A stretch of DNA of 64,000 nucleotides from an uncultured Gammaproteobacteria bacterium (GCA_964613455.1 CAZTGS010000001.1:64806-128805), one strand, 5' to 3'. Counted from the stretch's first letter, positions 1 through 64,000 are shown. The notes: generated by a model from the letters alone, not told the origin. Numbers and translations: made by a program.

Positions 1-532
1 CAATTCTCTTAACAGCAATTATAGCTGAATTGTCGAAACGAATATTTCCACTACTTTTAATTAAATCAATATCAATAATGCGGCCATTTTTATTTATTGA
101 CATCCTTAATTCACAAATTAGTCCGTCTTGGATATTCTGAGGTTTTATCCAAGCACTCTGAATAAATTGAATGATCATGCCGCTGAATTGATCTATCAAA
201 TTCTGCTCAGAACTCTTAGAGATAAGGTTATCTTCCTTGATTAAATCTTTAATATCAGTCGACTGAATCACTGGAGTGAATTGAATTTTTTGATCGGTAA
301 TAGAGCTTTTTATTAACTCAATTTTCTTATCTTTAACTATTGGTTTAATCGAGTTAGTTTTAATCATTTTTTTTATTTCATCCTCAAAAAGAAGATTAAC
401 ACTAACAGGCTTGCTTAAAACAGGTCTATATTGCTTTTCTGCATAAAAGAAATCCATAAGATAAAGAATCATAATCGCATGTATTAGAAATGAAAAAAAA
501 GACGCAACAAGATAGTCAGTTTTAATCTGCAT
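1..532 (-). CDS. tolA: TolA-like envelope protein, 5' part of the gene (3' end lies beyond the window start)
   Basis: Absent from the ORF track because the window edge cuts it. Manual minus-strand translation from ATG 532-530 (overlapping the last codons of tolR) gives MQIKTDYLVASFFSFLIHAIMILYL (TM anchor) ... LIKSSGNIRFDNSAIIAVKRI (TolA/TonB C-terminal-domain-like). It follows tolQ-tolR. Confidence 0.7.
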   Translation of the reverse strand, partial: MQIKTDYLVASFFSFLIHAIMILYLMDFFYAEKQYRPVLSKPVSVNLLFEDEIKKMIKTNSIKPIVKDKKIELIKSSITDQKIQFTPVIQSTDIKDLIKEDNLISKSSEQNLIDQFSGMIIQFIQSAWIKPQNIQDGLICELRMSINKNGRIIDIDLIKSSGNIRFDNSAIIAVKRI

Positions 533-944
533 AACCAGTAGTTACAATTCCAATTTTAGTTATACCAACGCTTTGAACAGCTGCCATGGCCTTTGCAACA
601 CTATCAAAAATTACTCCTTTATCACTTTGAAAAACAACTTCAATCTCTGGGTTTGCTTCAAAAATAACAATAGATTTTCTTTTAAGCTCATCAAGGTCAA
701 TTGGTAAAGTTTCATCGCCAACGTTTAAAAAATATTTACCTGAGATATCAATAGAAATTACCAAGGGCTCATTTTGGACTGTCATTTTAGTTGTATCTGT
801 TTTAGGGAGATTAACTTCAATTCCTTGAATTAATAACGGTGATAGCACCATAAATATAATCAAAAGGACTAGCATAACGTCAATATATGGAACTACGTTT
901 ATCTCTGCTTTCAGTTCTTTCTTTTTTGCTAATCTATAAATCAT
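522..944 (-). CDS. tolR: Tol-Pal system protein TolR (ExbD/TolR family)
   Basis: 140-aa ORF with a single N-terminal TM (VVPYIDVMLVLLIIFMV) typical of ExbD/TolR. It abuts tolQ with no gap. Confidence 0.85.
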   Translation of the reverse strand: MIYRLAKKKELKAEINVVPYIDVMLVLLIIFMVLSPLLIQGIEVNLPKTDTTKMTVQNEPLVISIDISGKYFLNVGDETLPIDLDELKRKSIVIFEANPEIEVVFQSDKGVIFDSVAKAMAAVQSVGITKIGIVTTGYAD

Positions 945-1616
945 TTATTTTTTAACTGACTGCTTATAAAAAATACTTGCAAGTTCTTCAGAAAAAATTA
1001 ATGTTGATTGGCTCATAGTTTCTAACTCAGAAGTATATTTATTAAAGGCAATCACTGCAGGTATTGCTGCGAACAATCCCATAGCAGTAGCAACCAATGC
1101 CTCTGATATGCCTGGAGCAACTGCATTTATAGTCGCTTGAGTTGCATCAGATAAACCTTGAAACGAGGTCATAATGCCCCAGACTGTTCCAAGTAATCCT
1201 ATATATGGGCTTACAGAGCCAACATTTGCTAGAAATGGTAGGTGTTTATTCATCTCCTCTTCATCTGAAGCAATTGCAACTCTCATACAGCGATTGATTC
1301 CCTCAAGATCAAGTTCTGTAATTGCTTCATTTGAACTAATACTCTTGAATTCTATAAACGCGCTTTTAAATACGCTTAAAGATCCATATAGAGGAATATC
1401 TTCATTAACTATTTCCTCAAAAAGAGTATTTAAATCCTCTCCACTCCAAAATCTTTTATGAAAACTTGAATTAATATCCTTAATCTTTTTATAAAAATTG
1501 TATCTTTCAACAATAACTATCCATGTTAATAAAGAAGCTATTAGAAGTATCATCATTACAATTTTTACTACAAGTCCCGCTTCAAGAAAAAGGTTTATTA
1601 CAGATATGTCATTCAT
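945..1616 (-). CDS. tolQ: Tol-Pal system protein TolQ (MotA/TolQ/ExbB family)
   Basis: 223-aa three-TM protein with GLLGTVWGIMTSF and a C-terminal TM pair typical of TolQ/ExbB. Operon position is between ybgC and tolR. Confidence 0.9.
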   Translation of the reverse strand: MNDISVINLFLEAGLVVKIVMMILLIASLLTWIVIVERYNFYKKIKDINSSFHKRFWSGEDLNTLFEEIVNEDIPLYGSLSVFKSAFIEFKSISSNEAITELDLEGINRCMRVAIASDEEEMNKHLPFLANVGSVSPYIGLLGTVWGIMTSFQGLSDATQATINAVAPGISEALVATAMGLFAAIPAVIAFNKYTSELETMSQSTLIFSEELASIFYKQSVKK

Positions 1617-2037
1617 TTTCTTTGCCTCTGTTAAAGATTAATAATAAATCATCAGGGAATGGTTTTGGTTTTTTTGTCTCAATATTTATAAAACAAACTT
1701 CAACAACTCCATCACATACTAATTTACTCTCTTTATTACTAATAATTTTTTGATTAAATATCATGCGTGCATTAGATTTCTTTTCTACTGAGGTTTGAAC
1801 TATTAGTTCATCATTTAGTTTGGCAGGAAACAGGTAGTCTATTTCTATTTTCTTTATAACAAAGCCAAACCCCTCCTCTCTTAGTATTTCTTGATGAATA
1901 TTATTACTTAACAGAAAATCTGAACGAGCTCTCTCAAAAAATTTTATATAGTTTGCATGATAAACAAATCCTTGGAAATCAGTATCCTCTACATATATAT
2001 TTAAAGAAAAATCTTTATGCTTGAAAATTTTGTTCAT
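1609..2037 (-). CDS. ybgC: Acyl-CoA thioesterase YbgC (4HBT hot-dog fold)
   Basis: Contains the YVEDTDFQGFVYHANY motif. The track ORF extends to 2067, but the internal ATG at 2037 (MNKIFKHKDFSLNIYVEDTD) gives the same 14-aa spacing to the motif as E. coli YbgC. First gene of the tol operon. Confidence 0.85.
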   Translation of the reverse strand: MNKIFKHKDFSLNIYVEDTDFQGFVYHANYIKFFERARSDFLLSNNIHQEILREEGFGFVIKKIEIDYLFPAKLNDELIVQTSVEKKSNARMIFNQKIISNKESKLVCDGVVEVCFINIETKKPKPFPDDLLLIFNRGKENE

Positions 2038-2440
2038 GTAGTTCAATGTCTTTCTGAAATAACTCAAGAATAATCTGGATGAAATCAGGCCATAACAAAT
2101 CTACAGTAACTAAATTATTTTTGATCTTATCATTGATAGAAGATGCAAGAACTCTTACCTTTATAGGTCTATTATTAAATTTATATACTAGAGCTGGCTT
2201 TAGGTTTGCTCCTTTTGAGGAAGCTAGGACCTGTTCCCACCAATCAGGTCTTGGTTCTGCACCAGAACCATATGCCTTGCATTCTATACACCAGTTTCCA
2301 AGCATTAAATCAGGAAGTTCTTTGGTTCTAGTCTGCTCAAGAATTCTTTTAACGGGGTTTGTCAAACTCAAATCTTGAATTAAAGCATTTGCTATTTGCC
2401 TTTCAAAAGTTGCGCCTTTATTTCTTGAATTAATAGTCAA
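2015..2440 (-). CDS. PD-(D/E)xK nuclease resembling Hjc-type Holliday junction resolvases (putative)
   Basis: 141-aa ORF with a TTG start at 2440, the only canonical start upstream of the motif. The start lies 3 nt after the yebC stop and in the same frame, and the 3' end overlaps ybgC by 23 nt. Motifs NKGATFERQI (E13), LPDLMLG (D44), WCIECK (E53-x-K55) and KPALVYKF fit the Hjc pattern KGxxxERE...D...ExK...AVKF. Function is inferred and not verified by search. Confidence 0.6.
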   Translation of the reverse strand: MTINSRNKGATFERQIANALIQDLSLTNPVKRILEQTRTKELPDLMLGNWCIECKAYGSGAEPRPDWWEQVLASSKGANLKPALVYKFNNRPIKVRVLASSINDKIKNNLVTVDLLWPDFIQIILELFQKDIELHEQNFQA

Positions 2441-2443
2441 TGT

Positions 2444-3181
2444 TTACTCTGTTAACTCAAAATTTTCAGGAAATTCAGCATTAGTGTGAACTTCTTGAAC
2501 ATCATCCAGCTCATCCATGAAATCCATTATTTTGAGAACCTTTTCTGACATTTCCTGTTCAATGGCTACCGATGTTTCTGCTCTGAGAGTTAACTCAGCA
2601 TTAACATTTTCAATATTGTTGTTTTTAAGAGCCTCTAAAACATTGCTAAGTTCTGAGTTACTGGTAATAATTTCAAAATACTCGCCCTCATCAACTAAAT
2701 CATCAGCACCAGAATCAAGAACTATTTCCATCAATGATTCCTCAGAATAGTTTTTTGAGATATGAATGATTCCTATTTTGTTAAATAAGTATGAGACCGA
2801 TCCATCTGTGCCTAAGTTTCCACCAAATTTAGAAAAAGCATGACGAACATCAGATACAGTTCTATTTCTATTATCTGACATTGTTTCAACTAATATAGCT
2901 ACTCCGCCTGGACCATAACCTTCAAGTGTAATTTCTTCTAAAGCCCCGGATTCTCCAGTACCAGAACCTTTTTCGATAGCTCTTTTAATATTATCTTTGG
3001 GCATGTTTGCTGCATTTGCTTTATCTAATGCAAGTCTAAGTCTTGGATTGTCGTCAGGATCAGGACCACCTTTAGCTGCTACTGTTATTTCTCTTATTAC
3101 CTTAGTCCAAACTTTGCCCCTTGAAGCATCCTGTCGAGCTTTTCGATGTTTTATATTTGCCCATTTGGAGTGTCCGGCCAT
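2444..3181 (-). CDS. yebC: YebC/PmpR (TACO1) family protein
   Basis: Has the hallmark N-terminus MAGHSKWANIKHRKARQD, is 245 aa, and lies downstream of aspS as in Pseudomonas. Confidence 0.95.
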   Translation of the reverse strand: MAGHSKWANIKHRKARQDASRGKVWTKVIREITVAAKGGPDPDDNPRLRLALDKANAANMPKDNIKRAIEKGSGTGESGALEEITLEGYGPGGVAILVETMSDNRNRTVSDVRHAFSKFGGNLGTDGSVSYLFNKIGIIHISKNYSEESLMEIVLDSGADDLVDEGEYFEIITSNSELSNVLEALKNNNIENVNAELTLRAETSVAIEQEMSEKVLKIMDFMDELDDVQEVHTNAEFPENFELTE

Positions 3182-3184
3182 CTA

Positions 3185-4951
3185 TTAATCTTCCTTGTAT
3201 GTACTAATTATTTTTAATTCTTCTAATTGCGCATCATCAACTTTACTCGGCGCATCTGTTAATAAACAGGTTGCACTTTGAGTTTTTGGAAATGCAATTA
3301 CATCTCTAATATTTGTAGTATTTGTAATGAGCATGACAATTCTATCTAACCCAAAAGCAATTCCTCCATGAGGAGGACATCCAGATGAAAGTGCTTTAAG
3401 TAGAAATCCGAATTTATTATCCGCTTCTTCATCAGAAATATTTAATATGTCAAAAATTGCTTTTTGCATATCAGCATCAAAAACTCTCAAAGAGCCTCCA
3501 CCAATTTCATAGCCGTTAAGAACAATGTCGTACGCATGAGCTATAGATTTTTCTGGTGAATTTTTCAATTCATCAACGGAACAATCAGGAAGCGTGAATG
3601 GATGGTGAAGTGAGGTTAGGTTCCCCTCTCCATTTTTTTCAAACATTGGAAAGTCGACCACCCAACAAGGAGCCCATTTACAAGAATATAATTCTAAGTC
3701 TTCACCTATTTTTTTGATCAAGCTGCTCATGCTTAGATTAACAACTGAGTCTTTGCCTGCACCAAAAAATAATAAATCATCATTTTCTAGATCTAGATCA
3801 TTAACTAAGGCAGATATAGTCTCATTTTTTAAGAATTTTAAGATTGGTGATTGAAGTCCATTCTCTAGATCGTTCTTATCATTAACTTTTATATAAGCTA
3901 GTCCTTTGGCACCTAATTTAGAAACAAAATTTGTATATTCATCTATCTGGCCTCTTGAAAGAGAATTTCCACCAGGGATTTTTAGTGCAACTACTCTAGA
4001 ATTATCGTCTTTAGCTGGCTCTGCAAAAACTTTAAACTCTTCATTTTTTACTAAATCAGAAATTTCAACTAATTTTAAAGGTATTCTTAAATCAGGTTTA
4101 TCACAACCAAAATCTCTCATTGAATCATGCCAGTCTAATATTGGAAAAGTATCTAAAGTATCTCCACAGAATCTTTCTACTAAGCCCTTTATCATCCCCT
4201 CACCAATTTCCATAATATAGTTTTGATCAATAAACGATGCTTCTATATCTATTTGAGTAAATTCAGGTTGACGATCTGCTCTTAAATCTTCATCTCTAAA
4301 ACATCTTGCTATTTGATAATATTTATCAAGTCCACCCATCATTAATAATTGTTTAAATAACTGAGGTGATTGTGGTAGTGCGAAAAATTTACCAGACTGA
4401 ACTCTGCTAGGAAGAATAAAATCTCTAGCCCCCTCTGGGGTAGCTCTAGTTAGTATAGGTGTTTCTATTTCATGGAAATCGTTATCATCCAAGTAGTTTC
4501 TAATCATTGAACTTATTTTTGATCTAGTAACAATTCTTTGATTCATCTCAGGCCTTCTTAAATCTAAAACTCTATTCTTAAGGCGAACATCCTCATTTAC
4601 ATCTTGATAATCATCCAAAGGAAATACAGGAGTAACAGCTTTACTTAAAATATTTATATTTTTAGCTTCAAGTTCGATTTCACCTGTAATCATGTTCTTA
4701 TTTATTGTTCCTTCAAGTCTAGCTCTTACTGTTCCAGAAATTTCAACAACAAATTCATTTCTTAAAGTTTCTGCAATAGAGAAAGACTTAGCATTGTCAG
4801 GATTAATAACTGCCTGGCAGATACCTTTTATATCTCTTACATCAAGAAAAATCACACCACCATGATCACGTCTTTTATGAATCCAACCACATATAGTTAC
4901 TTCTTCATTAAGATTCTTGGATGTAATTTCCCCACAATAATGAGATCTCAT
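3185..4951 (-). CDS. aspS: Aspartate--tRNA ligase
   Basis: 588 aa, bacterial-type class IIb aaRS with an N-terminal OB fold (VTICGWIHKRRDHGGVIFLDVRD), motif 2 FRDEDLRADRQPEFTQID and motif 3 GGIAFGLDR. Confidence 0.97.
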   Translation of the reverse strand: MRSHYCGEITSKNLNEEVTICGWIHKRRDHGGVIFLDVRDIKGICQAVINPDNAKSFSIAETLRNEFVVEISGTVRARLEGTINKNMITGEIELEAKNINILSKAVTPVFPLDDYQDVNEDVRLKNRVLDLRRPEMNQRIVTRSKISSMIRNYLDDNDFHEIETPILTRATPEGARDFILPSRVQSGKFFALPQSPQLFKQLLMMGGLDKYYQIARCFRDEDLRADRQPEFTQIDIEASFIDQNYIMEIGEGMIKGLVERFCGDTLDTFPILDWHDSMRDFGCDKPDLRIPLKLVEISDLVKNEEFKVFAEPAKDDNSRVVALKIPGGNSLSRGQIDEYTNFVSKLGAKGLAYIKVNDKNDLENGLQSPILKFLKNETISALVNDLDLENDDLLFFGAGKDSVVNLSMSSLIKKIGEDLELYSCKWAPCWVVDFPMFEKNGEGNLTSLHHPFTLPDCSVDELKNSPEKSIAHAYDIVLNGYEIGGGSLRVFDADMQKAIFDILNISDEEADNKFGFLLKALSSGCPPHGGIAFGLDRIVMLITNTTNIRDVIAFPKTQSATCLLTDAPSKVDDAQLEELKIISTYKED

Positions 4952-4964
4952 AATTTTTCCTTAT

Positions 4965-5255
4965 TTATTTAGTAATCTTATCTTGTTTAGGCACTTTCTT
5001 GGAGTCTGAAGGTGTATTTTCTGAAGATTTATCTGAAGACTTGCTGTCATTTGATAAAAGATTCTTTTTATTGCCTGTTTTGAAGTCTGTTTCATACCAT
5101 CCTCCTCCTTTAAGTCTAAATGAAGGGGCGGAAACCATTTTGCTTAAGGTTTCTTTGCTACAACTAGGGCATAGCTTTCTAGGCTCATCACTAAGCTTTT
5201 GAATTACTTCAATCTGATGTTCACAATCTGAACATTTATAATCATAAATCGGCAT
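4965..5255 (-). CDS. FmdB-family zinc-ribbon protein
   Basis: MPIYDYKCSDCEH...CPSC, two CxxC pairs at the N-terminus followed by a low-complexity Ser/Lys tail. Confidence 0.8.
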   Translation of the reverse strand: MPIYDYKCSDCEHQIEVIQKLSDEPRKLCPSCSKETLSKMVSAPSFRLKGGGWYETDFKTGNKKNLLSNDSKSSDKSSENTPSDSKKVPKQDKITK

Positions 5256-5318
5256 AAGTCCCCAAAAAAAGATAAAATTATAAACTATAAGGATTTATAC
5301 ATATAACTAAATTATAAA

Positions 5319-6599
5319 ATGTTGTTTTCAAAAATTTTACTACCTACATTAAAAGATGCCCCTCAAGAGGCTGAAGTTGTCAGTCATAAACTTATGCTAA
5401 GAGCTGGGATGATAAGGAAAGTTGCCTCAGGTATCTATATATGGCTTCCAATGGGTTTGAAAGTCTTAAGAAAAATAGAAAATATTGTAAGGGAAGAGAT
5501 GAATGCATCTGGGGCTCAAGAAGTTTTCATGCCTATGGTTCAACCAAAAGAATTATGGAATGAGACAAATAGATGGGACAAGATGGGTCCTGAGCTTTTA
5601 CGAATAAAAGATAGACATGATAGAGACTTTTGTTTAGGGCCCACTCATGAGGAAGTTATAACTGATCTAATTAGAAATACTGTAAAAAGTTATAAAGAGC
5701 TTCCGTTAAATATTTATCAAATCCAGACAAAATTTAGAGATGAGATAAGGCCAAGATATGGCGTGATGAGAGGAAGAGAATTCCTAATGAAAGATTCCTA
5801 TAGTTTTAATGCTGATGAAGAATGTCTTCAAGAAACATATTTAAATATGAGAAATACCTATAAAAATGTTTTAGGAAGAATGGGTCTTGATTATAAAATA
5901 GTAGCAGCGGACTCAGGCGCAATAGGAGGAGATGCCTCTGAAGAATTTCATGTATTAGCTGAAAATGGTGAAGATACTATTGCTATAAGTGATGCCTCTG
6001 AATTTGCTATTAATACTGAACTCTTGCTCAAAGATGGTGAGGATATAGAATCCCTAGCAGGCAAGCCATCTCCTGATGGGAAAGGAGTTATACAAATCAA
6101 AAAAGGCATCGAAGTCGGTCATATCTTTAAATTAGGGAAGATTTATGCAGACCAGATGAAGGCGAACGTTCTAAATAAAGAAGGTAAAGCATCAACTCTT
6201 TATATGGGTTGTTATGGCATTGGTGTTTCAAGGCTTGTAGCTGCAGCTATTGAACAAAACAATGATGATAAAGGAATTATTTGGCCTCATAGTATTGCAC
6301 CATTTGATATCAACATAGTAGCAATCGGTTATGAAAAAAATGAAGAAATAGCAGAGGCAGCGAACAAGCTATATACAGACCTTTCAAATATGGGGTATGA
6401 CGTATTACTTGATGATAGAAAAGATGGTTACGGTACTAAAATGAAAGATTCTGAACTCATTGGAGTGCCTCTTAACATAATTATTGGTAAGCAATATTTA
6501 GAAAATAAAGAGGTAGAATTAAAGTCTAGATCTGGAGAGAGCTCAGTTAATAACATCTCTGAAATGGAAACTATTCTAAACTTCTTTAAAAATAAATAA
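5319..6599 (+). CDS. proS: Proline--tRNA ligase, short form lacking the INS editing domain
   Basis: Bacterial-type N-terminus ([27 protein letters not shown]), motif 2 [21 protein letters not shown] and motif 3 [10 protein letters not shown]. Only about 26 aa lie between FAINTELL and GIEVGHIF, where E. coli carries a roughly 180-aa INS domain. Confidence 0.9.
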
Positions 6600-6600
6600 A

Positions 6601-6624
6601 TTCTAGTTATTTATATAACTAGAA
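6601..6624. terminator. Perfect 10-bp hairpin between the convergent proS and thiolase genes (putative bidirectional terminator)
   Basis: TTCTAGTTAT-ttat-ATAACTAGAA. The T-rich flank (tttatttattt) lies on the minus-strand side, so it is better placed for the thiolase transcript. Confidence 0.5.
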
Positions 6625-6627
6625 ACT

Positions 6628-7806
6628 TTACAGCCTTTCAATAATAGTAGCATTTGCAGTTCCACCGCCTTCACATATTGCTTGGAGTGCATACTTGCCT
6701 TCTCTTCGCTCTAATTCATGAACCATAGTAGTCATGAGCTTTGTACCTGTTGCGCCTAGAGGATGCCCTAGAGCAATAGCTCCTCCGTTTACGTTAAGTT
6801 TATCTTTATCTGCATCAAGCTCGATAGCCCATGCAAGAGGCACGGGTGCAAAAGCTTCATTTACTTCATAAATGTCCATATCTGTTATAGATAAATTTGC
6901 TTTTTTAAGTGCAAGCTTCGATGCTGGAATTGGACCAGTGAGCATAAATATAGGATCGTCTCCAACAACAGTTATAGTTTTAATCAATGCACGAGGATCA
7001 GATTTAATTTTTTTAAGGCCAGCATCATTGCAAACCATAATAGCTGAAGCACCATCAGTGATTTGACTGGCATTGCCAGCAGTAATAACGCCGCCTTCAG
7101 TTACAGTTTTAAGACCTGATAACGCTTCAATGGAAGCATCATAGCGAATTCCTTCATCAGCCATAATCATAGATTCATTACCATTATCATTCTTTCCTTG
7201 TAGAACAAGTATTTCTTTATTAAAAAAGCCAGCTTTTGAAGCTGCTGCTGCTTTGAGATGACTTTGAAATGCAAATTGGTCTAAATCTTCTCTAGATAAA
7301 TTCCATTTATCAGCCACTAATTCTGCTCCTGTAAACTGTGAAAAGAAAACACCTGGATATCTTTTCTCAATACCTTCGGCATTAAATGGAAATCCATGTC
7401 CTGCATTCATTCCATCTGTAACACTAGCTCCAATAGGAACTATAGACATGACTTCAACTCCTCCTGCTATGACGATATCTTGAGTTCCAGACATAACAGC
7501 CTGAGCGGCGAAATGGAGAGCTTGTTGAGAAGATCCGCATTGTCTATCAATAGTAGTTCCAGGAACAGATTCCGGTAAAGAAGATGCAAGCACAGCATTT
7601 CTAGCTAAGTTTCCTGATTGAGCTCCTACTTGATCTACACACCCAAAAATAACATCATCAATATCCTTAGGATCAACTCCCGAAAGCCTTACGAGTTCAT
7701 CTAAAACTGCTGCACCCATATCTGCTGGATGCCATTTACTCAATGAACCGTTTTTTTTGCCACCAGGTGTTCTAGTAGCAGCCACAATATATGCTTTTTC
7801 AGCCAT
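6628..7806 (-). CDS. Acetyl-CoA C-acyltransferase (thiolase)
   Basis: 392 aa with N-terminal [11 protein letters not shown], active-site Cys context [10 protein letters not shown] and C-terminal [13 protein letters not shown]. Confidence 0.9.
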
Positions 7807-7840
7807 AAAAAAATCCCTATTAAATTAATTCAATAGGGAT
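7807..7840 (-). terminator. Rho-independent terminator-like hairpin after recA
   Basis: On the minus strand: ATCCCTATT-10 nt loop-AATAGGGAT followed by TTTTTTT. The T-tract runs directly into the thiolase ATG at 7806. Confidence 0.55.
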
Positions 7841-7860
7841 TAGTGTATCAACAAAAAAAA

Positions 7861-8877
7861 TTATTTTGTAGGATTAGCTTTGCTAACTATATAAGTTTCT
7901 TTAATTTCTTTTAGTAAGTCTTCACGAATCTTTGCATTTTCCTTCAAGAACATACTAGCCTTCACTTTACCTTGGCCAATGGTTTCGCCATTCAACTTAT
8001 AAAAAGCCCCAGACTTTTCTATTAATCCTAATTTATTTCCATAGTCTAGGATCTCTCCTTCAGAGTTAATTCCTAAACCATACATAATTTGAAATTCAGC
8101 TTGTTTGAATGGAGGGGAAACTTTATTCTTTACAACCTTGACTCTTGTTTCGTTACCCATTATTTCATCGCCTTCTTTTACAGCACCAATTCTTCTAATA
8201 TCTAGCCTTACTGAAGAATAAAATTTTAAAGCGTTGCCACCAGAAGTTGTTTCTGGACTTCCGAACATAACTCCAATTTTCATTCTAATTTGATTAATAA
8301 ATACTACTGTAGCTCCAGACCTTTGAATGTTTCCTGTTATCTTTCTTAGCGCCTGAGACATTAAACGAGCCTGCAGTCCAACATGGTGATCTCCCATCTC
8401 TCCTTCAATTTCTGCTCTTGGAACAAGTGCTGCAACTGAATCAATAATAACTAGATCTACACTATTAGATTTAACTAACATATCAGCAACTTCTAGAGCC
8501 TGTTCGCCAGTATCAGGTTGAGATAATAAAAGCTCATCAACATTTACACCTAATTTTTCTGCATATTGAGGATCTAATGCATGCTCTGCATCGATAAACG
8601 CACAAGTTCCTCCATCTTTTTGACACTCAGCAATAATTTGCAATGTTAGTGTTGTTTTCCCTGATGATTCAGGACCATATATTTCTGTAACTCTACCTCT
8701 TGGTATGCCGCCTATTCCAAGTGCTATGTCCAGACCAACTGAACCAGTAGATATTGATGGAATATCAACAATTTCTTTGTCTCCCATTCTCATAACGGTA
8801 CCTTTACCGAAATGACTATCTATATCCGCAAGTGTGTCTTTTAACGATTTACTGCCTGTATCTTTTGATTTTGCCAT
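7861..8877 (-). CDS. recA: Recombinase RecA
   Basis: 338 aa with Walker [10 protein letters not shown] and [14 protein letters not shown], unmistakable RecA. An AGGAG Shine-Dalgarno sequence lies upstream. Confidence 0.98.
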
Positions 8878-8888
8878 CTTAGTCTCCT

Positions 8889-8908
8889 TACTGTATGTTT
8901 ATACAGTA
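8889..8908 (-). promoter_or_regulatory. LexA (SOS) box upstream of recA
   Basis: TACTGTATGTTTATACAGTA is a perfect CTGT-N8-ACAG palindrome (gamma/beta-proteobacterial consensus), 12 nt upstream of the recA ATG. It overlaps a candidate -10 (TATACT) with TTGAAT 16 nt further upstream. Confidence 0.8.
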
Positions 8909-8992
8909 TAATATAAAAAACGTAGAATTCAAATACTTTTCTATATATTTGTTTTCTTGTAAGTTAAAATCAGACCACTTTAATAAAATATT

Positions 8993-9589
8993 ATGACATT
9001 TGTAGTTACAGAATCGTGCATTAAATGCAAATACACAGACTGTGTAGAAGTATGTCCGGTAGATTGCTTTTATGAAGGTCCTGATTTCCTAGTAATACAT
9101 CCAGATGAATGTATAGATTGCGCTCTATGCGAACCAGAATGTCCTATTGATGCAATATTCTCTGAAGATGAACTTCCAAGTGATCAAATTGCATTCATTG
9201 AGATTAATGCAAAACTTGCAGATGTTTATGAAAATATAACTGAAGCTTCCCCTCCTCATTCTGAGGAACCTCAATTTAAAGATGTGAAAAATAAAATTAA
9301 ATTTTTAAATATTGATATAGGGAAAGATGAATCAAAATCAAACAGCCAATCAATTGAGTCTAATAAAATTTATTTATTTGATAGTGGTGATGTTGAAACA
9401 AATAATCAAGCTTTTAATATTAAAGATTTCTCTTTCAATAAAGATCAACTTCTTAAAAGTCTGGTGATTGAAGAAACTGTTATCTTAAGTATCGAACCGC
9501 AAGCACATCACGAATGGACTATGAAGATAATGGAATTTCTTCAAGAAAATAAATTCAATGTTATTAAGATGCGAACCCTTAAAGAATAA
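8993..9589 (+). CDS. fdxA: 7Fe ferredoxin (FdxA-type) with a 92-aa C-terminal extension of unknown function
   Basis: Residues 1-106 match Azotobacter/Pseudomonas FdI-type ferredoxin almost residue for residue ([29 protein letters not shown]...[12 protein letters not shown]). Residues 107-198 contain no motif I recognise. Confidence 0.85.
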
Positions 9590-9618
9590 GATTTTATTTT
9601 TTGCCTAAATATTTAAAA

Positions 9619-10353
9619 TTACATATGAGCCCAGGACTGCATTTCAATATACCTAGTTATTAGTTGATCAAGGCCTGCTGCTAAAATTATTGCGCCAAAG
9701 TATATTAAAACGGTGTCACCGTATTTGTAATAAAGATTATTAATTACTCTTGGCATTAATGCTATAGACAACAACATCCCAAAAGCAAAAGGTATTAAAA
9801 TTTGAAAATTTAATGTAGAAACGCTTGATATTATTGTAGGATAAATGCCTATAGCTAATAAAAAAGCACTTCCTGAAACTCCAGGAAAAATTAAGAATCC
9901 ACATGCTATAAATCCAAAAATAATTAGAAGCAAAATTCCTGGCGAATCAGCAAAATTATAACCAAACCCAACAATGCATAAGCCTAGTAGAAAAGCTAAA
10001 AATATCTTTATAAGGAATAAGAATTTATTAGTTATCGTATTGGATATTTTTTTAAATGTCGTTACTATTAGAAATAATCCATACATTATCATAATAGCTG
10101 AAATAACAAGCATAAAAACAAGTTGATAGCTTTCATATAAAAAATGTATGAGGCTTGAAAAAGAAATAACACTAATGCCCATTCCAATAATTAAAGGAAT
10201 AATAAGATCGAAGCCTTTTAAATCAGTCAAAAACGATAAAAGTTTTTTATAAACACCAAACATTAGAGCTACCGTTGCTCCAGAAATTCCAGGTAATAAT
10301 TCGGAAAGGCCTATAAAAATTCCTGCGATGAAATATCTTAATTTCTCATTCAT
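9619..10353 (-). CDS. DUF368-family polytopic membrane protein (family linked to undecaprenyl-phosphate recycling)
   Basis: 244 aa and highly hydrophobic, with two copies of the family motif: LPGISGATVALMFGVY and FPGVSGSAFLLAIGIY. Confidence 0.7.
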   Translation of the reverse strand: MNEKLRYFIAGIFIGLSELLPGISGATVALMFGVYKKLLSFLTDLKGFDLIIPLIIGMGISVISFSSLIHFLYESYQLVFMLVISAIMIMYGLFLIVTTFKKISNTITNKFLFLIKIFLAFLLGLCIVGFGYNFADSPGILLLIIFGFIACGFLIFPGVSGSAFLLAIGIYPTIISSVSTLNFQILIPFAFGMLLSIALMPRVINNLYYKYGDTVLIYFGAIILAAGLDQLITRYIEMQSWAHM

Positions 10354-11033
10354 GAATCATTACCATCTAAAGATTTTCCTGGAAGCATTGGAACAAATGC
10401 AACCTCATCATGTAAATCTTCAGTAACTTCATTTTTAGTTACTTTTGTTATTACGTTTAATTGCTGAAACTTTGAGTCGCCAACTGGAATGACAATTTTT
10501 GAATTCATGGTAAGGCAATCTACTAGTTCTTGTGGGTATTGTCTCGGAGCTGCAGCACATATAACGCCATCATATTTAATATCCTGATCCCAATCTAAAA
10601 AACCATCTCCATGAGTAAATAAAACATTATTAATTTTTAACTCACTAAGATTTTCTCTAGATTTTATAACTAAAGGTTTTATTCTTTCTATTGAGTGGAC
10701 CTGTTCACAGAAATAAGATAAAACTGCAGATTGATATCCGCAACCAGAGCCAAGCTCAAGAACTTTATTAAAGATCTTACCTCTTCCTTTTGTATGAGAG
10801 ATAAGCAATTCAGTCATTTTTGCAACAATATAAGGTTGAGATATAGTCTGTTTGTAGCCAATAGTTAATGATCTATTTTCATATGCTCGAGATCTAAGCG
10901 CTTCATCTATAAATATATGCCTTGGAATTTGGGACATTGCGTCCAGAACTCTAAAATCTTTTATTCCCATTTCCAGAAGGGTTTCGATCATTTCCTCTTT
11001 TACCCTTCTAAAGGTAAATCCAGAATTATTCAT
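10350..11033 (-). CDS. pcm: Protein-L-isoaspartate O-methyltransferase
   Basis: Contains QTISQPYIVAKMTELL and the SAM motif VLELGSGCGYQSAVL. Lies downstream of surE as in gammaproteobacteria. Confidence 0.92.
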   Translation of the reverse strand: MNNSGFTFRRVKEEMIETLLEMGIKDFRVLDAMSQIPRHIFIDEALRSRAYENRSLTIGYKQTISQPYIVAKMTELLISHTKGRGKIFNKVLELGSGCGYQSAVLSYFCEQVHSIERIKPLVIKSRENLSELKINNVLFTHGDGFLDWDQDIKYDGVICAAAPRQYPQELVDCLTMNSKIVIPVGDSKFQQLNVITKVTKNEVTEDLHDEVAFVPMLPGKSLDGNDS

Positions 11034-11772
11034 GTATATATTCTTTTAAAATATCTTTATCTTCAGTCCTATCTAATCCGTAATCAAGAACTGAAATAGA
11101 AATATATCCTTCCTTGACTGCCTCTGCATCTGTAATAAATTCATCCTTTAATGCTTCGCCCTGAAGGTTATATCTATATCGTTTATTTTTATTATCTGAT
11201 TCCATTTCTAAAGGCTTTGACGGAATGCCTCTTTTTGACAATCCAGTTATCTTTACACCTTTACATTCTTCTTCTGAAAGATCTGGAAAATTAATATTAA
11301 TAACCTTTCCAGTTAGTTCTGAGGGTAAATCTTTAATGAGGTTGATTAATTCAGCGGATTTATTCATGATGAATGAAGAGTTCTTTGTTTCGTATGAGGC
11401 TACCGATAAAGCAACTGGAGGATACTTAAGCTTTCTTCCTCCAACTGCAGCACCAACTGTTCCAGAATATATAACATCATTTCCAATATTAGCTCCATGA
11501 TTAATTCCTGAAACAACCATATCAAATTCAAAATCAACAATACTTAATAAACCCAAATAAGTGCAATCAGCAGGAGTTCCATCTACGGCATAAATTCTTT
11601 CATCAACCTTCCTAACTTCTATTTCTTTAAGAAACGATATAGCAGCACTCATTCCGCTACAGTTATTTTCTGGAGCAACAATCCAAACTTCGTGCTCTTG
11701 GGATAGTCTTTTAAATAGGTTTTGTATATTTGGAGCATTATAACCATCGTCATTTGTTAAAAGTATTCTCAT
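11026..11772 (-). CDS. surE: 5'/3'-nucleotidase SurE
   Basis: Has MRILLTNDDGYNAPNI at the N-terminus and SGINHGANIG. Confidence 0.93.
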   Translation of the reverse strand: MRILLTNDDGYNAPNIQNLFKRLSQEHEVWIVAPENNCSGMSAAISFLKEIEVRKVDERIYAVDGTPADCTYLGLLSIVDFEFDMVVSGINHGANIGNDVIYSGTVGAAVGGRKLKYPPVALSVASYETKNSSFIMNKSAELINLIKDLPSELTGKVININFPDLSEEECKGVKITGLSKRGIPSKPLEMESDNKNKRYRYNLQGEALKDEFITDAEAVKEGYISISVLDYGLDRTEDKDILKEYIHE

Positions 11773-12917
11773 ATTATCTCTTTAAGGTTGACCGATGATT
11801 GAACGGCTATTGCTTTATTTTTGCCTATGATACCAATCTTTTCTGAGGTTGTTGCCTTTAGACCAATTTTTGATTTAGGTATTTTTAAAATAGATGCAAG
11901 ACTTTCAAGTATATTATTTCTATGAGGGCTAATCTTGGGAGATTCGCAAATAATAGTTGCATCAATATTATGAATTTGTAAGTTCATTCTTTTAATTTTT
12001 TCTAAACAAAAATTAATTATCTCTTTACTGTCAAGTCCTTTGTTTTGCTCATCAGTGTCTGAAAAATATATTCCGATATCTCCTATTGCTGATGCTCCAA
12101 GAATTGAATCAGCTATTGAATGAAGAAGAACATCTCCATCTGAATGAGCTTCTATTTCATAACCACATTCAAGTAAATAACCACCAATCAAAATTCCCTT
12201 ACCTTCTCTATATGTATGAAGGTCAAAACCAGTTCCTGTTCTAGTTGTAAATTTCTCTAAAAGCTCTAGATCTTCCCTATGTGTAATTTTAATATTTGAT
12301 GACTTGCCTTTAATTCTTGAGATAACCAGACCTCCTGATTCTATAGCGAATGATTCGTCTGGAACGGTAATGCCTTTCTCCAAAAGAATCTCTAATTGTG
12401 ATTTGAGTTTAGTAAATTTTGAAATTTGAGGTGTTTGAACTAAATAATAATTGGACTTACTTTCTGTATTATCTTTTCCTGCTATGGTTTTTTTAATCGA
12501 ATCTACTACTGGAAGATAATATATAGAACAATCAGATTTAGATGAAATAATTTCATTATAAATATTAAAGATATCAATAGAATCTATATTGGGCCTTGCA
12601 GCATCATGAGTTATCACAAAATCAAACCCTTCAGCTTCTTTATGATGCAATGCATTTAAAACCGATTCAGCCCTAGAACTTCCACCATCAATAAAAGTAA
12701 TTTGAGGATTGTTAAAAAAATCTTGATCTTTTATAAATAAATCATTGGGAGCTATTGGAATAATAATTTTATCAATAAGATCAGAATCTAGAAAGGCTTT
12801 AACTGATGATTCAATTATAGACTTACCATTTAAGCTGACATATTGTTTAGGGGTTTTAGCATCAAACCTCTCTCCAATACCTGCTGCAGGAATAATAGCC
12901 AGTAGTTTGCTATTCAT
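11769..12917 (-). CDS. ispDF: Bifunctional IspD/IspF (MEP cytidylyltransferase / MECDP synthase)
   Basis: The N-terminal half has AIIPAAGIGERF (IspD). The C-terminal half has GTGFDLH...EAHSDGDVLLHSIADSILGA (IspF). It is a single 382-aa ORF. Confidence 0.92.
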   Translation of the reverse strand: MNSKLLAIIPAAGIGERFDAKTPKQYVSLNGKSIIESSVKAFLDSDLIDKIIIPIAPNDLFIKDQDFFNNPQITFIDGGSSRAESVLNALHHKEAEGFDFVITHDAARPNIDSIDIFNIYNEIISSKSDCSIYYLPVVDSIKKTIAGKDNTESKSNYYLVQTPQISKFTKLKSQLEILLEKGITVPDESFAIESGGLVISRIKGKSSNIKITHREDLELLEKFTTRTGTGFDLHTYREGKGILIGGYLLECGYEIEAHSDGDVLLHSIADSILGASAIGDIGIYFSDTDEQNKGLDSKEIINFCLEKIKRMNLQIHNIDATIICESPKISPHRNNILESLASILKIPKSKIGLKATTSEKIGIIGKNKAIAVQSSVNLKEII

Positions 12918-13212
12918 CTTTTTCTAATTCCTCTTTTTTAAAAATAATAAATTCTTCATTTGGATATGTTAAATTTAATTTTTCTCTAGCAAAATTTTCA
13001 ATATGATCGTTCGATTTTTGAGCATTATCAATCTCAAACTCTAAAATATCATTTTCTTTTTTTAAATTATTATTTTTTTTTATTTGTAAGTTGTTTTCGT
13101 CAATAAGCAAAGATTTCTTATTGTAGCTATAGTCCCCAAAAAAAATGCCATTAAGCAAGGTCATTATTACTAAAAAAAGTAATGTGGCTAATAGGTAAAA
13201 AAGTTTTCTCAT
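12910..13212 (-). CDS. ftsB: Cell division protein FtsB
   Basis: 100 aa with an N-terminal TM, a coiled coil, and the [15 protein letters not shown] motif. Lies between eno and ispD as in E. coli and Pseudomonas. Confidence 0.85.
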
Positions 13213-14486
13213 TTAGGGAAACTTAAATCAGGTCTCTCCTCTTCTATCCATAGCAATCTATTATATTTTGCCACTCTATCGGATCGACATGGAGCCCCAG
13301 TTTTAATTTGTCCCGCACCTAGTCCAACTGCTAAGTCTGCGATTGTTGTATCTTCTGTTTCCCCAGATCTGTGAGAAATAATTGATTTATAATTATTAGA
13401 ATTTGCTAACCCAATGGTTTCTATAGTTTCTGTAATAGAACCTATTTGATTAAATTTAATTAAAATTGCATTGGCTAATTTTTTATCTATACCCTCTTGA
13501 AAAAATTTTTTATTGGTAACAAAAAGGTCATCACCAACTAATTGACATTTCGATCCAATTTTATCAGTTAATATTCTCCATCCTTCGTAATCATTTTCAT
13601 CCATACCATCTTCGATAGATATAATTGGATACTTTTCAACAAGTTCTTCTAAATAGTTAGCAAAAGATTCAGAATCCATGCTTCTACCTTCCCCTTTTAA
13701 ATGATATTGATTATCTTGATAAAATTCACTTGCTGCACAATCTAATGCTAAAAAAATATCTTTTCCGGGAATAAGTTTAGATTTTTCTATAGACTCTAGA
13801 ATTAATTTTAATGCTTCTTCATTTGATTGAAGGTCTGGAGCGAACCCTCCCTCGTCACCAACTGAATTTGATAGACCCTTATCTTTTAAAATATTTTTGA
13901 GGTTCCAATAAATCTCAGAAGACCACCTCATAGCTTCTTTTAAATTTTTTGCTCCTGAAGGAATTACCATAAATTCTTGAATATCGATATTATTATCAGC
14001 ATGTTCTCCGCCATTAAGAATATTTAACATTGGCATTGGTAAGTTTTGATTAGCGGATTTTCCAGTAATACTTTTGTAAATGTCGCCAAAGTACTCGTGA
14101 AGGCTTTTATCAATATCTTTAGCTGCAACTCTGCAAACAGCAAGAGAAACTGCCAATATTGCGTTAGCTCCAAGGTTTGACTTATCTTCTGTTCCATCTA
14201 ATTCAATTAATTGTTGGTCGATACTTTCTTGATTTGATGGATCTTGGCCTAATAAGGATGGAGCTATTAAATTATTGATGTTATCAACAGCCTTTAGGAC
14301 TCCCTTGCCCATATAATCTTCAAGACCATCTCGAAGTTCGATCGCTTCTTTTTCACCAGTAGATGCCCCGCTGGGAACCATTACTCCTGCTGTAAGAAGA
14401 TTGTCTAAAGTAATTCTACAAGCAACAGTTGGGAGACCTCGTGAATCTAAAACTTGTATAGCTTTTATTGATTGTATTTTAGACAT
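13209..14486 (-). CDS. eno: Enolase
   Basis: 425 aa with the [17 protein letters not shown] signature. Confidence 0.98.
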
Positions 14487-14491
14487 AGTTT

Positions 14492-15331
14492 TTATGAAAT
14501 ATCTAGAGCTTCTTGATTCTTAATAAAGTCATCCAGGTTTTTAACTTGGGTAAGAAACGGTTCTAACATGTCTAATCTTAGTGCGCAGGGACCATCACAT
14601 TTTGCGTTATCAGGATCAGGATGGGTTTCTAGAAATAATCCAGCAATCCCTTGAGAAATTCCAGCTTTAGCTAAACTTAAAAGGTATTCTCTTCTTCCTC
14701 CGGCTGCATTACCCAAACCACCAGGAAGTTGAAGTGAATGAGTAACATCAAATATTGTAGGTTTTCCTAAATTTTTAAGTATTTGAAAATTTAATGTATC
14801 AACAATTAGATTGTTATATCCAAAAGAATTACCTCTCTCACATAAAGTAATTTTATTATTGCCAGCAGACTCGCATTTTTCAATAATATTTTTCATTTCT
14901 GGAGCAGATAAAAATTGTGGTTTTTTAAATTGAAGTATTGAATCTGTTTGAGCAGCTGCAACAACTAAATCAGTTTGACGAGCTAGAAATGCAGGAATTT
15001 GGACTACCTCACATACCTCACTTACTGGTTTAGCCTGATCGGGTTCATGAATATCAGTTACCGTTGCAACATCAAACTCTTTTGATACCTCTTGAAGAAT
15101 TTTTAAACCCTCTTCCATTCCAGGACCTCTAAAGGAGGAAACAGAACTTCTATTTGCTTTATCAAAAGATCCTTTAAAAATATAGTTAATACTTAAATTA
15201 TCAGAAATAATTTTAAATTTTTCAGCTACCTGCATCGCTAAATCACGTGATTCAAGAACATTAAGGCCGCCCATCAATGTCATAGGTTTGTTATTGCCAA
15301 TAGTAAAGTTTCTTAATTCTAGATCATTCAT
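14492..15331 (-). CDS. kdsA: 3-deoxy-8-phosphooctulonate (KDO8P) synthase
   Basis: 279 aa with [11 protein letters not shown] and [11 protein letters not shown]. Confidence 0.95.
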
Positions 15332-15333
15332 AA

Positions 15334-16959
<1,626 letters not shown>

Positions 16960-17042
16960 CTATAAATTGAATCATGATGGGATAACAGAATAACAGATTA
17001 AATTTAATAGTGAAATAATATTTAGGGAATGACGGCGTTGAC

Positions 17043-18101
17043 CTAGCAATTTTTATAGATTCTTTTTACTCTCGATTTAATCCTAATCATTAAATCATAG
17101 CTAATCAGTCCATTTGAGGAAACTAAATCAGTTATTGGTTGATTGGGTGAAAAAAACTCACACCAGTCTCCTATGGCAATCTCTGAAATATTTGATACAT
17201 CAACAGTGGTTACATCCATACTAACTTTTCCAAAGACTTTTGCAGTCTCATTATTGATTCTGATTTCAGTACCATCTTTTATATGATTTGGAAGTCCGTC
17301 AGCGTATCCCATATAAACTGTTGCTATTTTCATATCATTCAATGCTTCAGCACGACCGTCATAACCAACTTTCTCACCTTTTTTAATTTCTCTAATATTA
17401 ATAATTGGAGACCTGAGAGTCATTGCTGTTTTAAGTTCTTTGTTACCAATATAACCACCAAAGATGCCTATACCAACTCTTACCCAATCGAATGATTGTT
17501 CTGGAAAATTCATAATACAACCAGTATTTGCGATACTTTTAGAAATACCTGAATGTAATTTTTTACCTAACTCATTGAATCTATTAAATTGATTTTGATT
17601 TGATTCATCATTTGGAATATTTGAAGCTGATAGATGTGACATAAGAGTAAAGTTTTTATCAATCAAATGGGATTTATAGATATTAAGGAACTCATTTTCT
17701 TCGAAACCCAATCTATTCATTCCTGTATTTACTTTAAACCAAAGATTCTCATAAGAATTATTATTCTTAACAATTTCAAATTGATGATTATTATGAATAA
17801 CTAAATCTAAAGAATTTTCTCGTGCTTCTATAAAATCTTCTTGAGTGTAGACTCCTTGCATCAATAAGATTTTTTTTGAGGATATTTGCCTTATCTCAAT
17901 AGCCTCTTCAAGTCTTACAACGCCATAACCATCAACAAGATCATCTATATCTTTAACTATATTTGAGAGAATATGACCATAAGCATCTGATTTTATGATT
18001 GCCATAAAGTTAGATGAGATATCTATCTTATTTCTTAAATAAGAAATATTATTTCTTACAATAGAAGGATCAATTAAGAGCTCTGAGGAAGCCCTTGTCA
18101 T
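17043..18101 (-). CDS. alr: Alanine racemase
   Basis: 352 aa with the PLP-lysine motif AIIKSDAYGHI. Lies downstream of dnaB with a 4-nt overlap, as in E. coli and Pseudomonas. Confidence 0.9.
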   Translation of the reverse strand: MTRASSELLIDPSIVRNNISYLRNKIDISSNFMAIIKSDAYGHILSNIVKDIDDLVDGYGVVRLEEAIEIRQISSKKILLMQGVYTQEDFIEARENSLDLVIHNNHQFEIVKNNNSYENLWFKVNTGMNRLGFEENEFLNIYKSHLIDKNFTLMSHLSASNIPNDESNQNQFNRFNELGKKLHSGISKSIANTGCIMNFPEQSFDWVRVGIGIFGGYIGNKELKTAMTLRSPIINIREIKKGEKVGYDGRAEALNDMKIATVYMGYADGLPNHIKDGTEIRINNETAKVFGKVSMDVTTVDVSNISEIAIGDWCEFFSPNQPITDLVSSNGLISYDLMIRIKSRVKRIYKNC

Positions 18102-19480
18102 TCAAAGTTACTTGAGTAACTGTCAGAGTATCCATCATTAGCGTAATTCTCAAAACGTGTATATTCTTTAAGAAAAGTAAGGTTAACAGTCCCAATAGGC
18201 CCATTTCTTTGCTTGCCAATAATAATTTCTGCTTTATTTCCTTGATCAGAGTCTTCGTTATAAACCTCATCTCTATAAATAAATAATATTACATCGGCAT
18301 CCTGCTCAATAGCTCCTGAATCTCTTAAGTCAGCCATAATAGGTCTTTTGTTGGGTCTCTGTTCAACAGCCCTATTAAGCTGAGATAATGCTATTACAGG
18401 AACATTTAATTCTTTAGCTAAAGATTTTAGCGATCTGGAAATTTCAGATATTTGATTAACTCTATTTTCAGCTGATGTTGGTAATTGCATTAGCTGAAGA
18501 TAATCAACCACGATTAGAGAAAGTCCATGTTCTTCTTGTCTTGCAAGCCTTCTTGCCTTGGCTCTCAACTCCATTGGAGATAATAAAGAACTATCATCAA
18601 TCCAAAGTGGCAAATTTTTTAATTTTTCACCTTCTTGAAATAATAACTTTAACTCATTATCTTTTAACATGCCGGATCTAACATTCTGTTGATTAAGCTT
18701 GCTCATTCCGGAAAGCATTCTTGTAGTTAAGGATTCACCAGGCATCTCTAAACTAAAAATTAATACAGCGCCTTTATTTTCTTTATTTACAAGAACATTT
18801 TCTGCAAGATTCATAGCTAGTGAAGTCTTACCCATGCTAGGTCTTCCTGCAACTACAATTAAATCTCCATCTTGAATACCTAATAGTTTTTTATCTAAGT
18901 CAGTAAAACCAGTTGATGAGCCTATAAGACCACCTTTTTTAGTAGTAAGCTCATGCAATCTGTCCATTGTGTCAGGAACAAGCTTTGTCATTGGTTTCAG
19001 CGTGTCGGCATCTTGGCTTGTTTCATCATTAAGTGCAAAAATCATACTTTCTGCTTTATCTAATAAGGCTGCGCCGTCTTGACCTTGAGGATTTACTATT
19101 AATTCAGAAATCTCTGAATTAGCTTTCATTAATTTTCTAGTAATTGATCTCTGTCTAATTATTTCAGCATAGGCTTCTAGATTTGCAGCAGAGGGAGTAG
19201 ATGTGGCAAGTTCAATTAAATAATTTTTTCCACCAATTTTGTTTAAAGAATTTTTATTATCTAATTGTTCTGATACTGTAATCGGATCTAAGGGCTTGCT
19301 TGCATTGATAAGCTCGAACATAGATTGAAAAATAATCTGATGATCTTTTCCATCGAAGTCATTATCATTAATTACTTGAATTACTGTATCAAAACGATGA
19401 GATTCGAGCATAAGCCCACCTAAGACAGCCCTTTCGGCTTCTCTAGTTTGCTCGTTTAAATTTGTTGATATGTCAGACAT
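18098..19480 (-). CDS. dnaB: Replicative DNA helicase DnaB
   Basis: 460 aa with N-terminal ERAVLGGLML, Walker A GRPSMGKTS and the RDSGAIEQDADV motif. Confidence 0.97.
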   Translation of the reverse strand: MSDISTNLNEQTREAERAVLGGLMLESHRFDTVIQVINDNDFDGKDHQIIFQSMFELINASKPLDPITVSEQLDNKNSLNKIGGKNYLIELATSTPSAANLEAYAEIIRQRSITRKLMKANSEISELIVNPQGQDGAALLDKAESMIFALNDETSQDADTLKPMTKLVPDTMDRLHELTTKKGGLIGSSTGFTDLDKKLLGIQDGDLIVVAGRPSMGKTSLAMNLAENVLVNKENKGAVLIFSLEMPGESLTTRMLSGMSKLNQQNVRSGMLKDNELKLLFQEGEKLKNLPLWIDDSSLLSPMELRAKARRLARQEEHGLSLIVVDYLQLMQLPTSAENRVNQISEISRSLKSLAKELNVPVIALSQLNRAVEQRPNKRPIMADLRDSGAIEQDADVILFIYRDEVYNEDSDQGNKAEIIIGKQRNGPIGTVNLTFLKEYTRFENYANDGYSDSYSSNFE

Positions 19481-19518
19481 TGGAATATGATTTTTACATC
19501 ATATTTTAAAATATACAA

Positions 19519-19965
19519 CTACTCAGCTAATACTTTTACTGTAACTTCTGCTGAAACCTCTGGATGAACGCTAATAGAGATAGTGTGATCACCAATTTCT
19601 TTTATTGGGCCTTCAGGTAATTGAACTTCACTTTTATCTATATCTATATTAATTGCTGTGAATGCATCTGAAATTTCTCTAGTTCCGACAGATCCATATA
19701 GTGCGCCCTCTTCAGTAACAGGAACACTAATTTCACAAACAGAGCCGTTGATTTCTTCTGATCTACCCTGAGCTCTTGTTAAAAGATCTGCAGAAGCAGC
19801 TGCGAGTTCACCTTTTTTAGCTTCAACTTCAGCAATATTTTTATCACTAGCGAAAGCTGCCTTCTTTTGTGGTATTAAAAAGTTTCTAGCATAGCCAGAA
19901 TTAACCTGAACAACATCTCCGATTTCTCCAAGTCTTTGTATTTTATCTAAAAGTATAATTTTCAT
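19519..19965 (-). CDS. rplI: 50S ribosomal protein L9
   Basis: MKIILLDKIQRLGEIGDVVQVNSGYARNFLIPQKKA, 148 aa. Confidence 0.97.
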   Translation of the reverse strand: MKIILLDKIQRLGEIGDVVQVNSGYARNFLIPQKKAAFASDKNIAEVEAKKGELAAASADLLTRAQGRSEEINGSVCEISVPVTEEGALYGSVGTREISDAFTAINIDIDKSEVQLPEGPIKEIGDHTISISVHPEVSAEVTVKVLAE

Positions 19966-19969
19966 AATC

Positions 19970-20164
19970 TTATTGATGCATGTCCGTATATGGTAAAAGA
20001 GCTAAGAATCTAGCAATTTTTATTGATTTAGTGACTTTTCTTTGATTAGAAGCAGAAATACCTGTGACTCTTGCAGGAATTATTTTTCCAGTTTCAGTAA
20101 TAAACTGTTTCAAAACATCTGTATCTTTATGATCAAACTTTTTTGGTAACTCATATTTACTCAT
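19970..20164 (-). CDS. rpsR: 30S ribosomal protein S18
   Basis: The conserved core is ...[31 protein letters not shown]. The track ORF extends to 20224, overlapping rpsF. The internal ATG at 20164 ([10 protein letters not shown]) starts right after the rpsF stop at 20166 and is preferred. Confidence 0.9.
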
Positions 20165-20165
20165 A

Positions 20166-20594
20166 TTACTTATCTCCCTCTTCAGTCTTCTCAGATTTAT
20201 CTTCTTCAGGTTTAGATGCTTCAATTTTTACTTCTTTTTTAACTTCTTCTTGAACAGTTTCAGGTTTTTTATTTTTTGATTCTGTAAATAAACTAGAATC
20301 TTCGCCTGCGTGCTCTTTAACAACTAAAAATAAATGCCTAATGATTGATTCGTTATATTTTATTTTAGTTTCTATCTCAAGAAGCTTCGAAGGGTCGCCT
20401 TCTAAATTAAATAATATGTAGTGGCCTTTGTTATGGTTTGTTATTGAATAAGCTAATTGCCTTCTACCGACATCTTCAGTTTTTACTATTTTAAAGGAAT
20501 TATCTGTTAATAATTTTTCAAAATCTTTTTTAAACTCATCTACTTTTGTAGAAAGGTTTGGATTAAGAATTATTACTGCTTCGTATTTTTTCAT
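20166..20594 (-). CDS. rpsF: 30S ribosomal protein S6 (with acidic C-terminal tail)
   Basis: [14 protein letters not shown]...[10 protein letters not shown] followed by a Glu/Lys-rich tail. No priB lies between rpsF and rpsR, as in Pseudomonas. Confidence 0.95.
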
Positions 20595-20675
20595 GTTGTG
20601 CCTTATGGTTATAGATTCATACTTTTATTAGTAGGAACCAAGGAAGAGGCATGATAAAGGAATTGATTTTTAGAA

Positions 20676-21902
20676 TCAATACTCGCTTTTAACTATTTTT
20701 AACAACTTCGAAAGCCATCCTTGGTTTTTCTCAGCTATTAACTCATCATTCATTTGCTTGAATCCGTGATCTACAAGCCCAATTGAAGTTGCATAAATAG
20801 GATTCTGAAGGATACTCTCCATTCCTGAAAATTTATTTGGGATACCTAATCTTACTGAAGTTTGGAATATTGATTCAGCTAATTCTACAACTCCCTCCAT
20901 TTTTGAGGTTCCGCCAGTAAAGACAATGCCGGCTGAAATTTTATCTTCAAAACCATTTCTTGTAATTTCAGCTCTGACCAACTCAAAAAGCTCGGTATAT
21001 CTTGGCTGAACAATATCTGCAAGTGAAGATCTAGATAATTCTCTGGTCGGCCTTCCCCCCACCCCTGCAACTTCAATACTTTCATCATCTTTCGTAAATT
21101 CTGCAACAGCACAGCCATGTTTCTGCTTAATTTCTTCAGCTTGCGGAGTTGGCGTTCTTAATGCCTGGGCTATATCGCTAGTTACTTGGTCTCCAGCAAT
21201 GGGAATAACTCCAGTAAATACAATAGAGCCTGAATTAAATATTGCTATATCTGTTGTTCCTCCACCAATATCAACTAAACATACTCCCAACTCTTTTTCA
21301 TCTTCAGATAAGATTGAGTGAGAACTTGCTAATTGCTCTAAAACAAAACCGTCGACTGATAATCCACAATTTTGAATACATTTTTCTATATTTTTTATAG
21401 CGCTATTTGCGCATGTAACTAAATGCACTTTGGCTTCAAGCCTAACTCCCGCCATGCCTAATGGATCTAAGCTGACCTCTTGATTATCAATTACGTACTC
21501 TTGTGGCAGAACATGTAAAACATTTTGATCTGAGGGTATTGAAACCGCTTGAGCGGAATCTATGACTCTATCAATATCATAAGGCGTAACTTCTTTGTCT
21601 TTAATTCCAACAGCACCTTGAGAATTTAAGCTTTTAATATGATTTCCAGCAATTCCAACATAAACTGACTTGATCTTCTCTTCTACCATGGACTGAGCCT
21701 GTTCTACTGCTTTTTTGATAGCATCTGTTGTAGCATCAATATTTACAACTACGCCCTTTTTCAGACCGCTTGATGGATAAGAACCCAAAGCAATAATTTC
21801 TAATTTATTAGAATCATTATATTTACCGACTATGCATACTACTTTCGAGGTACCAATATCTAAGCCAACAACCATATTAGAATTTTTTGTACTATTTGCC
21901 AT
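20676..21902 (-). CDS. ftsA: Cell division protein FtsA
   Basis: 408 aa, actin-like with VVGLDIGTSKV and DIGGGTTDIA. It is the last gene of the dcw cluster here. Confidence 0.96.
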   Translation of the reverse strand: MANSTKNSNMVVGLDIGTSKVVCIVGKYNDSNKLEIIALGSYPSSGLKKGVVVNIDATTDAIKKAVEQAQSMVEEKIKSVYVGIAGNHIKSLNSQGAVGIKDKEVTPYDIDRVIDSAQAVSIPSDQNVLHVLPQEYVIDNQEVSLDPLGMAGVRLEAKVHLVTCANSAIKNIEKCIQNCGLSVDGFVLEQLASSHSILSEDEKELGVCLVDIGGGTTDIAIFNSGSIVFTGVIPIAGDQVTSDIAQALRTPTPQAEEIKQKHGCAVAEFTKDDESIEVAGVGGRPTRELSRSSLADIVQPRYTELFELVRAEITRNGFEDKISAGIVFTGGTSKMEGVVELAESIFQTSVRLGIPNKFSGMESILQNPIYATSIGLVDHGFKQMNDELIAEKNQGWLSKLLKIVKSEY

Positions 21903-22530
21903 AATTTAGAGCAGCTCCATCTTTATATCTAAGATCTATCATATTAGGTATTTTCCTTTTGTCGTTCAAGTAATTTAAAGTTTCTCTAAGCGATTTAAAT
22001 TTTTTTTCATCAATATTTTTTCCAATTTTAATTATAGAGCTATTCGTTTGAATCGCCCAGCCTGAGACATGACTGTAATTAATTGAATTTAATTTAAAAT
22101 ACTCTTTATTCATTTTTTGAATCGAAAAAAAATTAATTATCTTAAGAATATCTGCTAAATCTTTAATTGGTCCAGAAGCTCTTACTATATTTGCCTCAGT
22201 TTTATCAAACTTAAATTTCTTGAGATTTTTGTCAACGAAGTAAATATCATTAAGAATAAATATAGGTTTTCTATTTTTAATATTTAATACTGCACTTTTT
22301 TTAAAAGGTCTATATTTTAACGTGTACTCTTCTATCCAATCTTGATTTGCTAAAAGCTCTTCGAATTCATTCTTATTTGAGATATCCTCCAGATCTTTAA
22401 GAAAATTTTTTTGAGATTCTAGCTCTAATCCAGATTCAAATGTAATTTCAAAGTCAAAATTTGCAGCAATAATTCTCGTATGAGAAAAAAATAATAAGAA
22501 ACAAATTAAAAATTTATTGAATTGATGCAT
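21892..22530 (-). CDS. ftsQ: Cell division protein FtsQ (short)
   Basis: 212 aa with an N-terminal hydrophobic anchor and POTRA-like region. Position between ddl and ftsA. The sequence is divergent, so the call rests mainly on synteny. Confidence 0.75.
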   Translation of the reverse strand: MHQFNKFLICFLLFFSHTRIIAANFDFEITFESGLELESQKNFLKDLEDISNKNEFEELLANQDWIEEYTLKYRPFKKSAVLNIKNRKPIFILNDIYFVDKNLKKFKFDKTEANIVRASGPIKDLADILKIINFFSIQKMNKEYFKLNSINYSHVSGWAIQTNSSIIKIGKNIDEKKFKSLRETLNYLNDKRKIPNMIDLRYKDGAALNYGK

Positions 22531-23419
22531 TTATAATTTTATTTACAACTTGCTTGTAGTCCAGTCCAAGGAAACTAGCAGATTTAGGAACGCAACTATG
22601 AGATGTCATTCCGGGGCTTGAGTTTAGCTCAAGAAAATATAAATCATGATTTGAATCTTGTAGAATATCTACTCTAGCCCAGCCTGAGCAACCCAAAGCG
22701 TGATACGAATTCAAAGCAAAATCTTTTATTTTTTTTATAGTTGCTTCGTCACCTTCAGCTTGAATCAATTGCGTAGAATCACATAGGTACTTGGCATCAT
22801 AATCATAAAAGCTATTTACAGTTTTTATTTCTATAGGTGGGAATATTTCATCTCCTATTATGCTTACAGTATATTCTTTATGTTTTATTGCCTCTTCAAG
22901 AATGAATTCTTGAGAAATACCGTTTACCTTGGATAGGGCCTGTTCATAATCTTGCTCATTTTTTACTTCAAAAATGTTTACGCTAGAACCTTCCATGGCT
23001 GGCTTTAAAAAAAAATGTTCGAAAGGAAGATCTTGGTATCTTTTCTTAAATGCTTGAGTATTTTTTATATTTATAGAGCTTGGTGTCTTTAAACCATTGT
23101 TTCTAATAACATCCTTACTTATTGATTTGTTCCAACTCTGCATACAGGCATTTGAATTTGGCCCTGTGAAAGAAATACCAAGCGATTCTAATTCTGCTTG
23201 AAGCAGTCCGCTTTCGCCCTCTTCTCCATGAAGTGCTATGAAAACTATATCGTATTCTTTTAGTTCATTAAGATTATCGAGATCATTAAAATCTTTTTTT
23301 TGAACGTTATAGTTGAGTTCTTTCAGGGCCTCGAATACGCCTTCACCACTTTGAAGAGAAATTTCTCTTTCAGATGATGAGCCTCCACAAATTATAATTA
23401 TATTTTCTATATTTCCCAT
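22514..23419 (-). CDS. ddl: D-alanine--D-alanine ligase
   Basis: 301 aa, ATP-grasp, with ALHGEEGESG and LELNSSPGMT. Confidence 0.93.
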   Translation of the reverse strand: MGNIENIIIICGGSSSEREISLQSGEGVFEALKELNYNVQKKDFNDLDNLNELKEYDIVFIALHGEEGESGLLQAELESLGISFTGPNSNACMQSWNKSISKDVIRNNGLKTPSSINIKNTQAFKKRYQDLPFEHFFLKPAMEGSSVNIFEVKNEQDYEQALSKVNGISQEFILEEAIKHKEYTVSIIGDEIFPPIEIKTVNSFYDYDAKYLCDSTQLIQAEGDEATIKKIKDFALNSYHALGCSGWARVDILQDSNHDLYFLELNSSPGMTSHSCVPKSASFLGLDYKQVVNKIINASIQ

Positions 23420-24801
23420 TTATCTTTTATTGATTGGCAAACCGAAGAAACACTTCCTGCGCCTTGAGTAATAAGAATATCGAATTCATCTTTTTTAAGG
23501 TTTACTATATCAAGAACACTCTCATGACTTTTAATATAAGAAACATCTTTATGGCCTTGCTGTTTTATAGTTTCTACAATTGTTCTAGAATCTATTCCCT
23601 TGATAGGTTTTTCACTTGCAGGATATATATCAAGTAATATCAATGAATCTACCTTTTTTAAGACATTAATAAAATCTTCAAAAAGTTGAGCGGTCCTGGA
23701 GTATCTATGGGGTTGAAAAATCATGCATAATTTTTTATTTGGATATTCCTCCCTAAATGCTTTGATAGTTGAAAGAATTTCAATTGGGTGATGTCCATAA
23801 TCATCAATAAGAGTCTTTTTGCAAGAGCTTATTTCTAATTGATGTTTTTCATATCTCCTCTCAACACCTGAAAATTCACTAATTCCTTTTTTTATCGCTT
23901 TCAATGAAATGCCTTCTTCTATACAGGCAGCAATTGATGCAGAGGCATTATAAATATTATGAATACCAGGCATCTTTATTTTGAAACTATGAGTTTTTTT
24001 TCTTTGGTTATCTTTAATTTTAAAATGCTGTCTACCTTTTATAAATGATGCATCTAATATTTGAAAATCAGAATTTGATGATTTTCCAAATGTAATTTGT
24101 TTTCTGGATATTCTTTTTGAAATTTTTCTTATATTTTTGTCATCCCGATTAATAATCATATATCCATAAAAAGGAACATTTTCAGAAAACATCACAAATG
24201 CATCTAATAGGTATTCAAAATTATTGTCATAGTGAACTAAATGATCGTCATCGATATTAGTCAAAATAGCTACGTCTGGTTGCAAATGAGTAAATGATCC
24301 ATCACTTTCATCTGCTTCTGCAATAAGATAACTTCCCTCACCAAGATCTGAATTTTCATCTGTACTTAGAACTTTTCCGCCGACAACATAGGTTGGACTT
24401 AGCTCCGCTACACTAAATATTTTAGCAATCATGCTCGTTGTAGTTGTCTTTCCATGACTTCCAGCTATTGCAATGCTTTCATAACCTCTCATTATACTTC
24501 CGAGCATTTCAGCTCTTGGGATTACGGTTATTGATTCTTTCTTAGCTTGAACAATCTCTGGATTCTTTTTATCTATTGCAGATGAAACTACTATTAAATT
24601 GGCATTTTTAATGTTTTTATTTGAATGTCCGATAAAAACTTTAACACCAACCTTCCTTAATTTTTTTAACTCATAAGAGTCAATTAAATCAGATCCAGAA
24701 ATCTTATATCCTTTTTTTAATAAGACTCTGGCAATACCAATCATTCCAGCACCGCCGATTCCTATAAAGTGGATATGTTTAATTTTCTTAAAAAAATTCA
24801 T
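23407..24801 (-). CDS. murC: UDP-N-acetylmuramate--L-alanine ligase
   Basis: 464 aa with HFIGIGGAGM and the P-loop GSHGKTTTT. Confidence 0.95.
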   Translation of the reverse strand: MNFFKKIKHIHFIGIGGAGMIGIARVLLKKGYKISGSDLIDSYELKKLRKVGVKVFIGHSNKNIKNANLIVVSSAIDKKNPEIVQAKKESITVIPRAEMLGSIMRGYESIAIAGSHGKTTTTSMIAKIFSVAELSPTYVVGGKVLSTDENSDLGEGSYLIAEADESDGSFTHLQPDVAILTNIDDDHLVHYDNNFEYLLDAFVMFSENVPFYGYMIINRDDKNIRKISKRISRKQITFGKSSNSDFQILDASFIKGRQHFKIKDNQRKKTHSFKIKMPGIHNIYNASASIAACIEEGISLKAIKKGISEFSGVERRYEKHQLEISSCKKTLIDDYGHHPIEILSTIKAFREEYPNKKLCMIFQPHRYSRTAQLFEDFINVLKKVDSLILLDIYPASEKPIKGIDSRTIVETIKQQGHKDVSYIKSHESVLDIVNLKKDEFDILITQGAGSVSSVCQSIKDKWEI

Positions 24802-25844
24802 TTATTTAGATGCTCTATTGTCTTTGCTGAAATAACAGATGCGGCATTTTTATGATCTGTATTTATTTCAATTTTCCAATCATTGTATGTTTTTTGATAA
24901 ATAATTTCTGATACTTTAGCTACCAAATCTTTTAGCCCGTTTTTTTCATTATGAATCACTCCCATATTCATAGATTCAATATGCATGGCATTAATATATT
25001 GATGATTATCAATAGCTGAAGGTAATGGAATCATGAGCATTCCTTTTGCCATAGAAGATATTTCAGAGATGCTTAAAGCGCCAGATCTTGTAATAACAAA
25101 ATCAGACCAATTAATTATTGATTCAGGATTCTCATAAAATTCTTTAACCTCAACTTTTACTTTAGTATTTTTATAGGCTTCTCTAACAGCATCTATTTTT
25201 CTAGAGCCGCATTGATGTTTGATATTTATTTTTTTATTCAAGCTATTAAAACATTTTGGTACATTTTGATTAATATAATCTGCACCCTGGCTTCCACCTG
25301 TTACATATATATTAATAATGTCATTGCTATCAATGATATCTTTATAGTTAGAATTAAAACTATCTCTGATTGGATTGCCAGTAACTATTGAATTTTTTGG
25401 AGCTGAATCGATTACAAATCCAGTAAAATTCAATTTAGTTAATTTTGATAAAAATCTATTTGCTGAGCCCATAACTGAATTTTGTTCATGAATAAATAAT
25501 GGTTTTTGCATTAAAAATGATGCTATTCCAGCAGGCACTGTAATAAAACCGCCAAAACCAATCATTCCATCAACTTTTTCTTTCCTTATTATTTGCATTG
25601 ACTTGAAGATGCTTAACGGTAGTAAAAATAATGATTTTATTTTTTGGATGACGCCCTTACCCCTAAAACCCTCCATGGAAACTTTATAAAAAGTAAAATC
25701 TATATCTTTCAACGCATTCAATTCTATTTTTGCTCCTGAGCCTAAAAAAACAACCTCATGACCTTGTTTAATTAACTCTGAACCAACAGAAATTGCAGGA
25801 AATACATGGCCTCCAGTTTTTGCAGCTGAAATTAAAATCTTCAT
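24798..25844 (-). CDS. murG: Lipid II-forming GlcNAc transferase MurG
   Basis: 348 aa with KTGGHVFPA at the N-terminus and a GT28 C-terminal region (RSGALSISE). Confidence 0.93.
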   Translation of the reverse strand: MKILISAAKTGGHVFPAISVGSELIKQGHEVVFLGSGAKIELNALKDIDFTFYKVSMEGFRGKGVIQKIKSLFLLPLSIFKSMQIIRKEKVDGMIGFGGFITVPAGIASFLMQKPLFIHEQNSVMGSANRFLSKLTKLNFTGFVIDSAPKNSIVTGNPIRDSFNSNYKDIIDSNDIINIYVTGGSQGADYINQNVPKCFNSLNKKINIKHQCGSRKIDAVREAYKNTKVKVEVKEFYENPESIINWSDFVITRSGALSISEISSMAKGMLMIPLPSAIDNHQYINAMHIESMNMGVIHNEKNGLKDLVAKVSEIIYQKTYNDWKIEINTDHKNAASVISAKTIEHLNK

Positions 25845-25848
25845 ACTT

Positions 25849-26958
25849 CTATATTAGTTTGTTTTCGTTATTTATTCTAAGAACTATTGCTATAAGAGAC
25901 ATCATTATGATGATACTCGTTCCCCCATAACTGATGAAGGGTAAGGTAAGTCCTTTTGTAGGAAGAAGACCAATATTTACAGCAATATTAAACAATGACT
26001 GTATGGCGATTAGGATTAATATACCAAATGAAACGTAACCTTGAAAAAGCTTGCCTTTTTGTAATGAATCAAGCGTAACTCTCAAAATACCTATAAAAAG
26101 AATAACGAATAAAAATAATAAGAATAGTCCTCCAACAATACCAAGTTCCTCAACAATAATTGCAAATATAAAATCTGTATGTGCCTCGGGTAGAAAAAAA
26201 TTCTTTTGAAAACTATTACCCAAACCTAAACCAAACCACCCACCCTGGCCGATGCTAATTAAAGAATTTGATAATTGATAACCCGCCCCAAGAACAACCT
26301 CAGAGTCAAATGGATCCATATAAGCCATCATCCTTGCTATACGCATAGGTGATGAAGATATTGCAACAAATCCCAGTAAGGCGATAAGCATGGCTAAAAG
26401 GGTAAATTGAAAGAAAGAAATACCAGCGTAAAATAATATAGCCACAACTAATAAACAGATTATTGCTGTTGAGCCTAAATCTGGTTGGCCCATAATTAAA
26501 ACTGAAATAATAAAAAGTAAAAATAATGGCTTGAGAAAGCTCCTAAAAGAATCAATTTCAGACATTCTTCTGACTGAATAACCAGAAATATAGAGGATTA
26601 GACTAAATTTACAAATCTCAGAAGGTTGGATATTTACTGGTCCCAATCTTATCCAACGAATACTTCCATTTACAGCTGTTCCAACATCAGGAATAAACAA
26701 AGCTATTAAAAGTAATATTGTTATCAGCATAAATACCCAATCAGATTTATATAGGAACTCTGAGGGCAAAACTAAAAATAAAGACATTGCGAGTATGCCT
26801 ATAGCTATAAAAAGAATCTGCCTTGATGCAAAATGAAATGGATTACCTGTCATCTCATCCGCAATATATATACTTGAAGATGAAACCATAACTAACCCTA
26901 TACACATTAGGCAAATAAAAGGGATAAGTATTAAAAGATTATTTACCTGATTATTCAT
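25849..26958 (-). CDS. ftsW: SEDS peptidoglycan polymerase FtsW
   Basis: 369 aa, about 10 TM segments, with PEAHTDFIF and GLLPTKGLTLPFISYGG motifs. Confidence 0.93.
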   Translation of the reverse strand: MNNQVNNLLILIPFICLMCIGLVMVSSSSIYIADEMTGNPFHFASRQILFIAIGILAMSLFLVLPSEFLYKSDWVFMLITILLLIALFIPDVGTAVNGSIRWIRLGPVNIQPSEICKFSLILYISGYSVRRMSEIDSFRSFLKPLFLLFIISVLIMGQPDLGSTAIICLLVVAILFYAGISFFQFTLLAMLIALLGFVAISSSPMRIARMMAYMDPFDSEVVLGAGYQLSNSLISIGQGGWFGLGLGNSFQKNFFLPEAHTDFIFAIIVEELGIVGGLFLLFLFVILFIGILRVTLDSLQKGKLFQGYVSFGILILIAIQSLFNIAVNIGLLPTKGLTLPFISYGGTSIIIMMSLIAIVLRINNENKLI

Positions 26959-27985
26959 TAAAGATCTCTTCTACAAGCAAATTGAAATTTTTTCCCCTTT
27001 CTTCAAAATTTCTATAATCAGATCCGCTTGGATAGCCTGGAGAAAAAAGGATATTTTTTATATTTTTCTGCTGTTTTATATGGTCTAAGGCCTTTCTTAA
27101 ATTTAAAAAAATCTTTTTATTTGTATTCTGGATACATTCAGATATTTCTTTTCGATGATTCCCGCATATTAATACTTCTTCTGGTCCATCTAATGAAACT
27201 TTTGAGAATCTTTCTTTTTCAGGGTTTCCACATGTAATAAGAACATAATTTTTATTTTGGAATCCTTTATTTGCTAACTCAATTGCATATTGAAGAGAAT
27301 GCATATTTGTTGATTTTGAATCATTTATAATTGAATTAGATATTTTTTGATATCTATATGGAAGATCTTTAAATGTTTGGTTTTGAGCCTTTGATCCAGT
27401 AATCCATTCGAATATTTCATAAGGGTCTTCCGTTTTTAGAAATTTTTTACTATTTAAGACTTTCTTTTTGGTTCTTTTATAATCCTCAAAACTGCCATGA
27501 TAGTCTAAATGGTCTTCAGCTATATTTAGTAGAATACCAAAATCCAATTCGTTTACAGACATTTTATCTAACTGAAAACTTGATAGTTCAATAATAGAGT
27601 ACTTCTTTCCATTATTGATAGAGTCAAGCATTGGATTGCCAATATTGCCTATCAAATTGACTATATTTTGACTCTTAAAAAGTTGGTATAAGTGAAAGCA
27701 AGTTGTACTTTTTCTATTAGTTCCAGTAATGCCGATCTTTATTGATGTATCTTCTCTAAAAAAAATATCTAAATCAGTTAAAATGTTGCTCTTAGATTTC
27801 AATAATTTAAAAACGCTTCTTGGAACTCCTGGACTACAGTAAATATAGTCATATTCCTCAAGAGGCTCTATATTTTTAAATTTTGAAATATTGCTATCGA
27901 AAATATCAAACTCAAGGTTCTTCTTTTGTAAATATCTTTCAAATGATTTTCCTGTAATCCCATAACCATATATTAAGGACTTCAT
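26951..27985 (-). CDS. murD: UDP-N-acetylmuramoylalanine--D-glutamate ligase (compact, atypical P-loop)
   Basis: 344 aa versus about 440 aa typical. P-loop is GITGTNRKST (Arg where Mur ligases have Gly). C-terminal LFSPGYPSGSDYRNFEERGKNF matches the MurD C-terminus. Position between mraY and ftsW. Confidence 0.85.
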   Translation of the reverse strand: MKSLIYGYGITGKSFERYLQKKNLEFDIFDSNISKFKNIEPLEEYDYIYCSPGVPRSVFKLLKSKSNILTDLDIFFREDTSIKIGITGTNRKSTTCFHLYQLFKSQNIVNLIGNIGNPMLDSINNGKKYSIIELSSFQLDKMSVNELDFGILLNIAEDHLDYHGSFEDYKRTKKKVLNSKKFLKTEDPYEIFEWITGSKAQNQTFKDLPYRYQKISNSIINDSKSTNMHSLQYAIELANKGFQNKNYVLITCGNPEKERFSKVSLDGPEEVLICGNHRKEISECIQNTNKKIFLNLRKALDHIKQQKNIKNILFSPGYPSGSDYRNFEERGKNFNLLVEEIFNE

Positions 27986-27994
27986 TTCTAAGTA

Positions 27995-29080
27995 CTATCT
28001 CAACTTTAAAGTTGCTAGTGCTATCAGAATTAAAACAAGAGTAACAATCCAAAAACGAACAATAATTTTAGGCTCTGGCCATCCCTTTAACTCATAATGA
28101 TGATGAATAGGAGCCATTAAAAAGACTCTTTTACCTCTTGTTTTAAATGAGATAACTTGAATTGCGACGCTTAAAGTTTCTATTACAAAAACTCCAGCCA
28201 TAATTGCAAAAACTAACTCATGTCTTAATATAACAGCAAGTATACCCAGGATTGCCCCTAATGTTAGCGATCCTATGTCTCCCATGAATATTTGCGCGGG
28301 ATAAGTGTTGTACCAAAGAAAGCCTATTCCAGAGCCAATCAGAGCACCACAAAAAACTATTAATTCTCCAGAAAGTTCTAAATGAGGCAAATATAAATAA
28401 CTAGCTATAATTTGATTACCCATGCTGTAGGCTATAAGCCCAAGCGCTCCTGCTATAAGAACCGAAGGAAGAATGGCAAGTCCATCCAATCCATCAGTGA
28501 GATTAACAGCATTAGACGATCCAACCAAAACAAACATTCCTGTAAATATAAAAACGAATGGGCTCATTGGTATTATTAAATCCTTAAAGAAAGGAACTAT
28601 AAAAGAAGTCTCAGGAAGTGTTTCAGCTGAATGATATAAATAAAATAATGTTATAAATGAAAATAATAATTGAAGAATAACTTTTTGTTTAGAATTTAAA
28701 CCATCAGAACTTTTCTTTTTTATTTTAATAAAGTCATCAATAAAGCCTATCGAAGCGAATGCAACTGTTACAAATAGAACAACCCATATATACCTATTGC
28801 TTAGATCAGCCCAAAGCAGAGTAGAAACCACTAAAGACGATAGAATTAATAGTCCTCCCATAGTGGGTGTTCCAGATTTTTTATAATGAGATTCCGGCCC
28901 ATCAGTCCTAACGTGTTGCTCAAATTGCATAGACTTCAAAAGATTTATAATAAAAGGGCCCATTAAAATTGAAATCATGAGCGCTGTAACAGTGCCGCCA
29001 AGAGTTCTTACTGTTAGATATCTAAGAACATCAAAACCTGGATCTACATCCACCAATACTGAGCCTAAATATTCAAACAT
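27995..29080 (-). CDS. mraY: Phospho-N-acetylmuramoyl-pentapeptide transferase
   Basis: 361 aa with NAVNLTDGLDGLA and the PIHHHYE motif. Confidence 0.97.
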   Translation of the reverse strand: MFEYLGSVLVDVDPGFDVLRYLTVRTLGGTVTALMISILMGPFIINLLKSMQFEQHVRTDGPESHYKKSGTPTMGGLLILSSLVVSTLLWADLSNRYIWVVLFVTVAFASIGFIDDFIKIKKKSSDGLNSKQKVILQLLFSFITLFYLYHSAETLPETSFIVPFFKDLIIPMSPFVFIFTGMFVLVGSSNAVNLTDGLDGLAILPSVLIAGALGLIAYSMGNQIIASYLYLPHLELSGELIVFCGALIGSGIGFLWYNTYPAQIFMGDIGSLTLGAILGILAVILRHELVFAIMAGVFVIETLSVAIQVISFKTRGKRVFLMAPIHHHYELKGWPEPKIIVRFWIVTLVLILIALATLKLR

Positions 29081-30413
29081 TTATAAATTTTTCCATTTTC
29101 ATGCCTCTAGACCCCTTTAATAGGACAATATCTTTTGAACCAATATTCTCTTTTAAGAATATTTTTAATTCCTTCTCTGAATCAAAGAAAATTCCTTTCT
29201 TGCCAAAGCTCTTTACAGCATATTTTGTTAAATCACCAAAACCAAGGAAAATATCAATTTTTTTCTTTGCAGCATATAAGCCAATATTTATATGATATTT
29301 CTTTTTATATTTTCCAAGCTCTAACATATCTCCAAGAACTAATACCTTGTGTCTCTTCGAAGTCGCTAAAAGATCTATAGCTTTTGTTACTGAATCAGGG
29401 TTAGCATTATAAGTGTCATCAATTAAGGTAGATCCTCTTAGCCATTTTGATTGATTCTGTCTTAGATTATTTGTTGAATTCTTGTTGATGCTTTTAAAAA
29501 ATAACTCATTTGAATTTTTTGAATAAAAACTTGCAGCAAAAGAAGCCAATATATTTTTAATATTATGCTCTCCAACCATACTTGTATTAACTGTTTCTAA
29601 TAAACCATTCTTTTTTGAACAAATATCAAATTTCATTCGATTAAGATTTAGTTTGATATTGGTTGCAAAAAAATCTGCACTCTTATTCATACCAAAAGTT
29701 ACTACCTCCAAATCATCTCTAAAATTTTTCCATAACTTTAAATGTTGTTTATTCTCATTAGGCACAATCAAAACACCATTTCTTTTTATATTTGTAATTA
29801 ATTCAGACTTAACCTTTAGGACACCTTTAATATTTTTTAAATTTTCTAAATGAGAATTTCCAATATTTGTAATAATTCCAATATGTGGTTTTAATATTGA
29901 GCTTAAATAACTAATATCTCCTGGTTTTGCTGCTCCCATTTCAATAACTAAGTGTTTAGAATTTGGGTTAGATCTCATTATACTTAAAGGCATGCCTAGT
30001 TCGTTGTTATAGTTTTTTAGAGTGCTGGAACTAGCCCTAAGTGCATTAGTAATAATTTTTGTGGTTGTTGTTTTACCATTACTTCCTGTAATACCAATAA
30101 TGTTCCCATGATATTCATGTAAGATTTTTTTAGATATTTTTTTAAGTGCTATGGTTGAGTTCTTAACATAAATTATTTTTTTATTTTTAGAATTTATAAA
30201 CTGTTTACTATCTGTTATTGCAAGGCATGCTCCATTCTTGAAAGCATCATCTATGAATTCATTTCCATTAAAATTTTTACCATTAATTGCTATAAATAAT
30301 GAATCTTTCTTGATTGTTCTTGAGTCAAGAGAGATGTTCTTAATTTCAATATTTTTTATAACTGAAATATCTAAGAAATGTGAAAGATCATTTGAATTAT
30401 TTATAAATTTCAT
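29073..30413 (-). CDS. murF: UDP-MurNAc-tripeptide--D-Ala-D-Ala ligase
   Basis: 446 aa with P-loop GITGSNGKTTT and DDTYNANPDS. Confidence 0.93.
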   Translation of the reverse strand: MKFINNSNDLSHFLDISVIKNIEIKNISLDSRTIKKDSLFIAINGKNFNGNEFIDDAFKNGACLAITDSKQFINSKNKKIIYVKNSTIALKKISKKILHEYHGNIIGITGSNGKTTTTKIITNALRASSSTLKNYNNELGMPLSIMRSNPNSKHLVIEMGAAKPGDISYLSSILKPHIGIITNIGNSHLENLKNIKGVLKVKSELITNIKRNGVLIVPNENKQHLKLWKNFRDDLEVVTFGMNKSADFFATNIKLNLNRMKFDICSKKNGLLETVNTSMVGEHNIKNILASFAASFYSKNSNELFFKSINKNSTNNLRQNQSKWLRGSTLIDDTYNANPDSVTKAIDLLATSKRHKVLVLGDMLELGKYKKKYHINIGLYAAKKKIDIFLGFGDLTKYAVKSFGKKGIFFDSEKELKIFLKENIGSKDIVLLKGSRGMKMEKFINV

Positions 30414-31908
30414 TGACTACCTCATGATCACTAAAATATAAAAACTTACCATTTATTTCTTGAGTATTCTCATGGCCTTTTCCAAGAATAACTAGACAGT
30501 CATTGTCACCAATCATCTTACTTCCTTGGATAATTGCCTCTTTTCTATCCTCTATTGCCAGAACATCATGATTTTTCATACTATCGATAGCATCATTATA
30601 AATACTATTAAAACTTTCACTTCTTGAGTTATCAGAAGTAAAAATTACTTTTTTTCCATTCTGCATAGCAATTTTTAGCATTTTAGGTCTTTTTAGTTTA
30701 TCTCTATCTCCACCACAACCAAAAATAATTATTAAGTTATCAAAATAACTCTTTATGGATGACAAAAATAATTCAAAACCTTCGGCATTATGAGCAAAAT
30801 CAATAATAACATTTGCCGATATATCAGAAATAAGCTCAGTTCTTCCCTGGGGAAGATTTAAGAAAGATAAATTATTTGTATTTGAAGTAGAAAAATTTGC
30901 GAAGCCTATTGAACAAATAGCAAAGACAAGATTTTGAATATTAAAGTCAGGAAATAAAGAGGATGAGAATTTATAAGTCTTCTTGGAGTCTACCGGATAT
31001 CCAAATGGAGGATTGTTGATGGTTATTTGAAAAATTGATTTATTAAAATTAGATTCTATTATTTCATAATAAATATCTGAAAATTGATTTTCACTTCCTA
31101 TACAAGTTAGCTTATATGGGCTGTTCTTAATAAAGTCATAATCATCTCCTAGAGTTTTTAAGTTTTCGTTAATCAGCCTAACCTGACTTGTGGTATCAAA
31201 TATTGAAAATTTAGCATTAGCATAATTATTTAAATTTAGATGGTAATCTAGATGGTCCGTTCCTATATTTAAAATAGATGCAGAATTTAAACAGGACAGA
31301 TATTTCAATCTATCTTGAACAAGTGCATGGGAGGACATTTCAATACATACAGAAACAGAATCTTGAAAGTCATAGAACTTAAAAATATTAAATAGTTCAA
31401 AGATGTCAGGAGTAGTTTTTGATGAGAATGATTGGTTTATCTCTTCATTGTTGTGCTGAGTGCCTATTGTTCCGATATAAACTGATTCACAATCTTGAGA
31501 TATTAATAACTGATGACAAAGGTATGCAGTTGATGTTTTACCATTTGTTCCAGTAAAGGCAAAAAAATTATTTCTATTTTGAATATTGAGTATTTGATGA
31601 AATTCTTCTAAAAAATAATAGATTTTATCTCTTACAAAAAAATCATCGGCATCTTCGAGATCTTCAATATAAAAAACATTGCCTCTTTCAGATATATAAC
31701 TGGGATCATTATGGACAGCGATAGATGCACCAAGCTCCAATGCAAGTTCTATATGTTTACTGCCATGATTTGTTTCTCCTCTTAGTCCAAAAAAAATAGA
31801 GTCTTTTTTTACCTTATCTGTTGAATTAGTAGCATTGGTTATTTTAGTTTCAAGTGGAAAAGTCACCTCAAGTATTTTTTCTAATTCATTCATTTCCAAA
31901 ATATCCAA
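30397..31908 (-). CDS. murE: UDP-MurNAc-L-Ala-D-Glu--2,6-diaminopimelate ligase
   Basis: 503 aa with P-loop FTGTNGKTS and DFAHNAEGFE (DYAHTPD-like). Position between ftsI and murF. Confidence 0.9.
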   Translation of the reverse strand: MDILEMNELEKILEVTFPLETKITNATNSTDKVKKDSIFFGLRGETNHGSKHIELALELGASIAVHNDPSYISERGNVFYIEDLEDADDFFVRDKIYYFLEEFHQILNIQNRNNFFAFTGTNGKTSTAYLCHQLLISQDCESVYIGTIGTQHNNEEINQSFSSKTTPDIFELFNIFKFYDFQDSVSVCIEMSSHALVQDRLKYLSCLNSASILNIGTDHLDYHLNLNNYANAKFSIFDTTSQVRLINENLKTLGDDYDFIKNSPYKLTCIGSENQFSDIYYEIIESNFNKSIFQITINNPPFGYPVDSKKTYKFSSSLFPDFNIQNLVFAICSIGFANFSTSNTNNLSFLNLPQGRTELISDISANVIIDFAHNAEGFELFLSSIKSYFDNLIIIFGCGGDRDKLKRPKMLKIAMQNGKKVIFTSDNSRSESFNSIYNDAIDSMKNHDVLAIEDRKEAIIQGSKMIGDNDCLVILGKGHENTQEINGKFLYFSDHEVVNEIYK

Positions 31909-33502
31909 GATGATTTATTGAGCTTTCTGCAATAAGAGAAAATAATGGAGCTGCTACCGCTCCACCGCTGTATTTATTTAGGCTTGGTTCATTAATAGAT
32001 ACAAAAATAGTTAGAGAATTGTTTTCAATTGGAACGATTCCTACAAAAGTAGCTCTATATTTGTCTTCTTGATATCCGCCTCCAATTGATTTGTGAACAG
32101 TTCCAGTTTTACCACCTATATTAAAACCTTTTACTTTAGCTGCCTTACCAGTTCCAATTTTTACTACTTTTTGCAACGCTTCCAAGGTATGCCTCGCAGA
32201 TTCTTCTGAGATTAATCTTTTTTCAGGGACCTCATCAGATAATATTAATTTAAAATCTTTAAAGATCCCTTTGTTAGCAAAAACTGAATAAGCTGAAGTT
32301 ATTTGAAAAGGGCTTACTTCAAATCCATATCCATATCCCATAGATGCTATCTCTATTTCAGATATATTTTCTTGAATCTTTAAAAAACCAAATGCTGAAG
32401 AGGGAAAATTGACTGAAATAGGCCTAGAAAAACCAAAATCTAGGTAAGTTTGTTTTAAATTTTTATAACCCAACATCATTGCCACTTTTGATGCTCCAAC
32501 TTGACTTGAAAAAGCTATTACCTCTTTAGGAGTAAGCTTCTCATAACTTTTTGTATCAGTAATAATTTTATTTCCAATATTTAATCTTCTTGGTATATCC
32601 ATAAGACTGTCAGGATTTATAATTCCTTTATCTGTTGCACTAGAGAATACTATTGGCTTCAAAACAGATCCCATCTCATACGAATCAACTAAAGCTCTGT
32701 TCATTTGAATCTTTCTATCTGGACTATTGGGATTGTAGGAAGGATAGCTTGCAATTGCTAGAATCTCACCACTAGTATTATCAAATACGAGAACAGTTCC
32801 ACTTTTGGCGCTATTATCTTTGATAGCTTCTACAAGATGTTTATACGCATAGAATTGAATAGTTGAATCAATTGTTAATTTTATATCTTTTCCAGAGAAC
32901 GTTCTTTCTACCTCAATTGGTTTAGAGATAGTTATTTGCTTGGCATTTGTATAATATTTTTGTTTTCCTGGTGTGCCTGATAGAACTGAATCATAACTCT
33001 TCTCAATGCCTTCTAAGGCCCTATCTTTTCCATGAAAACCAATTAGAGGGGCTATTTGATCGCCTAATGGGTAATGTCTACTGTGCCTAACCTCAATTTC
33101 CAATCTATTAAAATCTAACCTATTAATAATTGCCTGTTCTCTAATTGTTAAGTTTTTCTTTAATAAAGTTTTTTTTATGAATGATGAGTCTTCTAATTTT
33201 ATATCCGCTATGGCAATTAAATCTTTAAGCTTCAAATATCTATCAAGGTTCAGGCCACCTAGGGCATATAAATCATAATTAACAACAGATACTGCAAGAG
33301 GAAAATTGTTTCTATCAAAAATAGTTCCTCTTACGGGATTTGTATCTTTATATTTTATATATCTCTTCTTTCCTTCATATTGTAAAAAGTTACTGTCAAA
33401 GACTTGGACAGAGATAATTTTTGAAGCAACTGCCAAAATAGAGAGGCTAAGACAAAGGCAAACAACTAGAAGCCTCCAATTTATGTAATTAGTCTTTTTC
33501 AT
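31886..33502 (-). CDS. ftsI: Peptidoglycan D,D-transpeptidase FtsI (PBP3)
   Basis: 538 aa with an N-terminal TM, SxxK (GSVLKP) and KTGT (GGKTGTV) motifs. Confidence 0.93.
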   Translation of the reverse strand: MKKTNYINWRLLVVCLCLSLSILAVASKIISVQVFDSNFLQYEGKKRYIKYKDTNPVRGTIFDRNNFPLAVSVVNYDLYALGGLNLDRYLKLKDLIAIADIKLEDSSFIKKTLLKKNLTIREQAIINRLDFNRLEIEVRHSRHYPLGDQIAPLIGFHGKDRALEGIEKSYDSVLSGTPGKQKYYTNAKQITISKPIEVERTFSGKDIKLTIDSTIQFYAYKHLVEAIKDNSAKSGTVLVFDNTSGEILAIASYPSYNPNSPDRKIQMNRALVDSYEMGSVLKPIVFSSATDKGIINPDSLMDIPRRLNIGNKIITDTKSYEKLTPKEVIAFSSQVGASKVAMMLGYKNLKQTYLDFGFSRPISVNFPSSAFGFLKIQENISEIEIASMGYGYGFEVSPFQITSAYSVFANKGIFKDFKLILSDEVPEKRLISEESARHTLEALQKVVKIGTGKAAKVKGFNIGGKTGTVHKSIGGGYQEDKYRATFVGIVPIENNSLTIFVSINEPSLNKYSGGAVAAPLFSLIAESSINHLGYFGNE

Positions 33503-33770
33503 TAATTTTAATCAAAATAGTTTGAGCTCTTTTTTTTACCATCCCAAGCTTTTCTTTGGAATCTTTCTCGATACTTGCTGGAGAATTTTCAGTGTGAAAT
33601 TGAGTTACAAGCTTAAGATTTAAATCTTTAAAATTAGCATATTCTATTAATAAATTTTGATTATTTCCATGGAGTCTATTTATTTCAAATGCGAGCTTAA
33701 TTTTTTCCAGGGCGAGAAAGCATGAACTAAATAATAGAGTACTTAAGATTATAGATTGTGCGTAACTCAT
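33489..33770 (-). CDS. ftsL: Cell division protein FtsL
   Basis: 93 aa with a TM, a coiled coil, and the SIEKDSKEKLGM motif. Position between rsmH and ftsI. Confidence 0.8.
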   Translation of the reverse strand: MSYAQSIILSTLLFSSCFLALEKIKLAFEINRLHGNNQNLLIEYANFKDLNLKLVTQFHTENSPASIEKDSKEKLGMVKKRAQTILIKINEKD

Positions 33771-34663
33771 TATATTTTTTTAAAGACTCTCATAATTGCA
33801 CTTCTAGATCTTTTATTTCTATCTACTTCTTCAAGACTAGGTCTTATTTTCTTTGCAATGCATGAAAATTCTTTATGTTCGATTGTATTTAATGGGATAT
33901 CTTTCGGATAATTTTTAATTTCTGGTCTAAAGAAATTCTTAACAATGTTATCTTCCAACGAATGGAAAGATATTATAACTATTACGGCATCTTTTTTAAT
34001 AATAGTACTTGCTTGTTTAAGTCCTTCTTTTAACTCCTCAAGTTCATTATTGATAAAAATTCTAAAAGCTTGAAAGGATTTTGTAGCTGGATGTATTTTT
34101 ATTCTTTTATCTGGATAAATTTCTTCAATAATTTGAGCTAACTGAATTGTTGTTTCTATTAATTTTTTTTCTCTAAATTTTAGAATAGAATCAGTAATAA
34201 TTTTTGCGTGCTTTTCATCACCATATTTATACAAAATATCCATAATCTCATTTCTGTCTGCTTTATTTATCCAGTCAGATAAAGGGAAGCCTTTTAAGGT
34301 ATTGAATCTCATGTCTAGTGGCCCATCGTGTCTAAAACTAAAACCTCTTGTTTCATCATCAAAATGAGTTGAGCATGTCCCTAAATCAAAAAGAATTCCA
34401 TCTACTGAATCTTTCTCAAAATAAGACTCTAATTTATTAAATGAATTATGTTTTGCAGTAAAGTTTTTATTATTAATATTAGAGGCATCAATAAATGCAT
34501 CTGGATCTTTGTCTAGGGATGTTAAATGTCCTTCTGATGAAATTCTATCTAGTATAGCTCTGGTATGTCCACCTCTGCCATAAGTACAATCTATATATAT
34601 ACCATCTTTTTTTTGGACGAGAAATTCTAAAGACTCTTCCAGTAGCACTGGAAAATGAAGCAT
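33770..34663 (-). CDS. rsmH: 16S rRNA m4C1402 methyltransferase RsmH (MraW)
   Basis: HFPVLLEE...DCTYGRGGHTRAIL...ISFHSLEDNIVK. Confidence 0.96.
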   Translation of the reverse strand: MLHFPVLLEESLEFLVQKKDGIYIDCTYGRGGHTRAILDRISSEGHLTSLDKDPDAFIDASNINNKNFTAKHNSFNKLESYFEKDSVDGILFDLGTCSTHFDDETRGFSFRHDGPLDMRFNTLKGFPLSDWINKADRNEIMDILYKYGDEKHAKIITDSILKFREKKLIETTIQLAQIIEEIYPDKRIKIHPATKSFQAFRIFINNELEELKEGLKQASTIIKKDAVIVIISFHSLEDNIVKNFFRPEIKNYPKDIPLNTIEHKEFSCIAKKIRPSLEEVDRNKRSRSAIMRVFKKI

Positions 34664-34664
34664 A

Positions 34665-35774
34665 TTAGTCTACTTGTTTTCTCATAAAAGTTGGTACATC
34701 AAGGAAATCAATTGCCTCTGCAGACGATGCACCAACTCTTTGATTGGTTTGTTCTTTATTTAATCCAACTGGATTAAGCTGAATTGTTGGTTGGTTATCT
34801 ATAACAAGAGATGGAGCTCTTTGATCAACACCAGTAGCCACTATAGTTACCAATAAATCATCCTTAACACTATCATCATAGACAAGTCCGTAAATAATAT
34901 TTGCGTCCTCATGCACTATTTCTTCGACTATATCTGCCACTTCTGTTTGGTCGCCCAAAGTAGGTTTTGCTGCAGTTATATTTACAAGAACGCCTCGAGC
35001 ATTCTTAAGATTTATGTCTTCAAGCAACTCACTTTTAACAGCTTGGGTTGCAGCAGCTTCTGCTCTCTTTTTTCCACTAGCCCTTCCTGTTCCCATCATA
35101 GCTATGCCTTTTTCTGACATTACAGTTTTTACGTCTGCAAAATCGACGTTAATGTGACCTTTTTTCATAATTATGTCAGATATCCCCTGAACGGCACCCT
35201 TTAGAACATCATCAGCCTTTGCAAATGCATCTTGCATTGCAGTATCTTCTCCAAGAATTTCATATAACTTTTGATTTGGAATAGTTACTAAACTATCAAC
35301 TTCCTCAACCAATGCTGCTAGACCCTTTTCAGCTGCAGACATTCTTTTTTTACCTTCAAATCTAAATGGCTTAGTTACAACAGCAACTGTTAAAGCACCC
35401 ATATCTTTTGCAATTGAAGCAACAACTGGAGCCGCTCCTGTGCCTGTTCCACCGCCCATTCCTGCTGTTATGAATACCATATCAGCTCCAACTAATAACT
35501 CTTCTATTGCAGCTCTATCGCTCTCAGCAGCTTTTCTTCCAACATCCGGATTTGCGCCTGCTCCTAAGCCTTTTGTTAAACCATTACCTAATTTAAGAGT
35601 AATAGCTCCATCAGCTTCAGAAAGTGCCTGAGTATCAGTATTCGCACATATAAAATCGACGCCTTGAATTTTATGATTGATCATATGGATTACGGCATTT
35701 CCACCTGCACCACCTACTCCCACTACTTTAATTTTAGCGCTTTCAACTGCCTGGCCTATTACTTCAAAGTTCAT
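34665..35774 (-). CDS. ftsZ: Cell division GTPase FtsZ (non-canonical position inside the dcw cluster)
   Basis: 369 aa with VVGVGGAGGNAV, the tubulin signature GGGTGTGAAP, NQKL, and the C-terminal peptide DVPTFMRKQVD. An AAGGGGA Shine-Dalgarno lies 6-7 nt upstream. Confidence 0.97.
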   Translation of the reverse strand: MNFEVIGQAVESAKIKVVGVGGAGGNAVIHMINHKIQGVDFICANTDTQALSEADGAITLKLGNGLTKGLGAGANPDVGRKAAESDRAAIEELLVGADMVFITAGMGGGTGTGAAPVVASIAKDMGALTVAVVTKPFRFEGKKRMSAAEKGLAALVEEVDSLVTIPNQKLYEILGEDTAMQDAFAKADDVLKGAVQGISDIIMKKGHINVDFADVKTVMSEKGIAMMGTGRASGKKRAEAAATQAVKSELLEDINLKNARGVLVNITAAKPTLGDQTEVADIVEEIVHEDANIIYGLVYDDSVKDDLLVTIVATGVDQRAPSLVIDNQPTIQLNPVGLNKEQTNQRVGASSAEAIDFLDVPTFMRKQVD

Positions 35775-35787
35775 TGTCTATCCCCTT

Positions 35788-36255
35788 TTAAAATGACATT
35801 GATTTAATGCTTTCTGGTAATACTACGTCTAATATCTCTGTTGATAGAGATCCGCCCATTTGTCTCATTTCCCAGTTATTAATATTCCATATTTCAAATT
35901 TATCGCCCATACCAATTAATGAGATTTGCTTTTCATCATAAATTTCTGCATATTTTCTTAATTCAGCTGGGATTAATAACAACATTCTTCCTTTTACATC
36001 TAAATCAATTACATTAGCATTGCCTAGAATAGTCCATTGGAGATTTCTTACTATTGGATCTAAGCCCTGCAATGACTGCAATTTAGATGAAATAATTTCC
36101 CACTCTGATTCAGGATAAATTTTTAATGATGGGTATTGCGGATCTTTGGTTACAACTATTTTAGTTTCATTGTTTTGCAATAAATGAGCACGGTATTTAG
36201 CTGGGATAGCTAATCTACCCTTTTGATCTAATGAAACCGTATTGAATCCAAACAT
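35788..36255 (-). CDS. mraZ: Transcriptional regulator MraZ
   Basis: 155 aa. MFGFNTVSLDQKGRLAIPAKYR plus a second DVKGRMLLIPAELR repeat gives the two SpoVT/AbrB-like halves. Confidence 0.95.
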   Translation of the reverse strand: MFGFNTVSLDQKGRLAIPAKYRAHLLQNNETKIVVTKDPQYPSLKIYPESEWEIISSKLQSLQGLDPIVRNLQWTILGNANVIDLDVKGRMLLLIPAELRKYAEIYDEKQISLIGMGDKFEIWNINNWEMRQMGGSLSTEILDVVLPESIKSMSF

Positions 36256-36262
36256 GCAACAA

Positions 36263-36291
36263 AATATAAAGCCTTTTTACACACTTTGCAA
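36263..36291 (-). promoter_or_regulatory. Predicted sigma70 promoter of the dcw cluster (Pmra-like)
   Basis: Minus strand: TTGCAA (36291-36286), 17 nt, TATATT (36268-36263). Only 7 nt (ttgttgc) separate the -10 from the mraZ ATG, and no Shine-Dalgarno sequence is present. Confidence 0.5.
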
Positions 36292-36304
36292 CACATTTAC
36301 ACAC
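36275..36304 (-). promoter_or_regulatory. Three direct 10-bp-phased GTGTK repeats (putative MraZ operator)
   Basis: Minus strand: GTGTGTAAAT GTGTTGCAAA GTGTGTAAAA. The period is exactly 10 bp, and the repeats overlap the -35 and spacer of the predicted promoter. Confidence 0.6.
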
Positions 36305-36336
36305 TTTTTCTCACTAGCAAAGAATATTAGCTAGTA

Positions 36337-36674
36337 AATGAGTTGGTCTGTAAGCCGGATTCTGTAAAAGATGATCATCTATCTCGATATTATGTTGCCA
36401 TAATACTCTAGCAACCTACCCAAATCCTAAGCGAGCAGCTTTATAGGATTTCTATTTGGTCTTGCTTCAGGCTGGGGTTTACAATGCCTTAACTGTCTCC
36501 AGTTAAGCGGTAGGCTCTTACCCCACCTTTTCACCCTTACCAATATAAAATTGGCGGTATACTTTCTGTTGCACTTTCCGTAGGCTTACGCCTCCCAGGT
36601 GTTACCTGGCGCCCTGCTCTGTGAAGTCCGGACTTTCCTCTAACAATAAATATTAGCGATCATCCAACCAACTC
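36337..36674 (-). ncRNA. rnpB: RNase P RNA, bacterial type A
   Basis: The minus strand reads GAGTTGGTTGG...GAGGAAAGTCCGGACTTCACAGAGCAGGGCGCCAGGTAACACCTGGGAGGCGTAAGCCTACGGAAAGTGCAACAGAAAG...GGTAAGGGTGAAAAGGTGGGGTAAGAGCCTACC...ACAGAATCCGGCTTACAGACCAACTC. P4 strands, the P1 pairing and conserved loops match E. coli M1 RNA. Ends are approximate (+/-5 nt). Confidence 0.93.
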
Positions 36675-36680
36675 GAGATT

Positions 36681-36686
36681 ATTATA
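36681..36686 (-). promoter_or_regulatory. Candidate -10 box (TATAAT) for rnpB
   Basis: A perfect TATAAT ends 6 nt upstream of the predicted rnpB 5' end, between the rsmI stop (36695) and rnpB. No convincing -35 is seen. Confidence 0.35.
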
Positions 36687-36694
36687 AATCTTTT

Positions 36695-37510
36695 TTAATC
36701 TAATAGTTGTTTATATATCTCTCTCTTATTCTCTTTGGTGATAAGTGAAATTAGTTTAGCTGCATCCTTAGCTGGCATTATTTTCAAGAAGGCCTCACTT
36801 ATTTTTTTGTCTAAAATAAATTTTGGTTTTAAAGATGAGTTTGCCTCTATAACAATTACAAACTCTCCCTTTAATATTATTTCATCTTTTTTTATTTTTT
36901 CTAGGATATTTGAAATAGTCCCTCTTTGAATATCTTCATAGATCTTAGTCATCTCTCTACACAAAGATATCTTTTTTGTCTTTGAGTAGTACTCATTAAG
37001 ATGCTCTAGAGTTTTTTCAATTCTTTTTGCAGATTCAAAAAGAATTATTGTATTTTTTTCATACTTCAAAGCATTAAAGAAATCTTTTTTATGAGTAGCT
37101 TTTCTAGGGACGAACCCTAAAAAACAAAAACTTGAAGTTGGAAGTCCTGAAAGTACTAAAGCATTTATTACAGATGATGGGCCAGGCAGTAAAGTAAATT
37201 TAATATCATTTTTAATACACTCTTGAACCAACAAATAACCAGGATCAGAAATTGCTGGCGTGCCAGCATCGGAAACCAATGAAATATTAATATTCTTATC
37301 CTTTAAAAGTTCGACAATATGTTTGCTAACTTCTATCTCATTATGCTCGTGAAGTGCTTGAGATTTTGTATCAACATTGATAAATTTTAATAGCTTATTT
37401 GTATTTCTGGTATCTTCAGCATATATATAATCTGAATTTTTAAGAACATCGATTGCTCTTAGTGATATATCATTTAGGTTACCTATTGGTGTTGATATAA
37501 GATTTAACAT
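36695..37510 (-). CDS. rsmI: 16S rRNA 2'-O-ribose C1402 methyltransferase RsmI
   Basis: LISTPIGNLNDISLRAIDVLKNSDYIYAEDTRNT, the tetrapyrrole-methylase fold N-terminus typical of RsmI/YraL. Confidence 0.92.
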   Translation of the reverse strand: MLNLISTPIGNLNDISLRAIDVLKNSDYIYAEDTRNTNKLLKFINVDTKSQALHEHNEIEVSKHIVELLKDKNINISLVSDAGTPAISDPGYLLVQECIKNDIKFTLLPGPSSVINALVLSGLPTSSFCFLGFVPRKATHKKDFFNALKYEKNTIILFESAKRIEKTLEHLNEYYSKTKKISLCREMTKIYEDIQRGTISNILEKIKKDEIILKGEFVIVIEANSSLKPKFILDKKISEAFLKIMPAKDAAKLISLITKENKREIYKQLLD

Positions 37511-37528
37511 AATTAAAAGAAATTAGAA

Positions 37529-38689
37529 GTGACAAAACCTAGCTTAACATTTATTTCATTATTACTGATCCTTGTTTTATCAGGATGTATATCGTCACCA
37601 GAAATTTTAAATATAAATAAAAATGATTCAGGTAATAAGTCATATATTTCTTCAATAATTAACAAAGATGCGGTCATTAAAGTTTCTAAATTGGAAGAGG
37701 TAACAACAATACTAGATGACCTATTTTTCTTCAAAAATTTAGATGATCAAAAAATCTCTTTGATTAATTTATATATAGATAATGATTTTCTAAATGAAGA
37801 AGGTATTTCAAGAGTTTCATCATTTTTATCTATAAACCAAAAAATAAAAAAAGCTGGAATCATTGAACTTAACTACCTAACAAGTGATGAAAATAAAGAA
37901 TATATTATTGAATCTGTATTAAAGGATGACTCAAAATTTAATGTGCAGTTTAATAAATCAAACGGTAATAAAATAAAAAATAATCTTCTAACCTCAAATC
38001 TATTATATTTTTGTAAAAGTATTATCGAAGAACAGAAAGAGTCGATTGAAGATTTAATATTCTCTTCAAAAAATAATGGGGATAATGTGATTGTTGTTTT
38101 CTCTAGGGACTTTGAAGAGCAAGCAAAATTATTAAAGCAAAAATATCCTGGAGTCAGATTGTCAAAGGTTGAGGATAATTTCGAGGAATTTACCAAAGAA
38201 ACTTTAGGTATAGATGACAGTTTGAAGAGGTTTAGTGCAATAGAATTGTTAGATAGAAATATTAAATTAGAAAGCAGCCCAAGGGAGAGGAAAGATTTTA
38301 GTGAAATATATTTTTTACTTACTCATGAAATAGGGAAGTCTATTATCCCTATTTTTAGAAGTTATTTGCTGGATATTAAATTCTTTTCCACAAGTGAGAT
38401 TATTCTGAATGCTACCGATATTAATCAATTAAATGATTTTGAAGGATTGTTTATACCATCCCCAGATTATTTCTTTAAAAAAATATTAGATAAAAAAGAA
38501 ATAAGGAGTTTTGATGATGAGTATAGAAAAGCTTTGACCAGTGATTTGATATTAGCTGAAAAACTTATGCAGTCAAACATAAGTAAGGCTTCTATATTAT
38601 TAAATACAGGCTCTGCAGTTTTTAATAGAAACGAATGTATAAAAAGGGATATCCCTATTTGGAAGATATCTCTAAATAGTCTTTATTGA
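37529..38689 (+). CDS. Outer-membrane lipoprotein, LpoA/LppC-like by position (short)
   Basis: Signal peptide plus lipobox LVLSGC (Cys20, +2 Ile). It is divergent from rsmI exactly as lpoA (yraM) is in E. coli and Pseudomonas. It is 386 aa versus about 600-680 aa. Homology is not verifiable by eye. Confidence 0.45.
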   Translation: MTKPSLTFISLLLILVLSGCISSPEILNINKNDSGNKSYISSIINKDAVIKVSKLEEVTTILDDLFFFKNLDDQKISLINLYIDNDFLNEEGISRVSSFLSINQKIKKAGIIELNYLTSDENKEYIIESVLKDDSKFNVQFNKSNGNKIKNNLLTSNLLYFCKSIIEEQKESIEDLIFSSKNNGDNVIVVFSRDFEEQAKLLKQKYPGVRLSKVEDNFEEFTKETLGIDDSLKRFSAIELLDRNIKLESSPRERKDFSEIYFLLTHEIGKSIIPIFRSYLLDIKFFSTSEIILNATDINQLNDFEGLFIPSPDYFFKKILDKKEIRSFDDEYRKALTSDLILAEKLMQSNISKASILLNTGSAVFNRNECIKRDIPIWKISLNSLY

Positions 38690-39297
38690 TCGTCTTTAAG
38701 GTCTCTCTCTAAAGAGGAGAGGCTATCAAGAAAACCAGGCCTTTTAAATATATCTTTTTGGTAATCAATGAGAGGCTTTAAGTGTCTATTAACGGGAAGT
38801 CTTATTCCAATTGAGGGAAGCCTCCATAGAATTGGTGCAAAACAACAATCAACTAAAGTAAATTCATCACTCATAAAATATTTAAATTCTTTAAATGTAG
38901 GAGCTATTGATGATATCTCATGAAGCAATTCTTCTCTTAATTTAATCAACTCTTTTTCAGGAAGATCGCCAGCAATTAATGTATCGACCATTGGACACCA
39001 CTCTCTATCTATTCTTAACATCAATGTTCTGCTGTTAGCCCTTGCAACAGGGTATACAGGTAATAAAGGTGGATGAGGAAATCTTTCATCAAGATATTCC
39101 ATCATTACAGAAGGATCATGTATCGCTAAATCTCTGTCAACTAGAATTGGTAATTTATGATAAGGACTTATAGATAGAATATCTTCAGGAGTAGCCTCAG
39201 GTTTTGATTCTTTTATCTCAGCAGTAATATCCTTTTCAGCTAAAACTATTCTCACTCTTTGACTGTAATGGTCATCTCTATCTGAATATAAAATCAT
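38683..39297 (-). CDS. sspA: Stringent starvation protein A
   Basis: YSQRVRIVLAEKDI...MEYLDERFPHPPLLPVYPVARANSR is near-identical in pattern to E. coli SspA. Confidence 0.95.
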   Translation of the reverse strand: MILYSDRDDHYSQRVRIVLAEKDITAEIKESKPEATPEDILSISPYHKLPILVDRDLAIHDPSVMMEYLDERFPHPPLLPVYPVARANSRTLMLRIDREWCPMVDTLIAGDLPEKELIKLREELLHEISSIAPTFKEFKYFMSDEFTLVDCCFAPILWRLPSIGIRLPVNRHLKPLIDYQKDIFKRPGFLDSLSSLERDLKDDQ

Positions 39298-39313
39298 AAT
39301 TTTTTCCTAATTT

Positions 39314-40138
39314 TTAATGATAATCTTTATGGTATTCTCGATACAATAAAGAGGACAAAGCTGTGAATATTAAAAAATAGAATACCACATACCAACCTAT
39401 CCTCTCCCTTGTTGCCTTTGCAGGTTCTCCAACATAGACCAAGAAATTTGTAAGATCATATATTAATTTATCAAATTCGTCTTTAGTTAATTCTCCAGAA
39501 CCTTCTGCAACTTCAAGAAATCCACATTTTTCATTTGTAATAGCATTTCCTTCAGCATCTCTTTTTTCACCACCATTTCTAGCAATAACTGGAACTTGTT
39601 TGCAAACTAATTTTTGATTTCCTTGCAGAGCCATTAGAACATTAGGCATAGCTGTACCTGGGTAAACTAGATTATTCACTCCATATTGTTTTGTTGAGTC
39701 CTCATAGTAGGTTCTTAGATAAGAATATATCCAATCATCTCCTCTCACCCTACTAACAAGTGTTAGATCAGGCGGGGCAACTCCAAACCATTTAGCAGAC
39801 TCTTCTTTAGGCATGGAGCCTGTCATTAAGTCACCTGGCTTTACTGACTTATCAAAGACTAGATTTTCAAAAAAAATATCCTCAGGAATCTGAAGATCTT
39901 TAGCCACTCTTCCCCATCTTGAATATTGAAGAGAGTGACAGCCATAACAATAGTTAAGAAATGTTGATGCACCACTTTGAAGAGATTCCATATCATTAAG
40001 TGAATATTTAAATTTATCGCAATCACCATAATCTTTACATGGTCCGCCCTCCGCAGCTTCTAAACTATTAAAAAATATTGTTGATACGAAGAGCAACAAA
40101 AATTTAGAGCTTTTAGATAAAATATTTTTATACATCAT
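39314..40138 (-). CDS. petC: Cytochrome c1 of the bc1 complex
   Basis: 274 aa with a signal peptide, the heme motif CYGCHS and a C-terminal TM anchor. Lies downstream of petB. Confidence 0.92.
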   Translation of the reverse strand: MMYKNILSKSSKFLLLFVSTIFFNSLEAAEGGPCKDYGDCDKFKYSLNDMESLQSGASTFLNYCYGCHSLQYSRWGRVAKDLQIPEDIFFENLVFDKSVKPGDLMTGSMPKEESAKWFGVAPPDLTLVSRVRGDDWIYSYLRTYYEDSTKQYGVNNLVYPGTAMPNVLMALQGNQKLVCKQVPVIARNGGEKRDAEGNAITNEKCGFLEVAEGSGELTKDEFDKLIYDLTNFLVYVGEPAKATRERIGWYVVFYFLIFTALSSLLYREYHKDYH

Positions 40139-41352
40139 AGTCTTTTGGGTACTTCTAATGTTTTTTCAAATTTTGTATAAATTGGCATTAATAAGAAAAA
40201 GGCAAAATAAATAAAAGTACATATAACGCTCATTGTTTTTCTAACTTCTGTTACGCCAACTGTTCCAAGATATCCTAACGTGAGGAAACTAATACCAAAC
40301 AATGCTAAAGCTAGCTTGCTGTAGATGCCTTTGTATCTAATTGATGCAGCCTTGCTATTATCTAACCATGGAACAACAAATAATATTGCAACTGCTGAAC
40401 CCATAACAATTAAACCGCCAAGCTTATCAGGAACAGCTCTTAACATTGCGTAGTAAGGAGAGTAATACCATACAGGTGCTATATGCTCTGGTGTAACAAG
40501 TGGATTAGCTTCTTCAAAATTTGCCATTTCAATAAAATAGCCTCCTCCTTCAGGAAAGAAGAACATAATTATTGCAAAGACCGTCATGAAGACACCAATA
40601 CCTACTAGAGCGTTTAAAACTTTGTACGGAAAGAATGGAACACTATCTAATGGCACCCCGTCGTCGTCAAGAAATTCTTCAATATCTACACCTTCAGGAT
40701 TTCCTGCTCCTACCTCATGCAAGGCTACAAGATGAAGGAATACTAATGCGATTAATACTAAAGGCAAAGCAACGACATGAAGAGCAAAAAATCTTGAGAC
40801 TGTTATTCCTGAAATATAGTAATCACCCCTAACCCATAATTCTAAAGATTCTCCAATATATGGAATAGCTCCAAATAAAGAAATAATTACTTGCGCCCCC
40901 CAGTATGACATTTGTCCATAAGGAAGAACGTATCCAAGAAAGCCTTCAGCCATCATTGCTAAATATATTGCACATCCAAAAACCCAAACTAGTTCTTTTG
41001 GTTTTTGATAAGAGCCGTAAAGAAGTCCTCTAAACATATGAAGATAGACAACGGCAAAAAACATAGATGCACCAGTTGTATGCATGTATCTTATAACCCA
41101 GCCATAATCAACATCTCTCATAATATATTCAACAGAAGAAAATGCTTCCTCTTCTGTATTTGAATAAGGCATTATTAACCATATTCCTGATATTATTTGA
41201 ATAATAAGCACTACGGATGCAAGAGCTCCAAAAAGGTACCAAAAATTGACTTTAGAAGGCACCGGGTGTTTTGATAAATGCCTTTCAAAAGTATTGACTA
41301 TAGGAAGTCTACTATTAAACCATCCAAAAACTTTTCCTGCTATTTCACTCAT
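40135..41352 (-). CDS. petB: Cytochrome b of the bc1 complex
   Basis: 405 aa polytopic protein with the conserved WNFGSL-like region (FWYLFGAL), RYMHTTGASMFF and the PEWY-like VAPVWYYSPYYA. Confidence 0.95.
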   Translation of the reverse strand: MSEIAGKVFGWFNSRLPIVNTFERHLSKHPVPSKVNFWYLFGALASVVLIIQIISGIWLIMPYSNTEEEAFSSVEYIMRDVDYGWVIRYMHTTGASMFFAVVYLHMFRGLLYGSYQKPKELVWVFGCAIYLAMMAEGFLGYVLPYGQMSYWGAQVIISLFGAIPYIGESLELWVRGDYYISGITVSRFFALHVVALPLVLIALVFLHLVALHEVGAGNPEGVDIEEFLDDDGVPLDSVPFFPYKVLNALVGIGVFMTVFAIIMFFFPEGGGYFIEMANFEEANPLVTPEHIAPVWYYSPYYAMLRAVPDKLGGLIVMGSAVAILFVVPWLDNSKAASIRYKGIYSKLALALFGISFLTLGYLGTVGVTEVRKTMSVICTFIYFAFFLLMPIYTKFEKTLEVPKRL

Positions 41353-41937
41353 TTAAGCCGATCCTCCATCTTCACCAATAGTTAATACACTTCCAACAAA
41401 AAAATGTGGTGGTACTGGAAGGTTTGTTGGAGCAGGAACTCCTTTGAAAACTCTTCCTACCATATCAAACATAGAACCGTGACAAGGACAAAAAAATCCT
41501 CCAGCCCAGGTTGCATCCCATGGCTTTGGTTCAACTTCCGGATGATATTTTGGTGAACAGCCAAGGTGAGTACAAACTCCAGCTACAACTGTATATTCTT
41601 CACTCTTTGATCTAGTTGCATTCATGCCTCTGTATGGTTCATCAATATCTTCTGAATTAGGGTCAGCAAGTTTAGGCAGGGTTACTTCTAAGCTTTTTAA
41701 ACTTTCTTTAGTATGTCTTATAATAAATACTGGTTGTTTGCGCCAAGCTACTTGAATTTGTTGTCCGTATTGCATTTTTGATACATCTAATTTTACAGAC
41801 GCGCCTGCAGCTTTAGCTCTAGCACTTGGATTCCATGCAGCGATAAATGGAGTTGCAGCAAAAGGTATTCCTGACAAGCTAACTGCGCTAGTTAAGCCTA
41901 TAAGAACCTTTCTTCTTGTATTGTCTTTTTCTTGCAT
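41353..41937 (-). CDS. petA: Ubiquinol-cytochrome c reductase Rieske iron-sulfur subunit
   Basis: CTHLGCSP ... CPCHGSMFD Rieske boxes and a Tat-like N-terminus (TRRKVLIG). Confidence 0.95.
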   Translation of the reverse strand: MQEKDNTRRKVLIGLTSAVSLSGIPFAATPFIAAWNPSARAKAAGASVKLDVSKMQYGQQIQVAWRKQPVFIIRHTKESLKSLEVTLPKLADPNSEDIDEPYRGMNATRSKSEEYTVVAGVCTHLGCSPKYHPEVEPKPWDATWAGGFFCPCHGSMFDMVGRVFKGVPAPTNLPVPPHFFVGSVLTIGEDGGSA

Positions 41938-42019
41938 TAGCCCTTTGTGTGCTTGTGTTTGTACTAATAAAAAACTAGCAGATTATACCACTAATTTTAG
42001 AGAAAAAATCTGAAAAAAA

Positions 42020-42412
42020 TTAACGTTTTGAAAACTGTTTGCTTTTCCTAGCCTTGACCAAACCAGGTTTCTTTCTTTCTACTTTTCTAGAATCTCTAGT
42101 AAGTAATCCAGCTTTTTTTAGTTGAGGTCTTAGTTCTTCATCAAATGAGATTAAAGCTCTTGAAATTCCATGCCTTATGGCGCCTGCTTGACCAAAACTT
42201 CCACCACCTTTAACTTTGATATTTATATCAAGCTTTCCTGTCAATTCTGTCATTTCAATTGGTTGCATGACCAGCATTTGTGCAACTTTTCTACCAAAAT
42301 AAACATCTAACTTTTTATCATTAACACTGATATCTCCTTTTCCTGAAGATAGATAAACTCTAGCAGATGAAGTTTTTCTTCTACCAGTTGCGTAATGAAT
42401 TTCTGATGTCAT
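42020..42412 (-). CDS. rpsI: 30S ribosomal protein S9
   Basis: [15 protein letters not shown] ... [18 protein letters not shown]. The preferred start is the ATG at 42412, which forms an ATGA overlap with the rplM stop. The track ORF starts at 42427. Confidence 0.95.
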
Positions 42413-42843
42413 ATTTTTGGATTCCATTCTATTGGTTGTTGTGATTCGTGTTCATGCTCAGGTCCACTAAAAACTTTAAGCTTTTTAATCATAGATTTAC
42501 CAAGCTTGTTTTTTGGTAACATACCTTTAACAGCTTCTTCTATAATTCTCTCAGGAAATCTTTCGTTCATTTCTCTGAAAGTTCTAGTTTTTAATCCACC
42601 AGGATATAAGGAGTGAGTATAGTATTTTTTATCCTCAAACTTGGCTCCGGTTACCTTAATTTTTTCAGCATTAATAACAACAACATAATCACCGCCATCA
42701 GTATGGGGCGTGAAAGTCGGCTTATCTTTACCTCTGATTCTATCAGCTATTTTAGTTGCTACTCTGCCCAGAATCTTGTCTGAAGCATCGATAACATACC
42801 ATTGTCTTTCGACATTTTCTTTTTTTAGTGAGAACGTTTTCAT
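42409..42843 (-). CDS. rplM: 50S ribosomal protein L13
   Basis: [29 protein letters not shown] matches the E. coli L13 N-terminus. The track ORF has 2 extra codons (start at 42849). Confidence 0.96.
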
Positions 42844-42918
42844 AATCATATTTTTGTAAGATGCGAATATTAATGTTTAGAGCCAAAATTAGCAATATTA
42901 AAGTGCATTATTTTTTAA

Positions 42919-43962
42919 TTATCTGCCTTCTAAATACTCCATGGTTTGCATTTCATTTAGTCTGCTTAAGCATCTATCCCATAAAATCTGCAGTTTATTT
43001 CCAGAATATAAGTTGCCTGAGTTTAAATCACCCATAAAAAATTTTACCTTTGTATGTTCTCTATAACAAATATCTATAAACGAAATAAACCTTCTTATAA
43101 TATCTGCATTATTTTCATCGCATTTAATAAAGTCATTTACAAAAATCCAGTCTTTGTCTTTACAAATTTCCATGAAATCTTTTACGCCAGTAGCTTTAGA
43201 AAAAAAATCTTTATAAGAAATCCATAGAAACTTTTCAGAGTATGCTTTACAAGGAAACTCCCTAGAGTTTATTGATAATAATTTATCCTTGAAAATTATT
43301 TGATCAAAACTGGTTTCAATGAAGTCTAAAATATCCTTATCATCAGAGATTTTATCAGAAGCTACATTTGCAAATTTATGGATATTTCTTGTTCTATAAT
43401 CTATCGAACCTTTTAACTCATATATGTGTAGGTTATTTTTTATAGTTTCCATAGAATCCATAAATTTTTTCCTTTGAAGTCCGTCTTTATATAAATTATC
43501 AGGATGAGCATTAGATGTTAAAAACATTATTACTCCAGATTTGATTAACTGATTCAAAAGATTTCCAATAATCATCGCATCAGCCACATCCTCAACCTGA
43601 AATTCATCAATAAAAATAATTTTATAATTTTTATTTAGTGTCTTAGCTATATAATTTAAGGGATTCTTTTTACCAGAAAGCTTAGATAACTCTTTATGAA
43701 TATCTTGCATAAAATCAATATAATGAAAAATACCCTTGCTTCTTTTGATAGTTTCTAAAAATTTTTTAGCAATGAGAGTCTTACCTCTCCCAACATCTCC
43801 CCATACATAAAAACCCTTTGTTTCACTTTTGTTCTTTTTGAGGTTTTCTAAAAAATTAGATTCTTTTGGAAAGAAATTTAATAAATTGTTAATTAACTCA
43901 GTCTGAGCTAAATCAAGCTCTATTCCTTGGTTTTTTAGATCATCGGTGATATTTTGAATCAT
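42919..43962 (-). CDS. zapE: AFG1-family ATPase ZapE
   Basis: 347 aa with Walker A GDVGRGKT and Walker B IIFIDEFQVEDVADA. Lies upstream of rplM as yhcM/zapE does in E. coli. Confidence 0.85.
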   Translation of the reverse strand: MIQNITDDLKNQGIELDLAQTELINNLLNFFPKESNFLENLKKNKSETKGFYVWGDVGRGKTLIAKKFLETIKRSKGIFHYIDFMQDIHKELSKLSGKKNPLNYIAKTLNKNYKIIFIDEFQVEDVADAMIIGNLLNQLIKSGVIMFLTSNAHPDNLYKDGLQRKKFMDSMETIKNNLHIYELKGSIDYRTRNIHKFANVASDKISDDKDILDFIETSFDQIIFKDKLLSINSREFPCKAYSEKFLWISYKDFFSKATGVKDFMEICKDKDWIFVNDFIKCDENNADIIRRFISFIDICYREHTKVKFFMGDLNSGNLYSGNKLQILWDRCLSRLNEMQTMEYLEGR

Positions 43963-43968
43963 TAATAT

Positions 43969-44964
43969 ATGAAAATTTTACAAGCCACCAAAATAAACTA
44001 TTTATTAGTAATTTCAATAACTATATTTTTAACATGGTTTTATATTAACAATGATAGCAATAAATTTGTCTCTGCATCAGAAAAATCCATCTCTTCCGTA
44101 GTAACAATATATTCCTTCAAAAAAAATAGTTCCTATTCTAAAAATCTAAGCGAAATAGGGTCTGGTGTAATTTTTTCAAAGGATGGCTATATAGTTACAA
44201 ATTTTCATATTATTTCTGGGTCTCAGAATATAAAAGCGAGACTTAGCAGCGGCCAAGAATATAATGCAACGGTTATAGGTTTTGATATAAATGCTGATAT
44301 TGCTGTTCTGAAAATTATATCGGAAGAAGTTCTTATACCTATTAATATTGCTGATAGTTCAAATTTAAAAACTGGTGATAGTGTTTTGGCTATTGGTAAT
44401 CCTTATGGTATTGGTATCTCAGTTTCTGCAGGAATTATTAGCGCAACTGGAAGAGATTATGGAAATCCATATTTAGAATTAATTCAAACAGATGCAGCAA
44501 TCAATCCAGGAAATTCTGGTGGGGCATTAATCAATGAAAATGGTAACTTAATAGGAATTAATACAAAAATATTTTCAAAAACTGGTGCATATCAGGGCTT
44601 AGGTTTCGCCATACCCTCAAATGTAGTTGTTCAGATTGCTTCTGAACTAATTAAATATGGAAAAATTAGAACAATGTGGATTGGTAATTTCAGAGTTACT
44701 GGTATTAGATTAAATTTAAATAATCAACTTATCAATGGTCTGCGAATAGTTGAAATTGATAGTGTTGGGCCCTTATTTGAAGAAGGTGTTAGAGCTAATG
44801 ACATTATTATTGAGATTAATCAAGAGGAGAGTTCATGGAATAATCTTACTAAATCTTTAAGATTTGCTTCACTTGGTGATGATATTAAACTAAAACTATT
44901 TACAACTGACAAAGAGTTTAAAGTTGTTGAAATTACTTCAGATCAAATAGAAAAAGTTAACTAG
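43969..44964 (+). CDS. degS: Membrane-anchored S1C serine protease, DegS/AlgW-like (one PDZ)
   Basis: N-terminal TM with catalytic triad contexts VTNFHII, DIAVLKI and GNSGGALIN. 331 aa. Confidence 0.85.
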   Translation: MKILQATKINYLLVISITIFLTWFYINNDSNKFVSASEKSISSVVTIYSFKKNSSYSKNLSEIGSGVIFSKDGYIVTNFHIISGSQNIKARLSSGQEYNATVIGFDINADIAVLKIISEEVLIPINIADSSNLKTGDSVLAIGNPYGIGISVSAGIISATGRDYGNPYLELIQTDAAINPGNSGGALINENGNLIGINTKIFSKTGAYQGLGFAIPSNVVVQIASELIKYGKIRTMWIGNFRVTGIRLNLNNQLINGLRIVEIDSVGPLFEEGVRANDIIIEINQEESSWNNLTKSLRFASLGDDIKLKLFTTDKEFKVVEITSDQIEKVN

Positions 44965-46216
44965 GCAAACGGATAATATTAGCCCCTAAATAATTTAGTT
45001 TCTCTTCAATTCTTTCATAGCCCCTATCTATATGATAAATCCTATCTACTATCGTTTGACCCTCTGCACATAGACCTGCCAGAATAAGACTTGCAGATGC
45101 CCTCAAGTCTGTTGCCATAACTTCTGCACCATAAATCTTATCAACACCCTTTACTATTGCCTGATTACCATTGATATTAATATCACAACCCATCCTGTTG
45201 AGCTCCTGTATATGCATAAATCGATTTTCAAAAACTGTTTCATATATATTTGAGGTGCCTTCAGCTATTGCATTTATAACTGAAAATTGAGCTTGCATAT
45301 CAGTTGGGAACTCAGGAAATGGAGCTGTAGTAATATCAACTGGCTTTGGTTTATCTCTTTTCATGGATAACGAAATAGAATTTTCGTCAAATTTGATTTC
45401 TGCACCTGTTTCTTCGAGCTTTTGGAGTACTTTTCTTAATCTATCGGGATTAATTCCATTAATTAAAACCTCTCCTCTTGTTACTGCAGCTGCTACCAAG
45501 TATGTTCCAGCTTCAATTCTATCTGCAGGAATACTGAAAGTTGCTCCATTCAAAGCAGACACTCCTTCAATAACTATTTCATCAGTTCCAGCTCCTGTAA
45601 TTTTTGCACCCATTTCATTTAAAAGTTCTGCTAGATCTTCAATTTCTGGTTCTTTTGCTACATTCGTTAAATAAGTGGTTCCTTTTGCCAGACATGCCGC
45701 CATCATTATATTTTCTGTCCCTGTAACAGTTACTCCATCAAATTTTATTTTTGCTCCCACAAGTTCAGTGGCAGTTGCTTCTATGTAACCACTTTTAAGT
45801 TCTATTTTTGCACCAAGTTGTTCTAGAGCATCTAAATGGAAATTTACTGGTCTTGAGCCAATGGCGCAACCACCAGGAAGTGCAATCCTTGCTTTTCCAT
45901 ATTTTGCAACAAGAGGTCCAAGTACAAGAATCGATGCTCTCATAGTTTTTACTAACTCATATCTAGCTTCGGTATCTTTCAATTTATTGGAAGAAATAGT
46001 GAAATCCATATTTTCATTTAAAAGTATTTCAGCGCCCATAGATCCAAGTAACTCAAACATTGTAGTAATATCTTGAAGATAAGGAAGATTTTTTAAAACT
46101 ACGCTATCGTTGCAAAGAATCGTTGCAGCAATCATAGGCAATGCTGCATTTTTTGCTCCAGAACAAGTTATAGTTCCACTTAAAGAATTGCCACCATTTA
46201 TTAAAAGTTTCTCCAT
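44957..46216 (-). CDS. murA: UDP-N-acetylglucosamine 1-carboxyvinyltransferase
   Basis: 419 aa with SGAKNAALP and active-site Cys context PGGCAIGSRPV. Confidence 0.97.
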   Translation of the reverse strand: MEKLLINGGNSLSGTITCSGAKNAALPMIAATILCNDSVVLKNLPYLQDITTMFELLGSMGAEILLNENMDFTISSNKLKDTEARYELVKTMRASILVLGPLVAKYGKARIALPGGCAIGSRPVNFHLDALEQLGAKIELKSGYIEATATELVGAKIKFDGVTVTGTENIMMAACLAKGTTYLTNVAKEPEIEDLAELLNEMGAKITGAGTDEIVIEGVSALNGATFSIPADRIEAGTYLVAAAVTRGEVLINGINPDRLRKVLQKLEETGAEIKFDENSISLSMKRDKPKPVDITTAPFPEFPTDMQAQFSVINAIAEGTSNIYETVFENRFMHIQELNRMGCDININGNQAIVKGVDKIYGAEVMATDLRASASLILAGLCAEGQTIVDRIYHIDRGYERIEEKLNYLGANIIRLPS

Positions 46217-46218
46217 TA

Positions 46219-46437
46219 TTATCCTATTCTGGTTTCAATGCTTAGAGCATGAAGTACTCCTGATTCAAATTTATCTTTTAAAGGATTGAGTACTTTTTTA
46301 TGTTGGTTTATTAATGACAAGCCTTGAAATGATGCTGATGAAACAATTAGTTTTAAATTGCATGAGTCACCACCAAATGAACACTCTGCATCTGGAATTT
46401 CTTTAATAATGATTTCCGTTAATAGATCCCTATCCAC
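46219..46437 (-). CDS. ibaG: BolA-family protein IbaG (YrbA)
   Basis: 72 aa with HKKVLNPL...HALSIET. Lies immediately upstream of murA as in E. coli. Confidence 0.8.
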   Translation of the reverse strand: MDRDLLTEIIIKEIPDAECSFGGDSCNLKLIVSSASFQGLSLINQHKKVLNPLKDKFESGVLHALSIETRIG

Positions 46438-47062
46438 TTATGCCTGCATCCCCAGCATCAGAAACCCAGCCTTTTAGAGTTAATTCTATATCACCATTAT
46501 TTTTACTTGCTAATGCTTGAAACTGATTCCTGAAAGTTAAGCCAAGATTCACACCATTTACAATAATATTCACTATCATCCATTCGTTATTCTTATTTTT
46601 TCTTAATTTATAAGATATTGGGTATTTGCTACTACCGGTATTAAGAATTTGCTTAACTTCTGAATTTTTTGAGGTAAGCAACTCAGGACTATCAAGAAAA
46701 ATAGTTTCAATTGCTTGATTTTCCCATTGAGCAAGAGTCTCGGCATATGTATCCAATAAGGAATCCTTAAAAATATTAACAAAATCTTTTCTTTGCTCTG
46801 TTGAGGATGCGGAATAATATTTTTTACCCATGACAGTTGCCGCAACTAAGCGAAAATTGATCATAGGTTCGAATATTTCCTTGATTTTATTTTCATAAGC
46901 ATCTCTGTCTTCAGTAAATAAATTTTTATTTTCAATAAGAACTTGCACCATTTTTTGTGCATTTTTATCAATGAATATATGAGGATCTTCTTCAGAAGAA
47001 ATCAATGGTGACCCCAACAGTAATAAAACTGATAAAAAATAATTTTTGTGAAGCGCTAACAT
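46430..47062 (-). CDS. mlaC: Periplasmic phospholipid-binding protein MlaC (Ttg2D)
   Basis: 210 aa with a signal peptide and the central MGKKYYSASSTEQRKDFVNIFKDSLLDTYA pattern typical of MlaC. Lies upstream of ibaG-murA. Confidence 0.8.
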   Translation of the reverse strand: MLALHKNYFLSVLLLLGSPLISSEEDPHIFIDKNAQKMVQVLIENKNLFTEDRDAYENKIKEIFEPMINFRLVAATVMGKKYYSASSTEQRKDFVNIFKDSLLDTYAETLAQWENQAIETIFLDSPELLTSKNSEVKQILNTGSSKYPISYKLRKNKNNEWMIVNIIVNGVNLGLTFRNQFQALASKNNGDIELTLKGWVSDAGDAGISG

Positions 47063-47107
47063 TGTTCTATTATAGCATTTAGATGATAATTAAAAGTCAG
47101 TAAACAT

Positions 47108-48070
47108 ATGAAAAAATTTAACTATATAGGCTCTGCAAAACGAACATTTAAAGTAGAAGCAGATGCTATAAAGGGTTTATCAAACCAATTAAATAATAGC
47201 TTTTCACAATTATGTGATGCTGCCAGATTTAATGATGGCAAATTTATTATTATGGGTGTTGGTAAATCAGGACATATAGGTCAAAAAATATCTGCGACTT
47301 TATCTAGTACTGGGACTGGTTCAATATTCATTCATCCAACTGAAGCTGCTCATGGTGATATGGGCCTAATTGAAAAAAATGACATTATTTTTTTGATTTC
47401 GAATTCTGGTGAAACCGACGAAATTATTAATATACTACCATCACTCAAAAGGCTTTCTTATAAAGTGGTTTCTTTGACAAGTAAGAGAAGTTCAACAATT
47501 GCTAAATCTTCAGATATTTCAGTGGTCATAACTGCAAAAGAGGCATGTCCATTAGACCTAGCTCCAACATCATCTACAACTGCAGCTTTAGCATTTGGGG
47601 ATGCTCTTGCAATTGCCTTACTCGAGTCTAAAGGTTTTACCAGAAACGATTTTGCTAGCTCACATCCAGCAGGAAAACTAGGAAAGAAACTAATCACACA
47701 GGTTCAACATATTATGCATAAGGGTAAAGAAGTGCCTTGCGTTGAGTCAACCACATTACTATCAAAAGCTCTAATAGAAATTACAGATAAAGGACTTGGC
47801 ATTACTCTTGTTAAAAATAAATCTAAAATTATTGGTATATTTACCGATGGTGATCTCAGGAGATGTTTGAACGAACAAGTTGATATTAACTCAACAAAAA
47901 TTAAAGATGTTATGACTAAAAAGTTTATAACTATTGAGTCTGAAACCTTAGCAATTGAAGCAGCTGAACTAATGGAAAAAAATAAGATATTTACCCTTGT
48001 TGTTATGCAAGGTTCAAAAAATGTGGGCGTTTTATCAATGCATGACTTAATTCAAGCTAGGATTCTTTAA
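47108..48070 (+). CDS. kdsD: Arabinose-5-phosphate isomerase KdsD
   Basis: 320 aa with a SIS domain (GVGKSGHIGQKISATLSSTGT) plus two C-terminal CBS repeats. Confidence 0.93.
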   Translation: MKKFNYIGSAKRTFKVEADAIKGLSNQLNNSFSQLCDAARFNDGKFIIMGVGKSGHIGQKISATLSSTGTGSIFIHPTEAAHGDMGLIEKNDIIFLISNSGETDEIINILPSLKRLSYKVVSLTSKRSSTIAKSSDISVVITAKEACPLDLAPTSSTTAALAFGDALAIALLESKGFTRNDFASSHPAGKLGKKLITQVQHIMHKGKEVPCVESTTLLSKALIEITDKGLGITLVKNKSKIIGIFTDGDLRRCLNEQVDINSTKIKDVMTKKFITIESETLAIEAAELMEKNKIFTLVVMQGSKNVGVLSMHDLIQARIL

Positions 48071-48484
48071 TTGTTTAGAAATAATATTCCTTTTTTTATA
48101 CTAGCCCTAGGCCTCAATCTAAATGCTGAGATATCAATAAATAATCTTATAATTACTTCAGAATATGTTGAAATTAGTAAAGATCGTAATCAAGTTATCT
48201 TTCAAGACAAAGTTAAAATTGATTCAGGTACACTTGTAATTACTGCTGATGAAGCTTTATATGATGGCAGGAAAAAAATAATTACAGTCAAAGGCAACCC
48301 ATCACTTATTGATTCTTTATTAAAAGATCTAAGTTTTAGTGGAGAGGCTTCTAAAATAATTTTCTTTGCTAATAACAAAGTTCAGTTAGTTGGCAAAGCC
48401 AGTATGATTTATGACGATATAAACATTTCATCAAATGCTATAACCTTTAATCCTCAAAATGGTAGTATTTCATCCAATGATTAA
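48071..48484 (+). CDS. lptA: LptA-like periplasmic LPS-transport protein (OstA_N fold, short)
   Basis: The TTG start immediately follows the kdsD stop. It has a signal peptide (FFILALGLNLNA|E) and a beta-rich repeat pattern (LVITADEALYDG...ITVKGNP). Lies directly upstream of lptB. 137 aa versus 185 aa in E. coli. Confidence 0.7.
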   Translation: MFRNNIPFFILALGLNLNAEISINNLIITSEYVEISKDRNQVIFQDKVKIDSGTLVITADEALYDGRKKIITVKGNPSLIDSLLKDLSFSGEASKIIFFANNKVQLVGKASMIYDDINISSNAITFNPQNGSISSND

Positions 48485-48497
48485 TTCTTTATAAAAA

Positions 48498-49211
48498 ATG
48501 CTTGTTTTAAGAAATGTGAAAAAATCTATCAAAGACAAAGTTATTGTCGATGATATTAGCTTTAGTATTCTTCCAGGTACTATTAATGGCTTGCTTGGCC
48601 CAAATGGTGCAGGCAAAACTACTACTTTCTATTTAATTGCAGGGTTGATAAAAAGTGATGATGGCGAAATATTATTTTCTGGAAATGATATTTCAAGCAT
48701 GCCAATGCATAAAAGATCGAAATTAGGTATTAAATATCTTCCGCAAGAGCCTTCTATTTTTCAAAATTTATCTGTATATGAAAATCTCCTAGGATTAGCA
48801 GAAATTTCTTTTGATACTAAAGATGAAATAAAAAGTTTTATAGACCAATCGATAGAAGAGTTTAAACTTTCAAAAATATTAAATTTAAAAGGTAGGCAGC
48901 TTTCTGGAGGTCAAAGAAGAAAAGTGGAAATTGCAAGAACTCTTGCAGCCGAGCCGAAAGTAATTCTTTTAGATGAACCATTCGCTGGTATAGATCCAAT
49001 TGCAATTGATGAGATAAAGAACGTTTTGATATCCTTAAAAAATAAAGATATTGGTGTTTTGATTACAGATCATAATGTAAGAGAAGCTCTTGAAATATGT
49101 GATCAAGCTATTGTCATTAACAATGGGGGTATTATTGCTCATGGTCCAAAAGATGTACTTATTACTAATGAACTTGTTAAAAAAGTTTATCTAGGAAACA
49201 TGTATAGCTAA
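48498..49211 (+). CDS. lptB: LPS export ABC transporter ATPase LptB
   Basis: GPNGAGKTTTFY, LSGGQRRKVEIAR and ILLDEPFAGIDP. Confidence 0.95.
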   Translation: MLVLRNVKKSIKDKVIVDDISFSILPGTINGLLGPNGAGKTTTFYLIAGLIKSDDGEILFSGNDISSMPMHKRSKLGIKYLPQEPSIFQNLSVYENLLGLAEISFDTKDEIKSFIDQSIEEFKLSKILNLKGRQLSGGQRRKVEIARTLAAEPKVILLDEPFAGIDPIAIDEIKNVLISLKNKDIGVLITDHNVREALEICDQAIVINNGGIIAHGPKDVLITNELVKKVYLGNMYS

Positions 49212-49216
49212 ATGAT

Positions 49217-50497
49217 ATGGCTATATCGCTTCTAAAAGATTTTAAACAAAAACAAAAAGTATCTTTAACACCATCTTTAAAGAAATCAATAGATCTTCTT
49301 CAGTTATCCAGATATGAATTAATTCAAAGAATTGATCAAGAAATTGATGTAAATCCTTTTATTGAAAAAGAAGAAATAACAGATGACTTGGATTTCGAGG
49401 AAGGCGGGATTAGAGCCAATGATTTTGATTTTAATATAGCTGCATCGGAAAACTTACGAGAATCACTAATAAATCAAATAATTGATATTAAGTTAAACGC
49501 GCAATCAAAAGAAATAGCATTAGTTATTATTGACTGTTTAGATGAGGCTGGAAAATTAGATGAAGAACTAGAGGGTATTAATGAGCTATTAAGTTTTGGT
49601 TGCAGCCATAAAGAAATAGAAAATATTTTAATGAATGTAATTCAGAATCTTGAACCTATAGGTGTGGGTTATAGAAATTTTAAAGAGTGTATTGGTATTC
49701 AAATAAATAGAAAGGTTCTTAATCAAGATATAAAATTTATTTGCCAAAAAATATTATTTCAAAATGAGTCAGACGATATCGAGATAATTAAAAGCGAGCT
49801 ACTGGGCCTTGGATATGAGTTAAAAGATATTGAAACGTCTATAAGTGAAATTAAAAGTTGTGATTTAAGTCCTGGCCTTAATTATGGGGATATTAATTAC
49901 ATTGTTCCAGATTTAAAGATTCGCTTGGAGAAAAATTTATTATCAGTAAATTTTGTAACTGATAATTTTCCAAAAATAAAAATAGATTCTGATCTTATTC
50001 AAAATACAGTTTCTCAACTTAAAAAAAATCCAAATATCAGCCTGTCTGAGAAAATTCAAGAGGCCAAATGGCTCATATCCTCGGTAAATAAAAGAAATGA
50101 TACTGTATTGAGGGTTGGGGAGTTAATTTGCAAAAAGCAAATATCTTTTTTAGCTGAGAATCCACTAAAAATTAATCCATTATCCAATAAACAGCTATCA
50201 GAAGAACTTGAACTTCACCCTTCTACAGTTTCAAGAATATTGAGATCTAAATATATTGATACTCCAAAAGGTATAATTTCTCTAAAATCATTACTGGCTT
50301 CTTCGGTTTCAAAAACACGAAGTGTCACCCCTCTTCAATTAATGCAGCTTATTGAGATTGCTATAAGAGATGAAAAGGCTCCTAAAAGTGACAATAAAAT
50401 TGCCTTTGAACTAAATAAACGAGGTTTTAATTTAGCTCGAAGAACCATATCAAAATATAGAAAAAAACTTAATATTCCATCATCAAGAAATAGATAG
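49217..50497 (+). CDS. rpoN: RNA polymerase sigma-54 factor
   Basis: 426 aa with a region I Leu/Gln-rich N-terminus, HTH (LSEELELHPSTVSR) and RpoN box ARRTISKYR. Confidence 0.93.
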   Translation: MAISLLKDFKQKQKVSLTPSLKKSIDLLQLSRYELIQRIDQEIDVNPFIEKEEITDDLDFEEGGIRANDFDFNIAASENLRESLINQIIDIKLNAQSKEIALVIIDCLDEAGKLDEELEGINELLSFGCSHKEIENILMNVIQNLEPIGVGYRNFKECIGIQINRKVLNQDIKFICQKILFQNESDDIEIIKSELLGLGYELKDIETSISEIKSCDLSPGLNYGDINYIVPDLKIRLEKNLLSVNFVTDNFPKIKIDSDLIQNTVSQLKKNPNISLSEKIQEAKWLISSVNKRNDTVLRVGELICKKQISFLAENPLKINPLSNKQLSEELELHPSTVSRILRSKYIDTPKGIISLKSLLASSVSKTRSVTPLQLMQLIEIAIRDEKAPKSDNKIAFELNKRGFNLARRTISKYRKKLNIPSSRNR

Positions 50498-50526
50498 TTT
50501 TTTATACTTTAAGTTAGAATCAATTT

Positions 50527-51867
50527 ATGGAAAATATTAATAGCAAAAAAAATCTTCAGATTATTTTAGATGATTCATCAAATCTTTCGTTAAATCAGAT
50601 AAAAAGACTATTAAATAAAATGTCTTCTCCAGAAATTGCTCATGCACTTGAATCTTCTCCCCCAGAACAAAGAAAGTTATTATTTTCTTTGCTGGAAACA
50701 AATGAAGAAGGTGATGTACTTGCTGACTTAGGTGAAGAGATTCAACAAGATCTAATATCCAATATATCGAATGAAGAATTGACTGAAGCTGTTAAAGAAC
50801 TTGAGCTTGATGAGATAGTGGATATTCTTCACAACCTTCCAGAAGAGAGAATGAATAATATTCTTTCTAAAATGTCTCTAAGAGATAGGACAAGAATCGA
50901 GCTGGGTCTTATCTATCCAGATAACACCGCTGGAGGTCTATTAAATAATGATGTCATTAGTGTTAGGCCCAGTCATACAGTAGAGGTCGTAATAAGTTAC
51001 TTGAGAGGTCAGGAAGAGCTACCAGATAATACAGATAAAATTTTTGTTGTAACAAAAGAAGATCAATATGTCGGTGAACTATCCATCAGTAAGATTATTA
51101 CAAGCGACCCCTCTTTGACTGTTCGTGAGATTATGGAAACTGATATTATTCCAATGTCAGTCGAACAAGATGATAAAGAAGTAGCAATAATCTTTGAAAG
51201 AAATGATTTAATTTCTTCTGCTGTTATAGACTCAAATGGAAAACTTTTAGGAAGAATCACAATTGATGATGTTGTTGATGTTATAAGGGAAGATGCTGAC
51301 CAGAACTTTCTTGGTATGGCAGGAGTTGCAGAAGATACTTTTGCGCCTCCAGGTAGAGCAGCAAAGAGTAGAGTTTTTTGGCTAAGTATGAATCTTTTTA
51401 CTGCCTTTATTGCATCCATGACTATAAATATTTTTCAGGATGTTCTTGAACAAATCGTATATCTTGCAGTTCTTATGCCTATAGTTGCTAGCATGGGGGG
51501 TGTTGCAGCCACTCAAACATTAACTATCGTCCTTCGAGGTCTTACTTTGGAGCAAATTAATTCATCGAATCTTAGATGGTTGTTTAAAAGAGAGTTAGCA
51601 GTATCAATCATTAACGGAATTGTTCTTTCGATTATGGTTGGTCTTATAACCTACTTTTGGTTTGGAGAAATTATTCTAGCTATACTTATTTCATGTGCAT
51701 TAATTATTAATCTTATAAGTTCTGTAGTTGCCGGAATATTTGTTCCACTTGTATTGAGGAAAATGAATCAGGACCCTGCTATAGCAGGAAGTGTAGTTGT
51801 AACAACTGTTACAGATGTGGTTGGGTTTCTATCATTCTTGGGACTTGCAACAATCTTCTTAATTTAA
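50527..51867 (+). CDS. mgtE: Magnesium transporter MgtE
   Basis: 446 aa with an MgtE N-domain, two CBS repeats, and a C-terminal 5-TM domain containing PIVASMGG and TDVVGF. Confidence 0.92.
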   Translation: MENINSKKNLQIILDDSSNLSLNQIKRLLNKMSSPEIAHALESSPPEQRKLLFSLLETNEEGDVLADLGEEIQQDLISNISNEELTEAVKELELDEIVDILHNLPEERMNNILSKMSLRDRTRIELGLIYPDNTAGGLLNNDVISVRPSHTVEVVISYLRGQEELPDNTDKIFVVTKEDQYVGELSISKIITSDPSLTVREIMETDIIPMSVEQDDKEVAIIFERNDLISSAVIDSNGKLLGRITIDDVVDVIREDADQNFLGMAGVAEDTFAPPGRAAKSRVFWLSMNLFTAFIASMTINIFQDVLEQIVYLAVLMPIVASMGGVAATQTLTIVLRGLTLEQINSSNLRWLFKRELAVSIINGIVLSIMVGLITYFWFGEIILAILISCALIINLISSVVAGIFVPLVLRKMNQDPAIAGSVVVTTVTDVVGFLSFLGLATIFLI

Positions 51868-54210
51868 TCTATCTAACTCTGGGTTATCGACTGTTCCATT
51901 TACTTTAAAGGATATTGTAGAAACATTATCAAGAGTACTTTCAAAAATATTCTCTAATACTAGTCCACCAGCTAGCGCTGGCATGCCTCCAAAAATTGCT
52001 GCATACCATGGGATATTTTCAGAAATTTTTAATCTCATTGATAGATCTAAATTTAGTTCATTCAATTCTCCATCATTATTCTTAGATATTTCACCTAGCC
52101 ATTCCATACTAGCCTCGTCTGTTTCTAAGATTATTGGTGATGAAATAAAACCTCTATTCTGAGAAAAATAAATAGATCCAGCAGCTCTATTTATTTCTAA
52201 AGCATTCTGATTGGCATTACTAAAGTTTTGGTTACCCATTCCATCAAATATTGCATTTAAGTTGAATACCCTTAAGGCTTTAAGGAAAGTTGTATTTGGC
52301 ATATCTCCATCCATACTCAGATCCTTAACAAGAAATTCAATGCCTCCTTCTAAATTTAATAATTTACTAAGGCTGTTCCATTGGATATTAAGATCGGTTT
52401 TTAAAAAACTAAAATCGTAACTTGAGATGCTTGTGAGAGTATTTATTGAGTTATCTATTTCAAAGGATCCCTTAATTTTATATAAATCTCGCTCACTATT
52501 AAAACTTATATAAGCTTTTTCACCATTCTTGTTTGTGCCAATTTTGAAAATGCTACTTGTAATATTAATATTATCTAAAGTTAATATATTTTTGTTTTTC
52601 AATAAGTAGAAATCAATTTCTTCTAATATATCATTTTGAGTTTTTATATTTTTACCTATAAATCTCATATTAATATCTCTAGAACTTTTCCCTATTTTGC
52701 TGTCTAGGAGATTTAATCCTTTAAGCAAGAATTCTGAATTTATAAGATTTACTTTTGTAAAATTATTTTTATCTATTTTTATATTGCCATTAAGGTTTTT
52801 TCCTAAAATATTTATAAAAGTATCATTTTTATTAATAGACACATCGAATACTTGATTTGTATAAATATTTTCAAACAAATTAAATTGTTGAGCATATATC
52901 TGAATTGATTTAATAAAAGATTCGTTGCTTGAAGATGAATTAAAAATAAAATCTTCGAAATTAGCTTCGGGCAAATCAAGATATACATAAAAACCATCTA
53001 TATGATTTTTTGCGTTTATTTTAGTATCAAAATAATTACCAAAAGAAAAATATCCATTATTTGTATTATCTATAAAGGCTGCAAATTTAATATTCTTGAT
53101 GTCATAAGATGGTTTAGACATATCTTCAATAAAAATACGTGTATTTAAGGGCAGGCCTTTATCTTTTTTAAGATTAGTTAATGAAGATATTATCTCAGTT
53201 CCTTGAAGATTTGACTTTAACTCCATAGAAATATTTTTCTTATCTATTCGCATTAGTGAAGAAAAAACCTCACTTCCATTGAAAGATAAAAATGTATTTG
53301 ATTTAAGCAGACTATTCATATTTATTGAGATGTCAGACCTAATAGATATTACCTTATCAATACCATACGAGAGGCTACCGCTAATGTTTTGATCTGGGAT
53401 AGCAGAACGAAAAAAACCATAAAGAGATTGATCAAGATTTGAGAAAGCAGTCGCAAATATTTCGGTGACCTTGAAGCCTGATTTGTTAACTAGTAGTGAT
53501 TTTTTTAATTCGATTCTAGTAATTCTTTTAGTTTTATTATTTTTATAGTCGAATGATCCTTTTGTATCTAGATTAAGTTTAATGTCGGAGTCAGAAAAAG
53601 AGCTTAAATTTATAAGATTAGCATCCTCAATCATCTCTTCATCAAGCCAATGATTAGTAGAGTAAAAAATTTTATTTAAAGAAGGATTTACTAAAGCATC
53701 TATTTTTTTGTATGGAATATTATTAACCTTTCCATTGTTAAAGCTTATTAATGTATTACTAGATTGAGCAAAAATCTCAAAAGTTTTTGCAGAAATGGAG
53801 AGACTATCATTTTTATAAGTTAAATTATCTCCTTTTATTATGAACGCTTCATAACCATTTTTTGATGAGCTAGAGTTTATTTTAAATGAGCTTATTTCGA
53901 GCATAGATAAAACTAAATATTTATTCTTTAAAGATTCTAGTAGCTTGATGCCTATCCTAATTTTGGGAACATAAACAATATTTTTTAAGTTTTTATCATA
54001 AATACTAAGTTCATCTATTTCATAATTTAGATTTAAAAAACTTTTATTTGATTTTATTGAATTAGTACTTATAGAATATTCTGAAATAAGAATTTTGTCT
54101 GCAACAAGCAATATGGCGCCAGGTTTATAAAGCATAACCGTAACAAACATTACTAAAGATAAGGTGATTAGTCCGATAAAAAATAACAATGATTTCTTAA
54201 AAAAATTCAT
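51859..54210 (-). CDS. yhdP: AsmA-like/YhdP-family envelope protein (short form)
   Basis: 783 aa with an N-terminal TM anchor and a long beta-rich Asn/Ser/Ile body. The C-terminal hydrophobic patch is followed by KVNGTVDNPEL, a typical AsmA/TamB/YhdP ending. It starts 3 nt after the mreD stop. In E. coli and Pseudomonas yhdP follows mreBCD-maf-rng. Confidence 0.6.
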   Translation of the reverse strand: MNFFKKSLLFFIGLITLSLVMFVTVMLYKPGAILLVADKILISEYSISTNSIKSNKSFLNLNYEIDELSIYDKNLKNIVYVPKIRIGIKLLESLKNKYLVLSMLEISSFKINSSSSKNGYEAFIIKGDNLTYKNDSLSISAKTFEIFAQSSNTLISFNNGKVNNIPYKKIDALVNPSLNKIFYSTNHWLDEEMIEDANLINLSSFSDSDIKLNLDTKGSFDYKNNKTKRITRIELKKSLLVNKSGFKVTEIFATAFSNLDQSLYGFFRSAIPDQNISGSLSYGIDKVISIRSDISINMNSLLKSNTFLSFNGSEVFSSLMRIDKKNISMELKSNLQGTEIISSLTNLKKDKGLPLNTRIFIEDMSKPSYDIKNIKFAAFIDNTNNGYFSFGNYFDTKINAKNHIDGFYVYLDLPEANFEDFIFNSSSSNESFIKSIQIYAQQFNLFENIYTNQVFDVSINKNDTFINILGKNLNGNIKIDKNNFTKVNLINSEFLLKGLNLLDSKIGKSSRDINMRFIGKNIKTQNDILEEIDFYLLKNKNILTLDNINITSSIFKIGTNKNGEKAYISFNSERDLYKIKGSFEIDNSINTLTSISSYDFSFLKTDLNIQWNSLSKLLNLEGGIEFLVKDLSMDGDMPNTTFLKALRVFNLNAIFDGMGNQNFSNANQNALEINRAAGSIYFSQNRGFISSPIILETDEASMEWLGEISKNNDGELNELNLDLSMRLKISENIPWYAAIFGGMPALAGGLVLENIFESTLDNVSTISFKVNGTVDNPELDRLN

Positions 54211-54213
54211 TTC

Positions 54214-54696
54214 TTATAGCGTATTACTTTTAAATAAGCTTGGTAGTAATAATCTACGAAGTGTTACTAAATAGCATAAAAATGTATTAACAAAAAAACT
54301 AAAGATCAAATTTTGATAAGAAAAATTAGAAATATTGACAAATAAATTACTAAATCCTATATAAAAAAATGAAGAAACACCAAAGAAGATAGCTATTTGA
54401 AAATAAGAAAATAACTTAAAGGCGTTAGAATAATTATTGATAAAGTATGTCATTAAACAAAATAAAATTGCATTAAGTCCAAAAAATACCCCAGATATTA
54501 AATCAACGAAAAGGCCCATACTAAATGAAAAGAATGGAGATGGATTTGTTTTTGAGGTATATGAAATATAACTAAAAACAAGAAATGTTAAGGGTATATT
54601 TATATAGAATAGAATGAGAATTGGTGAAATATAGGATTCTAAAATATTTGTAAAGAATAAGATTATTAAAATACGTATTAAACTCATTTGATTCAT
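54214..54696 (-). CDS. mreD: Rod shape-determining protein MreD
   Basis: 160-aa polytopic membrane protein immediately after mreC. Called mainly by position and hydrophobicity. Confidence 0.8.
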   Translation of the reverse strand: MNQMSLIRILIILFFTNILESYISPILILFYINIPLTFLVFSYISYTSKTNPSPFFSFSMGLFVDLISGVFFGLNAILFCLMTYFINNYSNAFKLFSYFQIAIFFGVSSFFYIGFSNLFVNISNFSYQNLIFSFFVNTFLCYLVTLRRLLLPSLFKSNTL

Positions 54697-55526
54697 AGCC
54701 TCTCTAATACACCCAAAGTATTTTCTTTCATTGGATTGGAAACTAGAGAAATATCGAATTCAAAATTAGTTTTATCTAAGATTTTTATTTCGCTCACATA
54801 TCCTATTAGAACTCCTCTTGGGTATATGCCTCCAAGGCCTGAAGTAAAAAACTCTTGGCCTTTTTTTATTGGCTCAGGCCATATTAATGAGCTGTAAGTG
54901 CATGAAATAATTCCAGGCTTACCACTTCCCTTAGCATTACAAAAAAAACCATCAGCCTCTATAGGCAAAGAATGAGAGGTATCTGTTAAAAGCAAAACTT
55001 CATGATATTTATCATCATTTATAATTTGACCTAATATACCTTGACTATTAATTACAGGGCTCCCAATAAAATTGCCATCACTTTTATTCAGAATTTCAAT
55101 AAAAAATTGGTGTTGATCGCAACAAAAATATTTTTCGGTATCAAAGTATCTAACAACAGAAGAATGAAAGATTTTTTTTATTCGATTCTTTTCCATGAAA
55201 GATTTTATATGTTCGCCATCACTAAAAAATTTCGTATCACGCGAAATTATAAAATTAGATAAATAGCTCTCATCGAGCTTTTTTTTGAGCTCTTTATTTT
55301 CATTAATAAGGTCTGAATTCTTCTGTAATAGATTATAGATATAAGAAATTGGGTCTATTGATATTTTTTTTAAGGCAAATGATGAAGATATTAAAAGAGA
55401 GTTATATTGATTTTTTATAACATCAAAGGTTTTATAGTTAATATCCAAATATAGCAAAAATGAAGCAACTATAATGCAAAGTATGTATAAGGCTTTTGAT
55501 CCTGAAGTAGGAGTTACCCTAGCCAT
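54693..55526 (-). CDS. mreC: Rod shape-determining protein MreC
   Basis: 277 aa with an N-terminal TM, a coiled coil (NENKELKKKL) and C-terminal FTSGLGGIYPRGVLIG. Confidence 0.9.
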   Translation of the reverse strand: MARVTPTSGSKALYILCIIVASFLLYLDINYKTFDVIKNQYNSLLISSSFALKKISIDPISYIYNLLQKNSDLINENKELKKKLDESYLSNFIISRDTKFFSDGEHIKSFMEKNRIKKIFHSSVVRYFDTEKYFCCDQHQFFIEILNKSDGNFIGSPVINSQGILGQIINDDKYHEVLLLTDTSHSLPIEADGFFCNAKGSGKPGIISCTYSSLIWPEPIKKGQEFFTSGLGGIYPRGVLIGYVSEIKILDKTNFEFDISLVSNPMKENTLGVLERL

Positions 55527-55531
55527 ATTAA

Positions 55532-56581
55532 CTACTCAGAAGAAAGAAGATCGATATTGTATTTGTCCATTATCTCAAGAGCTTGGCCGCCACCTCTTGC
55601 AACACAAGTTAAGGGATCTTCAGCAACAATGACTGGAATACCGGTTGAGCTTGAAATGAGTTTATCTAAGTCTCTCATAAGAGCTCCTCCACCAGTTAGA
55701 ACGATTCCTCTTTCAGCAATATCAGCTGCAAGCTCAGGGGGTGATAGTTCAAGTGCATTTCTTATAGCTCGAACAATTCCATATAAGGGATCTTTCATAG
55801 CTTCGAAAATTTGATCACTATTAATTGTAAAAGTCTCAGGAATACCTTCTGCAAGATTTCTTCCAGTGATAGACATCTCTAATTTTTCAGATTCTGCTGT
55901 TGCGCAACCGATTGTATACTTAATTTTTTCTGCAGTTGATTCACCAATGACGCAGCCGTAATTTCTTCTTATCCAAGATGTTATGGATTCATCCATTTTA
56001 TCTCCGCCTATTTTTACAGATTCAGAATAAACAACTCCATTTAATGAAAGTATAGCTATTTCAGATGTACCGCCACCAATATCTACAACCATATTACCGC
56101 TAGCTTCTTCAACTGGTAAACCAGCTCCAATTGCAGCAGCCATTGGCTCTTCAATCAATTTAACATCCCTCGCACCTGCTCCTAGAACAGACTCTCTAAT
56201 GGCTCTTCTTTCTACCTGTGTTGATCTACATGGAACACATACAAGAACTCTTGGGCTAGGCTTAATAAATCTTTGTTCATGAACTTTAGCAATAAAGTGT
56301 TGTAACATTTTTTCTGTTACCTGGAAGTCAGCGATTACACCCTCTGATAGTGGGCGAATAGCTTTTATATTTCCAGGGGTTCTACCGAGCATTTTCTTTG
56401 CTTCTGTTCCAACAGCAACAACAGTTTTTTGACCTCTAGAATCTCTAATAGCAACAACAGATGGTTCATCAAGAACTATTCCCACATCCTTTGTATAAAT
56501 TAGAGTGTTTGCAGTCCCTAAATCAATCGAAAGATCATTTGAAAAATATCCTCTTATTGTCTTAAAAATGTTGAATTCCAC
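55532..56581 (-). CDS. mreB: Rod shape-determining actin homologue MreB
   Basis: 349 aa with [10 protein letters not shown] and [10 protein letters not shown]. Confidence 0.98.
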
Positions 56582-56656
56582 GCTATTCCTTAAAAAATAT
56601 GTAAATAATAATTAAGTTGAGTTAATATCCCCCAACTAATTTATAATAAACTATAT

Positions 56657-56938
56657 ATGGACAAGAAAACAGTTACAAATATAGCTTATCTTTCAAGACT
56701 TTCTTTAAATGAAGGAAATGAGGATAAAATCACCAAAGATCTTGAAAATATTATCAAGTTTGTTGATCAATTAGATACTGCCAATGTTGATGATATAGAC
56801 CCCTTAACTAGCCCGCTTGAAAAAACTGCTAAAACTAGATCTGATAAAGCTACTGCTCAAAATAGAAAAGATGTTTTTTTAGAAAGGTCTCCAAAGTCTA
56901 ATGAAGATTATTTTTTAGTTCCTAGAGTGGTTGAATGA
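56657..56938 (+). CDS. gatC: Glu/Asp-tRNA amidotransferase subunit C
   Basis: 93 aa with VTNIAYLSRLSL and a 4-nt overlap with gatA. Confidence 0.9.
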   Translation: MDKKTVTNIAYLSRLSLNEGNEDKITKDLENIIKFVDQLDTANVDDIDPLTSPLEKTAKTRSDKATAQNRKDVFLERSPKSNEDYFLVPRVVE

Positions 56939-58386
56939 GTATTCAATATAAAACTATTAAAGAGCTTGCTAGCATGCTCAAAGGCAATGATATTTCTAAT
57001 AAGGAATTAGTTGAAGAGACTTATTCTTTAGTTAAATCAAATACTCATCTAAATGCATTCATTACTTTAAACGAAGATGCTGCTATAAAAAAAGCTGAAG
57101 ACCTTGATAAAAATCCATCATATTTATCTTTATCTGGTATTCCAATCGCTCAAAAAGATCTTTTTTGTACTAAGGATTTAAGAACTACATGCGGCTCAAA
57201 TATGCTATCTAACTTTATACCTCCCTACTCCGCAACAGTTATTGAGAATCTTGAAAATGCAGGATGCATATCAATAGGTAAAACAAATATGGATGAATTT
57301 GCAATGGGTTCATCTAATGAAACCAGTTTTTTTGGAAATGTTCTCAATCCTTGGGGCGATGATTTGGTGCCAGGTGGAAGCTCGGGTGGTTCTGCAGCTG
57401 CAGTGGCCGCTGGTATTGTGCCAGCAGCAACTGGAACAGATACAGGTGGATCCATTAGGCAGCCGGCTTCTCTTTGTGGAATAACAGGACTAAAGCCAAC
57501 ATATGGAAGAATATCTCGATGGGGAATGATAGCTTTTGCTTCAAGCCTTGATCAAGCAGGACCAATGGCAAGAACTGCAGAGGATTGTGCCATTATGCTT
57601 AATGAAATGTGCTCTCATGATTTAAAAGATACAACTTCTCTTGACGAAGAAATTCCTGACTTTACTTCTGACCTTTCAACCTCAATCAAAGGTTTAAAAA
57701 TAGGAATTGTTAAAGAGTTTGATTTATCTCAGCTTGATAACGATGTTGTTAAAGTGTTTGAAGAATCAAAAAAGCATTACGAATCTCTTGGTGCAGAGTT
57801 TGTTGAAATATCTTTACCAAATATCTCATTATCAGTTCCAACCTACTACGTCGTTGCCCCTGCTGAATGCTCGTCCAATCTATCAAGGTTTGATGGGGTT
57901 AAATTTGGTAAAAGATGTGACGATCCAAAAAACTTGGAAGATCTCTACATAAGAACAAGATCTGAAGGTTTTGGAGATGAAGTAAAAAGAAGAATTCTAA
58001 TAGGTTCATATGTTCTTTCTGCAGGATTTTATGATGCATATTATAAAAAAGCTCAACAAGTAAGAAGGCTAATAAAGAATGATTTCGATAATGCTTTTGA
58101 AAAAGTCGATGTCATCATGTCACCAACTACAAGAGGTGCAGCATTTAGTGCAGGATCCAAGGGAGATGATCCAATACAGATGTATTTAGAAGATTTATTT
58201 ACAATTCCTGCTAATTTAGCTGGTCTTCCTGCTCTCTCTATTCCAAATGGAATGGTTGATAATAAACCAATAGGACTTCAATTAATTGGTAATTTTTTAC
58301 AGGAAAGTAAATTACTCCAAGTTGCTCATAATTTTCAAATTTCTACTGACTGGCATCTGAAAAAACCTACTGAGGAGATCAACTAA
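56935..58386 (+). CDS. gatA: Glu/Asp-tRNA amidotransferase subunit A
   Basis: 483 aa with the amidase signature GGSSGGSAAAVAAG...TDTGGSIRQPA. Confidence 0.97.
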   Translation: MSIQYKTIKELASMLKGNDISNKELVEETYSLVKSNTHLNAFITLNEDAAIKKAEDLDKNPSYLSLSGIPIAQKDLFCTKDLRTTCGSNMLSNFIPPYSATVIENLENAGCISIGKTNMDEFAMGSSNETSFFGNVLNPWGDDLVPGGSSGGSAAAVAAGIVPAATGTDTGGSIRQPASLCGITGLKPTYGRISRWGMIAFASSLDQAGPMARTAEDCAIMLNEMCSHDLKDTTSLDEEIPDFTSDLSTSIKGLKIGIVKEFDLSQLDNDVVKVFEESKKHYESLGAEFVEISLPNISLSVPTYYVVAPAECSSNLSRFDGVKFGKRCDDPKNLEDLYIRTRSEGFGDEVKRRILIGSYVLSAGFYDAYYKKAQQVRRLIKNDFDNAFEKVDVIMSPTTRGAAFSAGSKGDDPIQMYLEDLFTIPANLAGLPALSIPNGMVDNKPIGLQLIGNFLQESKLLQVAHNFQISTDWHLKKPTEEIN

Positions 58387-59813
58387 TGAGCTGGGAGACT
58401 GTTATAGGCTTAGAAATTCATGTTCAACTCTCAACTGAGTCAAAACTGTTTTCTGGAGGCTCGACAGGTTTTGGTGCAGAACCAAATACTCATGTAGATC
58501 TTATAGATATGGGTCTTCCAGGAGTATTACCAGTAGCTAACAGAGATGCTTTCTATAAAGCAATACGTTTTGGCTTAGCAACGAATGCAGAAATTAATCA
58601 AACATCATCATTTGATAGAAAAAACTATTTCTATCCAGATCTACCAAAAGGGTATCAAATTACTCAGATGGCTATGCCGATTGTTGGCAAAGGCTCAATA
58701 AAAATATTGGTAGAAGGTGCAGAAAAAATTATTAATATTACTAGGGCTCATTTAGAAGAAGATGCTGGTAAATCTATTCATGATCTTTTTGAAGGTGAGA
58801 CTGGGGTTGATTTAAATAGAGCTGGAACACCATTATTAGAAATAGTTTCTGAGCCAGAAATATCGAATGCTAAAGAGGCCGTTGCTTACTTTAAAGCTGT
58901 TAAACAACTTGTGACCTTCTTAGATATCTGTGATGGCATTATGGCCCAAGGTTCAATGAGATGCGATGTGAATGTATCGATGAAAAAAACTGAAGATAAA
59001 GAACTAGGAACAAGAGCTGAAATTAAAAACCTTAATTCATTTAAATTTATTGAAAAAGCTATTAATTTTGAAACAGAAAGACAAATTAGAATTATTGAGT
59101 CTGGAGAATCTGTAGTTCAAGAAACTCGTCTTTATGACAGTATTAAAAATGAGACTAGATCTATGAGATCTAAAGAAGAAGCTAATGACTATAGATATTT
59201 TCCATGCCCTGATCTATTACCAGTAGTAATAACTGATGAAGAGTTAAATGAGATTAAAGAAAACCTTCCTGAACTTCCTGAGCAAAAGGAAAGAAGATAT
59301 ATATCTGAAGCAAATTTAGAAGAATCTGAAGCAAAAATTATTTCTTCATCCAAAACAATGGCAAATATGTTTGAAGAAGCTTGCTTAAAAACAGACGATT
59401 CAAAACTGGTTGCAAATTGGCTTGTAGGAGATATCAGCGCCCTTCTTAATAAAGATAATATTGATATAGATGAGTCTAAATTGACTTCTAATAATTTTGG
59501 TACATTAATAGAAAGGATTTCAGATAAAACGATATCTGGAAAGATTGCCAAATCAGTCCTAGAAGAAGTTTGGGAATCTGGTAATAATGTTGATGATATT
59601 ATTGAAGATAAAGGCTTGGTTCAGATTCAAGATGAATCTTTATTAGAAAGTATTGCTAGTAAAATCATAGAAGATAATCCTGGCCAAGTTAATGCGTATA
59701 AAGGCGGAAAAGATAAGCTATTTGGTTTCTTTGTTGGGCAAGTAATGAAAGAAACACAAGGAAAAGCAAATCCTCAGAGTGTAAATGAGATACTTAAGAA
59801 ACTTTTAGACTAA
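58386..59813 (+). CDS. gatB: Glu/Asp-tRNA amidotransferase subunit B
   Basis: 475 aa with WETVIGLEIHVQL and NRAGTPLLEIVSEP. Confidence 0.97.
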   Translation: MSWETVIGLEIHVQLSTESKLFSGGSTGFGAEPNTHVDLIDMGLPGVLPVANRDAFYKAIRFGLATNAEINQTSSFDRKNYFYPDLPKGYQITQMAMPIVGKGSIKILVEGAEKIINITRAHLEEDAGKSIHDLFEGETGVDLNRAGTPLLEIVSEPEISNAKEAVAYFKAVKQLVTFLDICDGIMAQGSMRCDVNVSMKKTEDKELGTRAEIKNLNSFKFIEKAINFETERQIRIIESGESVVQETRLYDSIKNETRSMRSKEEANDYRYFPCPDLLPVVITDEELNEIKENLPELPEQKERRYISEANLEESEAKIISSSKTMANMFEEACLKTDDSKLVANWLVGDISALLNKDNIDIDESKLTSNNFGTLIERISDKTISGKIAKSVLEEVWESGNNVDDIIEDKGLVQIQDESLLESIASKIIEDNPGQVNAYKGGKDKLFGFFVGQVMKETQGKANPQSVNEILKKLLD

Positions 59814-59820
59814 AAAGTAA

Positions 59821-60282
59821 TTAGATTACAAACATACTAAGAGTAACTGCTACATAAGCAGGCTTTTCAACACCCTTTATCTCCATAGTAACTTCAGTTT
59901 TCATTAAATATTGATTAGCATTTTTTTCTGTAATATCAAGACATTTCATTATAATTCTTACTTCTGAGTTAACAGGCACAGGACTTAAGAATCTTACTTT
60001 ATCTAGTCCGTAATTTAGCCCCATTTTTGTTCCTTCTAAGACTAAACCCATTTCTTGCTTAAATGGTATTCCAGCCACTAAAGAAAGCGAAAGAAAGCCA
60101 TGAGCGATAGTAGATCCAAATATTGGTGTTGCTTGTTCAGGATCAACATGAATGAATTGATTATCCATTGTTGCTTCTGCAAACTTATCGATCATATCCT
60201 GATCAATCGTTACCCATTCTGAAGTTCCAATTTCTGTTCCTATGGCTGATTCTATCTCTGACGGTTTGACTACTTTTAGCAT
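59821..60282 (-). CDS. MaoC-like (R)-specific enoyl-CoA hydratase/dehydratase
   Basis: 153 aa, hot-dog fold, with FIHVDPEQA...TIAHGFLSLSL. Confidence 0.8.
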   Translation of the reverse strand: MLKVVKPSEIESAIGTEIGTSEWVTIDQDMIDKFAEATMDNQFIHVDPEQATPIFGSTIAHGFLSLSLVAGIPFKQEMGLVLEGTKMGLNYGLDKVRFLSPVPVNSEVRIIMKCLDITEKNANQYLMKTEVTMEIKGVEKPAYVAVTLSMFVI

Positions 60283-61899
60283 TTATTTCTCCATATAGTA
60301 ATTATTATATTCATCTCTTAATTCAAATTTTTGAAGCTTTCCAGTTGCTCCATGAGGAAGTTCTTTCATGAAAATAATTTCATCTGGCAGCCACCATTTA
60401 GCTACCTTTGACCCAAGAAATTCTAAGATACTTTCTTTATCAATAGGTTCGCCATCATTAGTAACAATAAATAGCATTGGTCTCTCATCCCATTTAGGAT
60501 GTGGTATGCCCACAACACATGCCTCAGCAACCTCTGGGTGACCAACAGCTGCATTCTCTAAATCAATTGAGCTAATCCATTCTCCGCCAGATTTGATTAC
60601 ATCTTTAGCCCTATCCTTGATAGTCATATAACCATCTTGGTCTAAAACTGATATATCGCCAGTATCAAACCAGCCATCTTTATCAACACAATCTTTTTCA
60701 GCCTTGAAGTATCTTTGAAGTACCCAAGGACCCCTAACCATTAGATGTCCTTGAGATTCTCCATCTTTAGGTAATTCTTTACCAGAATCATCTACAACTT
60801 TAAGTTCAATGCCGAACATTGGTCTGCCTTGTTTTAACTGAACAGCATATCTATCTTCTTTATTCATTTTTTCCATTTCAGGTGTCATGAAGTTTGAAGT
60901 TCCTAAAGGACTCATTTCAGTCATTCCCCAACCCTGGATTACATTAACATCATGAACTTCATCAAATTCTTTGAGTATTGCTAACGAAAGTGCTGAACCT
61001 CCAATTACAGTATTTTTTACAGAACTCAGAACTTTATTATTCTCTCTACAATAGTTTAATAGCCCCATCCAAATAGTAGGTACGCCAAATGCTAGGGTTA
61101 CGTCTTCTTTTTCTATAAGGTCATAAAGTGGTTCTCCCTCCATTTGCATGCCAGGCATAACTATTTTCAGGCCAAACATAGGTGCAAAATAAGGGATACC
61201 CCATGCCAATACATGAAATAATGGAACTACCATTAATATAGCTTCATCCGGCTTCATTGTTAACCCAATTAATGCCGCTTGAGAATGTTGAATATTAGAT
61301 TTATGCGAATACAGAACTCCCTTTGGATTACCTGTAGTTCCAGATGTGTAACATAAGCCGCAAGCCGCATCATCTTCCATTGCTGGCCATTCATAATTCT
61401 CATCACCATCTGAGATATATTCTTCATATGAAATAGCATTTTTTAAACTTGTATCAGGCATTTCATCTTTGTTGCAAAGAACAATAAATTTTTCAACACA
61501 AAGAAGTTGATCTTTTAAAGCTTCCATCATTGGTACAAAAGGAGCTTCACAAAAAATTATCTTATCATCAGCATGGTTAATAATATAAACAGCCTGCTCA
61601 GGATGAAGTCTAAAATTTAAAGTATGACAAATGGCACCCATGCCTGAAATGCCATAGTACATTTCTAAATGTCTATAAGTGTTTAAAGCTAGAGTTGCGA
61701 TAACATCTCCTTTTTTGTATCCATCTTTTTCTAAGGCTGACGCAAGCTTTCTAGACCTTATACAAACTTCTTCGTAATTAGTTCTATGTATTTCACCAGA
61801 AACCATTCTGCTGATAACTTCTTGTTTTGGATAAATGTTTTTTGCATGCTCAATAATGCTTGCTACATTTGGAGTCCATTTTTGCATATCTCCAATCAT
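60283..61899 (-). CDS. Acyl-CoA synthetase (AMP-forming fatty-acid--CoA ligase family)
   Basis: 538 aa with the AMP-binding motif YTSGTTGNPKGV, GWGMTE, and DRAKDVIKSGGEWIS. Confidence 0.9.
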   Translation of the reverse strand: MIGDMQKWTPNVASIIEHAKNIYPKQEVISRMVSGEIHRTNYEEVCIRSRKLASALEKDGYKKGDVIATLALNTYRHLEMYYGISGMGAICHTLNFRLHPEQAVYIINHADDKIIFCEAPFVPMMEALKDQLLCVEKFIVLCNKDEMPDTSLKNAISYEEYISDGDENYEWPAMEDDAACGLCYTSGTTGNPKGVLYSHKSNIQHSQAALIGLTMKPDEAILMVVPLFHVLAWGIPYFAPMFGLKIVMPGMQMEGEPLYDLIEKEDVTLAFGVPTIWMGLLNYCRENNKVLSSVKNTVIGGSALSLAILKEFDEVHDVNVIQGWGMTEMSPLGTSNFMTPEMEKMNKEDRYAVQLKQGRPMFGIELKVVDDSGKELPKDGESQGHLMVRGPWVLQRYFKAEKDCVDKDGWFDTGDISVLDQDGYMTIKDRAKDVIKSGGEWISSIDLENAAVGHPEVAEACVVGIPHPKWDERPMLFIVTNDGEPIDKESILEFLGSKVAKWWLPDEIIFMKELPHGATGKLQKFELRDEYNNYYMEK

Positions 61900-61975
61900 G
61901 ATATTGTCCTTAAAAAATTGATTGATATAAATTATATAAGAAGCAACAATGATTTGTTAAAAAAATAAAGTAATA

Positions 61976-63457
61976 ATGAATAAAAAAAACCTAGGTTTAA
62001 ATTTTCAAAATTCGTATGCTGAGAATTTGAATGGGTTATCTCAAAAATGTATTGCTAGTAAATCCCCTTCTCCAAAAATGCTTTTTTTTAATTACCATTT
62101 AGCAGAAGAACTATCCCTTGATCCTTTTAATTTAAATTCTGATGAAGGTCTTGCAATTTTTTCTGGGAATAAAATTCCAGAAGGCTCTATTCCTATAGCT
62201 CAAGCTTATTCAGGTCATCAATTTGGTCATTTTAATCCTCAACTGGGTGATGGAAGAGCTCTTCTACTTGGAGAAATCACAAATAGTAATAATGAGTTAC
62301 GAGATATTCAATTAAAAGGTTCGGGTCCAACTCCCTTCTCTCGAAGGGGTGATGGTAAATCAGCATTAGCGCCTGTTTTAAGAGAGTATCTTATTAGTGA
62401 AAGCATGCATGCCTTAGGAATTTCTACGACAAGGTCTCTTGCTGCGGTTTCTACTGGAGAGAGTGTTGAAAGAGAGGTAACCTTACCTGGAGGAATACTC
62501 ACAAGAGTTGCGTCAAGTCATATAAGAATTGGAACATTTGAATTTGCCAGTCAATCAAAAGATCTTAGCAAGATAAAAGAATTAGCAGAATATTCAATTA
62601 ATAGGCATTATCCAGAGGTTGCTGATGTTGATAATCCTTATCTAGCTTTTTTTGCTGCTGTTTGTAATGAGCAGGCTTCTTTGATTGCTAATTGGATGAC
62701 AATTGGATTTATACATGGAGTGATGAACACAGATAATATGACCATTTCTGGAGAAACAATTGATTATGGGCCATGTGCATTTATGGATAGTTATGATTTA
62801 AAAACAGTTTTTAGTTCTATTGATTCTCAAGGGAGATATGCTTACGAAAATCAACCAGCAATATTGACTTGGAACCTAACCAGATTAGCTGAAACCTTGA
62901 TTCCGCTTGTTGATCAAGACAAAGATGTTGCAATAGCTTCACTCACTGAAGTATTACAACTCATAAAGCCAGTATATGAAAACTATTGGCTAATAAATAT
63001 GCGATCAAAAATTGGTCTTTCAAAAGATGATCCTCATGACTATGAATTAATTACTAATTTGTTGGAGATTATGAGTGAGCAACATGCAGACTTTACTCTC
63101 ACCTTTAGATTTTTATCAAGAGCTTTAATTGGAAATAATAAAGATGTGAGAGCCTTATTCAAAGACTCTAATAAGTTTGATGTTTGGTTGATGCTCTGGC
63201 AGGAAAGAATTTCTCAAGAAGGCATTCCGGATGAAGTGATATCTAAAAAGATGGATGAAGTAAACCCTATCTACATACCAAGAAACCATAAAGTTGAAGA
63301 AGCTCTTGCGTCTGCAGTAAATGAAAATAATATGGAACCTTTATCTTTGCTGCTATCTATCTTAGTTCAGCCTTATGAAGAGATTGTTGGCTATGAATCA
63401 TTTGCAGAACCTGCCCCATTCTCTCAAGAGCCTTATAAAACATTTTGTGGCACTTAA
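61976..63457 (+). CDS. selO: Protein adenylyltransferase SelO (YdiU)
   Basis: 493 aa with AQAYSGHQFGHFNPQLGDGRA, LQLKGSGPTPFSR and HGVMNTDNMTISGETIDYGP. The C-terminus ends ...FCGT, with Cys at the antepenultimate position where eukaryotic SelO has Sec. Confidence 0.93.
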   Translation: MNKKNLGLNFQNSYAENLNGLSQKCIASKSPSPKMLFFNYHLAEELSLDPFNLNSDEGLAIFSGNKIPEGSIPIAQAYSGHQFGHFNPQLGDGRALLLGEITNSNNELRDIQLKGSGPTPFSRRGDGKSALAPVLREYLISESMHALGISTTRSLAAVSTGESVEREVTLPGGILTRVASSHIRIGTFEFASQSKDLSKIKELAEYSINRHYPEVADVDNPYLAFFAAVCNEQASLIANWMTIGFIHGVMNTDNMTISGETIDYGPCAFMDSYDLKTVFSSIDSQGRYAYENQPAILTWNLTRLAETLIPLVDQDKDVAIASLTEVLQLIKPVYENYWLINMRSKIGLSKDDPHDYELITNLLEIMSEQHADFTLTFRFLSRALIGNNKDVRALFKDSNKFDVWLMLWQERISQEGIPDEVISKKMDEVNPIYIPRNHKVEEALASAVNENNMEPLSLLLSILVQPYEEIVGYESFAEPAPFSQEPYKTFCGT

Positions 63458-64000
63458 GATTTAAGATTAAATCTTTTTAAAATAGTTTGATCAGATGTGC
63501 CCTCTTTAATCATTAGTCTTAATAGATGCATATATGGATATAGTTCAGATTTAAGATTGCCATGCCAGTTCCAAAGATAGCTTTCTAATACCTCTAACTC
63601 ACTTTGATTTAAATCTATAGAAGCTCTAAATCTAAAAAGTTTAGAAACTTTATGAAAAGAAGATGGCAGATCTGACTCCTCAAGAATATCTTCAAATGAC
63701 TTGGGATGATTTTTTAAAGAATTGCTAAATGAAGAAAGTGCTATTTTATCTAATTCTAATAGTCCCATAGGATTTATTAGAACTCCTTCAAGAGCATCCA
63801 AATTAATTTCTTTTAGTGATGAATAATCATCAATTATAACTTTAGGAGTACAGTAATCATTTGCATAAAAGTTATCCCATACTATTAATGGATGCTTTAG
63901 TTTATCTCTCCATTTAGATATATCATCACTTGTGTAATTAGCTGAAACCACTTTGCTCCCTGTCCAAAAAATTGGTATATCAGCATTTAATAGTAATGAT
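63454..64000 (-). CDS. GH84 beta-N-acetylglucosaminidase (O-GlcNAcase-like), C-terminal part only (5' end beyond the window)
   Basis: The reading frame stays open to the window end. Manual translation upstream of the track ORF gives ...NADIPIFWTGSKVVSANYTSDDISKWRDKLKHPLIVWDNFYANDY. This parallels human OGA ...[40 protein letters not shown]. The catalytic DD motif would lie outside the window. Confidence 0.7.
   Translation of the reverse strand, partial: SLLLNADIPIFWTGSKVVSANYTSDDISKWRDKLKHPLIVWDNFYANDYCTPKVIIDDYSSLKEINLDALEGVLINPMGLLELDKIALSSFSNSLKNHPKSFEDILEESDLPSSFHKVSKLFRFRASIDLNQSELEVLESYLWNWHGNLKSELYPYMHLLRLMIKEGTSDQTILKRFNLKS

What the first reader, a model, noticed from the sequence alone, without database searches (positions are those of the whole stretch)
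33770..36255. ftsZ relocated from the 3' end of the dcw cluster to second position (mraZ-ftsZ-rsmH-ftsL-...-ftsQ-ftsA)
The dcw order mraZ-rsmH-ftsL-ftsI-murE-murF-mraY-murD-ftsW-murG-murC-ddl-ftsQ-ftsA-ftsZ(-lpxC) is among the most conserved gene orders in rod-shaped bacteria. Here every gene is in the canonical order except ftsZ. It is inserted seamlessly between mraZ and rsmH, with a 13-nt gap carrying a strong AAGGGGA Shine-Dalgarno upstream and a 1-nt gap downstream. ftsA is the terminal gene and is followed 81 nt later by rpsF. No ftsZ or lpxC lies downstream of ftsA. The protein is a fully canonical FtsZ (GGGTGTG, C-terminal DVPTFMRKQ tail), not a divergent paralogue. The consequences would be significant. 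ftsZ would lose the ftsQ/ftsA-internal promoters that set the FtsZ:FtsA ratio in E. coli. It would become the first structural gene transcribed from the MraZ-controlled promoter. It would also be separated from ftsA by about 13 kb.
Basis: partly seen in the sequence, partly recalled or inferred. Interest (0 to 1): 0.7.

Follow-up and report, generated by a model that had tools for sequence, protein, structure and literature searches.

The report
ftsZ moved forward in SAR86 division operon
[quoted passage not shown] The sister branch carries a different forward move of the same gene, so the cluster is less fixed than usually thought.

Summary
On the minus strand the window reads rsmI - rnpB - mraZ - ftsZ - rsmH - ftsL - ftsI - murE - murF - mraY - murD - ftsW - murG - murC - ddl - ftsQ - ftsA - rpsF.

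It is not a misassembly. The same order recurs on many independent marine contigs whose FtsZ is 70-94% identical. These include contigs longer than 1 Mb and one contig that carries both ends of the cluster. The lineage is SAR86 (order Magnimaribacterales).

FtsZ is canonical, has native codon composition, and groups with SAR86 FtsZ just as FtsA and MraY do. A published marker table lists it as single-copy in SAR86 genomes. A conserved MraZ operator (three GTGT boxes, 6-nt spacers) lies upstream of mraZ. ftsZ has the strongest Shine-Dalgarno sequence in the cluster, and no conserved promoter lies inside mraZ.

New here: a sister SAR86 clade, which includes family RedeBAC7D11, has a second non-canonical order, mraZ-rsmH-ftsL-ftsQ-ftsA-ftsZ-ftsI-murE. 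Each order is one block swap from the canonical one and two from each other, which suggests two independent forward moves of ftsZ.

I found no published description. The regulatory consequences are inferred, not shown.

The parts
36695..37510 (-). rsmI (16S rRNA C1402 2'-O-methyltransferase). It is the conserved upstream neighbour in both SAR86 gene orders.
   Evidence: TIGR00096, 249 bits. Present upstream of mraZ in L001-L007 and L095-L100.
36335..36675 (-). rnpB, the RNase P RNA gene, lying between rsmI and mraZ.
   Evidence: Rfam RF00010, 323 bits. Found at the same position in all 9 related loci tested.
36281..36304 (-). MraZ operator: three GTGT boxes with 6-nt spacers (GTGTGTAAATGTGTTGCAAAGTGT).
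   Evidence: This exact three-box pattern occurs only once on either strand of the 64-kb window. The boxes are conserved in relatives while the flanks vary. [quoted passage not shown]
36263..36291 (-). Promoter-like site (TTGCAA-17-TATATT) whose -35 element overlaps the operator. This is the candidate Pmra.
   Evidence: Consensus scan, 9 of 12 matches. It is the only listed minus-strand match between rnpB and the ftsZ start codon. A consensus match is not proof of function.
35788..36255 (-). mraZ, the first gene of the cluster.
   Evidence: TIGR00242, 103.7 bits, above its cut-off. Both DNA-binding KGR motifs are visible in the translation.
35775..35787 (-). 13-nt mraZ-ftsZ spacer carrying the Shine-Dalgarno sequence AAGGGGA.
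   Evidence: The predicted duplex with the anti-SD is -7.8 kcal/mol, the strongest among the 20 genes scored from rsmI to dnaB. AGGGGA or GGGGA is conserved in all type A relatives.
34665..35774 (-). ftsZ: canonical and, by published SAR86 marker counts, single-copy. This is the relocated gene.
   Evidence: TIGR00065, 395 bits. It has the tubulin signature and the C-terminal peptide. GC3 is 0.21, like its neighbours. The same context occurs in relatives.
33770..34663 (-). rsmH (mraW), starting 1 nt after the ftsZ stop codon.
   Evidence: TIGR00006, 311 bits. The junction is shown.
33489..33770 (-). ftsL candidate (93 aa).
   Evidence: Assigned by position and size. It has no NCBIfam hit. The orthologous ORF in L004/L005 hits Pfam FtsL.
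22514..33502 (-). ftsI, murE, murF, mraY, murD, ftsW, murG, murC and ddl in canonical order, with gaps of -23 to +9 nt.
   Evidence: ORFs and translations. ftsI was scanned against NCBIfam here and matches FtsI/PBP families below their cut-offs; window MurD matches Pfam Mur_ligase_M. The orthologous genes in related loci carry the expected Pfam families. Gaps are listed.
21892..22530 (-). ftsQ (212 aa, divergent).
   Evidence: Weak NCBIfam FtsQ hit, E=4e-4. Relatives hit Pfam FtsQ_DivIB_C.
20676..21902 (-). ftsA, the last gene of the cluster.
   Evidence: TIGR01174, 478 bits. It is followed by rpsF in the window and in relatives.
20166..20675 (-). 81-nt spacer followed by rpsF. rpsR, rplI and dnaB follow. 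No ftsZ or lpxC is present here.
   Evidence: TIGR00166 for rpsF. Spacer sequence. Outgroup LpxC has no tblastn hit in the window.

Best explanation
[quoted passage not shown] It characterises one of two sister clades of SAR86 (Magnimaribacterales). I call it type A.

**How it arose.** The single canonical ftsZ was moved from behind ftsA to the slot between mraZ and rsmH. In terms of gene order this is one swap of adjacent blocks: [rsmH...ftsA] exchanged with [ftsZ].

**How it most likely works.**
- The 16 genes from mraZ to ftsA are packed with gaps of -23 to +13 nt. They are most likely one transcription unit.
- That unit is driven by a promoter whose -35 element overlaps a conserved three-box MraZ operator.
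- ftsZ is therefore the first gene after the autoregulator. It is translated from its own strong Shine-Dalgarno sequence.
- Its output is probably set by Pmra/MraZ, operon position and translation strength, rather than by promoters inside ftsQ/ftsA as in E. coli.

**The sister clade.** Type B, which includes family RedeBAC7D11, instead moved the whole ftsQ-ftsA-ftsZ block to between ftsL and ftsI. Both orders place ftsZ ahead of the mur genes. The most parsimonious history is two independent forward moves from a canonical ancestor.

**Shown versus inferred.**
- Shown: the gene order, its breadth across relatives, vertical descent, the operator and the Shine-Dalgarno sequence.
- Inferred: co-transcription, MraZ control of ftsZ, any selective advantage, and the independence of the two events.

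**Confidence.** The figure given (0.75) is an overall value. I put the structural and evolutionary statement at about 0.9 and the regulatory mechanism at about 0.5.
For: **Order and identity.**

**Breadth of type A.**
- Ten loci from independent assemblies show rsmI-mraZ-ftsZ-rsmH-ftsL-ftsI. Their FtsZ is 70-85% identical to the window's.
- P0011 is indexed in 902 blocks of the collection, on contigs up to 1.26 Mb.
- ftsA-rpsF-rpsR-rplI-dnaB is found in relatives whose FtsA is 74-81% identical.
- L001 and L090 lie on the same 228-kb contig, so both ends of the cluster are seen together.

**Taxon.** An FtsA homologue is named 'SAR86 cluster bacterium'. L096 is GCA_902563105.1, assigned to RedeBAC7D11, which is o__SAR86 f__AG-339-G14 in GTDB.

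**Canonical controls.** 79 of 80 loci from other bacteria have ftsA directly upstream of ftsZ.

**Single copy.** TIGR00065 is counted 1 (0 in one genome, never 2) in the listed SAR86 genomes and is in the marker set of the closed HIMB1674 genome.

**Vertical descent.**
- NJ bootstrap support for type A plus type B as one group is 100% for FtsZ once one long-branch MAG is dropped, and 48% with it. It is 93% for FtsA and 100% for MraY.
- Both types share a derived C-terminal peptide in FtsZ.
- GC3 of ftsZ equals that of its neighbours.

**Regulation.**
- The MraZ boxes occur once in the window and are conserved in both types. They match the published consensus.
- A promoter-like site overlaps them.
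- ftsZ has the strongest Shine-Dalgarno sequence in the cluster.
- No positionally conserved sigma-70-like site lies inside mraZ.
- The only terminator-like match on the coding strand inside the cluster lies within the ftsI coding sequence, and matches are no more frequent than in shuffled sequence.

**Type B order.** Seen in five divergent lineages.
Against: **No transcript data.**
- Co-transcription and MraZ control are inferred from spacing and motifs only.
- Consensus promoter scans are weak in DNA of 32% GC. The scan found 65 sites, against 82 expected in shuffled sequence.

**Copy number.** The single-copy evidence comes from other SAR86 genomes, not from the genome that holds this window.

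**Independence of the two events.**
- It rests on parsimony over block swaps and on NJ trees from single proteins.
- MraY does not resolve type B as a clade (45%).
- No SAR86 genome with the canonical order was seen, so the ancestral state is not observed.
- The 3' end of type B could not be fetched.

**Family assignment.** The assignment of type A to the Suzuki and/or CHAB-I-7 families is an inference from tree shape, not a test.

**Neutral alternative.** A neutral rearrangement that keeps the gene in the same operon and orientation would look the same.
Confidence: 0.75

Rival explanations
1. The rearrangement is real but selectively neutral. ftsZ stayed in the same operon and orientation, so expression hardly changed, and the order was afterwards frozen by ordinary selection against breaking the operon.
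For: - The gene remains in a tightly packed, co-oriented cluster.
- There is no sign of new regulatory DNA at either junction. The spacers are 13 nt and 1 nt.
- The strong Shine-Dalgarno sequence is not specific to the new position, because type B ftsZ also has one behind ftsA.
Against: - A second, different forward move of ftsZ in the sister clade is an unlikely coincidence, given that 79 of 80 other bacteria keep ftsA-ftsZ.
- Moving a gene about 14 kb closer to the only recognisable promoter should raise its share of transcripts if any polarity exists. This point is inference from general operon behaviour.
Confidence: 0.35
2. This ftsZ is an extra or foreign copy, arising by duplication or horizontal transfer and inserted behind mraZ. 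The ancestral copy survives elsewhere or was displaced.
For: - By raw identity the window FtsZ is as close to outgroups (55-58%) as to type B SAR86 (51-57%).
- With the long-branch Burkholderiaceae MAG L050 included, support for type A plus type B as one group falls to 48%.
- The rest of this particular genome could not be searched.
Against: - There is no ftsZ after ftsA in the window or in relatives.
- TIGR00065 is single-copy in the listed SAR86 genomes.
- Without L050, type A plus type B are one group at 100% for FtsZ, as they are for FtsA (93%) and MraY (100%).
- The SAR86-specific C-terminal peptide is shared by both types.
- GC3 is 0.21, like the flanking genes.
Confidence: 0.04
3. The order is an assembly or binning chimera joining the 5' end of one dcw cluster to an unrelated ftsZ.
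For: None found. It was considered only because the window is of unknown origin.
Against: - The same junctions occur in assemblies from ENA, JGI and NCBI made with different assemblers.
- Junction spacers have diverged (13-16 nt and 1-4 nt) while the architecture is conserved.
- The arrangement is present on contigs longer than 1 Mb.
Confidence: 0.01

Closest known systems
Canonical gammaproteobacterial dcw cluster (E. coli mraZ-rsmH-ftsL-ftsI-murE-murF-mraY-murD-ftsW-murG-murC-ddlB-ftsQ-ftsA-ftsZ, followed by lpxC)
   Same: - The gene set is the same and all genes are co-oriented.
- mraZ is first, with an upstream operator of GTG(G/T) repeats.
- The order of the other 15 genes is identical.
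- FtsZ is canonical and keeps its C-terminal peptide.
   Different: - ftsZ is second instead of last.
- ftsA is terminal and is followed by rpsF rather than ftsZ-lpxC.
- lpxC is not within the 64-kb window.
- ftsZ can no longer be served by promoters inside ddl, ftsQ or ftsA. That such promoters supply much of ftsZ transcription in E. coli is from my own knowledge of that literature and was not checked here.
SAR86 type B order found here (RedeBAC7D11 and related lineages): mraZ-rsmH-ftsL-ftsQ-ftsA-ftsZ-ftsI-murE-murF-mraY-murD
   Same: - It belongs to the same order of bacteria.
- The upstream synteny is the same: GST/sspA - lpoA - rsmI - rnpB - mraZ.
- MraZ boxes are present.
- ftsZ lies ahead of the mur genes and has a strong Shine-Dalgarno sequence.
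   Different: - The whole ftsQ-ftsA-ftsZ block moved, so the ftsA-ftsZ adjacency is kept.
- ftsZ is sixth rather than second.
- The 3' end of this cluster was not seen.
Reduced mycoplasma dcw operon (mraZ-mraW-ftsA*-ftsZ in Mycoplasma genitalium; PMC12957436)
   Same: ftsZ is co-transcribed with mraZ from an MraZ-box promoter and lies only a few genes from it. The boxes are AAAGTGT-like, as in SAR86.
   Different: In mycoplasmas the closeness comes from deletion of the intervening wall genes, and ftsZ is still last. In SAR86 nothing was deleted and the gene itself changed place.

Membership tests
FtsZ (TIGR00065 equivalog; canonical division tubulin homologue) | Full-length match above the curated cut-off. 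| tested here: met
   395.2 bits against a cut-off of 295.2, covering residues 10-325.
FtsZ (TIGR00065 equivalog; canonical division tubulin homologue) | Tubulin signature GGGTG(T/S)G and the N-terminal GxGGxGxNA nucleotide-binding motif. | tested here: met
   GMGGGTGTGAAP and GVGGAGGNA align with 27 other FtsZ sequences.
FtsZ (TIGR00065 equivalog; canonical division tubulin homologue) | Conserved C-terminal peptide that binds FtsA and ZipA. | tested here: met
   LDVPTFMRKQVD aligns with LDIPAFLRRQAD of the outgroups. ZipA is a marker gene present in SAR86 genomes. Binding itself was not tested.
FtsZ (TIGR00065 equivalog; canonical division tubulin homologue) | It is the only ftsZ in the genome, that is, the functional division gene rather than a paralogue. 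| tested here: inconclusive
   TIGR00065 is counted 1 in the listed SAR86 genomes, and no ftsZ follows ftsA. The rest of this genome could not be searched.
dcw (division and cell wall) cluster | mraZ, rsmH, ftsL, ftsI, murE, murF, mraY, murD, ftsW, murG, murC, ddl, ftsQ, ftsA and ftsZ are contiguous and co-oriented. | tested here: met
   16 genes lie at 20676-36255 on the minus strand, with gaps of -23 to +13 nt.
dcw (division and cell wall) cluster | Canonical internal order with ftsQ-ftsA-ftsZ at the 3' end. | tested here: not met
   ftsZ lies between mraZ and rsmH, and ftsA is last. The canonical order holds in 79 of 80 control loci.
MraZ-regulated Pmra promoter | Three or four GTG(G/T) boxes with about 6-nt spacers upstream of mraZ (PMC12957436). 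| tested here: met
   GTGT-N6-GTGT-N6-GTGT lies at 36304-36281 and occurs once in the window. Boxes are conserved in type A and type B relatives, some with a degenerate middle box.
MraZ-regulated Pmra promoter | MraZ binds the boxes and changes transcription of the downstream genes. | not testable with these tools
   This needs EMSA or reporter assays, or transcriptomics.
SAR86 / Magnimaribacterales | Close relatives are assigned to the order by phylogenomics. | tested here: met
   - An FtsA homologue at 81% identity is named 'SAR86 cluster bacterium'.
- The type B locus L096 belongs to a genome classed as o__SAR86.
- Type A and type B group together in the FtsA, MraY and FtsZ trees.
- GC of 32% fits the published 31-40% range.
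- The family within the order was not determined.

The most novel reading that the evidence does not exclude
The two deep branches of SAR86 independently moved ftsZ towards the single MraZ-controlled promoter of the dcw operon. They did so because genome streamlining removed the internal ftsQ/ftsA promoters and the regulators that normally set the FtsZ level. In these cells the FtsZ:FtsA stoichiometry, and so the timing of division, would be set by operon position, Shine-Dalgarno strength and MraZ autoregulation alone. That would make MraZ, whose role is still poorly understood, the main transcriptional control of cytokinesis in one of the most abundant bacterial groups in the ocean.
Probability: 0.25. 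Interest if true: 0.7.

Novelty: new variant of a known kind. Interest (0 to 1): 0.55.

Why it matters
[quoted passage not shown] Here an abundant, globally distributed order of marine bacteria breaks that rule in two different ways without losing any gene. This bears on two questions: why the order is normally conserved, and how much of ftsZ control depends on its position behind ftsA.

**MraZ.** In type A, mraZ is directly coupled to ftsZ. That offers a clean system for the long-standing question of what MraZ is for.

**It can now be tested.** A first SAR86 isolate with a closed genome exists (HIMB1674, PMC11582366). Marine metatranscriptomes already quantify SAR86 ftsZ (PMC13349992).

**Practical use.**
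- The two orders are simple synteny markers for SAR86 sub-lineages.
- Studies that use ftsZ transcripts as a growth index should know that in SAR86 ftsZ is probably part of a different transcript architecture.

Tried and rejected
1. **Genome-contig scan with FtsZ.** One of the six peptide patterns (MVFITAGM) appears to be near-universal. The 80 loci were reused as a canonical-order control.
2. **Metagenome scan with a type B MurD fragment.** The aim was to reach the 3' end of the type B cluster. It returned only two short contigs ending in ftsW and murG.
3. **Family of type A.** The NCBI records reached (GCA_028112285.1, GCA_900632185.1, GCA_001756985.1) are either absent from the SAR86 family tables or were not looked up there; the last is a record with more than 47,000 contigs rather than a single genome. 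The window holds no gdhA or nagZ that could serve as a family marker.
4. **lpxC.** It is not in the window, and its location in SAR86 was not found.
5. **A dedicated ftsZ promoter inside mraZ.** Only weak sigma-70-like matches at non-conserved positions were found in five type A sequences. This is weak negative evidence.
6. **Terminators.** The only minus-strand match inside the cluster lies within the ftsI coding sequence. Matches were no more frequent than in shuffled sequence, so I treated it as chance.
7. **Literature.** No paper describes mraZ-ftsZ-rsmH or ftsL-ftsQ-ftsA-ftsZ-ftsI. Megrian et al. 2022 on dcw evolution appeared among the search results only as a citation in other papers and was not read, so a mention there cannot be excluded.
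8. **HGT reading.** I considered it because raw FtsZ identity to the outgroups equals that to type B. I rejected it on trees, shared derived motifs and GC3.
Full report
**1. The observation**

The window has about 32% GC. All the genes below lie on the minus strand.

The reported region reads rsmI (36695-37510), rnpB RNA (36335-36675; Rfam RF00010, 323 bits), mraZ (35788-36255), ftsZ (34665-35774), rsmH (33770-34663) and ftsL (33489-33770). It continues with ftsI, murE, murF, mraY, murD, ftsW, murG, murC, ddl, ftsQ (21892-22530) and ftsA (20676-21902). After that come rpsF (20166-20594), rpsR, rplI, dnaB, alr, pyrG, kdsA and eno.

NCBIfam equivalog models confirm MraZ, FtsZ (395 bits against a cut-off of 295), RsmH, FtsA, S6 and RsmI.

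- 13 nt (AAGGGGATAGACA) between mraZ and ftsZ;
- 1 nt between ftsZ and rsmH;
- 81 nt between ftsA and rpsF.

FtsZ has the tubulin signature GMGGGTGTG and the C-terminal peptide LDVPTFMRKQVD. LpxC, the M23 peptidase and SecA follow ftsZ in the outgroups. None of them has a tblastn hit in the window.

**2. It is not an artefact and not a single-genome oddity**

FtsZ homologues 70-94% identical to the window's are numerous in marine metagenomes. I fetched the context of four of them:
- P0011 (85% identical), indexed in 902 blocks of the collection, on contigs up to 1.26 Mb;
- P0052 (76%);
- P0113 (70%);
- P0038 (81%).

All ten loci read rsmI-mraZ-ftsZ-rsmH-ftsL-ftsI-murE-murF-mraY as far as they extend. 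The spacers have diverged (13-16 nt and 1-4 nt), but the AGGGGA Shine-Dalgarno sequence is conserved.

FtsA homologues at 74-81% identity are followed by rpsF-rpsR-rplI-dnaB-alr. One 228-kb contig carries both ends of the cluster (L001 and L090). One gene caller even fused mraZ and ftsZ into a single 525-aa protein (P0004).

**3. Taxon**

An FtsA homologue at 81% identity is named 'SAR86 cluster bacterium'.

GC content and contig sizes fit SAR86. The published figures are 31-40% GC, genomes of 1.05-1.66 Mbp, and four families. Suzuki plus CHAB-I-7 are sister to Magnimaribacteraceae plus RedeBAC7D11 (PMC11582366).

**4. Controls**

The genome-contig scan was saturated by what appears to be a near-universal motif. 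It returned 80 loci at 47-62% identity from other bacteria. Among the closest were Cellvibrionaceae, Marinobacter, Halieaceae, Porticoccaceae and SAR92.

In 79 of the 80, ftsA lies immediately upstream of ftsZ. The other locus is cut at the contig end. lpxC follows ftsZ in four of the five loci I inspected. So the canonical order is the outgroup state.

**5. One copy, vertically inherited**

Supplementary Table 1 of PMC11582366 counts TIGR00065 (FtsZ) as 1 in the listed SAR86 genomes, 0 in one of them and never 2. It also includes FtsZ in the marker set of the closed HIMB1674 genome.

GC3 of ftsZ is 0.21, the same as its neighbours. Its higher overall GC (0.39) reflects its Gly/Ala-rich composition.

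In NJ trees with 300 bootstrap replicates:

| Protein | Support for SAR86 type A + type B as one group |
|---|---|
| FtsA | 93% |
| MraY | 100% |
| FtsZ, long-branch Burkholderiaceae MAG L050 dropped | 100% |
| FtsZ, L050 included | 48% |

SAR86 FtsZ proteins of both types also share a derived C-terminal peptide. The residue after the proline is T or S where outgroups have A. The penultimate residue is V, I or L where outgroups have A. The gene was therefore moved within the genome, not imported.

**6. A second rearrangement in the sister clade**

An all-against-all representative search gave P0327. It is 52% identical to the window FtsZ but has SAR86-like termini. I searched with it and looked up five progressively more distant homologues. 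Every one showed this order, here called type B:

GST/sspA - lpoA - rsmI - rnpB - mraZ - rsmH - ftsL - ftsQ - ftsA - ftsZ - ftsI - murE - murF - mraY - murD (confirmed by tblastn and Rfam).

The upstream synteny is the same as in the window. One of these loci, L096, is from GCA_902563105.1, classed as RedeBAC7D11, which is o__SAR86 f__AG-339-G14 in GTDB.

In the FtsA and FtsZ trees, type A and type B are reciprocally monophyletic sister clades. Type A has 100% support. Type B has 95-100%.

In terms of swaps of adjacent blocks:
- canonical to type A is one swap, [rsmH...ftsA] with [ftsZ];
- canonical to type B is one swap, [ftsI...ddl] with [ftsQ-ftsA-ftsZ];
- type A to type B needs two swaps.

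The most parsimonious history is therefore two independent forward moves of ftsZ from a canonical ancestor. This is inference. No SAR86 locus with the canonical order was seen, and the 3' end of type B could not be fetched.

**7. How it probably works**

*The operator and promoter.* Upstream of mraZ lies GTGT-GTAAAT-GTGT-TGCAAA-GTGT (36304-36281). [quoted passage not shown] The pattern occurs only once on either strand of the 64-kb window.

The boxes are conserved in both SAR86 types while the flanks vary. Some relatives have a degenerate extra box.

A promoter-like TTGCAA-17-TATATT site (36291-36263) has a -35 element that overlaps the boxes.

*The transcription unit.* From mraZ to ftsA the 16 genes are separated by -23 to +13 nt. 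No positionally conserved sigma-70-like site lies inside mraZ in five type A sequences. The only terminator-like match on the coding strand lies within the ftsI coding sequence, and matches are no more frequent than in shuffled sequence.

*Translation.* ftsZ has the strongest predicted Shine-Dalgarno pairing of the cluster, at -7.8 kcal/mol. The next strongest are murF (-6.9) and ftsA (-5.6).

*Best reading.* There is one long MraZ-autoregulated transcript. ftsZ is the first gene after the regulator and is efficiently translated. ftsA is last, and its start is overlapped by the end of ftsQ.

In E. coli much of ftsZ transcription comes from promoters within ddlB, ftsQ and ftsA. This is from my own knowledge of that literature and was not checked here. 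In type A these sites can no longer feed ftsZ. In type B the block moved as a unit and could have kept them.

I cannot tell whether the move was selected or was neutral. A selective reason might be a high FtsZ:FtsA ratio obtained with few promoters in a streamlined genome. The second event in the sister clade is the only argument for selection.

**8. Comparison with what is known**

[quoted passage not shown] Known departures are mainly gene losses, dispersal as in cyanobacteria, or reduction as in the mycoplasma operon mraZ-mraW-ftsA*-ftsZ.

I found no paper that describes ftsZ between mraZ and rsmH, or ftsQ-ftsA-ftsZ between ftsL and ftsI. I also found no paper discussing dcw order in SAR86. 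The SAR86 isolate paper mentions neither ftsZ nor dcw in its main text. The main recent survey of dcw evolution (Megrian et al. 2022) was not read, so prior mention there cannot be excluded.

**9. Verdict**

- It is a new variant of a known kind of system, an internally permuted dcw operon, not a new kind of system.
- It would moderately surprise cell-division specialists.
- It makes the position-dependence of ftsZ control testable in an ecologically dominant, now culturable group.
- My confidence is about 0.9 for the structural and evolutionary statement and about 0.5 for the regulatory mechanism.

Noticed in passing
L095-L099 (type B loci), for example L096 2726-13197: A sister SAR86 clade, including RedeBAC7D11, has another non-canonical dcw order: mraZ-rsmH-ftsL-ftsQ-ftsA-ftsZ-ftsI-murE-murF-mraY-murD. 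The 3' end of this cluster was not reached.
   Followed up: partly
window 36335-36675 (-): The RNase P RNA gene rnpB sits between rsmI and mraZ. It is at the same place in all 9 type A and type B loci tested, so the dcw promoter region begins right after a stable-RNA gene.
   Followed up: partly
window 26951-27985 (-): MurD is only 344 aa, against 398-454 aa called in type B relatives. E. coli MurD is about 440 aa, from my own knowledge. Only the central Mur ligase domain reaches E<1e-8 in Pfam. This may be a compacted enzyme in a streamlined genome.
   Followed up: no
L095 6001-7125 (FtsZ P0426; the P0327 group): This type B sub-lineage has GMGKGTGTG in place of the nearly invariant tubulin signature GMGGGTGTG. 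It also has GVGGCGGNA in the N-terminal motif. All 27 other FtsZ sequences aligned keep GGGTGTG.
   Followed up: no
P0004 (JGI contig of 40,624 nt; not fetched): A 525-aa protein call carries both the MraZ and FtsZ Pfam domains, so the two adjacent genes were fused by the gene caller. This could be a lost stop codon, a sequencing error or a genuine fusion in that population.
   Followed up: no
window 19970-20224 (-): The longest rpsR ORF (TTG start, 84 aa) overlaps rpsF by 59 nt. Relatives are called at 64 aa, so the real start is probably the internal ATG.
   Followed up: no
window 37529-38689 (+): The ORF divergent from rsmI (386 aa) has no NCBIfam hit. Its positional counterparts in relatives give weak or full Pfam LppC (LpoA) hits. 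It is probably a very divergent LpoA.
   Followed up: no
window 54214-56581 (-): mreB and mreC are present, followed by an unscanned 160-aa ORF at the place where mreD would be expected. At least part of the rod-elongation system is therefore encoded, even though the one cultured SAR86 strain is described as a small coccobacillus (PMC11582366).
   Followed up: no
L050 (Burkholderiaceae MAG MED-G174): Its FtsZ is drawn to the SAR86 clade in the NJ tree and cuts support for type A plus type B from 100% to 48%. In the FtsA and MraY trees it stays outside the gammaproteobacterial ingroup, next to the other betaproteobacterial outgroup. This is probably long-branch or compositional attraction between low-GC marine lineages.
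   Followed up: partly
L091 7982-9061: In the most divergent type A sub-lineage sampled through FtsA, an AurF-like or ribonucleotide-reductase-small-subunit-like gene lies between alr and pyrG. It is absent at this place in the window.
   Followed up: no
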